Assembly: GCA_001938485.1 (NCBI GenBank)
Contig: MQRK01249292.1
Coordinates: 1 to 63,592 of the forward strand
Reading direction: 5' to 3'
Length of the DNA: 63,592 nt
From: Girardia tigrina
Taxonomy: Eukaryota
Below, one piece after another: positions 1 through 63,592 of the stretch. How positions within the stretch are numbered: the first letter of the stretch is position 1; every line of letters starts with the position of its first letter. Below the pieces are notes generated by a model, which was not told the origin of the DNA, ran no database searches, and was given only the letters and a program-made list of their open reading frames with translations. Made by a program: the position numbers and the translations under genes.

Positions 1-706
1 TAAATAATCACAAATTAATTAATAAATAATCACAAATTAATTCATAAATAATCACAAATTAATTCATAAATAATCACAAATTAATTCATAAATAATCTCA
101 AATTAATTCATAAATAATTTCAAATTAATTCATAAATATTCGCAAATTAATTAATAAATAATCACAAATTAATTCATAAATAATCTCAAATTAATTCATA
201 AATAATCACAAATTAATTAATAAATAATCACAAATTAATTCATAAATAATCACAAATTAAATCATAAATATTCACAAATTAATTCATAAATAATCACAAA
301 TTAATTCATAAATAATCTCAAATTAATTCATAAATAATTACAAATTAATTCATAAATAATCACAAATTAATTAATAAATAATCTCAAATTAATTAATAAA
401 TAATCACAAATTAATTAATAAATAATCACAAATTAATTCATAAATAATCACAAATTAATTTATAAATAATCACAAATTAAATCATAAATAATCACAAATT
501 AATTCATAAATAATCACAAATTAATTCATAAATATTCACAAATTAATTAATTAATAATCACAAATTAATTCATAAATAATTGCAAATTAATTAATAAATA
601 ATCACAAATTAATTCATAAATAATCTCAAATTAATTCATAAATATTCGCAAATTAATTCATAAATATTCGCAAATTAATTCATAAATAATCGTAAATAAT
701 TCATAA
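1..706. repeat. 22-bp AT-rich minisatellite (TAAATAATCACAAATTAATTCA)n, about 31 copies, runs off the window start
   Basis: Direct tandem periodicity of 22 nt with minor variants (tca/taa, cac/ctc/cgc). Confidence 0.95.
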
Positions 707-1202
707 GTAATAAAATAATTAATAACAAGAAATTGATTACATTGAAATTACATTGATAAGATTAAAACGACATGAAATGCAGAATGTTATTTGTAAATGC
801 CAAAATGGCATTTCTAATCAGGAGCGGGTGTATTGGCGTGTGTGAGAGTGTTGGCTTCATCGATCTGGTTATTTTGTGGGTCGTGAACGGCAATATCCTC
901 TACTGTAATTTCCTATTGCGATCATAATTTAGTTTTATTTAATAATTAGAATTAAATTTTAATTAATATTTATTATATATATAAATACAGTAGGACTCCA
1001 CTTTTTGGCCATTATTTTCACCAAAATGCATCAAAAATGGGGTTGTCCCAAAAAACAAGTTTTTTTAATTATCAAGACTTAAGGCAAATAAAAAATACAA
1101 AAAATAAAAAGTAAATAAAATAACTATGAAAAATAAGCTTTCGATAATATAATGACGTCTCATTACAATCGATAATATTTTCCTGTGCGTAATTTTTAAA
1201 AT

Positions 1203-1275
1203 ACTAGAAAAACCCGTCATATATGAAGGGTGAGCTAATTTTTCGACTTTGAAAGTTTCTGTTTTAATTTTTGTT
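1203..1275 (-). mobile_element. Helitron-like 3' terminus (hairpin + CTAG), dispersed repeat
   Basis: The minus strand reads cccttcatatatgacggg-ttttt-CTAG|T. Related copies lie at ~16970-17040, 26905-26978 and 54491-54570. Confidence 0.6.
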
Positions 1276-1284
1276 ATAATCAAT

Positions 1285-1500
1285 GATTCTACCCAATCAA
1301 GTAGAAAAAGTTCAATTTTGGATCACATAGTGAAATGTCACGGAACTCAGATGAGGGTATTTGATAATGATTTTCGGGTTTTGATTAGTAACTTTGATCA
1401 CAATTATGAAAGGACAATTACTGAAGCACTCTTAATACAGTTTTGTAAACCTAGTCTAAATGTGCAAAGTGATTCGTCCAATCATATTAGAGTATTTTGA
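1285..1500 (+). mobile_element. Penelope-like element GIY-YIG endonuclease C-terminal fragment
   Basis: SSILDHIVKC...FRVL...ERTITEALLIQFCKPSLNVQ matches the PLE GIY-YIG C-terminal EALLI..P.LN motif. Confidence 0.75.
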
Positions 1501-1561
1501 CGTAACACATTGTGACGTAATGGTCATTTTACTATCTAAACAATAACTTTCTAATTATATA

Positions 1562-2818
1562 TACCTGAAAGTTCTTTCCGTTTCTATCACCAAATGTTCC
1601 AACACGTCAGCATATGTTTATTTGCTGAATGTCTGCCACTCTATTTTTATCACTTAATGGAAACATACTGAAGTAGCAAAATAGCTACAGCAAAGTTGAT
1701 TCGTGTTAGCCCTGTGTGTATGATGCGATAGTATGCCCATGGCTACTAATAAAGTTCATTTACGCCACTGTATTTTATATGAATTTCAACAAGGCAGAAA
1801 TGCTACAGAAGCATGCAGAAAATTATTGAAAGGGTTTGGAGAAGGTATAGTGTCTGATAGGACATGCAAAAGATGGTTTGACAAATTTGAATCAAGTGAT
1901 TTCGACCTTTCTGATAAGCCACGTTCTGGGCGATCATCTTTGATCGATTACGATGTTGTTAAGATCATGTTAGAGCAAGATACTTTTCTGACATCATCGG
2001 AGATCGCAGAAAGACTTAATTCAGCTCAACAAACCATTTCGGAAGATAGGATTGGTGTGGAAATATTCAGGATGGGTACCACATGAATTAAGTGCGAAGA
2101 ATTTGGAAGATGGAGTCGTCATGTGCACATCTGTGCTTGCTCGGAACAAAATTGAGCCCTTCTTGAACCGGATGATAACTGGAAATGAAAAGTGGGTTAC
2201 ATACGAAAATATCTTAAGGAAAAGGGTATATTATGGACCCGGAAAACCTAACCCTTCTACACCTAAACCGAATATGACTTTGAATAAGAGAATGTTGTGT
2301 ATATAGTGGGACATTCGAGGACCAATACATTATGAGCTTTTAAAACCGAACGAAAAGCTCAATTCGGAGATGTATTGTCAGCAATTCGATAATATAAAGA
2401 CAGCAGTCCAAGGAAAGAGGTCGAAAATAGGATGAACACCATATTGCATCATGATAATGCCAAGCCACATACAGCTTTGGGGACTCGTCGAAAAATTGCA
2501 GAACTAGGCTGGAAAATTCTGTCGCATTCACCGTAATCCCCGGACTTAGCACCCTCCAACTATCATTTGTTTTTGTCCTTACAAATTTTTTTGAATGGCA
2601 AAAAATTCAAAAATGAGGCAGATGTAAAACAAGCACTGGCTCAATTTTTGCATCAAAAGATCAAATATTTTATGAAAATGGAATAAAAAAATGCCTTCAT
2701 ACTAGCAAGAAGTCATTAATCATGATTGCAATTATATTATTTAATAAAGTTTATTGACGGTAAGAAAAAGTTGTATTTTTTATTCCAAAAAATGGACAGA
2801 ACTTGCCGGCAGACCTTA
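1562..2818 (+). mobile_element. mariner (DD34D) transposon, decayed
   Basis: HTH N-terminus, WVPHEL, ITGNEKW and a degenerate YSPDLAPS.Y region. Right TIR ends ...ccggcagacctta/TA; the left TIR is partial. Frameshifts and stops are present. Confidence 0.9.
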
Positions 2819-3926
2819 TATATATATTTATTTTGACAATGATAAAACGAAATCGACATTATCAAATATTAATTTGACATTAATGAGTATTGAATTGCTA
2901 CAAATCAAGACCATATTTACACTATTCATAATCAAAATTGGAACTTATCAAAACGAAATTCGCATTAATCAATATGAAATTGACACTAAATAAAATAAAA
3001 TTCGCACTATACCTTTCCAACTTGAAATTTAAATTATAAATTTCGGTACAAACTCTTAAAGCAAATTATCAATTTTCGAAAATCTAATTTAGATGCTGTT
3101 TCGATTTGTATATCAATCCGTTACGGCTCCAAGGTCAACCGAATTATGCTGAGAAATTAAGTCTTAGAAAATATTTTAAATTTTCATTTGTCAAAAATAG
3201 GCACCAATCGAAGAAATTGAATGAAACACACTCAGCAAGTCGAGATACTATCTAAGTAAATAAATAATGGTTAAGAGAAGATTAGTTCGTACAGTATTTT
3301 ATTAAAATAAGAACTAGCTGATGCAACAATGGCTATTTATGAGTTAAAGTTTCTCCCGATCTAAGCTTCATGAAGAATCCACTTTTCGTTTATCGATTTC
3401 TTGGCATCTTGATTTTGTACGTTGAATAACGAAACTTTATGTCCCCTCATTTTCTGAGCTGAAGTTTTCATAAAGTGTTATGTAACAGTTCTCCAGTAGG
3501 ACCGTAATTAGTTTATTTTTGTTTAGAATTTATTCTAAAAACAATACTAACAATAATAAATACGCATTTACACAAATATGCTAATTTATCGTCTTGTATA
3601 TTACAAAGCTGTGAAATAGTGTAATTCATTACATAAATCGATTACGTATAGTACTTTATTTTTGGTCACCATCCTTGAATACTGATTATAACAGGCACGT
3701 CACCTGTCCGACGATATACTATCTAACTCACCTTATTTGTTTTCTGCCAGTTTTTAATATTAGCTTTTTGTAATCTGAATATTTTCTCTTATCGTATCGC
3801 AAAATCTAGTTTAAAGTTGTAATAACACTTCTACATTTTGGACACTATTATAATAATTGTAAATATACTAATTTATCCATTATGGTAAGAAAACGTGTTA
3901 AAGACTAATATATATATATATATATA

Positions 3927-4970
3927 TTAGGTTGGGGATAAAGAAATCCATTATTTTGGCGTGAAATTCAAAACTTTATTTAACATGTTTCGGATTGTCC
4001 TCTTGGAGTCAAATATGCACAGTTTTGTTGTATAATTAGTTACCATTTTGAAGGTAGCTTCATCATACCTCTCTCGTAGAAGTCTTGGTCCTTATTGGCG
4101 AAAAACTGTAGTAATCGATTTTAACAATCTTCTATTGATCCCAATTTCTTATCACTCAAGAAATTTTGCAATGCGAGAAAAAGGTGGCAATCGCTTGGTG
4201 CCATGTCCGGACTATGTGGTGGATGCATTAAAACTTCCCAACCAAGCTCCCTGAGTTTCTAGCGAGTCACTACAGACTTATGTGGTCTGGCGTTGTGGTG
4301 ATGGAACACAACACCTCTTCTGTTGGTCAATTCTGGTCGTTTCTCATCAATTGCTATCTTCAAACGGTCCAGTTGTTGACAGTACAGATCTGAATTTAGT
4401 GTTTGACCATACGGAAGCAACTCATAATAAATGATTCCTTTCCAGTCCTACCATATTCACAGTAGAACCTTCCTGGCCGTTAGTACTGGTTTGGCGACCG
4501 TTTGAGGTGCTTCATCGTACTTTGACCACGATCGTTTTCGTACAATATTGTCGTATGTGACCCATTTCTCATCCCCAGTAACCACCCGTTTAAGAAATGG
4601 GTCGATGTCATTTCGATTGGCCAAGGCTTCGCAGATGGAAATTCGATCCATCATGTTTTTGGTGTTAATTGGTGTGGAACCCAAACATCAAGTTTCTTTT
4701 TGAATAATGCTTTGTCCAAATGGTTTAAAACCGTTTTATGGTCAATCTTCAGCTCCTGTGCGATGCTACGATTACTAACATGCCGGTCAACTTCGATCAT
4801 TGCCGAGATTTTATCGACATTTTCAACGATAGGCCTGCCTGTGCGAGGTGCATCTTTAACATCAAAAATGCCTCCACGGAATCGACGAAACTGAAATTGC
4901 GTGTAATTATCTGTTACAGTATTGGCACCATAAACACCATGTTAATGTTTATTTTCATGGTGAAACATGC
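3927..4970 (-). mobile_element. mariner (DD34D) transposon, 5'-truncated
   Basis: VVTGDEKWVTYDN motif on the minus strand; TIR ttaggttgggg follows a (TA)n tract. Confidence 0.88.
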
Positions 4971-5014
4971 AGAACTTTCCATATTATGCTTTCTTAATTA
5001 AATATCTGTTGTAG

Positions 5015-5157
5015 ATCAGTATTATGTCTGTGACGATTGCGCCTATAAGATTTGTGCTGATAATCATCACATTCGGTCTAACCTCGGTTCTTGCTTCAAT
5101 AGGATGTTTGTTCTCGACTGAGGCAACATTCATTGGCACTCTACCTTGGTGGAGGAA
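5015..5157 (+). CDS. LPCAT1/2-like lysophospholipid acyltransferase, first coding exon found (transmembrane region); the true first exon was not located
   Basis: ttgtag|ISIMSVTIAPIRFVLIIITFGLTSVLASIGC...LPWWR(K)|gtgagt. Phase 2 joins exon 15000 in frame. Confidence 0.85.
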
Positions 5158-5499
5158 GTGAGTGCTATTTTCTTAGTTAATTGCTATTTAGTTTTATTTT
5201 CTTGATTTTTTAAAATAAAATGTTTATTTATTTTTTAAATATTTGTATTTATTTCTACTTTAACATCTATTTTAATATTTTCAAAGTCATTGTAATCACT
5301 TTTTATTAGAGTTGTCTTAATAGGTTCTGTGATAAAAGAGTACAAGGTAAAACAGAACATTTATTTTGAAGCACAATAATTACTGATAAACAAATAATAT
5401 TTTTAGGCGGAACATTTATTTATTTTTGCTGTGTGTGCGACAGACATACATGCTCTTTCAAGATTTAGAAGTATTGTTTGCGGTGCCAAATTCGGTAAC

Positions 5500-5900
5500 A
5501 ATAGTTTTAAAATATCGAACATTCTATTATAAGTTTTCTAAAGAAAATAAATACATGGCTGGCGAGAATTCCCTATTTTACTGTGCCATGTATAAAGTTG
5601 GTAAAACATGGGAGGGCATTTTTCAAAAGTGCCTTCTCCAAAGATCACATTGGTTTCTAAATACTTTAGTAAATCCCGATTGCCAATTTCTAAAATTCTG
5701 GACGGATCATTAAGACCTGTATCATGTAAAATGATATTGACGTATATATCCGAGATTTCGAAATTTCTTGAATTTGGATTGGATAAAAAGGTACCTTCTT
5801 TGTGCATTTGCAAAAAAAGCATGTCTTATAACAGTCCTGGGTGTTGCTCCAATGTTCTTTATTTCGTCTTTCATTTTTTGTTTTGAATTTTTTGCGGACT
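5500..5900 (-). mobile_element. MULE/Mutator transposase remnant
   Basis: DTGLNDPSRILEIG...VIFGEGTFEKCPPMFYQLYTWH...PCIYFL resembles the MULE DGTF..P..FYQLYTIH catalytic region. Confidence 0.75.
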
Positions 5901-6009
5901 TGAATCATGGAAATGTCTTGGGATTCCTCCAAAGACACTCTCATTTTCAGTTTTTAAAATACAAATTCTCGTTAATAATGTTCTGTTTTATCACTGTTCT
6001 GTTGTATCA

Positions 6010-6550
6010 TTGTTCTGTTCTGTCTCTGTTCTCTTTTATCAAATTCTGTCTATCATGTTCTGTTTTATCCTATTCTGTTCTGTCTTGTTTTGTTTTATCA
6101 AATTCAGTTCTGCCTTTGTTTGTTTTATCCTATTCTGTTCTGTCTTGTTCTGTTTTATCAAATTCTGTTCTGCCTTTGTTTGTTTTATCCTATTCTGTTT
6201 TGTCTTGTTCTAGTTTATCTAATTCTGTTCTGTCTTGGTTTGTTTTATCCTATTCTGTTTTGTCTTGTTCTGTTTTATCAAATTCTGTTCTGCCTTTGTT
6301 TGTTTTATCCTATTCTGTTCTGTCTTGTTCTATTTTATCTAATTCTGTTCTGCCTTTGTTTGTTTTATCCTATTCTGTTTTGTCTTGTTCTATTTTATCT
6401 AATTCTGTTCTGTCTTGGTTTGTTTTATCCTATTCTGTTTTGTCTTGTTCTATTTTATCTAATTCTGTTCTGTCTTGGTTTGTTTTATCCTATTCTGTTT
6501 TGTCTTGTTCTGTTTTATCAAATTCTGTTCTGCCTTTGTTTGTTTTATCT
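6010..6550. repeat. 30-bp tandem repeat with 60-bp higher-order structure, built from TGTTC/TGTTT pentamers
   Basis: Units such as tgttttatcctattctgttctgtcttgttc alternate with tgttttatcaaattctgttctgcctttgtt, about 17 monomers. Confidence 0.92.
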
Positions 6551-8291
6551 GGTCATTGTCTTAATAATGTCGACTTTGTTTTTTTAGATATTATGTTTGA
6601 TAACCTTTTACAAAATTCAGTTTCAGATGAAAAAGACATATAATTTGAATATTCAATACCATTTAATATAATTAGTTTTATTTACTTTTTAATTATATAA
6701 ATAATTTGAAAATTAACAGATAAAATATCTTCTCTTTCGTCTCTCGCTTTATCGAACAAACGACTCTCATTTTAATCATTAAACTTTAATTCAACTGGTC
6801 GCCCTTATGACATCGGGAATTTTAACATTCTTCTTGCTTTAAAGAGTTCAGCCATGCTTGTCTCTTAAAGCGTCCGAGCCATTCAGAAGGTAATAACTGT
6901 TGGATACTTAAGAAAGTCGATGGGGAAATTAGCATCATCCCATGACGGATGTATTGACAAGACATCTTCAAGTTGAGAACTGGAATTTATCTATCGATTG
7001 GAAGCTCTACAAACTCGAATTTCAAGGATATTATAATTATTTATTTATGATAAGTAATCTTTGAGTTAGATTTAAAATGTTTCCGGAGTTTGCTGGAGTA
7101 CATTATGGATAAGTCATAAAAAATATGTATCTTCGATTTCTTCAAAAGAAACAACAAACAAAAACATTGTGTTATTGGTTGAAATGATTGTGATGATTTA
7201 AATTTTGATTTAACGAATTGTTTCTATTAAAAAATCGGGTAATGGAAGGAACAAGAATTTGTAACGAACAAATAAAATAGAGGGTGTATTAAAACGTGTG
7301 GGGCCAAATTGAAAATGTTTAACACGCAGGGCATTTATTCGGCATCATCATATTCGCAGTATACATCAGTAATTAAAAAAAAAGCATTAACAAAAGTAAG
7401 TAGAATATAGATCAAATATATAATCAACCATTCGACCAAAATATTTGCAATTCATAATATCCAAAAAGTGTATTTCGACCGCCGTAGTAATACAAATGGA
7501 TGCTTTACATCATGCGGGCATGCCTCGAACTGTAATTTAATGCTATGTAAATGTATTTAATTTTGTTGTACAGAGCTCTTTTGACAGGTATGAGATTAAG
7601 GGTTCATTTTCTAACTTTTTCATCATTTTATGTTGCATAATCCTACAGTTTTCTCTATGGATATTGTAAGACGAAGGATATTGTACTAAATCATTTGTCG
7701 TCCACTTCTCAATGATTTCTACTTACTAGCTTTTTGTCCAACAACTACATCGCTTCTTCCACTTAAGAATATTTCTAACAAACAATTTGCTGAGAACCCC
7801 TAATGATAAATTTTTATGTTCTTAAATTAGACCTCATTGAAGCAGTTTATTGTTTCTTTTCCTGTCCATTTACTTGTAAGGATATATTATAATACCCGAT
7901 ACACTCTTCCTCGAGTTAAAGAATATACCAGTTATGTTTTCGGATTGTTTTTCGCCATCAGACACTATTACTTCTGATTACTTGAAAGTGTTCCAGCTGC
8001 ACCTTCCAGTTTTCATAAATCCAAATTTCAATCATATTTCATGAATCACATTTCAATGTGATGGCGCCTTGTCCACTCCGACAAGATGGCTAAAGTCTCG
8101 TTACAAACAGACATTCCAGTTCCGGGATCTTTGTCAAGGTAATAAATTTAGTTAGACATTTGTGAAATAGATATTTTTTATGTTATTGTGAAAAAGAAGC
8201 TACCAGCAAAACCAATGTCGATTTCCTATTTGAAATTAAAGACAGAAGCCATGTGACGACATGAAATTTCTTCGGAACATTGTCAATAATA

Positions 8292-9572
8292 AGGTGTGTC
8301 CACTAAAAAAGTGCACAAGTTTAAAAACCATCATAACTTTTTAATTAGACCTTGAAATTGACGGAAATCTGAACAAAGACTAGATCATAATAACACAATA
8401 ACTATTTTATTATATCAAACTATTAAGGCTATAAGAGTTAGCAAGCATTATTCTTTGTCTAAAATTTGCAAATAATGTCCTAAAATATAAATTGTTAAAC
8501 TGCTTTGCTTTAGTATTGATTCTGCCAATCAACTGGTCTTCAGAATAGACAGTCTAACCCTTTTCATACACCTTTTCCTTTAAATGAGTCCAAAACTTTT
8601 CAATTGAGCGTATTTGGGGAGCACAAGGTGGATTCGAATCTTTTTTGACAAATGGAATTTTGTTGTCCTCTAAGCACTTCAGACTTGCTTTGGTGTAGTG
8701 ACAAGAAGCAAGATCTGGCCAGAAGANNNNNNNNNNNNNNNNNNNNNNNNNNNNNNNNNNNNNNNNNNNNNNNNNNNNNNNNNNNNNNNNNNNNNNNNNN
8801 NNNNNNNNNNNNNNNNNNNNNNNNNNNNNNNNNNNNNNNNNNNNNNNNNNNNNNNNNNNNNNNNNNNNNNNNNNNNNNNNNNNNNNNNNNNNNNNNNNNN
8901 NNNNNNNNNNNNNNNNNNNNNNNNNGTCCACATAATAACCCGATGTCATTGCTCCGGTGAGTGTAAAATACGACTCATCATCAAGTACAAAGTCGGTTTT
9001 GGTCTTTTCCACAACAATTTTAGCGAGATTTTGCAACCTGGCTTAATCTGTGTCGGAGTAACCTTTAAGGCTTCTTTCCTCTTTCGAAACACTGTTATTA
9101 GTCTTGAGCATCTTATGCACGTAAGACTTTGAAACATTCATTTCTTTACCTAACTTTTTCACACTTTGTCCAACAGTCAAAGTTGCACGCTGCAGAAGTC
9201 TCTTCCTTTTGTCCGACGTCATTTTAACAGGTTTCCTTTCACTTCCTACTTTTCTTTCAATGCTGCCGGTCTTCTCATAGCGTTGTATTATTGCATATAT
9301 ACCTCTTCTGGAAAAATGAATGCCAGTAAACTTTGTCACAGTCTCACTTTTACTGTGCGTTTTGAAAAATTGATTATATCTTCATGTCGTTTTGAAATCA
9401 TTATTATTGTCTCTAAAATAAAACATATTAAACCAAAAATTTTAAATACCTGCTTTACTATTTTTACCTATTAAAACAAATATTTAAATTCCAAATTTAC
9501 GAAATTAAATAATATTACATTAAAAAGTTATGATGGTTTTAAAACTTGTGCATTTTTTTAGTGGACACACCT
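8292..9572 (-). mobile_element. Tc1/mariner superfamily DD37E element (contains an N gap)
   Basis: About 55-bp TIRs aggtgtgtccactaaaaaa.tgcacaagttt at both ends with TA flanks. Motifs LDDESYF, FWPDLASCHY and NPPCAPQIRSIE; 37 residues counted between D and E. Confidence 0.9.
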
Positions 9573-10079
9573 TAACAATTCGGACTTTTTCTGTTCTTTC
9601 TGCTCTTTGAGACTTTCATTGTTTCTTTGTAAACTGTATTGCCTAAATAAAATACCGTTATACTATATGAATGACCACCATGGTATGCAGTTATTGATGT
9701 GTAAAGTTTACGAAGAAACTGAGATGGCCGAATGTTTAAGTGAAGAATCCATCGGTGTTATTTAGACAAATATAGACTAAGGTTTATAATTACTTGTTTA
9801 AATGTAGTGTTTTAAAATAAACTTGTTTTAAAATATAGTGAAGATTTATTTGAGGCTTTTCAACAAACAACAGATAAATTTTTAGTTTTCCGTATTCAAA
9901 GTAATTTTTTAATTTTCAAAATTTTAGAAAATTTTATTTAGTAAAATCGATCTCAGAAATATATTGATCTCACTTGAAATAATGTTTTAATGTTATAAAA
10001 AATTATTTATCAAAATATTTGAATTATTATTTTATATTGGCAAATGCTTTCATATCAAAATGTTCTTTCTGACATCATA

Positions 10080-11373
10080 TTGGGTTGTTCGGAAAATCAT
10101 TTCGTGTTTAATAGTTGTTTTAAATGTATTTTTTATATTAATAGTCATTAATAATCATTGACTATATTATTTTTTTTAGCAGTTGGTAATCAAGGTTAGA
10201 TTTGGAAAATTTTGGAATAATTAAAAACATTTATATTTGATTTTTGACCTATCAAAGATGGAAAGCAAGAATCAGCATTTACGGCATGTATTACTTTTTT
10301 ACTTCCGAAAAAGTAAAAATGCTGTACAAGCAAGAAGAAAATTATGCAAAGTGTAGGGAGATGTGTGTAGGAAGAAACTTCCTAAAAAGTGTAGGGCAGA
10401 GACAGAACGCCAATGCCAAAACTGGTTTAAAAAATTTAGATCGGGAAATTTTGATGTTGAAGATTCTTCACGTTCCGGTAGGCCCATTGAGGACGACGAA
10501 GACATAATAAAGGCATTAATTGATTCAAACAGGCGAATAACAACTCGCGAAATTGCCCAGACATTACATTTATCTAATTCGACCGTCCATGGTCCTTTAA
10601 AGCGCCTAGGTTTTACATCAAAACTTGACACATGGATTCCTCATAATCTTACCGAACGAAATTTATTCTGCGATATGCTTCTTAAACGTCAAAAAATGAT
10701 CCATTTTTGAAGCGCATCGTTACTGGAGATGAGAAATGGGTAGTCTACAATAATGTAAAACGTAAGAGATCTTGGAGTAAAAAAGATCAACCTGCTCAAA
10801 GCACTTCGAAAGCTGACATTCATCAAAAAAGTAATGCTATCTTTTGGTGGAATTTCAAAGGAATCGTATTTTATGAGCTTCTTCCGGACAAAACTACGAT
10901 TAATTCGGACGTCTATTGTCATCAGCTGGACAAATTAAATGAATCCCTTAAACACAAAATGCCAGAATTGATCAATAGAAAAGGTGTAGTGTTTCACCAA
11001 GATAATACCAGACACATCATACAAGTTTGGTAACACGCCAAAAGCTTTTACAGCTAGGATGGAACATCATGCCTCACCCACCATATTCTCCCGACCTTGC
11101 ACTTTCTGATTATCATTTGTTCCGGTTTCTACAAAATTATTTAGATGGTAACACTTTTGGATCAAATGAAGATGTTAAAAATTATCTGGAAAAGCTTTTT
11201 AGCAGCAAAGAACAAATATTTTATGAACGTGGAATCATGTCACTGCCAGGAAGATGGAAGAATGTATTGGACCACAATGGTCAATATGTATTTCAATAAA
11301 ATATTAATTCGTCATAAAAATTTGTCTTTTACTTTAATACAAAAAAAGCGAAATGACTTTCCGAACAACCCAA
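10080..11373 (+). mobile_element. mariner (DD34D) transposon, full length but frameshifted
   Basis: TIRs ttgggttgttcggaaaatcatttcg / cgaaatgactttccgaacaacccaa with TA TSD. Motifs WIPHNL, VTGDEKW, HQDN, HPPYSPDLALSDY. Confidence 0.95.
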
Positions 11374-12149
11374 TATTTTGATGCATGATTAGTTGCTTTG
11401 AAAATAATTAATAGTTCTAAAAACTAAAGAAAACAAATTCGGTTATTAAAAATTAACTGCTATAAAATGTGTCACTTATTTTATTTATTCAAAAGATTGT
11501 TTCAATTTATCTATTTTTGCATGACGAATCACTTTTCGAATATATAAGCCCATAAAAAGATGTAAAAAAATCATTTTAATTAATTGATTTCCTCGAATTC
11601 TCTTTCTATATTACAACAAAAATGATTTTCGATCCTCGTTTCGATCAACATTTATGATTTGTGAGATCAAATTAGCATTATCCATTATCAAGTGACATTC
11701 AAAAATGTGTTCTGGATTCTTGAGCACAACTTTGTTAATGAATCAGTGAAAGTGGAATGCTTTTGCTTAATTCGCAGGAAATCAAGGACTTTATTCTGTT
11801 TCTCAATTTTTAGACACATTTACTTTCTAAAATTTCAAATTACAAATCATTGCCATCTAAGAACAAGGGAATCAAATCCAAGCAACCCAATATCGATCTG
11901 GAAAACTGTTTAACATTGGCAAATTAATAACTTTAAATCTGAATAATTGTAATTGATTATTTATTTAAAAAAATAGAAACAAACGTTAAAATGAATTATG
12001 GATTAATCCCGGTCATAACATTGTATAATCCGATACTTTGTAACTGGAAATATGGCTTCATGCGCCTTGTTTCTGATAGGTATTTATACTAAAATGTTGG
12101 TAAAAATTGCTGAATATTTTGAATCCACACGGGACATTTTTAACTAATA

Positions 12150-12525
12150 CCGTGTTTTCTCGAAAATAAGACCCGGTCTTCTATTTATTTTTTGTAAGAA
12201 AATGAAACTAGGGCTTAATTTCGGGAATTTTATAATATTTAAGAATAAAATATAATATAAAAATTAAGACATCAAATTTTGTTCAATAATAACCCCATCA
12301 TCTTATTCCAAAACGTCACTATTTTCATTAAAGTTGAAAGTTTCTGTTTCATTTATTCGTGAAGCCATTTCATTTAAAATAATGGGACCAAATCGTTCAT
12401 GTTTAGCAATTGATGTGGTTTCGAAAGAAATTTCGCTAGGGCTTCGATATACATTTTTTTAAAAATATTTGAAAAATCACACAAGGGCTTAATTTCGGGT
12501 AGGTCTTATTTTCGGGAAAACACGA
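12150..12525. mobile_element. pogo/Tigger-like MITE
   Basis: TIRs ccgtgttttctcgaaaataagacc / ggtcttattttcgggaaaacacg with TA flanks; no ORF. Confidence 0.75.
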
Positions 12526-13315
12526 TATATTCTGGCTTTAAACTCAGAATTGTTTACTGTTTCTCTGAAAAATAATGGCTCTAACGATATTGATAGGGCC
12601 TTGAGAATTGTCTCACTGTTGACAGATTTCCTTATAGTGATTGAAATGTCTACGAAGGTTTTCTGGGATCTCGAAAATTTTCTTTATCGTTTAATTTGTT
12701 CCATATTATACTTATAATATTTTTAATTTTGCTTTTGAAATCACATTGCTGCTGAAAAGAATTTCATTAAATACATGGAAATTATTAGTTATGTCAGATT
12801 TAAATATTGCTTTGTTCTATTATGCACTTTACTTGGATTTCTTGGCTGAATACCTTGATTGAGTTTAATGTTTCTGAGTCTTTCTTGCTTATGAATTATG
12901 TGCTCTGAAACTATTTGTGCACGAATACAATAACAGTAATGTAAACTACAATTTTACTGTAGTGTTTATTTATAAAAGAAATATTTCATGTACTTTTAGC
13001 AACCAAATTTCACTATTCTTCTGTCAATCAGTTCACAATTATGAATATTTTTTCAAACAACAAGCTTTTATAAATCACTCTAAACAATTAGTCATACTTT
13101 TCAACTACAGTTTGTTTTCAGATTTTTATAATTGTCAGAAACTTAATTTGGACTTTGTACATTATAAAACATTATTAAGTCTATTTTGGATTACCAAAAT
13201 ATAATTAAGCTTCACAGTCAACTGTTTTCGCTTTTTATGTTTCATAAAATTCATTTTTTTCTATTTTAACTAATAAAGAATAAAAATTTATTTTTCCGTA
13301 TCTCTTAGATTGATA

Positions 13316-14625
13316 CGTGTTTGACGCATTAATTACACTGAATGGATAGAAAGCATTAAATACAATTTAGTGAATTTTTTGTGATTAAACTATAATATCT
13401 ATAGGTAATGAAAATGCAATTTGTTTTATTGCATCATTGTGTTTACCTGTTATACAGGCACAGAATCAAAATTTCGCACATTTCGTCATTTTTCCAAATG
13501 AATCCTGTTGAGTATTGCAGTGTGATTAAATTTCTTGTGCTACGAAGGGTAGACAGCCAGGAAATTATCAAGCAGTTAAGGGATGTTTATGGGATAAATT
13601 GTCCCTCTTAAACGACAGTTTATGATTGGATTGCCCAGTTTAAACGTGGATTGACAACTGTTTTTGATGAAGAGAGACCAGGACGACCAGTGGAAATTGA
13701 TCAAGACAAATTAGAGAAACGTTGCGAGGAAATCATCAAAACAGAGAGAAAAATCACTGTAAAGACGCTTTGAGCTAGTCTAAACATCAGTGAAGGGAAA
13801 GTACGTGAGATGTTGAAATCCTTTGGAATAAGGAAGCTGGCATCTCGCTTTGTGCCACGATTTCTGTCGGGAGAGATGTGCGAGGCACGTTTGTAGTTTT
13901 CTCAACAAAATCTGGATTTGTGGCAAGAACATGGACAACGATTTCTATTTTCACTGTAGATGAGACACGGCTAAGCCTCTATGCACTCGAGAGCAAAAGA
14001 GAATCTTCAGAATGGCGCCTTGTAAATGAAAAACCAGCACTGAAAATGAGGTCCGGGACAAACCATCGGCGATGTCTTATGCTGCCTGTATTTTGGGACG
14101 GTGATGGTGTCATAAAACTGGATTTCGCAGACAAAACAGTGAAACAGACAAAAACGGCACTATGTCTCACTCGTTGCAGAGACCAGATTATTGCGTAGAA
14201 AGCCTAGAGGCTAACCACTGTGTCTGTTGCAAGACAGCGCACCAATTCACAAAAGTGCCCTTTCCACAGCGGCTATTGATGATGCAGGTTTCAACCTAGT
14301 CCCTCATCCTCCATACAGTCCTGACCTGGCGCCAAGTGATTTTTGGTTATTCCGGTACCTGAAGAAGGCGATTCGTGGCAAAAACTTTTTTTTTATCCCA
14401 TGAATAAGTGAGAGGTGCAGTTATGAATTTCTTTGCTGAATGTGACTCTAACTTCTTCAAAGATGCCTTTTCTGAATTAGTGGTACGCTGGGAGAAGTGC
14501 GTGGCCAATAATGGTTCTTACATTGAGAAGTAAACCTTTACATGTTTGTTATCACTTGTAGAATATATGAAATGCCTGTGATTTTCCTTGTATACTTAGT
14601 CCGGGGACTTAATGCTTCAACCATG
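13316..14625 (+). mobile_element. mariner (DD34D, irritans-like) transposon, decayed
   Basis: RFVPRFL, TVDET and HPPYSPDLAPSDFWLF motifs; imperfect TIRs with TA flanks. Confidence 0.88.
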
Positions 14626-14999
14626 TATATAAATCTTCCTTTATTTTATTAATTTATTCAGTTAATTGTGGCTTTATTCATTTTAATTATGTTTCATTTA
14701 AAAATTTATCTTTGAAAATTTTATTTAATGTAAAAGTAACATTTTCTCTACATAAATTATTTATTTTATATCAATATGGAAAATTTGAATATTATGTGTA
14801 AAATTTATGTAAATTTTTTTTATACATGTTTTTGTCTATAAAAGCAATTATTTGATGTATAATAAATTTATTTTGTAATAATCTTTACATAAATAGTAGT
14901 TACTTGATCTTATCAAAAAACTTAGCCATTATTATCCTTATGTTATTAAACATTTAATTAGTATGATCTAATTCTCCAATTAACGCTTCTAATATTTAG

Positions 15000-15217
15000 A
15001 TCTATAAGATACACCTGTCGCCGATTGGTGAGATTAATATTTTTCTTCTGTGGTTTTCATTACTTACAAGTTCGTGGCAAACGAGCTGATCCTAAAGAAG
15101 CAATGATTTTGGTTGCCGCTCCGCATTCTACATTCTGCGATATTTTAGCTGTCTTATCAGGACGAACTTTAAGTGGTATTTCTAAGTCAGAAAACGCCTC
15201 AATTCCTGGTTTAGGAA
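15000..15217 (+). CDS. LPCAT-like exon with acyltransferase motif I (HxxxxD: PHSTFCD)
   Basis: tttag|...ILVAAPHSTFCD...|gtgata; phases are compatible with both neighbours. Confidence 0.93.
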
Positions 15218-15269
15218 GTGATATTTCTAATGCTTTACCGGGTCAAACTAGAAAGACTTTTCTTTGTAG

Positions 15270-15443
15270 GTCTGGGTAAATTATTACAACCAATTTGGGT
15301 TAATCGAGAAGATATGAATTCTCGAATAAGAACCATTGAATTACTATCCGAAAGATCAAAGTATGCGTGGAAAATGCCACAAATTGTTGTATTTCCTGAA
15401 GGAACGACAACTAATAGAAGTTGCTTGATAAATTTTAAAGCTG
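15270..15443 (+). CDS. LPCAT-like exon with QPIWVNR and FPEGT motifs
   Basis: Follows a 52-nt GT-AG intron; encodes PQIVVFPEGTTTNRSCLINFKAG. Confidence 0.95.
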
Positions 15444-15488
15444 GTAACGAAATAATCAAATGATCCTAATTTGATATTGGCTGTTAAG

Positions 15489-15547
15489 GTGCCTTTGTAC
15501 CCGGTGTTCCTGTGCAGCCAATGTTAATCAGATATCCGAATCGAGTG
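15489..15547 (+). CDS. LPCAT-like exon (GAFVPGVPVQP, motif IV)
   Basis: Follows a 45-nt GT-AG intron; ends at gtacga. Confidence 0.93.
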
Positions 15548-15835
15548 GTACGATATGCTTTTATTATTACAATATTTTATTTATAAAAAATATTTAAACT
15601 TTTTTTACATTTTCTTACATTTAATCTGATCCATAACTAATGTTTATTAATGAAATAAGATTGACATAGTTAAAATCACTGATTTCAAGAGACTCTTAAA
15701 TTTAAGAAAGCGGTAATATTTAAATGTAATAAATACAATTGAATATTTGTGAGAACCACATTACAGTTTTTTAGACATTTACAATTATATTGCGATCTAA
15801 TTGTGGGGAATATTTGGAATTTTGATGTCTGTGTG

Positions 15836-16816
15836 GGTGACCCGACAAAATAGCGAACGAAAAAATAGCAGCAACAAAATAGCACTAAATTTCCCGACAA
15901 CATAGCGCCGACAAAATAGCACCGTCTCCTCACATCAAGGCACGTTCATTGATTCAGCAAGGGGAGTAAGCCAATCAAATTTGCAGCCCTTAGACTGCAC
16001 CTCGAGTAACCAAGTCCTATCTGTTCCTGAATTTCAACTTGGATCCCGCGATAGCCCTGGTGTCCCTCTAGCTCCGCACGCACCGCCAGTTCGATCACCA
16101 CCTAATTTTCTTGATCGTCTCCGTCACAACCNCCGCCAGTAGCTTTTTCACGTCGCGCGGGAAGTGCGAATCAAACAGACCATCCTTGACATTGCGCGCG
16201 CTCACCGCTACATTGCAGTAGAGCAAGCCCACTTCACAGTACAACTCGCTCTCCGCCTCTTGATCGTCCACGACCCACCTCTCGATTATTTCCGTGTCCA
16301 CCTCGTCCTCAAGCACGATCCCCCCGGTCGCTGTCGCCATGTTCCTATGCTTGTCCTTAAAATTGTTACCAAACCCGGGCGCTTTCACGGCGCACACTCG
16401 CAGCCGGGCGAGCATGAGCGCCATCAACGCCCCTCCGTCCACGCTCTCGGCCACCAGGAAGAATGGCCCTCGAGATCCTGTCCGAGAACAGAATATACAT
16501 GTTCGGGAACTCGAAATGACAAAACACGGCGAGATGCATCAACGATCAAACTCCATACGTGGATCGTCCTGGCATCCCCGACCGCCGTCCATCCCGACCT
16601 TCCGAATCACATCCGAGATTATACCGACTACTCAAAGGTCCTGCTCGTCGAAATCGCCACTTTCTGGCGATCCACTTGGGTGCTCCCCACCGGAAATCGA
16701 TCAAATTGGCGTCCATGTTGATCTGCCCACATCCGTCTATCTAATACACAACAAATAATATCCAAAACCCAAATTTTAATAATTGATAAATATTAGCGCT
16801 ATTTTGTCGGGGAACC
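15836..16816. mobile_element. Non-autonomous TIR element (MULE-like ends) carrying GC-rich cargo
   Basis: Left ggtgacccgacaaaatagcg and right cgctattttgtcggggaacc are inverted copies (18/20). The left end has tandem acaaaatagc subterminal repeats. Possible degenerate 9-bp TSD gtctgtgtg/gtttgactg (6/9). Confidence 0.65.
16190..16730 (-). pseudogene. Degenerate, internally deleted hsp60/cpn60 (mitochondrial chaperonin-type) fragment
   Basis: Collinear motifs across frames: ANLIDFRWG, IISDVIRKVG, MEFDR*CISP, EFPNMYILFS, then VAESVDGGALMAL..RVCAVKAPGFGNN...MATATGGIV. Confidence 0.85.
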
Positions 16817-17099
16817 GTTTGACTGATGTTTGAATCTTTGAATGTTGTTTTGATTTGGGATCGTGTCTCTTACCAAGATGGATGATTAATATTTGAATTC
16901 TTATAATCTGAAAATAACTTTTAATTTAATTTAATTATTAAATTCGACGTTTTTGTCCGCGGCGTTTTTTCGTATGTATGACGAGGGATATAAATTTTCG
17001 TCTTTGAAAGTTTCTGTTTTAATTTTTAAATCGTAATTATTATTTATTGTTTCGAAATCGGTCTTTAATTTTTCAATTTTTACAAAAATTATTTTTAAT

Positions 17100-17767
17100 T
17101 TAAGTTTTTATAATAACTTCACGTTTTATAAACTTCATGTTTGGGCACTCTCTTCTAACATGCCCTTCTTCGTGGCATGCCCAACAGGTAATTTTTCGCG
17201 CTTTTAAATTTCTTCTTGTTTCTTGTTCTATGAATTTCTCGTTCTGTGGTCTTGGTGTTCTTTTTTTATTTTCGACTGTTCTCCATTCATTTTCTACAAA
17301 CGCTACAGGAGCGTTTTTTTTCTTTTTATCAAATTCGAACATTCTCGTTTGAATATCTTCAATCTCTTCAGATTTCTTGACACCTCTAACACCTATTTCT
17401 TTCTGCACGTTCTCATCATTTATCAGATTAGCGCAGACCAATTTTGATAGTTCTTTTTTACCCTACTTTTTCTTTATTAACTTCAATTCTCATTTCTACC
17501 AGTTCCTTCATTAGATCCAGGATAGATTTTTCCTTTGAAAACGCGGATCTTAGTTTCTCTTCATATGTTTCACCTGCCGCTGCTTCATATTTTATTATGA
17601 CATCTTGAGTCAAATATGGTATTGCTAATAAGATTTTCCTCTCCTGAAAATCCAATTATCTTCGCATACCTGTTAAAGCTCGTTATGAATGCCTCAACTT
17701 TTGTTTCTGATCCATCAAAAATCTCCGGACCTCTGATGTTCGGAATCACGTGGTCGTGTGTCGCCAT
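17100..17767 (-). mobile_element. Ty3/gypsy gag remnant with CCHC zinc knuckle
   Basis: CWACHEEGHVRREC knuckle; GPEIFDG..VEAFI N-terminus; TGGCGAC PBS-like site at 17766; frameshifted. Confidence 0.8.
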
Positions 17768-18297
17768 ATTAAGAACACCAACATGGCTTTTCAAACTTTT
17801 ATTTTCATTACAATCAGAATTGTCTTTTGGACAACTCTCAGAAAAACTCTCGGCATTCGACATCGTTCTAAATTGATAACTTTTAGTTAATGTTTTTTAA
17901 TAAACAATTATTCGAACAAATTTTACATTTTCTGATTTTATTTTTAAAGTTCAAATTTTGTAATTTTAGTAAGAATTTTATCTACATATTAATTTTATTT
18001 AAAAAATGATTTTATGTAAAGAAAGAACATTTATTTAATTTAAAACTTAGTTAAAAGCTATTTACATTATTTAAATTTTTAATATTAAAATTTGAAACGA
18101 TTTAATATTTTTAATGTTTTTTAAATATCTTATGCTGTACTTTAAAATGCAAATTATACTCGAATAATTATTCATCGTGAACATCCAAAATATCAATTTT
18201 CCATCTGGGTGGGAGAAACACATTTCCAAATACTAAACTCAACATACAAAATTCAACATACCATTTTTAACATACCAAATTTAAAATATTCCTCACA

Positions 18298-18960
18298 CTA
18301 GATAAGAGACGGCTCCCGTTCCACGCTCTCTTAGCTACTGGCAATGGACAGATGATCTTGAAAAGAGTCTTTGAATCCTCAATGACCGAAGGTAAGAAAA
18401 TCTCAGGAAAAAAGAAGCAACAAATCAAAGAATGCCTAAGAGTTGACACGGAATGGCTTTTTGGAGAAACCGCTTCTTTTGATTATTTTTAATGGAGGGA
18501 TTCAATTGCCATCTATGCCGAAAGAACTATAAGACCAAAGGATGGCTCATCAGACATCTCAAAACAGTGCACAAAATTAAAGAAGAACAATTAGTCCAAC
18601 TTTTTCCGAGCAGAACCAATCAGTCCAGACAATCAGAAGAAGGGAATCTACCACTGAACGCGATACTAGAAGACAAGGCAACTCAAGTACCAATCGTCGA
18701 TCCGAATGCTGCTTCGATAGGAGAGTCAGAAGCGAGTCCTTTAGAAATCCATCTGGACTACCGCCTTACAGATCTTACTGTGAGAGAAACCTTCAGATGC
18801 CCGTTTCGCGGATGTGTAAAGTCCACGTACACAGCCAAAGGGATGCAGAATCATGGGACTACTATCCATGACTGGTCGTTTCTGACTGGATTTCCAAAGC
18901 GTGAGCGGAAGCCTGACGTCCATGTAGGAGGCATATCGGGGAGCTTATAGATTTATTTGG
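18298..18960 (+). mobile_element. 3' fragment of an RTE-like LINE (RT-ORF C-terminus plus a downstream two-C2H2 ORF at 18492-18950)
   Basis: KRVFES.MTEGKKISGKKKQ...WLFG followed by CHLCRKNYKTKGWLIRHLKTVH and CPFRGC...QNHGTTIH. Homologous to 55090-57350. Confidence 0.75.
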
Positions 18961-19057
18961 TTTGGGTGGACCATCTAAAGAGCCTTTAGGCTCAATATCA
19001 TTCTTGAAAGAAATGGGAGGTCCAAATTTGGTATGTTGAGTTTTGCATTTGGAAATG

Positions 19058-19095
<38 letters not shown>

Positions 19096-19263
19096 AGTAA
19101 GCCAATAAAAAGAATGGAATAAAATAACGTTTAATATTATCAGAATTGTTTTAAATGCTTTGGTGGCAGACTTTTGGCCCACCATGTATATGTTTATATT
19201 ACATTGTATAATTTTTATTGTTTTTAATTTAAATATATCAATTGTTAATTCTTTTATTATTAG

Positions 19264-19298
19264 GATTGCATTACATGGACGGACAACCAACTCCCTGT
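19264..19298 (+). CDS. LPCAT-like 35-nt exon (DCITWT)
   Basis: attag|GAT TGC ATT ACA TGG ACG...|gtaagt; phases 0/2 fit. Confidence 0.88.
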
Positions 19299-20348
19299 GT
19301 AAGTGATATTCTTTCTATTAATAATAATAATAAAAGTTGACAGTGTTCAGATTTATGTCTATATTTATACGGCTTTACTGACCTTATCAATTGTTTTTAA
19401 GTACTGGAATACACCAATACGTTATTTATTAAACTTTTCGAAAATTTCTTCCAATTTTTATTGAGGGTCTTCTTTATGCGTAGATTGAACACCATTTTTA
19501 TCCATATCTGTTAATATTTTCTCATATATTTTCTTATATATTTTCTCCAAATCTGAGAATATCTTCCAAATCAAAATTGTCAAGCCATCGTTACACATTA
19601 CGCTCATTTATAACATTAGAATAAGCTTCATTGATGTATCTTACTGCGAGATCTCATTAAAATGGGTACGGGACACAAATTCTAGAAATGCTTGTACTTG
19701 TAAATAAATCGTTTATAGTCAAGCTACACTTACAAGTTTTATTATGAATAGTAATATTCCTATATAGTAATCGCTGCGCTGGTGATCGTTGGGGTTGTTA
19801 TTATAAAAAAATTAGAAATAAATATGCATAGCGAGTATAAAACGGGTAACAAAATGAAATTAAAAGGGTAAATGTAATCATAGAACTTGTTCATGAATTG
19901 AAATAATCTTTATTTACATTTTCAATGATCGCGGAATATTTTTTGAAAAATTTTGTTTTTTTTATTTTTAAATTTGTTAATGTTTTTTTATATTTAAAAA
20001 GCAAGTACAAAGTCCAAAAATGGATCTTAATAAATATTTCAATAATTTCTATAAATAGTTCTTATAATAATTGATTCGTCATTGAAAAATATCTTAACAT
20101 TCTTTATTTCAAACTATACAATCCTAGCTAATTATAATATCGATTATTGGTTTGCTACAGTGATGTGAACGTTTTAAGCTCGATTTGTTAAAATTCTAAA
20201 AATCGAAGCATAATTTTCGTGGCGTGTCAAAAATCACAAAAATAAAGACTAAATGATAAAAATATTTTTATATTTAAGTAATTTATTTATTTAATGCTTT
20301 TTTTCATTAACAAAAATCGTTTAGTTTCAAATTAATTGATATATTTTG

Positions 20349-21284
20349 TGTTGGGTTCTTGATCAAAATTATAATTCATTAACACCAAATTCTATTTCTA
20401 TAACAATAACAATTATTTAAACAATTTTTCTTGAGGAACTTTTTTTGTTTTCTTTTTTTGAGCAGATTAATTATACATAAAAATACTGGATTATAATACT
20501 GATAACTTATTTATTAAAACGTTAATTAAAATTGAATTAATTTTTTGATTACGTTAATTTATATATTAAGATTTTATTATTTTATAAAAATCTAAATAAT
20601 AACTGTACTGTTTTAAATCATTTTTAAACGTATTTTGCTACAATTTCTATTAATTTAAATTATTTAAATGTTGTTATTTCAATATTATTTATCTAAAACC
20701 AGTTAACTTAAATATAATTTTAGATCTTTTATAATATTTGAATGGTACATCTACTGTTAAAATTAAATTTCTTAATATTTTATTCTTCGTTAATTGGTTA
20801 ACATTCAATTATAATTATTCTTTTAATACAAATTGACAATATTTCAATTTTAAATAAACATTATGATTTTTTTATTTTACCGCCTAATTAAAAAAAACAT
20901 TTAATTATAATTATATTTTTTATACAAATTTGATACCATTTTAATTGTAACAAAAACATTATGATTTTTATTTTACAACTCAATTTTTTAAAAAAAACAT
21001 TTGATTATAGTGAATTTTTGAATACAAATTTTGAGTTACAATTACTTGTTATAAATATTAAAAATTTTATTTAAAACCTAATTTTATTTGCAATGTTTGT
21101 TACTCCAAATTATTTATTTCCCTAATTCTAATAAATTAAATTTTAATTACAATTTTTATTATTAATCCGAAATATTTGTTATTTTTAAAAAAATTATATA
21201 AATAAATCATTTGAAATTATTTAATTATAAATATGATATTACAAATTAATTATTTAAAAATTTAATTCACAAAAACCCCTTACA
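20349..21284 (-). mobile_element. Solo LTR of the gypsy-related AT-rich LTR family
   Basis: Bounded by tgttgggttc...ccccttaca; similar to 32588-33499 and 45437-46271. Confidence 0.6.
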
Positions 21285-21294
21285 TTACGATTAA

Positions 21295-21692
21295 TCCCTT
21301 AACATGCACTGACGAGTTAATTCTTTCGCGCTAAACTGGCAAAAACCATGCAGTAACGAGTTAATTCGCTCACCCGTACTAAACTCACCAAACGAATTCA
21401 GAGACTTGTGGGTTATTTCGTACATTGCCGATACGTGCTTTTTCGCAATTCAGCAAGATTCGACATGAATGAAATGGGGATTCGAAAAGAAAGATTAAAA
21501 AGTCGATGTGCGTGTGATTTACAATATTCGACTATTTTCTGCAATGTCATCAAAATCCAAAATTATATTAAACATTTTAATTATTTTTATATTTTTGTAA
21601 TTTTCCTGCCAAGAAAACGTTCTAAACTGTGTTTTTTTACAAAAATGATTTTTTTGGCCAGTTTTTCCAAAAAAAAATTTGCGTGAAGGGGT
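21295..21692. mobile_element. possible piggyBac-like MITE
   Basis: ttaa-tccctt...aagggg-t-ttaa ends with an internal acgagttaatt repeat; TIRs imperfect. Confidence 0.35.
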
Positions 21693-21944
21693 TTAAGAAA
21701 AATTTACAATAATTTATATAAAAAACACGTATTTTGGTAATTCTCAGAAAGTGATCTTGGGTCGAAATAATCATAGTTTTAATGACCAACTCTGGTTGTT
21801 ATAAGAAGCAAACATTTGAGTTATGAAATTTCTTGTCTTTAAAGATGTGTGTTACCAAAAATGAGCTCGTTTGTCGGCACTGGTCTAATATTTTATCATA
21901 TAAAATTAAAATTTTATTTTTAACACTTATTTTAACCAATTTAG

Positions 21945-21999
21945 ATTTCTAACCTCCTGGATAATGCTGTGTCAGGTTTACAACAGATGTATTGTTGAG
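21945..21999 (+). CDS. LPCAT-like 55-nt exon (WIMLCQ)
   Basis: tttag|A TTT CTA ACC TCC TGG ATA ATG CTG TGT CAG...GAG|gtaata. Confidence 0.88.
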
Positions 22000-22087
22000 G
22001 TAATATCAATTTCATCAATTATTATTTATTTTCTGAAGTGATGCACCCGTTATTGTCAACGGTCCACTGATAAACCAATTCAATACC

Positions 22088-22124
<37 letters not shown>

Positions 22125-22179
22125 NNNNNNNNNNNNNNNNNNNNNNNNNNNNNNNNNNNNNNNNNNNNNNNNNNNNNNN

Positions 22180-23445
22180 AATAACTTTTGAATTATATTG
22201 TATTTCTTTTTAATTATAAAGGCATCTTGAAGCTTATTCTTTAAAATTTAATTAAAAGTACATTTTGTTTAAATGTATTAATTGTTGTTATTGTTTTACG
22301 CGTAAGATTCAAAATCGATGTAAACAGCGTGTAAAAATTGTTATTTTATTTGCGAAGCATGAGTCAGTGACTTTAGTCAGAAGAAAACTTCAACGACTTA
22401 AATGGAAAAATATTCCAACCGAAAAAAAGTATTAGAAGCATCTTCAAAAAGTTTGAAGAAACAGGAAGCGTTCTAAATGCCCCAAAATCTGGAAGACCAC
22501 CAATTGATGATGAAAAGAAAAATGAGATAGCAGAACATTTTAAGCAAGAACCCCAGTCTTCTATCAGGAAATCGTTGTCAACTCTGAATTGCTGTTACGG
22601 AACTGTTCAAAAAGTATTAAGAAATGACTTAAAAATGTTCCTCTACAGAATTCAAGCCACGCAACTTTTGTATGAAGAAGATGTTAGACGTGTTATGTGT
22701 GAAACGTTAATTCAATCGATAGATGCAGATGAAAATTTTCTTAGTAACCTGATATTCTCTGATGAGTCAAATTTCCATCTTAATCGCATTGTAAACAGAC
22801 ATAACTGTCGCATTTGGGGCACTGAAACACCAACCGAAACATATCAGAGGTCACAGGCTAGTGAAAAAGTTAATGTTTGGATGTAGTTGTCTTCAACTCG
22901 TGTTTATGGGCCCTTTTTTATTGAAGTAAACATAACAGCGGCGCTTTACCTGGATATGTTAAAAAGTTGCATTATGCCATCGTTATCAAGAACATGCAAA
23001 CGGAAAGCTGTGTTTCAGCAAGATGGAGCACCTGCCCATTATTCACTGATTGTGCGACAATTTCTGGATGAAGCGTTTCCATAACGTTGACTTGGACGAT
23101 GTGGTCCATATATATGGCCGGCCAGGTCACCTGATTCGACATCACTCGATTTTTTGTGTTGGGGTATTTGAAGAATGAAGTGTATAAGAGAAAACCATAA
23201 AGAATTCAGCAACTTAAAGATTTTATTTGTCAAGAAGCGGTAAAAATAGATGGTGAAATGTGCCAAAATGCCATTAAGTCTTTTCATGGACGCCTTAAAC
23301 ACGTATTGATGTCGATGGTTATTCTGATGAATATTATTAAATTTTACTAAATGCTTTTTTGTTATTTAAAACCATTTTTTCATTATGTTTTGCCAAACAA
23401 AGTTATTGCAGTTTAAAACCCGGTAGTTACTTTATGATCACCCTG
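22180..23445 (+). mobile_element. Tc1/mariner DD41D (rosa/VS-type) element, decayed
   Basis: FSDESNF, NRHNCRIWG, FQQDGAPAH, WPARSPD...LD with 41 codons counted between the two Ds. Right end atcaccctg|TA. Confidence 0.88.
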
Positions 23446-24004
23446 TATATATACATAATATTTGTCTAAAAGTGTGTTTATTTGTTTGTCGGTCACGCTT
23501 TTCAATGTGAAATTGCGGAGGAACCAGAGTGAATCCATTTAAGGACATGGTCAATCTGGGTAGCCCGCATCAATACAATTCTGTCGGTACAGCACCTTTC
23601 CCGAAAGACGCACGGATAATTTAATGGTTAATTTAATACCGATTTTGATTATTCCTACAAGGAACTTCGTGAAAATTTTTATGAAAATACAAATAAAATA
23701 CTAATTTATTTGATAAATGACGATTTTCATCACTTATTTACTAATTGTATTACTGAAAATCAGTTTTGTATAAAACACAAATTTTCATTATTAAAAAATA
23801 ATATCAACAAATAAAATGCAAAATTGCGGAGGAGCCGGAGTGAATCCATTTAAGGATGTGATCAATCTAGATAGCCCGCATCAAAATATTTACTAAATAA
23901 AATATTTACTGAAAAAAATTATGAAAAAATTTTAATCTTTTTTTAAAATTAAAATAATTTATTAAATATTATTTAAAAAATAGCAGAATTAAATCTTGTA
24001 CATA

Positions 24005-25323
24005 TTGGGTTGACCAAAAAGTCATTGTGTTTTTTATTAAAATATTTATTATCAAAAAATGACATGGATGCACAAATATTTTTACACGATATACTGTCCA
24101 TTATTTTCAATCACTTTCTTCCACCTTTCCGGTAACTTCATTATTCTTTTGAAGCCTTTGCCTTTGTCAGCAAAAAATCCGTCTAGGAACGATTGTATGT
24201 CATCATCACCGGCGAATATTTTTCTGTTTAAGGAATTCTGCAGTGATATAAATAAGTGAAAATCCGATGGGGCCAAGTCTGGAGAATAATTGGGTGCGGC
24301 AAAACATCCCAACCCAGTGATAAGAGTTTCTGGCGAGTGGTCAACTTGTATGCGGTCTTGAGTTATCATGCTGAATTACAACTCCTTTTCGATTTGCCAA
24401 TTCAGTACGTTTCTGTTGAATTGAATGAGCCAATTTCTCCAGCTGACCACAATATCTGTCTGAATTGATGGTTTCATTCCTCGGAAGGAGTTCAAAAAAC
24501 ACAATTCCTTTAAAATCCAACCAGACGGAAAGCATAACCTTCTTTTGGTGAATTTTTACTTTGGGGATCGTTTTGGCAGGCTCACCACGTTTTGTTCATG
24601 ATCGTCGGCGTTCCACATTGTTGTAAACAATCCATTTTTCGTCACCCGTAATCAAGCGCTTCAAAAATGGATCACTTTGTTCTCGCTTCAAAAGGGAATC
24701 GCAAATGTCTATACGTTTCACCAAATGAATTTCCTTCAGTTCATGTGGTAACTACATATCGAGTTTACTGACGAATCCAAGTTTCTTTAAATAACTTCCA
24801 ACTCTTGATTTCGATATTTCCAGAGTCTCTGCAACTTCTCTTGTAGTCATATGTGGATTAGATTTGATCAGTGCTGTTATTTTGTCGCCATCAACTTCAA
24901 CTGGTCGATCGGAGCTTGGTGCATCTTTCAGATGAAATTTTTCAGAACGAAATTTAGAAAACCAGTATTGACACTGTCGAAGTTTTAAGGAGTCACTACC
25001 ATATACAAAACATATCTTCTTATGAGCTTGCACAGNNNNNNNNNNNNNNNNNNNNNNNNNNNNNNNNNNNNNNNNNNNNNNNNNNTCCCTTTGCGAAAAT
25101 AATGCAACAAAACATGACGAATATGCTCATTTTGATTTTCCATTTCGAATTGACGGTAAAGTAATAAATTAAAACAAAATCCATTAATATTTTGTATAAA
25201 CATATTCTGAAAATTAAGGTTTCAGAATATATAATTGAATTTAAATTTTATCACATCATTTTATATTTTCAAGCTTTTTATTAGGACGTACTCAAAAACG
25301 CAATGACTTTTTGACCAACCCAA
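24005..25323 (-). mobile_element. mariner (DD34D) transposon
   Basis: TIRs ttgggttgaccaaaaagtcattg / caatgactttttgaccaacccaa with TA TSD; HDNSRPH and YSPDLAPSDFHLF motifs. Confidence 0.93.
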
Positions 25324-25373
25324 TAAATAAGTGCCCAACACACGTTAAAGTTATTTTCTTAAATTAATCTATG

Positions 25374-25697
25374 TTCTTAAACTGGTGAGGACCCATCAAC
25401 AAATACAACCAAAATAATAAACAAAATAAATAATTATAAAATAATCAAAAATATAAAAGAAAAACTATAGGACGCAACACCAAATAAAAGACAAATATAT
25501 TTAGATTAAATTATAGAAAAGAATACAAGAAGAAGAATACGAAAGTAAGATTTAATCCATCATAAAATTGTTGGCCATTCCTTGGAAGTATTCTCCGGAA
25601 TATTTGGTGTTGCACCGTATAGTTTTTATTTTATATTTTTGATTATTTTATAATTATTTCGGGTGTATTTGTTGATGGGACCTTACCAGTTAAAGAA
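25374..25697. repeat. Long imperfect inverted repeat (MITE/foldback-like)
   Basis: ttcttaaactggtgaggacccatcaacaaatac...gcaacaccaaata is mirrored by tatttggtgttgc...gtatttgttgatgggaccttaccagttaaagaa. Confidence 0.75.
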
Positions 25698-26641
25698 TAT
25701 TGATGGAAAAGAATATTTTTTTAATAATTTCTTTTAGTAAATATTTTATAATTTTTAAATAATTCTTAAAGTATGTTTCGAAAAAATCATTTATTTAAAT
25801 TTTTTATTTATATTTAATAATTTTTAATAAATGATTTTAATTTAATTCTAGAAAATTATTTTGAATTATTAAATATTATATATATATANNNNNNNNNNNN
25901 NNNNNNNNNNNNNNNNNNNNNNNNNNNNNNNNNNNNNNNNNNNNNNNNNNNNNNNNNNNNNNNNNNNNNNNNNNNNNNNNNNNNNNNNNNNNNNNNNNNN
26001 NNNNNNNNNNNNNNNNNNNNNNNNNNNNNNNNNNNNNNNNNNNNNNNNNNNNNNNNNNNNNNNNNNNNNNNNNNNNNNNNNNNNNNNNNNNNNNNNNNNN
26101 NNNNNNNNNNNNNNNNNNNNNNNNNNNNNNNNNNNNNNNNNNNNNNNNNNNNNNNNNNNNNNNNNNNNNNNNNNNNNNNNNNNNNNNNNNNNNNNNNNNN
26201 NNNNNNNNNNNNNNNNNNNNNNNNNNNNNNNNNNNNNNNNNNNNNNNNNNNNNNNNNNNNNNNNNNNNNNNNNNNNNNNNNNNNNNNNNNNNNNNNNNNN
26301 NNNNNNNNNNNNNNNNNNNNNNNNNNNNNNNNNNNNNNNNNNNNNNNNNNNNNNNNNNNNNNNNNNNNNNNNNNNNNNNNNNNNNNNNNNNNNNNNNNNN
26401 NNNNNNNNNNNNNNNNNNNNNNNNNNNNNNNNNNNNNNNNNNNNNNNNNNNNNNNNNNNNNNNNNNNNNNNNNNNNNNNNNNNNNNNNNNNNNNNNNNNN
26501 NNNNNNNNNNNNNNNNNNNNNNNNNNNNNNNNNNNNNNNNNNNNNNNNNNNNNNNNNNNNNNNNNNNNNNNNNNNNNNNNNNNNNNNNNNNNNNNNNNNN
26601 NNNNNNNNNNNNNNNNNNNNNNNNNNNNNNNNNNNNNNNNN

Positions 26642-26689
<48 letters not shown>

Positions 26690-27320
26690 GTGTTCTGAAT
26701 CGTTTTTGTGTTATCGATTAGAATTGGTATAAATAATACACAAAAAATATAATACACAAAAACAAGATGATTAAATTTTTATTGGAGGTCCAACAGACGG
26801 AGGTCAAACGGCGGTGGCCAAACGGCAGAGGCCAAAAGTGATGTACGGAAAATTTTTAGCAAAAAATTATAATCGTAATAATATAATAAATTATAATAAT
26901 TACAATTTAAAAATTAAAATATAAACTTTCAAAGACGAAAATTCAGCTCACCCGTCATATATGACGGGCTTTTACTAGTTAGATATTATTCTTTCTGCTT
27001 TTTTATTTTTATTCTCTAATTTCTTTCTATTTCTGTATAAAAGATTAAAACGAAAACATTTAATAATGAATGTTTTTAGCATACTTTTGTAATTCTTTTT
27101 TTCAAATAACTGTTTTTAAACATTCCAGTTCAAAAATTTACTTTGGCTTACAACATAAACTTAGTTCAGATCATATTCTAAAAGATTTTTTTAGATTTTG
27201 TGTAACAATTTTTATTTTATGAAATCTATAAATGATTCCTGAATGTAAATATTTCTTAAAAATCATTATTACAAGTATCATATTATTATTATGCATCTGA
27301 AATATTTGGGTCGTTTACAG

Positions 27321-27403
27321 TACTTACCAGTTCATAATCCCAATGCAATGGAGCAGAAGGACGCAAAACTTTTTGCCAATAATGTACGAAATGAAATGGC
27401 CAG
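27321..27403 (+). CDS. LPCAT-like exon (YLPVHNP...LFANNVRNEMA)
   Basis: tacag|...AG|gttaga; matches the family motif LPVY.P...E..DA.LFA.NVR..MA. Confidence 0.93.
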
Positions 27404-27432
27404 GTTAGATTGTGATATAATTTATTATTTGA

Positions 27433-27474
<42 letters not shown>

Positions 27475-30112
27475 TTTTTATACATCTATTAATGAATTTA
27501 ATAATTCTGTTGTCATTAACATACATTTACGATAATAATTTCAGCTTGATTAATATTTTAATTGTATAATTCTCATTAAAGTAAGTTAATCAAGTGAGAC
27601 TTATTTTTTGGTAATAATTCCACTCAAACCATCACTTTCCTTTCGTAACAACATTCTGAATTACTTTATTTGTGCATAATGTTCAAATAAAACACTTTAA
27701 TACATTCGAAACAGATTAATATCCAGAGAAAAATTGGTTTATAAAACCTTTCTATTCGAATTTCGAATGGATCAGTCATGTATCTAACAATAAAACTCAT
27801 TTGGAGTTTAATAAAAGATTATTAGGTTGTGTATAAATAATGATGGTTTTTATGATTCCTTTTTTTTATTTTGTTTCTTTAAATAATTATTTTTGAATTA
27901 TATAAAAATGTTTGGTAAATCAGGGGAATGATTCAAAAATTAGTAAATCACAAAATTTAATTTTTTTATATCCATTCTTTATGCAGACAGATCTCTACTT
28001 TGCCATCAAAGTTTTAATTAAGAAAATGATTTTAAAAAACAATAAAAAAATTAATATAAAGTACTTATAATTTCTAAGTATATCTTTTTCAATTAATATT
28101 GTTCTGGAACTCCGAATATTCCGTTTTTTCCATTTTGGAACTCTAAAAAGTTTTTTTGATCAATTTTTTACGTAATCATTTATTGTCATCGAGAATGAGT
28201 AAGTGTGCCAGATGTGAAGAAAATTGATTGAGTAATAGGCCTTCAAAAATAGGTTAATAAATTCCATGAATACATATATAGAAAGTAAGCTAATAAAAAG
28301 AATGGGAAAATACAGAAAATGCATACATTCAACTGTTAAGAGATGTGTAAACTACTTATTTGTTATTTCTATATTTAAGTCAAAACATATCACAAGTTTT
28401 GTGAAACAGAAAGTGTTTTAAATGATATTTGGAGAATGAAATCAATAGAATGTCTATCAGGATTGAAGAAAATATCATAAAGGCAAGTGAGTTAGTCTTG
28501 CACAATCCATCTAGTTCGACTGGAAAGGCATCACAGGAACTATTTTTTGTTATTACCTGAAAAGATAGTAAATGGTCCAAATAGTTAGCATAATCGTTTG
28601 AAATTATCCAATAGAATTATAAAGATTTTGGAGAAAAGATAATTTGATTCTACAAAATTGTGATTTACGAGGCACACTTTCAACTACAAGGATTTATAAT
28701 AATCTATGTAGGAAAATGCAAGAATAGGGACACATTATGAGTGAAATTATTGTTCAGGAACCAGAAAGATTTGTAAATTTAATTTAAACGGAACTTGAAA
28801 GTGATTGTTTTTAAAATTGGTTATTTTAATATTCTGTAAAGTGTTTTTTCAGAATATTTTTAAAAGGTAGCATGTGACTAATTGATAATAGAGATCATGC
28901 TACATATTATGTAATTGATCAATTTATAATTGACTGTTTGTGGAGGAAATGCTTTGTTATTATTAACAATTATCGTTTAAAGTATCGGTGAATGTTTTTT
29001 TGTTTTGAAATATCTTTATTATTAATTTTCTGTTCCAATTAATCAATATTTATATTTTATACAAATTTTAAAAAACCAATTATTTAATTTAATGTATTTT
29101 TTTTATTTTGTTAAAAATGCTTTATGAAATTTTACTTCGAAATAATTGTACAAACACTTACTGGAACTTTCACAATTTAATTAAATCTATATTATTTTGA
29201 CTCAAATAACTTAATAAACCATGCACTTTGTCATTGCATTTATTCCAGTCCCTTTAGTTTATGAGAACTTGGTATTGACATTTGAGAGTTACCCTTTCAA
29301 TGTTGTGATGAATTTCTCCCTCGATTCCCGCACTAGATCGAAGTGTCAGTGAGGAATCCCAAAGCAATATCAATCAATTAAAACATTTTTTATAATTTAT
29401 TTTTGACCTTGAGAAAGACCATTTATTGTGCTCTTAAGAAAGACCGTTATGCTCCATATTCTTAAAAGTAAAGTAAAATGTAAAGGGCTACATGGAATTA
29501 TTTAAACATCGATTTTTCTTTGTTTCGGAATTTCACTTTCGCTCTTATTCCTAGTTTTCTCTCGAGGTTTTCGATGTCTTTCAGCTTTTTGTAAAGGAGT
29601 TTCATTTTTCTCATCCATTTTGCTTTTCACACTGGTTGTATTCGATTGATATAATAAGTAAAAATGTAAATCGTACTAAATTCGTATTGAAAATTGACTG
29701 AATTTAATTTAAACGAATTTATCTAAATTTTCATACGTTCTATTTGTTTCGCTTCGGATCAGGCCCTCACGTGAATAGCTGGATTAATAATAACCAATAC
29801 ACACATAACTATCAAATTTTTTAGCCGTTAATCGCGCACGTGGTATTTTGCATCAAGATAACAAGAAAGAAAGATCATTTGTTTGCATAGGGAAATTAAG
29901 GCAAGGAAAAAATACTGAGGAAGACGACTGCGACTATAATTATAATATGCCATGTATATCGTTAATTGCAACTTATTTAAGACTTGAAAATTGTTGAATC
30001 ATATTTTCGTTTGCTCAGAAACAATAGATTATTTCCAAATAAATTTATGTTAAACTTATAAATGAACACATCTCGAATTATATGAAGACATTATGTTTTC
30101 TGTACTTTTCAG

Positions 30113-30238
30113 GGCATTGGATGTTCCTGTAACTGATCATACTTACGATGATGTTCGGTTAATGAGATTAGCTAAACGATATAATTTACCACAAGCAGCT
30201 GGAATTGTCGAATTCTCCAAACTGAGCCGAAAATTAAT
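30113..30238 (+). CDS. LPCAT-like exon (ALDVPVTDHTYDD)
   Basis: ttcag|...|gttggt; family motif AL.VPVTDHTY.D. Confidence 0.93.
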
Positions 30239-30325
30239 GTTGGTCTATTTTGCATTTTATGAATTCAACAAATTGGTTTTTAAAAAAAATCTAGAATAAT
30301 TATAATTGAAGTTTTTATTTTCCAG

Positions 30326-30476
30326 GCTTAATTTTACAAATATGTCCGAGTTTATCAAATATTTTGCTGAAATATCACGGGAATTAAAAGGAAAAATTAC
30401 TATAGAAGCATTTGCTGAATATTTGGGCCTACCGATATCACCTGAAGTCGAAAAATTATTTCATATGTACGACAGG
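30326..30476 (+). CDS. LPCAT-like exon, EF-hand region
   Basis: Follows an 87-nt intron; GKITIEAFAEYLGLP...LFHMYDR|gtaatg. Confidence 0.92.
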
Positions 30477-31329
30477 GTAATGGGAAAGTTTCGTTTCTTA
30501 TATTTTAAAAAAAGTAATTCTCAAAAAGTATGATAAGGAGATAAAAATTTCAAAATTTTGTTTCATTTGAGCATAAAAAATAAATTAAAAAATATTTAAA
30601 ATTGAGACTGCTTTAGTTTTATTAGTTATAGTGCCGGAGCGAAAATGATTTATATATTAAAATCTCTCAATAGTCTAAATCAAAATTCATTTGAAAAATA
30701 GAAAATTCATCTTTTGTAATGTTTGCTTCCAGTATTAATCTATTTGACTGAGAATGCTCACTTATCCTTATTTTGATACGAATATACGTCTCTTCAATTT
30801 ACGAATTATGACATTTGTGATAATTTATTTGGTATACAAGATAAGCTTTGAGTTCATTGTGAGGAAGTTTATTCTCGGGTATATTTATTACATAATAACC
30901 CAACAACCATGGAAGTAATACCACAAGATCATTAGAACAGAACATCATTTTGATTGTAATCTATGCCAGCTGTTACTCAGGATATCAATGACATGCAGCT
31001 GGCGTTATAGAAATACTGTATCAAAAATCCATTTAAACTATTCTATGAGACTGACAAATAAGCAACGAATGGCTTCCTATTCAAAATAAAGCGGAACATA
31101 AGATGCATGATCAACACAAGAAGATTGTTCTTACTGATATATTTATTTAGAATTCGAAAGATGGCAATATCATTCTTGGAAATATATAAATAGTCTAACC
31201 AAGAGAGAAATATGGTTACCAGATGCAACCTTTAAGAATTGCCTGGATGTCTTCTAAATGTTATACACGGAAATGACACCTATAGTTGTTTCTTTATTAC
31301 TTTTGAATAAATATAAGTATAGCATAAAA

Positions 31330-31990
31330 CAGGGCTTCCAAACCTTTTTCCATGTGGACCCCCAAACAAAACTTTTTTCCGCTGTGGACCCCCAAACAAA
31401 ACTTTTTTCCGCTATGAACCTCCGGAGTTGATTTAGGTAAGATTTTTAGTGTTTATGCATTTAATTTCTAAAAATATAAAAAAAACAAAAACTTTATTCA
31501 TTTTTATTAAGCACATTAATTCAACAAAAAATCTTATTCGAATTGAACAAGCTGTCTTATATACAAAAGTATTAGTGAGTAAGCATTGTATCTGTTTACT
31601 ACTTACAAGAGCAGAAATCCGTGGCTGCAAGTAACTTAGACGAAGCCTCATCTCTGCATTATCATTCAAGTGCAAGCTCCTTCGTTGTTTTACGAATGAA
31701 TGAAGCAAAATTGAAAAGCCTTTCTCAGCCAAATTGAACGTTGGTAAATTAATGATAAAGGGTTCCACCTTATCAAACAAGATTTGATATTTGGCCGAGT
31801 TTTGCAGCCATGCCTTGATACAATTTTATTTATTACAGATGGAAACTTGTTAGAAACGTTTTAAATCATTTTGAATTCCTGAATTTTTAAATAACACTTT
31901 TTATAAATTGAATTCATAATTTTTCTGTGGACCCCCTTAATCACGTTGTGGACCCCTGGAGATCCACCCGGACTCCGTTGGGAAGCCCTG
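31330..31990 (-). mobile_element. hAT (Buster/Charlie-type) deletion derivative
   Basis: TIRs cagggcttcc / ggaagccctg with 8-bp TSD gcataaaa/gcataaag. Retains dimerisation-domain sequence (AEKGFS...MRLRLSYLQPRI). Confidence 0.85.
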
Positions 31991-32039
31991 GCATAAAGTA
32001 GCATAACAATTTTAAATTGTTATTGATTTATTAGTCGTA

Positions 32040-34210
32040 ATGACATTTATTTTGAATGTTCAAATATTTGTTGCTTTTTTTACAGTAATTTAAATTTAAA
32101 GCTATGTCGTCTTTATCACATGACAACAAAATATTCCTTATTCAGCTTTATTAGGAAAATAGAAGGAGTGACATTGCTATTTTGTCAAGGTTTAGAGTAA
32201 TTCAAGGAATTCATCATGAGCATGATGGACCCAACATTAATAGGAGTAAAAAAATTGAACAAGTAAAAAATTTGAACAAGTTAGAACAGTTGAAGCTAAA
32301 GATTTAATGATTTAAAGAAAGTTAAAGCTAAAGTTGACACTCATTAGAACAAGAAAAGATTGACAAAGTGGAAAGCATCGTTGCAGCAGATGACAATATC
32401 AACTTTACCAAAATTTCAAAACTTACAAACATTCCTCAATCAACAGTTATTGAAATCTTCCAACAACATCCCTATCTACAACATTTATCTGCATCCCTAT
32501 CGTATTCATGTCGTCAATACTCTCACAGTTAAGTAATATGAAGAACGAATTGCTTATTGTGAATCCATGCTGAAAAAGTTTTAACATTATTGGGTTCGTG
32601 ATCAAAATTCTAAGTCATAATTTGCAAACTTTATTTCTAATATAATTTCCATTATTGAAACAAATTTATGAGGAATAATATTTCAATTACATAATCCAGA
32701 TCTAAAAATTCTAAGTATAAATAATAATATCGATGTATAAATATATATATGTTATTTTCTTCAATTTTGCATAAATCTTATTTTGTTTCTGTTTTATTAA
32801 TTTTTTACAATGTTTATAAATTTAGATCTTTAAAAATATTTTAATGGTCATATCCTGTAAAAATTCAATTCCTAAATAATTTTTCTTTAATCTTAAATCA
32901 TTCCATTTTAAATTATTTTTTTAATAAAACTTTCCATTGACAATTAAATTCAATAAGATTATGATTTTTATTTTAGACTTGATTATAAAACATTCAATAA
33001 ATTATTTTTTTTTAATAAAAACTTTCCGTGTACAATTAAATTCGATAAACATTCTAATTTTATTTTTAATAGTGTTACAAAATATATCAAAATCTTCTTT
33101 GCAATATTCTTTAACTTCGAAGATGATATTTTAATTGTGAATTTTTAAAACTTAATTTTTATAAAAAATTGTCCCAATTTAATTAAAATATTATCATTAA
33201 TCTAAAATTTTTTACAAAACTTATTTCATTTTAATTAGTAACATACTATCTGTGAACTGTAATTTTTACAAAAATTATTTCAATTTAATTAGTAGATATA
33301 TTACCTATAAAATATATTTTTTATGCAATCTCATTTATTTTAATTAGTAAAAATATTATCTATAAACTTAAATTTTTTATTTAAAAAATGATTTCATTTT
33401 AATTATTCGAACATTATTTTTAATTTATCTAAAATATAAATATGATTTTTAATTTAAAAAATATCAAAAATTTAAAGTTCACCAAAAAGAACCCCAACAA
33501 ACATAATGCAACCTTTCTTAACAATGTGTTATGAATGGTGCAGTTAATACGTGGAATTATAGAATCTGGAGTTCATGCAATGCACACAAATTTAATGAGC
33601 AGCACTTATTGTCTTTTAAGGTAACAGTATGGCTTGACTTCACAAGAGACTTCAATCTCAAACCTTTTTTTCTTTGAGGAACATGATGGTGAGATTTCTT
33701 ACCTTTACAACTGACAGATACTATGAAATGATTATTAATCATGTTATTCCACGAAGAAATAATTGTCAATAACCACTTTCCAGCAGGATGGGGCAGCAAC
33801 TCATACAGATAATAAAACAAAATAACGTCTTCAAAAAAATTTTGGCGATAGGCTTATCGGAAAAGGTTTTGATTTTTCATTGCCGGTCAGAAGTTGAAAC
33901 CTGAGTGTATGTGACTTTTGGGTCTGGGGAATACTAAAATCCAAAGTTTACAATCCACCTCCAACATCTCTTACTGAACTTAAACAGAGGATTGAGCAAG
34001 TACTTTTAGGAATTAAGAAGGAAGGGGTTGTGGACAGCGTTACTTTACGTCTACGTTTGTTTATAGCTTAATGTGGTAGACATTTATTCACGATTCGACT
34101 TAATAAAATCCTTAGTTTAATGTGACATTTTCATGTGTTCATAATTTCTATAATTTGAGTTTTAATTATTTCATGCTGCATTGAAGTTCTTACTTTATAC
34201 TAACCCTGGA
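32040..34210 (+). mobile_element. Highly decayed DD41D-type Tc1/mariner element split by a solo LTR
   Basis: An HTH-like 5' part lies before 32588; FQQDGAA and CDFWVWGILKSKVY lie after 33500. Confidence 0.6.
32588..33499 (-). mobile_element. Solo LTR with 5-bp TSD (AACAT)
   Basis: Closely similar to the gypsy 5' LTR at 45437-46271; flanked by aacat on both sides. Confidence 0.85.
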
Positions 34211-34343
34211 GTAGAATAAAACATCTGATACATCGATAGTATACGTAGTATCATACACAAAGAGGATATTCAAATGAGTTCTGGTTACAACAACATGTAG
34301 TTTAATTAGTATATTACGGCGAAAACTATTGGCAATTGATCCA

Positions 34344-35560
34344 TTAGGTTGGCCAAAAAGTCATAAAACTCCATAGATAAAATTATATTTTGTTACAAAG
34401 TATTATTTACACAAAAACTTTTCATCAAATTCAGGTCATCATTGTCCACAAACATTTATTATCAATATGCTAGCTTACGGATCTGCTCGATGTACCATTC
34501 TGGCATTTTTGAATTAAAGAACATGTATTATGCTTCATCGACTTTGTCAATAGACTGAAATCCGCACCATATCATGAAATGCTGCAGTAAACGAAATAGA
34601 CCATAATCAGATGGAGTGCAGTCAGAACTCCATCAATTTTTTGAACTTTCTTCTTGGTCTAATTGTCTGAGTGCGACTTAGCATTGCCCTGCTGCATCAT
34701 GATCCTCTTCCGGTTGATAAAAGCCTGATACTAAGACTTCAACTTGTTATAAACACATAGCGGTTGTTGGCAATACCGTTCGGAGGTAATGGTGTAACCC
34801 AGTGGTTTCCAACCTGTGCGGCGCGAGATTGTTGCAAGGGGGGCATGCAGCTGTTTCCAAAATATCATTTTCGAATACAAACCAAAAAAATCGAATATAG
34901 GTGTCACAAAAAAATGAATTAACAATTTGTTTTTTTAAAGAGGGACGCACCAATTTTTTTAAAAGGGGGCGCCGGTACAAAAAGGTTGGAAACCACTGGT
35001 GTATCCATTTGAAATATGCAATTCTTTCGAAATTCCACCGGACGCAAATCATGATCTTCTTGGAAAATCGATTGCACTTCGCAACTGACATCATTAATTG
35101 ACCCTTCTGAACTCAAAGCCTGTCCTATTGTTGTTGACAAGGTACACCCACTTTTCATCTGATGTAAAAATCCTTTTCCAAAAACAATCGTAGTGAGGCT
35201 TATAAAGCAATTCACGGCGAATTTCTTATCTGTTGGCAGCTTGTGCTAAAGTTAACTCACGTGGATCTAGTCTTGACTTCGTGTGCACAAAATTCGATTG
35301 TTGCAAGTGATTTAATATTGTTTGGTGTGACTTAACACACATTTCCTTTTCTAGTTCAAGGCTGCTATTCAAAGTTTCAGCATATAAAGTGCCTTGCAAA
35401 TCTCTAACGTCAATTGTTGCTGGTCGTTTGGAACGGGACTAATCTTTTAGACTCATGCCATCAGATGTAAATTGTTTGTATCACCTTGCAATTGTAGCAT
35501 AATTTATTTTTTCCTGGCCTTCAGTATCATATATCTCTAGTTGATGAGGTGTGCTTAAAG
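34344..35560 (-). mobile_element. Decayed mariner remnant
   Basis: TIR ttaggttggccaaaaagtca; degenerate TSDEKW, SKKIMICVRWNF and SPDCTPSDYGLF-like motifs. Confidence 0.7.
34800..34998. mobile_element. 199-bp hAT MITE nested in a mariner
   Basis: Perfect 16-bp TIR cagtggtttccaacct; 8-bp TSD gtgtaacc/gtgtatcc. Confidence 0.9.
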
Positions 35561-35734
35561 CAGTACCGGATCAAAACTCAAAGCTCAATTTTGTCAACTG
35601 TTTGATCACCCTAATATTATCTTAAAATTATCGATCTCTTTTTAAATCTTCTAAACCCTTCAGAAAATGCATTTTTTACATTCTCAATATACCATGTTGG
35701 TTGCGTGATTATGAGTTTTATCCAACATTAATTT

Positions 35735-38700
35735 TATTGGGTTCGCGATTAAGATCAATGTTCGTGATTAAATTTTATTTCTATTAAAACTTTCCTTATA
35801 CAAACAAATTTATGAGGAACAATATTTTTAGTTTGCATAAACCAGATTTAAAAATTCTAAATATAAATACAAAAATAAATTTTATTTTATTAAGTTTTGT
35901 ATATATTATATTTTGTTTTTTAGAGTATTTATTAAAATAAAACATAATTTAGATCTTTCAAAATATTTTTGGAAAATCTAATGTTAAAATTAAATTCATA
36001 AATTATTTTTATTCCTAATTTATTTTTTAAAACATTCAATTATAAATTATTTTTATATAACCTCTAGTTTACAATTAATTTCAATAAAGCATTGTCATTA
36101 TGATTTTTTTTAAATTAGTTTTATAAGAAGTATTATTTAATCCAGTGTTTCTCCACCTTTTTGAGTTAGTGACTCACTTAAAAGACCGTTAAATTTTTGT
36201 GACAGACCACAAATGAAAAGGCATTTGTTTTTCAAAATAATAACACATTTTTATACATGTGAAAATGATTTATTTATAAATTTTGTTGCAAATTTCATGA
36301 AACAAATACAGTTAACATTCCAAATACTCAATGTAACTATTATGATACATATTTATAATTTGAAAATTGTCTCATTTAATGAGATACTTGTGCTTAGTGA
36401 TGTTCGCATAATTTTTTGATGCGCGTTTCAATGTTGGATAAAACTACACTGAGCTATTGTTCTAGAAATAAAGGTCTTTCTCCTTTTTTTTCGATTTCAG
36501 TAATAACTGAATATCCCAATTCGCATGGATGTGAAGTCGAGAAAGGTAAGAAAATGTCCAACGCAATTTTTGATATATTTGGAAATTAAGGTGATATTTT
36601 TATCCAAAATGAAGATATATTGTTTTCGTCAAAATTTAGTTTTAAACTTGTCATTTTTAATATGTAACGGATATTTCCAAATTACTATCCAGGATACTAT
36701 TAAATAGTATCCACAAAGAATATATTTGAAGAGGTGATTTTTTAGAAAATAGTGATAGTATTTGGATTTAATTTTAATTTAATTGAATTATTTAAGTTAA
36801 AATTATAAAATATCGTATTTTTATTGGCAGAAACATGATTATTTTTAATATTATTACTATAGTATTTTAAGAATGTGAATACTATTTGGAATATGGATTT
36901 TATTTGGAAATATCCGTAATTAGTTCTTCTTCTGTCGAGAAAGAGAAATGATTTTCGTTAATATCGTTATTTAAAAATGGATTTCTGACCCAGTCGTATT
37001 TTCTGACATCTGTAGAGGCAAAAAAATGCAGAATTATGTTTTACAAAGTTGTGAGTGTTTCAGTAATTAGTTGTAAAATATTATTATCACATTTAACTTT
37101 TGATGTTAGAGAAAACATTTTTAATTTCTTATCTTGTATTCTTCTAATCCACATACTTAATTTATCATTAAAAAAATTGATTTTGTCACAGGATAATAAA
37201 ATATTTTCTTGTTTTCCCTGCATTTTTAAATTTAATTTAATAGATCTGCTAAAATGGTAACTTTGAACACCATAAATTGTCTTTCAAATAATCACTACCT
37301 ATTTTGTTCTGACGTAAAATAAACAAGTAATTCTTCTTGTAATTCATAAAATCAAGATAGTACTTTTCCATTAGATAACCACGGAGCTTCAGTGCGCATT
37401 AACAATGTTAAGTGAGCTGCATTCATAGCTTCGAATAATTTAGAAAATAGTCAGCATTTCAGGGCTTACTTTTAATAAAATTGACAACTTGTATTACTTG
37501 CTGATAAACAGTTTGGAAGTCAGCGGCCAGACATTTTGAGATTAATGCTTTTCTATGTAAAAAACGATGAGTAGTAATTATATCAGGATTTTGTTCCTTA
37601 ACAATAGTAATAAATCCTCTTATTCAGTCCGCCATTCATCTTTATCAGTACAAGTACTTGTGCAAGATTTCCAAATCAAATTATAAGATTGTTATTGTAA
37701 GGAGATACAAGTCATTTTCAAAGATTTATTTATATCCACAATTATGCCATATTATTTAAACAACAATTCAGGAGAATTAATAAAATATTGTGAATCCTTT
37801 TTAAATAAAAATATCAATATGTATTTAATATAATATAGATTGTTTATAATTAGTCATCCTTACAGTTATATCGATTATTTTCGCAGTACACCGTCTATCA
37901 TAAATAAATTAATTTAAATTTTTTGAAAAAATGATTTAAAAATGATCAAAATAATTATTAACAAATATTTTTAATTTTTAGTAATAATATTTTTTATAAA
38001 AATGTTTAAAAAAACTCTAACCCTCACAGGGTTTAGATTTCTTTTGCGACACACTTGAGTCAACTTCGCGACACAGGGGTTTGAGAAACACTGATTTAAT
38101 TTATTGTAAAATTAATGTCATCAAAATATTTAATCTATTTTACTTAGTAAAATATATAGATGTATAGATTTCTGAAAATTAATTTCAATAAAAGATTTAT
38201 TTTGATTTTTTTAAAACTTAATTTTATAAAAAGTAATTCGATAATCTATTGTAAAATTAATTTTGTCAAGAGAACTCACACCTGTGATAAAACATTTATT
38301 ACATTCACAGTTTTGATCATCTATATGACAAGCAATAGTATTGATTTCACTTAAATTTATCACACAATGTCTAATACTTCTCATTTCCAATCTGAGTTAA
38401 CTTGAAGAGAATTATTTTATTTAAAATATTTAATTTAAATTTTATTGGTTTAAAATAAAATTACTTTTCATAATCATTTTTAAACATTAATTTGATTTTA
38501 ATTATTTAAAAATTTACAAAAATAAAATTATTTAAAATTTACAATAATAATAAATTAAAAATTTGAATATTAAATCTAAATTTGAATAAATTAGTTTCAG
38601 ATTATAAGAATTAAAATATTAATCATCCATCTGATTAGGAGAAACACAATTCCAAATCAACAAACAACATTTAAGCATGCAAATACTTTCCAAAAAACAT

Positions 38701-38919
38701 CTACACACCAAATATTCCTCACAAATTTTAGAAAAATATTTATTTCCATTTTGATTTTGAACTTAAATTATACTCATTCATTTTAATTAGAGTTTCCCTT
38801 TTTTCTAATTGATTTTCTAAAACTTGTGTTATTTTAATTATTTTAACTTATCTTAACTATAAATATGATTTTCATTTTACAATTTTCAAAAATATAAATT
38901 TCACCAAAAACCCCTTACA
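35735..38919 (-). mobile_element. Solo LTR (same family) interrupted by a hAT element
   Basis: Starts tattgggttcgcg and ends caccaaaaaccccttaca; near-TSD aattt/aactt. Confidence 0.65.
36143..38093 (-). mobile_element. hAT Buster/Charlie element, decayed
   Basis: TIRs cagtgtttctc / gagaaacactg with 8-bp TSD atttaatc/atttaatt. Remnant motifs VVNFIKS, TEAPWLSNGKVL and LKMQGK. Confidence 0.85.
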
Positions 38920-39761
38920 AACTTATTATTAGTCCACGTCTAGATAGAATGATAGTTTGTTAAAGATGAATTTTTTTCAGAAAAAATTTTTTTACTCAAA
39001 ATTACTCAATTTGCGGCACCGATCGGTGTCTGATGATTTGGAGTGACACCGTAAAATCTTAATAGAATGATCGATTTATATTTGGTTATGTTTCCATCGA
39101 AGTGTTTATTTTTTGGAGACAATGAGATTCGTATCATTCATGATTGTAAACGATAAACTTTTATAAAAATCAATTTTGAAGCGGTATTACTTTAAAATGT
39201 TACTTTATGTTTTGCCATTAATTTAAGCTTTTATTATTAGCATTGATTATTAGCATTGATCTAATTTCAGATAATGATCAAGTTTATCCGACGAAATCTA
39301 TCACAATAAGTTTTGATGATCGTTTTTTGTCTTGAATTTTTATTTGCCTCATTTTTTATCGAACACTGACATTAAACTAAAGTTGGTTAAAATCAACGAT
39401 TACAAGGTAAACAAGAGGGGTAAAAAGGAGCATGTTAAGTTCGTAGAAATTACATTTTCTGAAGAGTTTAGTAAATTTAAAAATCACGTAAGAATAAGAA
39501 AATTCAAAAAACTATAGACATGTTTTTAACATATTTTTATTTTTTTTCTATTATGATAACACATATAAATGTCTTTCAAAAGAATTCAAGTTAAATGACA
39601 ACCTTATTAAATATGATAAAAGATAAGATAGATCTTAGATTTCAGGAAAATATTCGATTTAATTTATAATTTGTGACAAATTCGTTATTTTTGTGTTCCC
39701 TATAAAATTATATGTATTCAGTCTTTTATCTATGTTAATTAAAATGCATAATCATTTCAAG

Positions 39762-39860
39762 AATCGTACTGGTTATATTGATTTCCGAGAATATGTCATT
39801 GGAATGTGTCTTGTGACAATGCCAGCAAATACTGAAGAATCACTTCGATTGGCTTTTGAA
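39762..39860 (+). CDS. LPCAT-like exon, EF-hand ((DR)NRTGYIDFREY)
   Basis: tcaag|AAT CGT ACT GGT...GAA|gtctac; completes a canonical EF-hand loop. Confidence 0.93.
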
Positions 39861-39914
39861 GTCTACTTTTTATTGATCACTGCTTTGTATTACCTTTCCA
39901 TTGGCACATTCTAG

Positions 39915-40056
39915 ATGCTTGACCACGACCAAACTGGAGAAATAAGCGAAGAAGAGTTCATTGTAGTAATGAATAAAGCCTTTAATATGGAGCATTACGC
40001 AAGCATAAGATTATTTCAAGAAATGGACATCTCGAATACGGGAAGTGTCAGTTACG
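39915..40056 (+). CDS. LPCAT-like exon, EF-hands (DHDQTGEISEEE; DISNTGSVSY)
   Basis: 54-nt GT-AG introns on both sides; in frame. Confidence 0.92.
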
Positions 40057-40110
40057 GTACAGTTTGAAGAATAAAGATATAAAATTTCTATTTTTATATT
40101 TAATGTCTAG

Positions 40111-40247
40111 AGGATTTCATCAAGTTTGCCCGCAACAAGCCAGAATTCATTAAGATAGTTTCGTTGTACAATGATTTCCAATTGGAAGCCAAAAAAGGCT
40201 CTTCTGCCGATCAATTAAGCGTTTCTGGAAAAGAAAAATTATTATAA
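40111..40247 (+). CDS. LPCAT-like terminal coding exon
   Basis: tctag|(E)DFIKFARNKPEF...KEKLL*; TAA at 40245-40247. Confidence 0.9.
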
Positions 40248-40729
40248 TTTCTATTGAAAAAAAAACTTTTTATTTGTATTTCCAATGTCTTTTCAAATGA
40301 ATTAACTTAATTTACTTACGAATCAACGTGTATATCTCTGTCGCTTTTTGTTTTTTGTTTTGCTGTTGTCAAATATTTGGATGACATTGCTCGTTTTGTT
40401 CACTTGACCCACTGAATGGTGATTTGAGATTGCTTTCAAATTTTATTATTGCTATTGAAAATGTTATTTTTTTTAAGTATTTATGTGATAATCGATAGGA
40501 AATATTTTATTTTTTGCGTTATTTAATTCTGTAGATTATTTTTTGGAATTTTTTTGTTAAAAACATGGCCAATTTTTTTTACAATATTCTAGTCGTCTTA
40601 AATTGATTAGTTTCACAGACTCTTTCTCAATAAGCAATCTGTTTATCCCTGTCCCAATCGGTAGCACCCCAAAACCGCGAAAGACAAAACAACGAAAGAC
40701 AAAACAGCGAAGACAAAAATATTTATGGT

Positions 40730-40913
40730 ATAAGATTCAATCATTTCTGGGAAGAATGGAAGCAATTCATGTTCAAGGATTGCTCGGTATAACATGGAAT
40801 TCATGTTGTTAGTACACTTAACCAATGGGCTAATACCATTGATTGTGAAGTAACTCCAAAACATTATGGAGCCGCCGCCGTAATTGACTGTTGGAAGAAC
40901 ACAATTAGGATGG
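40730..40913 (-). mobile_element. Tc1 (DD34E-type) transposase fragment
   Basis: PTVNYGGGSIMFW...MNSMLYRAILE motif. Confidence 0.75.
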
Positions 40914-43900
40914 AATTTAAAGTTCACCAGAAGTAACCCCAACATCCCCCTCGTTTTTAAAACTTTTGAATTTTTTAACATTTCGAATAATTTGTCTACC
41001 ATTTTTGTCTTCCAACTTGTAGCTTCTTTCGTGAATTCTTTCTATAATTTCATAAGGGCCATCGAATCTATCTTCTCTTTTCGTTCTATTTTCCTTTTGA
41101 ATCCTATTGAACCTTTTCGCCAACCTCTGGCGTGTTTTTTTCTTTTAGTCTTATTCTGGTATCCTCCCGGTTTATTTTGCTGTTATCATACCACTTTTGT
41201 CTGTCTATTTTTTTCCCAAATACGACTTTGCTGGACTGCACCCTATCGTCTTTTGTTTCGTTGCATTTATAGCAAATTCCACTTCCGGAAATATGTCTGC
41301 CAAACTTGTAGCATTTCTTTCTTTCAAACTTGCCTGTATGAATTCTCGTATTGTCCGAAACTGTCTTTCAATTATCCCATTTTGTGTTATGGTTGATATG
41401 GGCTAGAGAAAATCAATTCGATACCTTTTGCTTCCAACATTTCTTTTACTTTTTTCACTTCGAAACATTTCCCGCAGTCTACGTGGATCTCTTTTAGTGC
41501 TCCAAATTTTAATATCCATTTCTGTACTATCATTTGTACTATTGTCTCTTCATCTTGTCTTTTAATTGCTGTCAAGCTCACATATTTACTTTAGGTATCC
41601 ATTCTTTCATACCCGTTCGGGCTTGACTCCTCGTAGTCACTGCCAATAATCTCGTCTTGCTTTTTCCTTTTTTCGCTTCTTTGTGTTCCATTTGGCATTG
41701 TGTACATGTGTCGCAATTCTGTCTTGATAACATATCAGCGTTGCCGTGCAGCACTCCCTTTCTATATTCTATTTCGATATCCAAACTGCTTAAGTAATTC
41801 ATCCACGTTTGGAATTGAGCCGTTAAGGGTTTCTTTGTATGGAACATGAACTTTATAGCTTTATGATCCGTTCTCAATTTGAATCTCTTCCCGTACAAAT
41901 AATGGTTGAAATGCTGGCAAAAATAAAAAATTGTCAAAAGTTCTTTCCTTGTTATGTAATAACCTTTTTCATGTGCTGACATTAAATGTGATCCATATGC
42001 TATTACCTACTCTTTTCCAGACTCACTTATCTGTGACAGTACCACCCCTATATTATCAAAACTGGCATCTGTATCTAGAATAAAGTGTTTTCCGAAATCT
42101 GGGAAGCTCAGTATTCTCGTATGTCCTTAAACGCTATTTCGCATGCATCCGTCCAGATTAACTTTTCTTTATTTAAACTACACATTCCTTCTAATACTTT
42201 TTCTTTCTTTGCATATCCTTTAATAAACCTTCTATAATAGTTGCAAATTCCTAAAAAACTTCTCAAATTCTTAATACATTTCAGCCTTTGGAAATTCTCT
42301 ATCGCTGCAATCTTTTCTGGATCTGTCTGTATCCCTTGGTCATTTATTATGTGTTCCAGAAATTTTACTTCCGGTCGTAACATCTTACATTTCGCTGGTT
42401 TTATTCTTAGTCCTGTTTGTTGGATCCTCTCAAATACTTACCTTATCACCTTGTAATGTTTTTCCTTTGTACTTGTCGCTATTAGTATGTCATCCAAATA
42501 AACTGATGCCCCTTTCTTTATTGGTTGTAACACCTTTGTCATTAGTTCTTGGAATGTTCCTTGGACAATTATTTACTGGCAAATTATTTTTGTTGAGCGA
42601 CGTTCGGGCCCATAGGAACGCGCCCCAAAACTCTAGCTCACAATCGTGAATTATGGTCCTTAAGAGGACCGTATTTCTTTCGCCGATACGAGCATTTCGA
42701 AATATTATTTCTAGGTCGTTCGGATGATCATAGTTAAAATTCAATTTTCCATCTCTGCCAACTGATTGCAACCGATTCCAAAAAAGCTTGACACTCTATT
42801 GCCAATTTAAATGCATTTATCATTAATTTTTGAGATCCATTAACGTAAAGTTCCATAGTTAAAAGCCAAGGCATGTTGAAATGGTTTATTCTACAATATT
42901 CTGATGGATAATTTGTTTATTAGTGTGATTAACAAAAAAAAATCGATATTGCTATATATCTTTATTGAATCACATAAACTCTATACAAAATAATTCGTTA
43001 AAACAAAACGAATTTTTTCAATCATTTTTTTTTCTTTTTAATTATAACTTAACATATTTACATATATATACACATACATATATATATATATATAATTATA
43101 TAGATGTTGTATTAATATTTATTAAATTCAATTTTGATAGCTTTTTTAATTCATTCTGAAACATTCCTGGGGCTGTGGCTATGCCAAAAGGCATCTTTTT
43201 AAAACAAAACTGTCCTGTGTTGGTGGAGAACGCCGTTTTTTCCTGTGATTCTTTATCCAATTCCACTTGATAGTATGCATTCCCTAAGTCTATTGTACTA
43301 AAATATTTGGTACCGTGTAATCTATCCATCATTTCAGCTATATTCGGCATGAGGAAAGCTTGGAGCTTAGTGATTCGATTTAACTGTCTAAAATCCAGAC
43401 ACAATCTGATTTCGTCCTTGTCCTTTTTCCACACGCATACTATTGGTGTGTTCCATTCAGAATTACATGGCTTTATTATTTCGTTTTTCTCAAATTTTTT
43501 TATAGCTTCTTTTAGTTTGTCTTCCAGATGTACCGGCTGTCTTCTCGGTTTTTATGTTTATGGGTCCCCCTGTTGTCTCTATTCGGTGTTGTAGCAAGTT
43601 TGTACGACATATATCCCAATCGTTTGCCATAAATACTCCTCCGTATTCGTGAATTATTTTCTCTAGAGTTTTATCGTTTTTTGTATCTATCACTTTTAAT
43701 GCCTCTTGAACGCGATTCTCGTTGGTGATTTCTTTTCCAAAGTTAGCTTCGATTTCACATATGTTGGTTCTCTCTGTTTCCTGATAATTCCGCTCTTTCC
43801 ATTATAATTCTATTCCGAACTCTTTCATCAATGGTATTCCTCCGATCATCTCTGGTCTCAAACTTTTCTCCATTACAAATGTTATTTTTTCGGCTTTATT

Positions 43901-44343
43901 TCCAATCTTTACTATCGTTTCTATTTCTCCTCTGACATCAATTTGTAGTCCATTTACTGCGGTAAATCTCTGATTTGTCTGTTCTATCCTTATGTTATTT
44001 AAGTTTTTTAATATTCTTTCCGTCATAACGTTCAACGCTGCACCTGTATCCAGTAAACATTCGATTTCTATGTTTTCTATTCTAACTTTTACACTCGGTC
44101 GGCTCTGTAATTTATCGTATGTAAATGGAACATTTTCACAATTATTAATTATTAGCAATTCTCTATCACCAAATGATTCTTTTTTTATAAATTTCACGAC
44201 TTTCTGACTTACTTCTGGTTCCTGATGGGGTTTTGGTTCACTTTGTTCTTTTTGATTATTTTTCTTAATTTTATCATTTATATTATTGATATCAACTTTA
44301 TGATTTATTTTATTTATATAATTTATATTACTACTACTACTAC

Positions 44344-44386
<43 letters not shown>

Positions 44387-46271
44387 ATGATCTGGTTCAT
44401 GTAAATGAAAACTTACTCCAGTGCCAAGATCGGTTCCTCGTCGTCTCGACACGATTCGTTTTTTTCTATATGTTCTCGCTCTCCTCCGTTTTCTTCCTTC
44501 TTCATCATCGCGATCTGTCTTCCTCTTTCGAACATTCTTCTGTAGTCGTCTGAGTTCCGGTTTCCTGAGCTTTTCGTTTGTGCATCTGAGAATTGTCGGC
44601 TATCTCCTTGGGTTCTCCTTTGATAATTAGTTTTTCCTTGATATCGTTTATTCAAATTCGTGTAACATTCCTCAGCTCTATGTCCTGGATTATTACATCT
44701 TCCACATCTTACCTTCCTGCATTCTCGTCGGACATGACCTTCCTCGCCACATGCATGACATGTGATTTTTCTTTCTCGTTTATATTCGCTCCGTCTATGC
44801 CCTGTTTCTTTTCAGTTCCAGCATGATATATTGTTTTGCCCTGGATGTCGTCTAACATGCTTCCTGTCGCTGATCCTCTTTTTACCACGTCCTTGTATGA
44901 CGCTCTCATCGCATGTACTGGCCTTTCCATTTCCCGGACTTCATCCACTTTTTTGATGACATTTTTTACTTCTTTTATTTCTTTTACCTCTCTAAACTTG
45001 ATCTCTTTCTTCACATCACTGTACTTCGACCCATGAATTAGAAGATTCTTTTCAATTTCTTCTTCCGACCAATTATGTTTTGCTTATTTTGCTGCAAGTT
45101 TCTTTGCTTTTGCAAAGTATTCTTCCGCTGATTCATTCGTTCTTTCGAAATTTACAGCCTCCATCAGATCCTCCATCAGAGAGCTTTTCTTTTGAAAAGC
45201 TTCTCGTAACCGAGCTTCATATCCCTTTGTCTCGACCGATACATTCTCCTAGACAGGTAAAAGTTCATGAGAAAGCAATTCAATTATCAAAATCTCTTGT
45301 ATGTTTTCTGGTGTTTTAGCCACCTTAAAATAACTTGAGCATGCTGCTATAAATGTTTCAACATTGTCTTCTTTCCGGTATTTTTCCGGTAGAAGTCTCG
45401 CAATCAACTGATCCGAGTTGCTGGCTATGGTCGCCATATTAGGTTCGTGATTAAAATTGGAAGTCATAATTTTGTAAACTTTATTTCTATCACAATTTTC
45501 ATTATTGAAACAAATTTATGAGGAACAAAATTTTAATTACATAATCCAGATCTCAAAATTCTAAATATAAATAATAATATCGATAAATATACAAATATGT
45601 TATTTTATTCAATTTTGTATAAATCATGTTGTTTTTTTGCTTTATTAATTTTTTTGCAATGTAATCTAAATTTAGATTTTTAAAAATATTTTTAAAAATT
45701 CAATTCTTAAATGTTTTTTTTGATTTTTAATCATTCGATGATAAATTATTTTTTAATAAAAATCTTTTATTTGTTTTTAATAAAATTGCATTCTTTTTAA
45801 AATTTATTTTACTTAAAAAAGTATTATGATTTTATTTTAAATAGTGTTACAAAATATATTAAAATCTTCTTTACAATATTCTTTAACTTCGAAGATTGTG
45901 AATTTCGAAGATTTAATTGTGAATTTTTAAAACTTCATTTTTATAAAAAATTTGTCCCAATTTAATTAAAATATTATCATTACTCTAAAATTTTTTAAAA
46001 ACTTATTTCATTTTAATTAGTAATATACTATATGTGAACTATAATTTTTACAAAAATTATTTCGATTTAATTAGTAGAAATGTTACTATAAAATATATTT
46101 TTTAAAAAATCTTATTTATTTTAATTAGTAAATGTTATCTATAACTTAAATTTTTATTTTAAAGAATTATTTCATTTTAATTATTTGACATTATTTTTAC
46201 TTTATCTAAAATATAAATATGATTTTTTAAAAATATCAAAAATTTAAAGTTCACCAACAGTAACCCCAACA
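40914..46271 (-). mobile_element. Ty3/gypsy LTR retrotransposon, decayed (5' LTR 46271-45437, gag, PR, RT, RH, IN, PPT, 3' LTR stub)
   Basis: Order gag, LLDTGA protease, RT (CLDFRQLN, IDLGNAYYQV, MPFG), RH (RKELL, TDHKA, NADMLSR), IN (SSPYQP, GPYEI). PPT gaggggga precedes TGTTGGGGTTAC at 40944, and the same LTR start occurs at 46271. Confidence 0.92.
42500..43140. mobile_element. Secondary insertion (Tc1-like remnant) interrupting the gypsy RT
   Basis: RT homology breaks at ~43150 and resumes at ~42500. The plus strand has FWGAF-complementary and DVRAH-type fragments and a (TA)n tract. Confidence 0.4.
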
Positions 46272-46497
46272 ATTTCAACAAATAATTTATTTCTCCATTT
46301 GCACAGATAATAAGATTAAATTCAATAATTATAAGAGATTTATACAATCTTATGAAAGCTTTAACAAAGATTGTCCTGAGGTCAATCAAACTTGTCATAA
46401 TAAAAATGTTGAAAGTCATACTGGTGTTCTTAATAATTTGTGTTTATATCGAAATTCGGATTATTAAAATATCGATTATTGAATTTGAACACTGTTA

Positions 46498-47187
46498 TGT
46501 TGGGTATTTTATTCTAATTAAAATATTTACTTTTTAATCACAAATCTTTAATCTGGCTACAATTAATCAGTAGGGTCTTCCAACAAAATGAACACAATTT
46601 CTTTATATAATCTTTATTTTCAACAACACAAAGTAGCACTCAGTTTTCTATTGTGCAAATCAATTGTATTAAATAAACGTATTCACACACAGATAATCGA
46701 TGCGAGTTTATAAGATCACAATTTATTAATATCGAAACTGTAAATCTTTTAAAACGAACAATAACCTTTTTTATGAAAGTAAAGATGAATCTTCTTCTCC
46801 TGTACAGGTTACTTGATTCCGATCAAAAACTTTCAGAAAAATTGTAAAATAAAAATAAAAAAATAAAAATTATAAATTATAAAAAGATCAAATGCAGAAA
46901 AGTGAATTCTACTTGTCTTAACGTGCTTCCTTGATTACTTTATTTTAATTAGAAAATTTTATGACAATTATGACTGAATTGATTGTTGTTTATATACTAG
47001 TTTTTAATAACCTTGAAAATTGATTAGCTAAAACAAATCTCAAAATATTTAAAAATATTCTTCAAATTTTATTAAAATAACTATTATGTTAATCGAAAAT
47101 TATTGATTTTTACCAGAGAATTATTTTCAATTTTTCTGCAAGAGTTTTTGGTTAAAATTTTTATTTATACTTTTCGGAACTCCAACA
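46498..47187. mobile_element. Solo LTR-like element, family B, copy 1
   Basis: tgttgggtatt...ctccaaca termini; collinear with 47283-47958. Confidence 0.65.
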
Positions 47188-47282
47188 GTTATATCTTGCG
47201 TTGCATTGGATTGTTTGATGTCTTGCGTTTTTGATTTGGATTGCAATATTTTATTTTTGAATTGTTTTGCAAAGTGATAGTA

Positions 47283-47958
47283 TGTTGGGTATTAAAATTA
47301 TCTTTAATTTAAATATTTACGTTTCAAACACAAATCTTTATTCTTTAATCTATAATCTGAAATCTGACTCCAATTAATCAGAAAGGACTTCCAACATAAA
47401 TATATAAATGAATGAACACAAAATTCTTTTTCAAAACTTTATTTTCCAATAACACACAGCTTTTTATTGTTCAATTCAATAGTATCAATGGATGTATTCA
47501 CAAACGGATATTCGATGCTTGTTTATCAGATCACAGTTTATTAATTTTCAAACTATAAATCTTCTAAACGAACGATAACCGTTAAACCCTTAAAGTCAAA
47601 TGAACTTTATTCTCATATACAGGATACTTAGTTCGACTTCAACTTCAAGAAAAAGAAATAAAAGTAAAGAATTTAAATAAATTTACTCTACACGGAATCT
47701 TCTTTAATATTTGTTGCAGGAAATTATTGTTGTCCTATGACTAAATTCGTTGTTGTTTATATACTAGTTTTTCTTAACCTTGAAAATTGATCAAATAAAA
47801 CAAAGACTAAAATATTTTTAATTTTGATTCCAAATTTTGCTAAACTAAATATTATTTTGTTTGAAATTAATAATTTTATCAAAAGAATTATTTAGAAATT
47901 TTTTTTCTACATAAAATTTTATCAAAAGTGTTCATATGCATTTTTCGAAACCCTAACA
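47283..47958. mobile_element. Solo LTR-like element, family B, copy 2
   Basis: tgttgggtatt...ccctaaca termini; shared blocks such as gttgtttatatactagtttt...aaccttgaaaattgat. Confidence 0.65.
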
Positions 47959-48182
47959 AGTATTATATTTTTTAATTAGATTTTTGAGTGGATCGTCTTG
48001 TGTATTGTTGGGAAATTAAAATGTTTTTGATTGAGATTATATATTTTTTTTGAAATTCGAATTTTGTTTTATAAGTTGAACAAATTTGGATGAAACATAA
48101 AAAAAGCAAATCACGCTTTTAACAAAAAATTATTGTTCAAACAAAAACCCTGCATATTCAAACAAATATCTCATTAATAATT

Positions 48183-48930
48183 ATATCCCCACCTGAATCC
48201 TAGTTCACATAATCGTTTAACCAATCAGGTCTCTTCCGAGTTCTGCTGGATCGTCGTATGCAAATGTCCTGATTAACTTGATCGTCAGATTGTTCCTCGT
48301 AACTACTACTACTGCTGCAATATCCATCTTGTATTTTGTTTTTTCTGTCAACTGCTACACCGGCAGTTCGATGTTCTCTTCTTGTCTCTGTCGTATGTCC
48401 TGAACCTGTCTCGGTACTCCATCAACATCAACACACTTATCACTAACATGGACCCACAGTGTCCATGTCTCGGTGCATCGTGTATGTTGATGAGGTTTAA
48501 TTAACACCTTATCCCCGATTTTCCATTCATTTTTTTACCATTTTTCAGCTACATCACGCATTACTGGTAATCTGATATTATATCTGTATATAGACTCTGC
48601 TGGAAATACCTTGTCTTCACCTTTTCCGCAAGGTACTACATTGTAGTAAAATACTGCTTTCCATATAGGAATATCAGACCTCTTCGAAATTTGTTTAATT
48701 GTGCGATGGCATCTCTCCACAATACCATTTGTTGATGGCCTATATGCACATCTATAAATAATATTTACTCCCCATGAGTTACACAACATTTTGAATTCTG
48801 ATGACCTAAACGCAGTTCCATTATCCACCAAGATTTCCCGTTTTTCTGATTTCTAGGTTGCTGGAGCCGCAGCAATTCCAAAAGGTATTCTTTTAAAACA
48901 ATATTGACCATTCTTTGTTGAAAACGCAAT
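48183..48930 (-). mobile_element. Ty3/gypsy integrase and RT fragments
   Basis: VDNGTAFRSSEF...AYRPSTNGIVERCHRTIK; adjacent FKRIPFGIAAAP RT piece. Confidence 0.85.
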
Positions 48931-49532
48931 TTTAATTATTCACAATCTTTGTGCTGCGGTATACAGTTTCTGATTATGTCTTTATTCTGTTTAATGCTTT
49001 CTGTCTGCTTTTTATTTATTCTCAATATAGTTCTTTTACAGTAATAAGCATTCATTTTTATCACCGTTTTGAGTAATATGAAACATATTGTAAGTGTGAA
49101 AATTTAAGTTTGTCAAGATAAAACTAATTTCACTCAAATATTACCACCTAAATCATATTTGATGGGAGTAGTTCTCTAATGTTTTTATAAACTTATTATA
49201 ATCAAAAAAAATTATATATAAAAGATAAGTATAAAAGGAGAAAGAAATTATATAAAGTTCGCACTCAAATTATTTTAAAAGGAGAAAAGAGAAGATTAAA
49301 GAAAGTTAGAAAGTTATACTGAAGCATTAAAGAACAGAAAATTATATTAATTAAAATCAGACGTTGACTTAACCGAATTATAATTAGATAATAAACTTTG
49401 ATCGGTCACTTCAAAATCATCCGTTCGCGATTTAGTATAAAAGAAAAGCTCGAATTTGATCGAAAAACTCGAAATTCTGGCAAAAAGTGCTATTAAATAT
49501 ATAATTCATATATATTTAAAATAATTATATTT

Positions 49533-50235
49533 TTTTTATTATCTCGAAACGCGTCGTCTTATTTTTATCCCTATTATATAGATTTTACCTTACATTGTAT
49601 ATATTCTGACGTTAAAATCAATTATTTTTTGAACAACTTGGAAAGAACGAAGGAATTCAAAACAAAATGTATTTTGTCGGTGTGCGATTGTTTTGCACTG
49701 GTCAAGTGTGTTATTGTACTGAGTGTCCCCAGTGTCAAACCTGGTACAGTTGAGAGAACACAACGTTCTCTCAGATTTCCATTTGGTCAGACATTTCAGT
49801 CAAATTGCATCGATGAGATTTCGGTTTGTTTTGAGTTTGATGGGAAGGCTAAAATTGAGTTGATTGTATTGAGTGTGAGAAGTTTCATCTCAAAGATTAG
49901 CTTTTGGCGTGCTGTTAGTTGTCATCTATATCATATGTCTCCGTTACCTTGTAAAGTACGGAACGATAGAGAAAACATATCGTTTTCTCAAATGGTAATT
50001 GATAGCTGCCAATGGTTGGTTTGCGAGAATGAGATTGATTGCATTTAGTGCATCCCTCTTAATTTTAAGGAAAAGTGAAATAAAGTTATTTTCATCCAAT
50101 AATTTATTGGATAAATTTTATTTATTTTCTGTATGTTTCCATATAGTGTACCTTCTTGGTACATTTTGTGACCTGATGATGGGATTTTTATTATCTCGAA
50201 ACGCGTCGTCTTATTTTTATCCCAATTATATTTTT
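49533..50235 (+). mobile_element. Penelope-like element 3' remnant with pseudo-LTR
   Basis: Frameshifted GIY-YIG-like ECPQCQTWY..TQRSLRF.FGQ. The terminal ~45 bp are duplicated at 49533-49578, and the end carries a hammerhead. Confidence 0.7.
50170..50210 (+). ncRNA. Minimal type I hammerhead ribozyme
   Basis: gac-CTGATGA-t-gggat(loop)atctc-GAAA-cgcg-TC-gtc: intact core, stem II, palindromic stem III ACGCGT. Confidence 0.85.
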
Positions 50236-50399
50236 ATATAATTTAAACTCTAGTTGGTGTGAGTATAATTGCTTCACTATCTATTTAAAATTTAAATTCA
50301 TAAATTAAGGCTTAAGTTTTTGTTAAACTATCTGTAATTTTTACACAAATATATAAGATTATATAAGATATATAATATACTTTAGAACAATAAGTAGTG

Positions 50400-50990
50400 C
50401 TAAAGTAGTCTCTGTCACATCCAAAGTTCAAAGTTTCCTCTCAAACAAATCGAAAACAGTTTGTGATTTGCAAGCTAATCTGGTATATAAATTTAATTGT
50501 CACGGGTGTCAAAACTCGTACATCGGAGAGAAAATCGTCATCTCAAAACCCGGATTAGCGAGCACTCGCAAATGAGTCGATCGAGTAAGGTTCTTGATCA
50601 TTGGTTAGAACCTCATCCATTTCAAAAGATGAGTTTTCTGTTCTACAAAAGGGTTTTGATTCACATTACGAACGACAGTTTTGTGAATCTCTACTGATAA
50701 GACACTACAACCCATCAATTAACATTCAGAATGGGCAGAGTAAGGTTATTTCAATACTTAAAATTTTTAATTAAAATATTTTTTGCCATTATTACCAAAT
50801 AATACTTTGATAAATAATAATAATTAATTTTTTCGTTACCTTTTAGAGTAAATGTATCTTTTAAAATCGTATTATTCAAACAATTCAATATTCATATACT
50901 AAACATCCGAAAATTGCTGATGATGATGTACGTAAACATCGAAACATGTCCAATAATTATATAAAAAAAGCTTTAATTAAATTATATTTT
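50400..50990 (+). mobile_element. Penelope-like element 3' end (GIY-YIG) of a second family
   Basis: NLVYKFNCHGCQNSYIGE..RHLKTRISEH...ESLLIRHYNPSINIQ followed by a hammerhead. Confidence 0.85.
50913..50954 (+). ncRNA. Minimal type I hammerhead ribozyme
   Basis: attg-CTGATGA-t-gatgt(acgtaa)acatc-GAAA-catg-TC-caat: helix I attg/caat, perfect 5-bp stem II, palindromic ACATGT. Confidence 0.88.
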
Positions 50991-52684
50991 CGAAATACTA
51001 AACTTGCGTTCACAAGACTGAAAATATATTAATATTTAAAAAGGAAATAATCTTATTTTTAACTTCTTTTTATTGATAAAAGTTCTATAATCATACCGAT
51101 AACCCAACAATTTTATAAAACAATAAACTATGGTGTAATTTTATTTATAATCATTATTTTGTTCGTGGAAATTACGAACCCTCTATAAGTTAAAATCACA
51201 CATGCATTAGGTTATACACCTTAGTATTGATAATTGAATATTTGCTGTAAGATATTAACTTATTATTTAAACCTAACTATTAATTGAATTTAAGTATTTC
51301 TTTCTAAAATTCGAATAATTTTGAATAATGCTTCGAAATCATTGTTATAATTTTACTGAAAATAAGGAACTTTAATTTAATAAATAATTGTTATTAATTT
51401 TTATTTAAAATCATTTATATTTAGTTTTAATTAATTCTAATATTTAAGGTAGTAATAATATAAAATAATTACTTTTTCATTAAAATAAATATTGTTGAAT
51501 AATAAGAATTATCGTTTCTGAAATCGTAAAATATTTTTTCATAATTACCTTTAACCTTGCTTAATTCGATTTGTTTAAATGAATCATTTGTATTAATGGT
51601 TCATAATCATTAAATACTTCTTATTTCAAATTCGCTATGATATTATTATCGATATGTTTAGTGTTAGGTAAATGAGTATTTTAAGTGGATTCATTCGTTA
51701 TAAATATTGTATATGTAATAAGTCGTTACATCGGCCATCGATTGCCTCAATTGTTACACATGTGACTCCATTAGACATGCCGATTGTTTGGAGAAATTCG
51801 TTTATGATGGGGAGAACAAATTGTCGTCCGAGCCGTGCGATCGGTACGTTGGAAAGGCCAATTTTTGTGTGAAGACGACAGGCGTTTATGGAGGTTGGTA
51901 TCATTACTGTCCATATTTTGTTTAAACGAGACTCAAATTTCCACTTCTTTTATTGGCATTGAAGATGCTCGGGACTTTGTGTCCTTCATTTATAAACACT
52001 GAGATTGTCTAGTAGCAACTTCAAATATCGAATTTCATCGACAACCATCGTTTTTGCTTAAAAAGACAAGTTGTTTCAGTGAAGTGTTTGTTAATCTTCA
52101 CGAAATATATTATTGAGACTTTAATAGTTATTATAAAAGAAAAAGTAAAACAATATCTGCTTGTCGAATTTTTCTTTTATTTAAAGATAATACGAAAAGC
52201 TTAAAAAGATACTGGTGACGTTGGTTGTGTTCATTAATCTTATTGAACAAATCATCCTAGTCTTGATACTTTTAGTTTTGTTATGGTAGTTCATAAATTC
52301 AAGAACGTCATTATCATGAAATTCCTCAATTTTATTAAGATTATATTCGAAAACTTTTTCTACTTGTGCCATAGTCAATACATCTGGAATTGTTTTTTTT
52401 TCATTTTCCACCTGATCGATATCACATATATTTTACAGAAACAACAATTATGCATAATAGATATTGCAAGATAATGGCAAAGAAAACATTTTCTAACCAC
52501 CATTCCGACAATGACCAATTCATATTCAATTTCCTCATTAGCATTCTCAAATATCTCTTTTTAACCCTTTCAATACTTCGGGGATTTAATAAGTCCCAGA
52601 GAATGTTCAAAAATTCGTCTTTTGAATATATATACACCCATTTTTTTCTTAATAGGGCACTCTATACATAAGAGTTAATAATAA

Positions 52685-53014
52685 GTACACTATATGGAAA
52701 CTTACCGAAAATAAATAAAATTTATCCAATAAATTATTGGATGAAAATAAATTTGTGTTACCTTGTAAAGTACGGAACGATAGAGAAAACATATCGTTTT
52801 CTCAAATGGAAATTGATAGCTGCCAATGCTTAGTTTGCGAGAATGAGATTGGTTGCATTTCTCTAAGTTTTAAGGAAAAGTGAAATAAATGTATTTTCAT
52901 CCAATAATTTATTGGATAAATTTTATTTATTTTCGGCATGTTTCCATATAGTGTACTTGCTTAGTACATTTTGTGACCTGATGATGGGATTATTATTATC
53001 TCGAAACGCGTCGT

Positions 53015-53020
<6 letters not shown>
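52685..53020 (+). mobile_element. Penelope-like pseudo-LTR copy with an inverted 5' segment
   Basis: 52757-53019 duplicates 49943-50214; 52685-52747 is the reverse complement of ~52893-52956. Confidence 0.82.
52975..53015 (+). ncRNA. Minimal type I hammerhead ribozyme (paralog of 50170)
   Basis: gac-CTGATGA-t-gggat(tattatt)atctc-GAAA-cgcg-TC-gtc. Confidence 0.85.
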
Positions 53021-53062
<42 letters not shown>

Positions 53063-54757
53063 TAGTTTGAAGAAATAATTGTGTTGATCGTCAACGAGAT
53101 TGGCAGAAAAGATATTTGGAATTATTGTTAAACAAGAAATTGACGGTTAATTTTGTTCGCTTTGCTTCTATGAATACGGATGATATTTCCAAATCTTGCC
53201 CCTGATTCGATTTCACTGGTAAATCTCATATTTGGATGAAGTTGATTCATGTTTCAGTTAGTTCTTTTACAATTACATAATCTGTTGTGTCGTGCTCTAT
53301 GGTCTGTACCTTATCCCCATGAATACTATTTATATTAAACTTAGTATTTCGGAAAAACTTTAGAGCTATATTTAAGGAGGATAATGTTACTTATTTCAAG
53401 TAGCAAAATTTAAAATTTCAACAATAAAATTAATTTTGTTGTCAAATTCTGAAAAAATAGTAAAATTGTCAAATAAAATGTCAAAATATGTCATTTTAAA
53501 GATTAGCTTAAGCATTACAAATTCTTTATTAAAATGATTAATATATTTGTCTAACAAATATCTCCGAACACTTTTTCCATTTGCCTTTTCCCATTTAATA
53601 ATTCGAGAAAATTCGACAGGAAAAAATTTCTGCAAACGAATATTAATATCAGTCGAAAAGTACATTCTAAATACCGCGTTATTTCTTAAAACACTTTTTC
53701 GAGGAAATTATTAAAAAATATTTACTTGTATATTGAATTTTTTGTTTAAATTTACTCAGCCTATGAGTATTTATTTGTTCTAATTGGCTTTCGTATTCCC
53801 TTTGAAATTTTTAAAGGCCAAAAAGATCATAAAAGTCCTGATTGAGAGATTAATATAACAGGCATGTCTTATTGATTAATTAATGTTGTGTGGAAATATA
53901 TTATCTGAAGAGGTTTTATCATTTATTTTTCTATTAAAAATAAATAGATCCTTATCGGTTCACTTGTGGTTTTCAATTACTATATTTTAATTATATTTTT
54001 ATGTGAATTTTGTAAATAATGAGCAATATATTTATAATTCCAGAAGAAAATAAAATATGTACTCACTTAAATTATAAACTTATCTTTTAAAAATTTGTCT
54101 TTTGATAATCTGATAAGAGAAAATGTTTTGTACTGTTAGAAGACAAAGGATCTGCACAAAAATATATTTAAATAAACTAAATCACAAACACACATACATC
54201 AGTTATATACAGAATAAATGGAGAGTCTGCTCTCGACCCCGTAATAGTTATATAATACAAATTTAGAATTATTCTAAATTTGTTGATTGCATAATATTTT
54301 ATTTAATTAATTTAAATTTAATTCTATAATATCTCACATGTACTTTAATTTAATCAAAGTACTATTAAAGTTAGAATTTATTTATTATTAGAATACATTT
54401 TTACTTTTTAGATTTATGTCGCCTAATAAATGAAAAATATGCTTATATCTCCATTACGTATTTCTGGGAATTCAAATTCTTTATTACAGTACTAAAAAAG
54501 ACCCGTCATATATGATGGAAGAACTGAATTTTCTTCTTTGAAAGTTTCTGTTTTAATTTTAAAATCATTATTATAATTTCTATTTAAATTCTAAAATATT
54601 TGAATTTGAGTTTCACTCACAATTTTGAATAATTCATATAAGTCATTAGGGAGAACCAAAAGTTCTTTCGGATATTTTATGTCATTCTAAAATAAATATA
54701 TTTGATATGCATGTGTTAGATACTATTTTAAAAGTCTCCAATTGTTCTATCATATTA

Positions 54758-54805
<48 letters not shown>

Positions 54806-55089
54806 GCAGTTCCGCAGATGCTGCTTATTTTTGGCTTGTAATTTCATATAAGCCGGAGTTATTATGCATTGATTAAAAAATAAAGCTATGCAAAAGTAAG
54901 AAAAAAATTTTATCACAGCAAACTTTGAGCATTACGCAGATGAAACTCTGGGCTTTTATATTTATAATTTAAAAAACTAAAATATTTTTCACATTATCTT
55001 AAATGTGACTTAAATTTTTTATTTATTTTTGTAGTTTTCAAATTTTTTTTATTATTTTAACGATTAAAATTTAATGTAAAATATAATAA

Positions 55090-57350
55090 GCCTCCCCCGA
55101 CAAAACGGATAACTGTGTATTGTAGAGACTACAGTACCAGCATTGACGTACAGGGTAGTGAGTCATAGACTCTGTATCGGGTAGAAACCATAAATAGACA
55201 ATACAGAGCCTACTAACTTTCTCGCACGGCTTTAGATGCAAGAATTCGAGCTTTCAATGCACGGACACGCTTCGGTTTCCCAGTCAGAAAGGATCAGTCA
55301 TGATCCCTCGTACCGTGATTTTGTAGAGCTTTGGCTGTGTAAACACGTTTCGTACAATGAGTAAAGGGACACCGAAATATCACCGCATCATTTTCTTTCA
55401 GTTCGTGAGGAACCCATGTATCGAGTTTTTGAACATAGCCAAGTTGTTTTAAGTGATTTTCAATGCATGTATGCGATGCATGAAGCTTCTTAGCGATCTC
55501 ACGTGTTGAACTGTGACGATCCGAATCGATTATTTGTATTACTTAACCGAAAGTTGAGAACCACCTTTGAAATCACTCATGAGTCCGTCTCCGCGGTACC
55601 GTCGAGGGTCACTGACACATCATGCATCGCGATCAGGTTCCAAGATTTTGTACATCCTACATCTACGTTATTTTGTGAAGCACTAGTACCAATGGTACTG
55701 ACTTGGGTTCGGTAATCGATCACTAAATGTCGCTTTAACCATTCATCCGTTTTATATGTCTTGTGACAATTTTCCATTGGACACTGGAAAGGTTTTTCAC
55801 CATTTTGTCGCTGTGGCATTGTAACGTATGCACATTTTTCATGTGTCTTTTTAGTTCAAAGCTTTAGTAAAAAGTAAAAGCTTTTTTTTAGTAAAAGCTT
55901 TGAAACATTACACTCTTTTGATACGCGGATGGAGCATTTTCGGGTACTCCTTTCCTTGTTCAATCACTTCTTTCAGTTTTCAGACACAGTTCCTTTGATC
56001 AGGTGTTTGGATTTCTCGTCAGTGTCGAGAATTCCTCTCTCATTCAAGCATTCCTGGTATTCGACCAGATTTTCTTGGACGCCAAATAACCAGAGCATAT
56101 CTTGGGCGATACGCTCTTTCATTAATTGCTTTTTACGGCCGCTGACCTTTCTATTTCCTGAGGCCATTTCAGAGTTTAATACTCTTTTAACCTCACGTAC
56201 ACCTTTTCGTCTATTGTATTCAAAGAATACAATACGCAATTTCAACAGTACCACACGCACCTCTGGAAAACCAATTGACATATCCGTATTACCTATTCTA
56301 TCAATTTAGTTTTACCAAGAGCAGTGTGTGTGCAGGTATTATGAAAAGCTTGTAGACGGGTTACCTCTTTTTCGGGTGTTGCCCAGCACTCACTCCCATA
56401 ATACACTGCCGGAAAAATACTTGATTTGATTAGTCTTTTTTTCAGCGCTATAGGAACTCGGTTACTTTGATTAGCAGGCTACAATTCTTGTAAATTACTC
56501 ATTCCACAACGCAACCGCTGACCGATATCCCGACTGCAGCTACCATATATGGTCAATATACTGCCGAGGTAACAGAACTCGCTCACCTATTCTATGACTT
56601 TGTCACCACACATCATTTGCGATATTCCAATCCCCGAGTCATCAGTTAGGCACATGACTTTCGTCTTAGATGCACTAATAGTCAACCCGAATTTTGAAAA
56701 TGGGCTTCTAAGTTCATCCAGGTTTTTACAGGCACGATCTATACCAGAGTCTATGTACATAGATCATCCGCATAAGCAAGTCTATTGACTTGAAATTCGT
56801 CACCATGCTCATCAATCAGGGTAATTCCGTCATCGAATCCTTTCAGTATCGCCGTTCTGATAACTTCATTGAAGACCAAGTTAAAAAGACAAGGTCCCAT
56901 CAGACATCCCTGTCTGACACCTCTTTCTATGAGAAACTCATTATCCCCCACAGAAGCAAAAAAGCTCTTATGAAATTCCTTTATCAGGTAGAAAATCTTG
57001 TCGGTTAAGCTGAATCTTTTCAGACAGGCCCACAGAACTTCACGTGGAACACTATCAAATGCCTTTTCCAAATCGGTGAATACCACAAATACCTTGTGGT
57101 TCTTATAACAACCTTCTTCCTGTATCCGCCTGAGTATACTTATAGCTTGTATAGTACCTCTCTTCGGTTGAAAACCAAACTGACAAGGGTCTAACATTTC
57201 TTTCATCTCCGGCGTCATTCTATTTACGATTATTCGTGCAAAAACTTTGCAGGTGACTTCTAAGAGGAAGATTCCTCTATAATTTATTCGGATCAGACCT
57301 TGCACCCTTTCCCTTGAAGAGTGTTATCACCTTTGCACTCCTCCAAGCCT
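55090..57350 (-). mobile_element. RTE-like non-LTR retrotransposon, 5'-truncated, with a 3' C2H2 module; small mariner fragment inserted at ~55390-55545
   Basis: NYRGI.LL, QFGF, DLEKAFDSV, GVRQGC and LAYADD RT motifs; downstream CPMENCHKTYKTDEWLKRH and CPFTHC...QNHGTRDH fingers. Confidence 0.9.
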
Positions 57351-58386
57351 TTTATTGTAAAATATACAACTAGTTACATCAGTAATAGTGAGCCTATGAC
57401 ACGCCAGCTCGTTTTTGGTGACTCACATCTGTAATGATGGAATATTTCATTATTCTAATGTTTGTCTCTTATTGATGAGATTAAGAGTTGGTTATTAACA
57501 ATATTATTATTTTGGCCCTAGATTACTTTCTGGGAATAACCAAATGACATATCATTTAATTATTTTTTTATAATTTTTTTCATCAATCTTAATTTGAAAT
57601 AATCAAAATAATTAATTAATTTGAAACAAACCAATGTTTTGTTAGTGAAAAAAGCATTAAACAAATACATTACTTAAAAATATAAATATTTTTATTTTAA
57701 AGTCTTCATTTTTGTGCTGTGTAACAAACCACGAAAATTATACTTTGATTTTTCGAATTTCGACACACCGATTTCAAAATTTTCGCCATCACTGATGTAC
57801 ATGGGCACCTACAACTCACAACATATCCGAAAATTATGTGCATAAGTCGGCAAAATAAACTTTATTGAATATATATGATAATTGTATACATAATAATCAT
57901 TATTTCAATTCTTTATTCATTAATTCTTTTCAAAAGAAATTTTTATCAGACTTTCAGGATCTTTTTGTTTGTTCGATAGTCTTTTGTACATTTGGGGACT
58001 GAGTCCCGTTCTTTAGGTATTGCTATGTGCAATAGGGTTCAAATTTTCGGTAAAATCGTTTTTTTCACCAAATATTGTATTTTTTATTCATAACTACTGC
58101 TTTTCTCATCATACCAGCAATTTTCCAGATTTTAACACCCTTAATTTCTTATTTTGAATAATTTAAAACATTTTTTACATTTAAATACAAATGGGAACAT
58201 AAAAATCATCTTTCCTTTTTTGAGTAATTTTCATAGAATTGTTAATTTGAGTCCGATTTTCTTTCATGTTTGATGGAGTCTTTTATATCACTAGACTGCC
58301 GGGGCGGGGTATCTTTTTGCGATTCATTTTAATTTCGCGCTTGACCTAATTTAATTTTAAATTTTATTTATTTTACTTGAAATTTA

Positions 58387-58597
58387 CCGTATTTTTCCGT
58401 ATATATAACCCCATTTTTTGTCAAAATTTCATGAACATTTAACTCGAATTTTCAAAAATTAGTAAATATTTGAAATATTTCTACAACACAAAAGATTTCA
58501 ATTTAATTTCTAGAATGAATTAAGGTACTTTTTTGAACTTTTTTCCAAAAATGCACACCCAAAAATAAGGGGGGATCTTATACACGGAAAAATACGG
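58387..58597. mobile_element. pogo/Tigger-like MITE
   Basis: TIRs ccgtatttttccgt.tata / tatacacggaaaaatacgg with TA TSD. Confidence 0.8.
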
Positions 58598-58650
58598 TAA
58601 GTTTTCTGTACTTTTAAAACAATTAATTACTTTAAGAATTCTTAATATGC

Positions 58651-59090
58651 ATCAATGGTCGCAGTTGGGAGCATCGGATCTCGTCCGATCTCCGAAGTCA
58701 AGCAGCCAACGACCGCGTTAGTACTTATTTGGGTGACCGATATGGAAATCGCGGGGCCATTGATTACAGGTCAGGTCAGGCAATCTATCTGCTACAATTA
58801 CCATGTAAACCTGTAATACTTGTACCATGGTCGAATAGTTGGCGACTAAACCGGCTGCCTCACCCAGAGCAATCTGCGTGAAGAGGTGTGTGGACACCTA
58901 GCAGGATGAAAAACAAAACCTAGCAAAGGGCGGATGAGCTCTTTGGAGCCAACGGCCATCCAAACCTGGAGAGGAGATAAGCGCCACCAGGTTCCTTGCC
59001 TACTGTGACACTCAAATATATATGCAAACCGAAGCCATATGTTTGTGCATAATTGAGTGCCCCCACGGCCCAAAGGCTACGGTACCAAAA
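58651..59090 (+). mobile_element. 5S rRNA-derived SINE (SINE3-like): 5S-like head at 58651-58764 plus a ~325-nt body
   Basis: 5S signatures gatctcgtccgatctc.gaag.caagca, gttagtactt and tgggtgacc. No T-run terminator after the head; short A tail; flanking direct repeat aatatgc(atca). Confidence 0.8.
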
Positions 59091-59759
59091 AATATGCATC
59101 AGGTTCGGTAAACAAGTCAAAATTTTCCAAACCACATTTGTTGTTGTGAATGTTTTTCAAAACTGTGACACATAAAAATTATTATTACCATAGATTTTTG
59201 CATCTATACAATAATGTTTGAAGACTGAATAAAAATAATTTATAGAGTTTAAAAATATAAAATAAACAAACAGTAATTGTATGAAATATTATTAGGTAAA
59301 TGTAGAATCACTGTAGAAAAATATTTTCATTCAATATACGTCTTTATTTATGGGGAATAATGGAACACTGCGTGACCACCGTCATGAACTGCTGATTATT
59401 TAAACGTGTTACGTTCCGCTTCCTCGATTAAGCATAAAATAAGGAACTATTTAATGAACTTTATATTTTTAATAAAATATCTCAGTCAGAAATAATAACA
59501 AAAATTATATATAATCGTAATAGTTATTTTGGGAACATAAGAATAAACTGATATGAATGATATTTATTATATTTGTAACATTTATTATATTTATATTATT
59601 CTACCCATTTTTGAGTTATAAAACCTATGAAGAAAGTTCTTTTATCACAAAAGAAAAGAATCTAGTTGATTTAAAACTTATATATGCATATTTAAAGTTT
59701 ATATTTATTAACGAAAACTTTGTGATCTTTAAAGAATGATAAAGTTTTTGTTCGTCAAG

Positions 59760-59971
59760 GATTTGTAGGAATCAGAAGGTTCTGCAGTTCAATGGACATG
59801 GGTACCCAATGCCAGAATATAGAATACGCAGATCATGATAGAATGTATCGCACTTGTGTTTTTTCCTGTAGTTCAGACGGATGTAACATATCGAATCAAG
59901 CACTTTTTTCCTTCTCTCTTTGCATATCAAATCTCAGTTTACTTATTATATTTTATATCATTTTTCTATGA
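59760..59971 (+). CDS. Terminal exon of a Ly6/uPAR (three-finger, quiver/crooked-like) probably GPI-anchored protein
   Basis: tcaag|(x)FVGIRRFCSSMDMGTQCQNIEYADHDRMYRTCVFSCSSDGCN followed by a hydrophobic tail and TGA. The C..C..DGCN ending is typical of invertebrate Ly6 domains. Confidence 0.8.
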
Positions 59972-60371
59972 AATATTATTATTGTTTACGATCTAACTTT
60001 TATATTTGTGATATTATTACTTTTCTTTATTAGAAATGACATTCGTTTATTATCATCGAATTTGTTTTAACATTATTTTATATTCTATTTTTATTAGATG
60101 TTGTAGCGGTTATGTATTACACTCAGTATTTAATGTGCAATTTTATATTTAATAATAATATATATTTCAAATCTTTGATCTTTTTAAATTTTAAATTAAA
60201 GACTTTCTTAATTTACTGGTTACCCTTTATTATCATATTATTAAATGTTTTAAAATGAGTGAGATACAATTATTAAATCCTTCTTACTTGGCAGCTCATT
60301 CTTACTACAACGACACGGTCAAACATTTACTAGAAATTCATTGCCGTTTTAAAGTTAATAATCATCATATA

Positions 60372-61874
60372 CTTAGGCTGTCCCAAAAGTCCTCAGGTGG
60401 CCTTTAAAAACACACTAATATTTTACCAAATTTAACCAAATTTGCACTGAATATTATTCAGACTGTCATAAATACTGTGTTAAAATTTCAAAGCATAAAA
60501 TTAAAAAAAAAATAAAATTTTGTTTTATTAAAGTATTGAAATTTTAAAAGTGCAGCGAATTCAAATCAATCGGTTTTTAACAATGGAAGCAAATAAATGT
60601 TGCCAACGTTTTTTTTGTTCTAACTCAAAGTAAAAGAGGATTCTCTGCTTCAGAAATTCTTCAACAACTTCAGCAGGCATGGGAAGACGCAAATCACTCA
60701 GCACTGAAAACTATTCAACAATGGTTGACTGATTTTAAAAAAGAAAAGTGGACGTCCTTCGACGATTCATCAAGAAGTGGCAGGCCGTCATTAATAGACG
60801 ATGAAAAGATTAAAGTAGTCAAAGAAGTGATTGATGAAGCTCCAAATGCGTCTTTGTGTTATATTTAAAATGAACTTTCTTTAGGCAAAAATACAGTCCA
60901 CAATATTTTGCGTGAAAAACTTCATTACGAAAAAGTTTGCTCTGTATGGGTCCCTCACGAACTTTGTGCTGCTAATAAACAACAACGCATTAACACTGCA
61001 AAGCATATACGCTATGTAATTTCACAGGTGGGTGATGAAGCATATTCCAACATAGCGATCGAGAATGAGACATGGGTATTTTTTCATGGTAGAGGAAAGA
61101 AAGAAGATCGCAAAATTTGGATTCCTTCTAATACTGTTCCACCAAAAGTGATAAAGTCATCGCCAATGACTGATAAAAAATCTCTTGTTTTCGTAACCTT
61201 TACCTGCAACAAACGTTTTAATGTAAAAACACTGCCATATGGTACCAAGATTGATTCCGAGGCGTATGTGAATTTTGTTCATGACACCGGTGAAAAATGG
61301 CGGAAACTTAGATCTAACAGCATCAAGCTAAAGGAACTTAAATGGTGGCATGATAATGCAAGACCTCATTCTAGCAAAGAAACAACTCTTTTTTTTGAAA
61401 GAAGAAAAATTGAAAAAAATTATCAATCGCCCTATAGTCCAGATTTTAATCTGTGTGACAGATTCTTATTTTCAAAAATGAAGAAAAATTTTAAAACTCA
61501 TGTTTTCAAATCACATGAAGAAATTGAAGAAGCTTGTAAATTCTTTTTTAATTCTCTATCAACAGAAACATTAAAAAATCAACTAGATAAACTTTTTAAC
61601 TATTGTCAGTTGGTTATTGACAACAATGGTGAATATGTTGTTGCTTAAGAAATTTTTAAAATATTTTTTTTAAATAAATTTTTAAATTCGCTGCATCTAA
61701 TTTTTTTTTGTTGGTTAATAATATAATTTTTTGGTAAGTTTGATATTTTATGCTTTGAAATTTTAACACAGTATTTATGACAGTCTGAATAATATTCAGT
61801 GCAAATTTGGTTAAATTTGGTAAAATATTAGTGTGTTTTTAAAGGTCACCTGAGGACTTTTGGGACAGCCTAAG
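60372..61874 (+). mobile_element. mariner-like DD34D element with ~130-bp near-perfect TIRs
   Basis: TIR cttaggctgtcccaaaagtcctcagg...aaagcataaaa at both ends with TA TSD. Motifs WVPHEL, HDNARPH, SPYSPDFNLCD (34 spacing). N-terminal frameshift and stop. Confidence 0.93.
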
Positions 61875-62199
61875 TATCAGTGCCCGGGGTTTTGAGATAT
61901 TAATAACATATGTCTTAGTCACCGAACTGAGTTTGAAGAGGGACTACATGTTCTCGAAGAAGACGTAAGTAACTCTGTTCATTCTAAGTACTATAAACTT
62001 AACGTAGCTAAAATATCACTTTATTTGTCCCTCAATTGTGGCATACGTAATGGGATCGGGATAAAATCATTTTGATCGTAGTCACGTCGGTGAGGTATTC
62101 GATTGCTCCGGTAATCAGTGAGAATGCTGCTGAGTCAATATATGAAGGACAATGCGTCCTTTATTATTCAAATTTGGTTAAACTGATTATCGGAATAGA

Positions 62200-63200
62200 C
62201 AGGGTGGCCAATAGAATCCAAACAAAATAATCCAATGCAACATAGTTTATTTATAACAGATAACACCGGTCAACGATCAAAGGGCTCAACCTGATATCCA
62301 TTATTGTTAATGTATAATTGGAAGCATCGGAATGTACGACTGTGAATGCATTGTAGATTTATGAATGGATAGGATTTCATGCTTGACGATGTCGTTTAGC
62401 TCGTTGACTGTACGACTATTACTCGTCAGGACTTAAGACTTGATCATTCCCTATAAGGCATTGTAGCAAGAGCTCAAGTCTGGGCTGTTTGTAGGCCAGG
62501 CTAATGGACTATACTTTCCGACCCACTGATCAGGAAATTCAGCATTGAGAAGCTCTCTGGTCGAAATCGCCGTATGAGCTAAAGCTCCGTCTTTTGAAAA
62601 TGACAGGAAAATGTTGGTGCATTTTCTCCAATTCTGCTTTAAATTCTGTGTGCAACATTTCTATGTAAGCATTGGCCGTTATCATACCACTGAGAAAGAA
62701 TGGCCCAATGAGGTGGTAGGCATTTATTGCCAACCGAATCATTGCAAAGAGTGGATTCTGGACAACCTGTTCCCACAAGTAGGAAGTTTCTTTGGTCCGA
62801 GTTGATTTGCTTCCCTATCAGATTGAAAAACAAAATTGTCACATCTTCAGGGATAATCATATTTCCCAAGGATGGCTTTGCAGCACTGCACTTGAAGCTG
62901 CTAGCCTCTTTAAGGATTTGAACTTGACATGATTTCCAGGTTCTCAATTCCAAATCGTCTTTAAAAATTCGCTGCAGACTGGTTCGTGGAATATCCAACT
63001 CTGTTGCTCTTTTCTCGTAAGTGAAGATTGTCTATCACGGATTGATAGATATGGTCCACATAATCTCTCCAATGAGAAGGGCGACCTCCTCTAGGTTTTT
63101 CAAACCGCTTTCAAACAACTTCGTCATCCACAGGAAAATGATTCTTTAGGTGGTTCACAGTTATATTTTTCTCGCAGATTTGTCCTGGTTTAATTTGTCA
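62200..63200 (-). mobile_element. Decayed DD41D-type Tc1/mariner element
   Basis: cagggtggcc end; LIGPFF..GMITANAYIEML and WPTNSPDLSS-like remnants. Confidence 0.7.
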
Positions 63201-63401
63201 GATCTAAACAGTTACGCTGCTTTTTGCACGTGATATTTAATTGATTATGGGAGGTTATCAATTATTATAAATTAAAAGTGTACTAAAATTTCCACATCAT
63301 TGCTAATAAGTTCAAACAATTATTATATTTTAGTATTAATTATAAAAATGAAATAAAATTTTGTTAATATTTTTTTACAGAATTTAGTAAAGTATACAAC
63401 A

Positions 63402-63592
63402 CTAGCGCGCACGGCCCGCTTCGCGGCCCTCTCTTGCCGGGGGTTCAATTTTTTTTATATTATAAAAGCCCATGTCACTCACTGCCTGCCTCACTAATGC
63501 TGTAAGGTAAATTTTTGAAATAATAACAGAATTTTTCATAATAAATTGATATTTTTCCACATTAAATACAGAATTTTTCATAATAAATTGAT
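63402..63592 (-). mobile_element. Helitron-like 3' end with internal ~42-bp tandem repeat
   Basis: a|CTAG followed by a GC-rich hairpin region (ggcccgcttcgcggcc) and tataaaagcccatgtcactc, as in small invertebrate Helitrons. Confidence 0.55.

Follow-up and report, generated by a model that had tools for sequence, protein, structure and literature searches.

Results

The element and its locus

The window, by which we mean the whole stretch of 63,592 nucleotides that was analysed, contains an acyltransferase gene on its forward strand, and the element described here lies inside one of the introns of this gene (Table 1). In two RNA-type contigs, position 15548 is followed immediately by the exon at 19267, and the only Pfam match of the upstream exon is Acyltransferase (PF01553), in agreement with the antisense position within an acyltransferase intron that an earlier note, made from the letters alone, had proposed for the cargo. 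We call the gene LPCAT-like, a name that comes from that note and from the reading of the translation. The element is closed by 20-nt inverted arms (15836-15855 and 16797-16816 in the window sequence) that are 90% complementary, and a subterminal repeat stands in three tandem copies in the left arm, as had been described. The 13-nt core occurs four times in the window, always inside the element, a number reached in none of 100 shuffles. Between the ends, the GC content of 15930-16740 is 0.545 compared with 0.301 for the window, with 67 CpG dinucleotides, which confirms the impression of a CpG-rich island of roughly 55% GC in an AT-rich background.

Both LTRs of the window copy are gone save 16 nt, and its anatomy was read from sister copies. 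The remainder of the 5′ LTR and the primer site have been deleted, the whole 5′ LTR being retained in L187/L197. At the opposite end of the cargo, the purine-rich 9-mer at 15924-15932 is possibly a remnant of the polypurine tract. The segment next to it is 92% identical to L187 over 63 nt, and the first ~45 nt of the GC-rich segment that follows are common to free LTR-hsp60 elements; for the remaining ~185 nt, no source outside the family emerged from the fetched loci, whether by nucleotide, translated or profile search. Three alignments of the 9-nt duplication of the window copy with paralogous empty flanks were too variable.

The insertion site of the MULE lies in a further repeat of very high abundance (window 15770-15835 and 16817-17900), and a zinc-knuckle gag-like frame is found at 17103-17462 on the minus strand. 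The same intron holds a C2H2 zinc-finger frame (18483-18947, plus strand). Elsewhere in the window there are a weak Quiver/Ly-6-like exon (59726-59968, plus strand) and fragments of coding sequence that resemble Tc1/mariner, Gypsy and LINE elements, all of them broken and recognised by eye in the translations.

Table 1. Coordinates of the features at the locus and of related copies (nt; window positions unless a contig is named).
Feature	Position	Strand	Remarks
Acyltransferase (LPCAT-like) intron containing the element	15549..19266	+	Spliced by RNA-type contigs of two runs; PF01553 in upstream exon
Left copy of MULE target-site duplication, decayed	15827..15835	+	6/9 identical to 16817-16825; perfect 9-mers in sister copies
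Left terminal inverted repeat of MULE, including tandem subterminal repeats	15836..15923	+	First 20 nt found exactly 112 times in the genome
Junction of copy-specific deletion (3′ LTR and inner MULE arm lost)	15924..15932	-	Polypurine tract and whole LTR here in L002 and L009
3′ internal region of LTR element, up to start of polypurine tract	15933..16049	-	Matches sequence preceding 3′ LTR in free LTR elements
GC-rich internal segment of LTR element	16050..16280	-	Also in two-LTR copy L187
Fragment of hsp60, decayed and internally deleted (approximately nt 370-999 of host CDS)	16281..16737	-	Blocks 71-80% identical in nucleotides to host CDS
First 16 nt of 5′ LTR, beginning TG	16738..16753	-	15/16 identical to 3′ LTR start of L002
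One TTATT copy of the 5-nt duplication from LTR insertion into MULE	16754..16758	-	Second copy follows 3′ LTR in sister copies
Right arm of MULE, including terminal inverted repeat	16759..16816	+	Identical arm type in empty MULEs
Right copy of MULE target-site duplication	16817..16825	+	Pairs with 15827-15835
Broken transposon-like coding fragments	1724-2303, 4460-4941, 10357-11296, 22377-23300, 24085-25033, 60581-61645; 40884-45515; 56754-57323		By-eye translations
Permuted hsp60 copies (assembly G000)	L039 C123693, L043 C122537, L045 C246847, L049 C143015, L058 C241742, L059 C236906, L112 C9346		

Is the element really in place at this locus? An assembly chimera would be conceivable, since the assembly is fragmented. 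Pieces that cross the left junction reach only 28 letters into the element, under the 31-letter rule; among the matches listed, no contig crosses the right junction and none spans the whole element. Support for the two junctions, whose confirmation the earlier note had called for, is incomplete. Against a chimera, contigs of two DNA runs lead from 15200 to within the left repeat, overlapping pieces from DNA runs match the interior of the element with 0-2 differences, a partial duplication flanks it and the same structure recurs in differing surroundings at dozens of loci. We consider a chimera at this locus hardly credible, and a local misassembly would leave the family-level result unchanged.

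In two DNA runs, contigs of the cargo reach hundreds of times the depth of the flank, a ratio that agrees with a multicopy family and does not represent a copy number. Contigs identical to the own variant of the window copy (15839-16768) are found at ~3-6 times flank depth in two DNA runs, which gives a weak hint that near-identical copies might be missing from the assembly. No RNA data holding the cargo were found among the matches listed; a 161-nt contig overlaps the cargo and the run from which it comes is only guessed to be RNA, so that it is not evidence of expression.

The cargo derives from the hsp60 gene of the host

On the minus strand, a search of PDB sequences gave mitochondrial hsp60 structures as the best solved relatives of the cargo (E about 2e-11 to 2e-10), which upholds the decayed mitochondrial-type hsp60 of the earlier note. 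The similarity is restricted to 16281-16737, and does not run through the island as had been thought. The fragment is broken by stops and deletions and a Pfam scan of it returned no family; stretches of 28/31 and 20/21 nt still match the host hsp60.

The host mitochondrial hsp60 lies on contigs C208968 and C176787. The earlier note had suggested a possible foreign donor because the codons of the cargo end in G/C, in contrast to those of the host acyltransferase exons. The host hsp60 turned out to be equally GC-rich (0.577 for the CDS and 0.767 for GC3), and it is interrupted by a GT-AG intron of 813 nt with 26% GC. To score donors, 122 hsp60 proteins were compared, namely the host gene, a divergent paralogue and 120 others chosen for their similarity to the host gene. 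The host hsp60 ranks first of the 122 for 19 of 20 copies and joint first for the window copy, which scores equally against one other hsp60 (P0017). The donor of the cargo is the host's own hsp60. Decayed copies of hsp60 are numerous elsewhere in the genome, and these too match the host gene.

Horizontal transfer of hsp60 from a prey organism, parasite or symbiont of high GC content, or a GC-rich "host" gene that is itself foreign or a contaminant, would fit the contrast in codon usage (GC3 of 0.23 in the acyltransferase exon compared with 0.77 in hsp60), the tie with P0017 and the fact that the comparison proteins were picked for likeness to the host gene. The contrast is real, but it reflects differences between genes of the host. 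The GC-rich hsp60 carries its AT-rich spliceosomal intron on a contig of 29% GC that has a repeat in common with the window, its closest named relatives are flatworm proteins (84-86%), and both the ranking of the copies and the other decayed copies in the genome point to it. Taken together, a foreign origin is most improbable. The flatworm relatives and the AT-rich genome suggest that the host is a free-living planarian. The missing introns, another feature noticed in the earlier note, are uninformative: the window copy is indeed intronless, and its fragment lies within the long first exon of the host hsp60.

A second, strongly diverged hsp60 (L031; G000:C245852:7958-9436, minus strand) has an open frame of 493 codons and a GC3 of 0.37; as a donor it was rejected, with ranks of 121-122 among the 122 proteins. 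The genome also contains a partial duplicate of hsp60 exon 1 that is 92% near-identical and has small deletions (L037; G000:C233846:669-1221, minus strand), and permuted copies that run from the C-terminal part on into the N-terminal part, the latter beginning at about CDS position 135 (Table 1). The two parts are joined where both gene ends encode a similar LADA stretch, and several of these permuted copies are LTR-bound.

The carrier is a dispersed Mutator-type transposon

A search of the host genome gave 710 first-look candidates, 40 of which were scored, and the best 29 sister loci are 72-81% identical. With a 251-nt inner piece of the element, 266 candidates were obtained. The paired ends that the earlier note had suggested to look for elsewhere in the assembly are found at 22 distinct loci, the window copy included, with different flanks and duplications. 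After merging rows that gave one locus in both orientations, clear target duplications of 9-10 nt were present at 17 of these 22 loci (15 with at least 8/9 and two with 10/10), five being under the threshold, the window copy with its 6/9 among them. Mismatched pairings, used as control, reach 8/9 in only 9 of 1406 cases. Perfect 9-mers in sister copies agree with the possible decayed 9-bp duplication that had been noted at the element.

The MULE-type ends that had been claimed also hold, as relatives bearing these ends contain a MULE transposase domain. Locus L237, which was reached via a protein search using a transposase remnant, has the terminal motif of the family at its start and scores above the cut-off for PF10551 (MULE; E 4e-8), the only one of 12 scanned frames to do so, with two more below it. 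Transposase remnants are present in the cargo-free elements with the same ends L089, L095 and L096 and in L243, in which a stretch seen by eye is presumably FLYWCH-like. Of the 38 loci examined, none held an autonomous MULE that is intact and has exactly these ends. The family has terminal inverted repeats, ends in common with elements that encode a MULE transposase, and target duplications within the 8-11 nt given for MULEs in the available part of a published account (PMC6446971). The carrier is a non-autonomous Mutator-type DNA transposon (MULE).

Short MITE-like elements that are AT-rich and lack hsp60 begin with the left end of the family too (L070, L073, L076, L079, L084 and L085). A Hus1-like coding fragment is found just upstream of a MULE end in L237 (L237:515-928).

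The cargo is an LTR element nested in the MULE

How did a host gene fragment come to lie between MULE ends? Other hsp60 fragments in the genome sit between direct repeats of ~100 nt that have TG...CA ends, together with a polypurine tract and 5-nt duplications (perfect 5-mers at L055 and L067, none at L065), and a conserved motif follows the 5′ repeat in these free LTR-hsp60 elements. The same organization is found within MULE arms. The copy L187/L197 (contig C238729), whose two LTRs are identical at 81/94 positions and of the same type as those of the free element L206, shows in order a MULE arm, TTATT, the 5′ LTR, a primer-like motif, a longer hsp60 piece, the inner segments, the polypurine tract, the 3′ LTR, TTGTT and a MULE arm. 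Only one MULE end of L187 is recognisable, and this end is decayed. In L002, L004, L009, L026 and L030 the 3′ LTR inside the MULE arms is in each case followed by TTATT; this count is partly circular because the motif used to search for the 3′ LTR end included TTATT with up to 4 mismatches; neither L187 nor the empty sites depend on that motif. In the empty MULEs L089, L095 and L096, TTATT is single and both flanks are contiguous. The TG...CA ends of the cargo, the 5-nt duplication and the undisturbed empty site indicate integrase-mediated insertion. In L187, two TG...CA LTRs, a polypurine tract and a duplication within the 4-6 nt range are features of the TRIM/LARD type, of which the window copy retains only remnants.

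These observations bear directly on the Pack-MULE capture proposed in the earlier note. According to such an explanation, a MULE would have copied genomic hsp60 or LTR-hsp60 DNA by gap repair or template switching. MULE ends, multiple copies and GC-rich cargo are as reported for multicopy Pack-TIRs in the accessible portion of that work (PMC8277862), and a fragment from inside a single exon does not exclude capture of DNA. However, the cargo starts and ends exactly at LTR termini, is flanked on either side by 5 nt of duplicated MULE sequence and corresponds to an undisturbed empty site, and its deletions are common to free LTR elements. Direct capture is largely refuted by the filled and empty sites, and we regard it as very improbable: the MULE carries an LTR element whose insertion gave rise to a separate duplication of 5 nt.

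Which retrotransposon could have mobilized the LTR-hsp60 elements? The motif after the 5′ LTR has 407 exact matches in the genome, and of 23 sampled matches with at least 300 nt downstream, two carry hsp60 and most others appear gag-like by eye. Broken copies sharing the motif encode a protease followed by RVT_1 (L287), an RNase H (L280) or an integrase core (L256 and L263); protease, RT, RNase H and integrase were never all found within one copy, and no intact helper was present among the loci fetched. This motif-sharing gag-protease-RT group is likely the helper of the LTR-hsp60 elements and may be of Ty3/Gypsy-type or BEL/Pao class. A 5′ fragment of tRNA-Phe was rejected as primer, as none of its four exact matches lies in a tRNA or an Rfam family. 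In this group of short-LTR retroelements (e.g. L250-L279) the conserved motif after the 5′ LTR is without the usual TGG start, and no tRNA partner was found for it.

Shared descent, probable RNA origin and decay

Four deletions (8, 22, 3 and 47 nt) are common to the MULE-borne copies, the LTR-bound family B and the free copy L065. At 67 of 352 columns both families have the same non-host base, against about 13 expected. In a tree of nine MULE-borne, seven LTR-type and three other copies plus the host gene, transposon-borne and LTR-borne copies form one clade with a support of 98; the node joining the MULE-borne family with family B alone is weak (support 56), as is the inner order of the clade. 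The junction of hsp60 exons 1 and 2 is crossed without gap by four distinct loci, three of which carry a related LTR. These four loci are processed copies.

Differences among nine copies are mostly from G/C to A/T (270 of 353). Within the cargo, differences are more frequent at third codon positions (0.128) than at the other two (0.095 and 0.077); given the frameshifts and stops, this excess is attributed to the richness of third positions in G/C and no coding selection is proposed.

Discussion

Our results lead to a reading of the element that we hold with high confidence: it is very probably a non-autonomous MULE into which a non-autonomous LTR element has inserted, the latter carrying a decayed fragment of the host hsp60 that is likely derived from mRNA. 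A model of the history would comprise five steps: i) during reverse transcription, an LTR retrotransposon of the gag-protease-RT group likely changed its template to hsp60 mRNA, an origin proposed because related LTR-bound copies show intron loss; ii) the LTR-hsp60 lineage continued to retrotranspose and gathered deletions, as the shared deletions document; iii) one LTR-hsp60 copy integrated at TTATT ~60 nt inside one end of an internally deleted MULE, to which the filled and empty sites bear witness; iv) the composite evidently spread to many sites with different 9-nt duplications, with MULE transposase, and reverse transcriptase for the LTR lineage, presumably supplied in trans, and with further deletions by which most of the 5′ LTR would have been lost before the main burst; and v) the copies now decay towards AT, likely in a neutral manner. 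The window copy would be one of these composite insertions, spliced out with the intron, and it likely has no function.

An improbable extension of this model is that the hsp60 copies, many of which lie within introns in antisense orientation, supply the piRNA pathway, and that the resulting small RNAs tune the hsp60 mRNA of the host. If it were true, a transposon relay (hundreds of copies, two kinds of transposon) would have wired an essential chaperone into transposon silencing.

Comparison with known systems

Among the papers listed in our literature searches, we found no MULE-amplified LTR retrocopy, no hsp60-bearing flatworm transposon and nothing relevant on planarian codon usage. As far as the accessible sections of the papers tell, one of the closest precedents is that of vespertilionid bats, in which retrogenes nested in Helitrons were then amplified (PMC4224331). 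Both cases have in common an mRNA copy in a DNA transposon, its own target duplication, empty sites and amplification by the carrier. In bats, the copies are of the LINE-1 type with poly-A and were spread by a rolling-circle Helitron (118 copies in four cases), whereas here a MULE, which moves by cut and paste, carries an LTR-bounded retrocopy. Retroposition mediated by LTRs, with secondary rounds, is also known in animals (PMC5131818) and, like the elements described here, involves a partial mRNA between LTRs that is non-autonomous and undergoes more rounds of retroposition. The cases in the available text of that study are young and reported there without carriage by a DNA transposon; in contrast, the lineage found here is old, comprises several LTR subfamilies, and one of its branches changed carrier.

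Regarding the LTR unit itself, ta-TRIM of taeniid tapeworms (a TRIM/LARD element) resembles it in its short TG...CA LTRs, polypurine tract, length under 4 kb, lack of intact coding sequence and a helper with a common primer site, according to the portions consulted (PMC4558846). It differs from ta-TRIM in having an hsp60-derived interior, and no tRNA partner was found for the site after the 5′ LTR. With regard to the carrier, target duplications of 8-10 nt, short TIRs, a presumably FLYWCH-like region and flatworm hosts are likenesses to the Phantom group of invertebrate MULEs (PMC6446971), of which the carrier may be a candidate member. Like Pack-MULEs and animal Pack-TIRs, the element has a GC-rich host gene fragment between TIRs and is present in many copies with distinct target duplications; yet Pack-TIRs take up their cargo as DNA, through gap filling or fork switching (PMC8277862), whereas here it entered by LTR integration. 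The element thus behaves like a multicopy Pack-TIR and departs from one in that its cargo was not captured as DNA.

Although both steps, an LTR retrocopy and the amplification of a nested retrogene by a DNA transposon, have precedents, the family described here represents a clean and fully staged case of a host mRNA fragment that left a retroelement for a DNA transposon of the cut-and-paste kind, and the parent gene, the free LTR copies, the intact nested intermediate, the empty carriers and the amplified derivative are all found in one genome. It also gives a warning: in AT-rich animals, apparent Pack-MULEs or GC-rich horizontal transfers can be nested retrocopies of host genes that are themselves GC-rich.

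Follow-up and report, generated by a model that had tools for sequence, protein, structure and literature searches.

A probable dispersed 5S rRNA-headed SINE family with a putative RTE-derived body in Girardia tigrina

The stretch of Girardia tigrina DNA analysed in this study, hereafter the window, comprises the 63,592 nucleotides of contig MQRK01249292.1. Positions 58651-59092 of its + strand very probably represent one aged copy of a high-copy, dispersed SINE headed by 5S rRNA-derived sequence (SINE3). This 442-nt unit is composed of a 5S head, a body, a tail, and a terminal run of six A residues, and it is short and non-coding, without an ORF of 90 aa. Three known SINEs, CoeSINE5 of the coelacanth, HaSE3 of Helicoverpa armigera, and SINE-1_Pmo of the python, are described in the parts of the sources consulted as a 5S head joined to an RTE 5' UTR and an RTE 3' end (PMC5786205; PMC3272025). 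Judged from sequence, the unit is best read as a 5S + RTE SINE of the same kind, and this reading is considered likely.

Extent of the element, its family, and its surroundings

All the motifs named in a preliminary description of this DNA were found in the sequence. The aatatgc(atca) direct repeats reported there around the unit correspond to an exact 11-nt repeat, with copies at 58644..58654 and 59091..59101 (both +), interpreted as a target-site duplication; in a control for such placement, a repeat of 11 nt occurred at 1/1595 positions and one of 8 nt at 8/1595. The final 3-4 nt of the 5' copy overlap the start of the element, likely as microhomology, and the opening 2 nt of the 3' copy are common with the A tail. 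The short A run said to close the unit is A6 at 59087..59092 (+), which forms the 3' end of the family according to both the sequence and the loose contig ends that follow 59092. The reported lack of TTTT after the head was also borne out, as a T-run scan detected no run of four T within the 442 nt of 58651-59092, and the first T4 lies at 59123, 358 nt downstream of the head. The duplication begins with A and is preceded by TTT 11-13 nt upstream, at this one site in AT-rich DNA. A target-site pattern of that kind is given for animal RTE elements in the part of PMC6007223 consulted, and the target site of the window copy fits it weakly. The fold of the whole unit was more stable than that of shuffled sequences (z -2.15), and there is no second copy of the unit within the 63.6-kb window.

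Public sequencing runs indicate that the unit belongs to a dispersed family. Among the 24 runs listed, 20 contained part of the unit, and four were aligned to 58400-59500 at 80% likeness. In run X1, which contains the 3' flank without a difference, summed depth was 0.36-1.49 million over the unit vs. 68 on the unique 3' flank; the corresponding values were 2,000-9,400 vs. 5 in X2, which is guessed to be an RNA run, and 330-1,600 vs. ~3 in X4. Unit depth was thus 10^2-10^4 times flank depth in three of the four aligned runs, an order-of-magnitude figure in that summed depth is not copy number, and the family is estimated, again as an order of magnitude, at thousands to about 10^4 copies. Reads of X21, which carries another organism label, match 58896-58932 only. 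Among the matches listed, contigs stop sharply before 58652 (57 in X1, 3 in X4) and behind 59092 (146 in X1, 32 in X2, 15 in X4). The letters of these loose ends disagree (agreement 0.42-0.56 overall and 0.42-0.49 behind 59092), which points to many different insertion sites, and the excess of 3' over 5' ends among the matches listed (146 vs. 57 in X1, 15 vs. 3 in X4) is as expected from 5' truncation. Four X2 contigs among the matches listed begin at 58767 with mixed flanks and represent headless copies. Depth over the head was no higher than over the body in X1, X2, and X4, which argues against a separate 5S array of identical sequence, since such an array would raise head depth. This comparison of runs rests on the best 24 of 843 loose-end entries and on 40 of 95 variant entries. 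The idea of a multi-copy SINE with fixed ends is therefore upheld by the depth ratio of 10^2-10^4 and by mixed flanks at both ends.

The SINE has the same orientation as a quiver-like gene and lies in its putative intron at 51894-59759. The two exons of this quiver/sleepless-like, Ly6-fold gene (~51720-51893 and 59760-59971, +) are in phase and encode a hydrophobic C-terminus; the match to Pfam QVR has an E of 0.006, which is below the QVR cut-off. A search for host genes by shared words returned nothing, and the Atlas led to weak quiver-like clusters only. Besides the SINE, this intron of 7.9 kb contains MITEs and a LINE fragment. One of its elements, 211 nt long and bordered by TA at either end (58387-58597), is an inverted-repeat element that its ends mark as a Tc1/mariner-type MITE; multiple copies of it occur in X1, X2, and X4, where loose ends follow 58599-58600. 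The SINE begins 53 nt downstream of this unrelated element, and depth dips between the two, hence they are separate.

The window as a whole has ~30% GC and is rich in mariner, LTR, and LINE remains, with at least eight mariner/Tc1 transposase remnants across it. A decayed LINE with a reverse transcriptase (RT) and C-terminal C2H2 zinc fingers (~55200-57323, -, and 18483-18950, +) has a 3' end unlike the SINE tail, and its nearest full-length relatives are the endonuclease-RT-zinc finger proteins P0165-P0168 (52-56% identity). An ORF fragment at 16095-16538 (-) resembles, by eye, the cysteine-histidine/endonuclease end of an R2/NeSL-type element and has no Pfam match. Other features are exons of a lysophospholipid acyltransferase (LPCAT-like; ~14960-15445 and ~27250-27350, +) with a 53-nt intron at about 15218-15270, a tandem array of about 45-nt units open in several frames (5979-6549), and a broken gypsy-type LTR retrotransposon (~41500-46300, -, 32588-33500, and 35728-36136) to which LTR-like pieces in other parts of the window are related. 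Of the ten best-ranked clusters for an acyltransferase exon, four have an organism name, three of them from flatworms and one from a snail, with identities of 55-59%, in keeping with a flatworm host.

The 5S-derived head

The head, of 114 nt (58651..58764, +), keeps helices I-V, loop C, and the core of loop E, and its loop A is short by 4 nt. The divergent 5S fold that had been proposed for it was supported by the Rfam 5S model, as cmscan matched RF00001 at 58651-58765 over the full model length (positions 1-120) with 63.7 bits (gathering threshold 38) and an E of 4.7e-11. This was the sole gathering-level Rfam match in the 63.6-kb window. In the alignment, three pairs are non-standard and the 4 nt of model columns 10-13, corresponding to loop A, are missing; the head fold was better than that of 197/200 shuffles (z -2.61). 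The loop A gap appears to be family-wide, as 57 X1 contigs align to 58652 and no insertion is found among the indel entries listed (12/19).

Family letters improve this fold at several positions. The helix I pairing of the preliminary description is present, and its opening A-U pair in the window copy is G-C in the family: C accounts for 98% of family depth at position 58764, and directly upstream of 58652 the consensus of the loose ends in X1 and X4 has G. A58651 thus probably derives from the target site. The letters of the proposed gttgg/ccaac helix are also present, but they are not in the register of 5S helix II, for which cmscan pairs 58664-67 with 58703-06; the family letter at 58705 adds a U-A pair to this helix. 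Helix IV is fully paired with family letters (58724-28 with 58740-44) and has a GUGA loop and a variable bulge at 58729.

Parts of a putative type-1 Pol III promoter can be assigned by their position in the cmscan alignment. The box A-like part (58696..58710, +), which we take to be 5S positions about 50-64, is present, as is the 3' part of box C. The putative box C-like part (58726..58743, +), presumably equivalent to 5S positions about 80-97, retains TGGGTGACC, and its G-rich start is replaced by A/T letters. These letters still pair in helix IV of the family (assigned by hand), and the family has G at 58743 in 95% of X1 depth. Two G residues that are read by TFIIIA in frogs are missing from box C of the head.

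The properties of a functional 5S gene, namely a length of ~120 nt, an intact loop A, and a T-run terminator behind it, are not found in the head. Lacking a terminator, the head does not represent a working 5S gene. Departures from the Rfam consensus alone do not imply selection on the SINE, because the real 5S of a fast-evolving lineage would differ likewise, and planarian 5S rRNA is itself unusual. The planarian 5S sequence was neither contained in the PMC6884822 supplement nor surfaced by the literature search. In the consensus heads of HaSE3 and CoeSINE5, helix I is likewise closed by non-standard letters, with 9 and 5 pairs, respectively, by eye (PMC5786205, as far as available). By analogy, a kept 5S fold may be general for SINEs of the 5S-headed type.

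Body, terminal hairpin, and tail

The body domain directly behind the head (58767..58962, +) is shared with a SINE-like element that lacks a 5S head. This element was found with a body pattern in two metagenome contigs, L001 and L002, which are one locus assembled twice and were counted once. By blastn, 153/220 positions (70%) are identical between L002 and window positions 58761-58962 (E 2e-20), and the local alignment score of 250 compares with 89 +- 8, maximum 136, in 300 shuffles. The homology begins at the head junction in both elements. Within positions 1-720 of L002, six tandem copies of a 5' unit of 51 nt, which carries a box A-like motif, precede a box B-like motif and the shared body. 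As ARAGORN called a tRNA in neither the window nor L002, the head of L002 is tRNA-like only through its 51-nt tandem unit and the box A- and box B-like motifs recognized by eye. In the window element, a CAGGT repeat adjoining the head opens the body, which contains four short hairpins and could represent an RTE 5' UTR. At ten body sites where the window copy differs from its family, the family letter is that of L002 at seven and that of the window at two, with one unclear (compared by hand).

Hairpins shared by the family and L002 were located at 58777-91, 58793-815, 58830-43, 58860-81, and 58964-92. They contain 2, 1, 0, 1, and 4 double changes, respectively (8 in total), and one broken pair, as counted by hand from two sequences in helices that were picked from those same sequences. 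A 4-bp stem at 58938-49 is identical in both. The L002 body folds better than all of its shuffles (z -3.20, 0/200 as good). For the window copy alone, the fold of the body, which had been claimed to be structured, did not stand out clearly from shuffles (z -1.27, 12/100 as good). RNAalifold, applied to the raw window copy with L002/L001, gave an unfavourable covariation term (+1.69), double changes at 6/62 pairs, and a partly different fold. The GCAA-tetraloop hairpin singled out in the preliminary description exists in the window copy as a private change, T58873 being C in ~97% of family depth; the family has at this site a longer stem of 7-8 bp with a 6-nt loop, and the window copy breaks this stem at 58877. 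A 21-nt A-rich stretch at 58901-58921 is identical in the window and L002, nearly so in X21 reads, and mostly unpaired in the models. Its possible roles are those of a promoter, a protein site, or a translation signal of a parent LINE.

The distribution of changes within the family bears on the earlier claim that the RNA structure is under selection. The window copy, which is ~4-5% diverged from the family majority, has private changes at a minimum of 19 sites where 93-100% of X1 depth differs, with X2 and X4 mostly in agreement. For the 15 private changes in head and body, 7/15 fall at paired sites, compared with a paired share of about 44% (both by hand). Six of these seven disrupt a pair or make it weaker, and the effect of the remaining one (58764) is compensated by the probably target-derived A. 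Private changes thus hit paired sites at the chance rate, and the claim is not supported for the window copy. This random decay implies that constraint, if any, acts on source copies. The six X1 sites listed as polymorphic at 15-85% (58681, 58699, 58729, 58784, 58837, and 58857) are all in loops or bulges by manual assignment, a placement with a rough chance of 0.02 under a model chosen after the data had been seen.

An embedded ribozyme, also suggested earlier, was detected neither by Rfam nor by descriptor in the window or L002. Over the stretch of the unit, Rfam at E up to 10 gave seven matches, only that to 5S being above chance and none belonging to a ribozyme family; L002 at E up to 5 gave two chance matches, again to no ribozyme family. 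An HDV descriptor had 0 matches at 0-1 mismatch on both strands of the window copy and L002, and when relaxed it matched at shuffle level (14/60 shuffles). The hammerhead core (CUGANGA/GAAA) is absent from the decayed window copy and from L002.

The main link of the element to RTE is a hairpin at 58964..58999 (+), composed of a 6-bp stem and a 17-nt purine-rich loop followed by TTGCC, whose likeness to an RTE 5' UTR motif was recognized by eye. The stem (58964-92) has six Watson-Crick pairs in both the window and L002, with four of the six changed on both sides; it is visible without family letters, and shuffled bodies give 0.068 such hairpins each. In the portion of the PMC5786205 supplement that was available, a stem that closes a loop of 17 nt and precedes TTGCC occurs in BovB (769-824), RTE_BOV_B_AC_1 (133-174), EbuSINE2, and SINE-1_Pmo, and is assigned to RTE 5' UTRs. 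The 5' UTRs of BovB and RTE_BOV_B_AC_1 share with the window a variable stem, a 17-nt loop with AGG...GG...CCA, and TTGCC (PMC5786205, as far as consulted). However, only ~36 nt are comparable, the start of the loop is one base out of register, and the 200 nt upstream are without counterpart in these sequences. The likeness of the central segment to an RTE 5' UTR noted in the preliminary description thus holds for the 36-nt terminal hairpin motif, but for the 200 nt at the start of the body there was no match among the RTE and SINE sequences in the article supplements searched, one set of which was covered for 12/33 files. Full texts of the literature contained none of the body motifs.

The 3' tail (59000..59086, +) forms weak hairpins (fold z -1.38) and is a putative LINE 3' end. 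Its final 8 nt agree with the end motif of RTE-1_OAf (3224-3275) at 7/8 positions, directly before the A run. The end of an RTE ORF as a possible source of such a tail was rejected, as a similar end motif was present in 0/78 RT proteins. The tails of the window element and L002 align poorly. A LINE with this body or tail was found in 0 viral contigs (three pattern scans), and the pattern gave 0 LINEs in prokaryote genomes plus one chance match in a bacterial gene. In metagenomes it found L001/L002 only, which are without a LINE ORF, and the tail matched no LINE fragment within the window. According to the part of a planarian preprint consulted, LINE/RTE and SINE/5S expanded together in Dugesia, and SINE/5S is seemingly absent in Schmidtea (10.64898/2025.12.11.693146).

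Mobilization, alternative explanations, and known systems

Taken as a whole, the sequence evidence makes it likely that the family is a Pol III-transcribed, 5S-headed SINE moved by an RTE-clade LINE. Such an element could have originated through fusion of a 5S gene to the 5' side of an RTE that internal deletion had reduced to a 5' UTR and a 3' end. Pol III would start at the first G of the head via boxes A/IE/C, read through the T4-free unit, and stop at the first flanking T run, which would be 59123 for the window copy. The RTE protein would recognize the tail and probably also the 5' UTR hairpins, and the RNA would be copied in trans by the RTE endonuclease and reverse transcriptase through target-primed reverse transcription. 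The 3-nt microhomology at the 5' end, the A start of the duplication, and the TTT at -11 to -13 fit this mode of integration, weakly, as one site. The hairpins and the 5S fold would likely be maintained in source copies, and the window copy would decay at random. A further proposal, drawn by analogy and rather doubtful, is that the head mimics 5S rRNA by binding uL18/uL5 or TFIIIA, as Alu does with SRP9/14, and that the 235-nt body is a structured, unlisted RTE 5' UTR domain conserved between distant animals. The 5S RNP proteins on the head would protect the RNA or park it at ribosomes making RTE protein. This mimicry is suggested by the retention of loop C, loop E, and five helices while loop A is cut, and by the heads of the independent moth and coelacanth families, which also close the fold.

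Other explanations concern the machinery that moves the family. Another LINE clade could now mobilize a 5S-headed SINE with an RTE body whose tail has been exchanged. Cases of such exchange have been described among SINEs whose body comes from RTE (PMC5786205, in the part consulted), and an exchanged tail would agree with the different tails of the window element and L002, with an RTE-end likeness of only 7/8 nt, and with the 0/78 result of the protein-end test. It is nevertheless judged unlikely, as the terminal motif occupies the exact end and is followed directly by the A run, the target site agrees, albeit weakly, with that of RTE elements, and RTE is the LINE group that expanded with SINE/5S in Dugesia (10.64898/2025.12.11.693146, as far as available). 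Somewhat less probable still is a non-autonomous two-part RTE driven by Pol II, from the RTE 5' UTR or by read-through, with the 5S head as a passenger or an RNA-stabilizing cap. The headless copies that begin at 58767 in four X2 contigs (among the matches listed) and the altered box C are compatible with a passive head, and Kapitonov and Jurka, as quoted in the available part of PMC3272025, considered moved 5S promoters weak. However, 57 X1 contigs with mixed flanks begin at the first 5S base, head depth is close to body depth, the family starts with G as 5S does, and the lack of T4 in 442 nt suits Pol III.

The remaining alternatives reinterpret the unit itself. A self-cleaving ribozyme of unlisted fold in the body, which would free the RTE part from upstream RNA, has its precedent in HDV-like ribozymes at some RTE 5' ends (PMC5786205 citing Ruminski 2011, consulted in part), and the conserved hairpins and invariant unpaired stretches common with L002, together with the headless copies, could be explained by it. 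It is regarded as highly improbable given the negative Rfam and descriptor scans, and cleavage would strip the head, yet headed copies are abundant. The full-length fold with loops E and C kept could also belong to the host's working 5S gene, or to a plain pseudogene dispersed with its spacer, but this is even harder to credit, as loop A is short by 4 nt family-wide, terminator and head depth peak are missing, and the DNA downstream is homologous to another animal's non-5S element and accompanied by an A tail and a target-site duplication. The possibility that the unit is a non-autonomous LTR element of the Ajax/Cassandra kind, whose LTR contains 5S, is negligible and already largely refuted. 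Elements of this type exist in ribbon worms and plants (PMC10886601, in the part consulted), but no LTR pair was found for the unit, the duplication is of 8-11 nt and not 5, the element extends from the first 5S base to A6, and the whole 5S fold is present, unlike in Ajax (PMC10886601, likewise in part).

The preferred reading, a 5S-headed SINE moved by an RTE-clade LINE, has practical and conceptual consequences. Copies close to 5S, present in thousands, would interfere with 5S annotation, FISH, and the mapping of small RNAs in the host. The family combines thousands of copies with a complete 5S fold whose loop A is cut, and its host is suited to RNAi, so that it offers a test case for whether a 5S head is a promoter only or also an RNP disguise, a question that has been answered for Alu and for which the literature searched holds no answer in SINE3. 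That literature, to which Repbase, Dfam, SINEBase, and preprint supplements did not belong, also contained no description of the window family or of selection on SINE3 folds, and the main text of PMC11410931 mentions neither SINE nor RTE.

The comparison with known systems is based on sources that were available in part. The suggestion of an undescribed SINE3 stands at the level of the family but not at that of the architecture, which is known (PMC5786205), nor at that of the class, as SINE/5S has been reported in Dugesia (10.64898/2025.12.11.693146). In this genus, SINE/5S expanded with LINE/RTE and makes up about 65% of D. hepta SINEs; the labels were produced by RepeatModeler and DeepTE and remain in the preprint text at class level, without consensus, anatomy, partner, or RNA structure (10.64898/2025.12.11.693146). 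The present analysis would give an anatomy to this class, which the preprint reports only as an automatic label. Cassandra and Ajax TRIMs resemble the window family as non-autonomous retroelements with a 5S-derived Pol III promoter (PMC10886601, PMC10946416), but they are LTR elements with 5-bp duplications, and of the 5S sequence Ajax retains just the promoter boxes, without the fold. The hagfish SINE1-1_EBu and Alu keep the fold of their small-RNA head with compensatory changes; as in the window family, a structured small-RNA head is retained beyond the promoter boxes, and the head of SINE1-1_EBu is joined to a two-part RTE, as proposed for the window family (PMC7245038); in contrast, their head is derived from 7SL and its ligand is SRP9/14 (PMC7245038). 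The closest systems are CoeSINE5, HaSE3, and SINE-1_Pmo, which have the same order of parts, a near full-length 5S head, and no terminator, and SINE-1_Pmo also shares the stem, its loop of 17 nt, and the TTGCC behind it (PMC5786205). Their sequences are unrelated to that of the window family except for this one hairpin, and the RTE-like body of the window family is longer, at about 235 nt. SINE3 elements are listed for vertebrates and insects only in the portions of PMC7245038 and PMC10946416 consulted, so that the window family would extend the known 5S + RTE SINE design to a flatworm.
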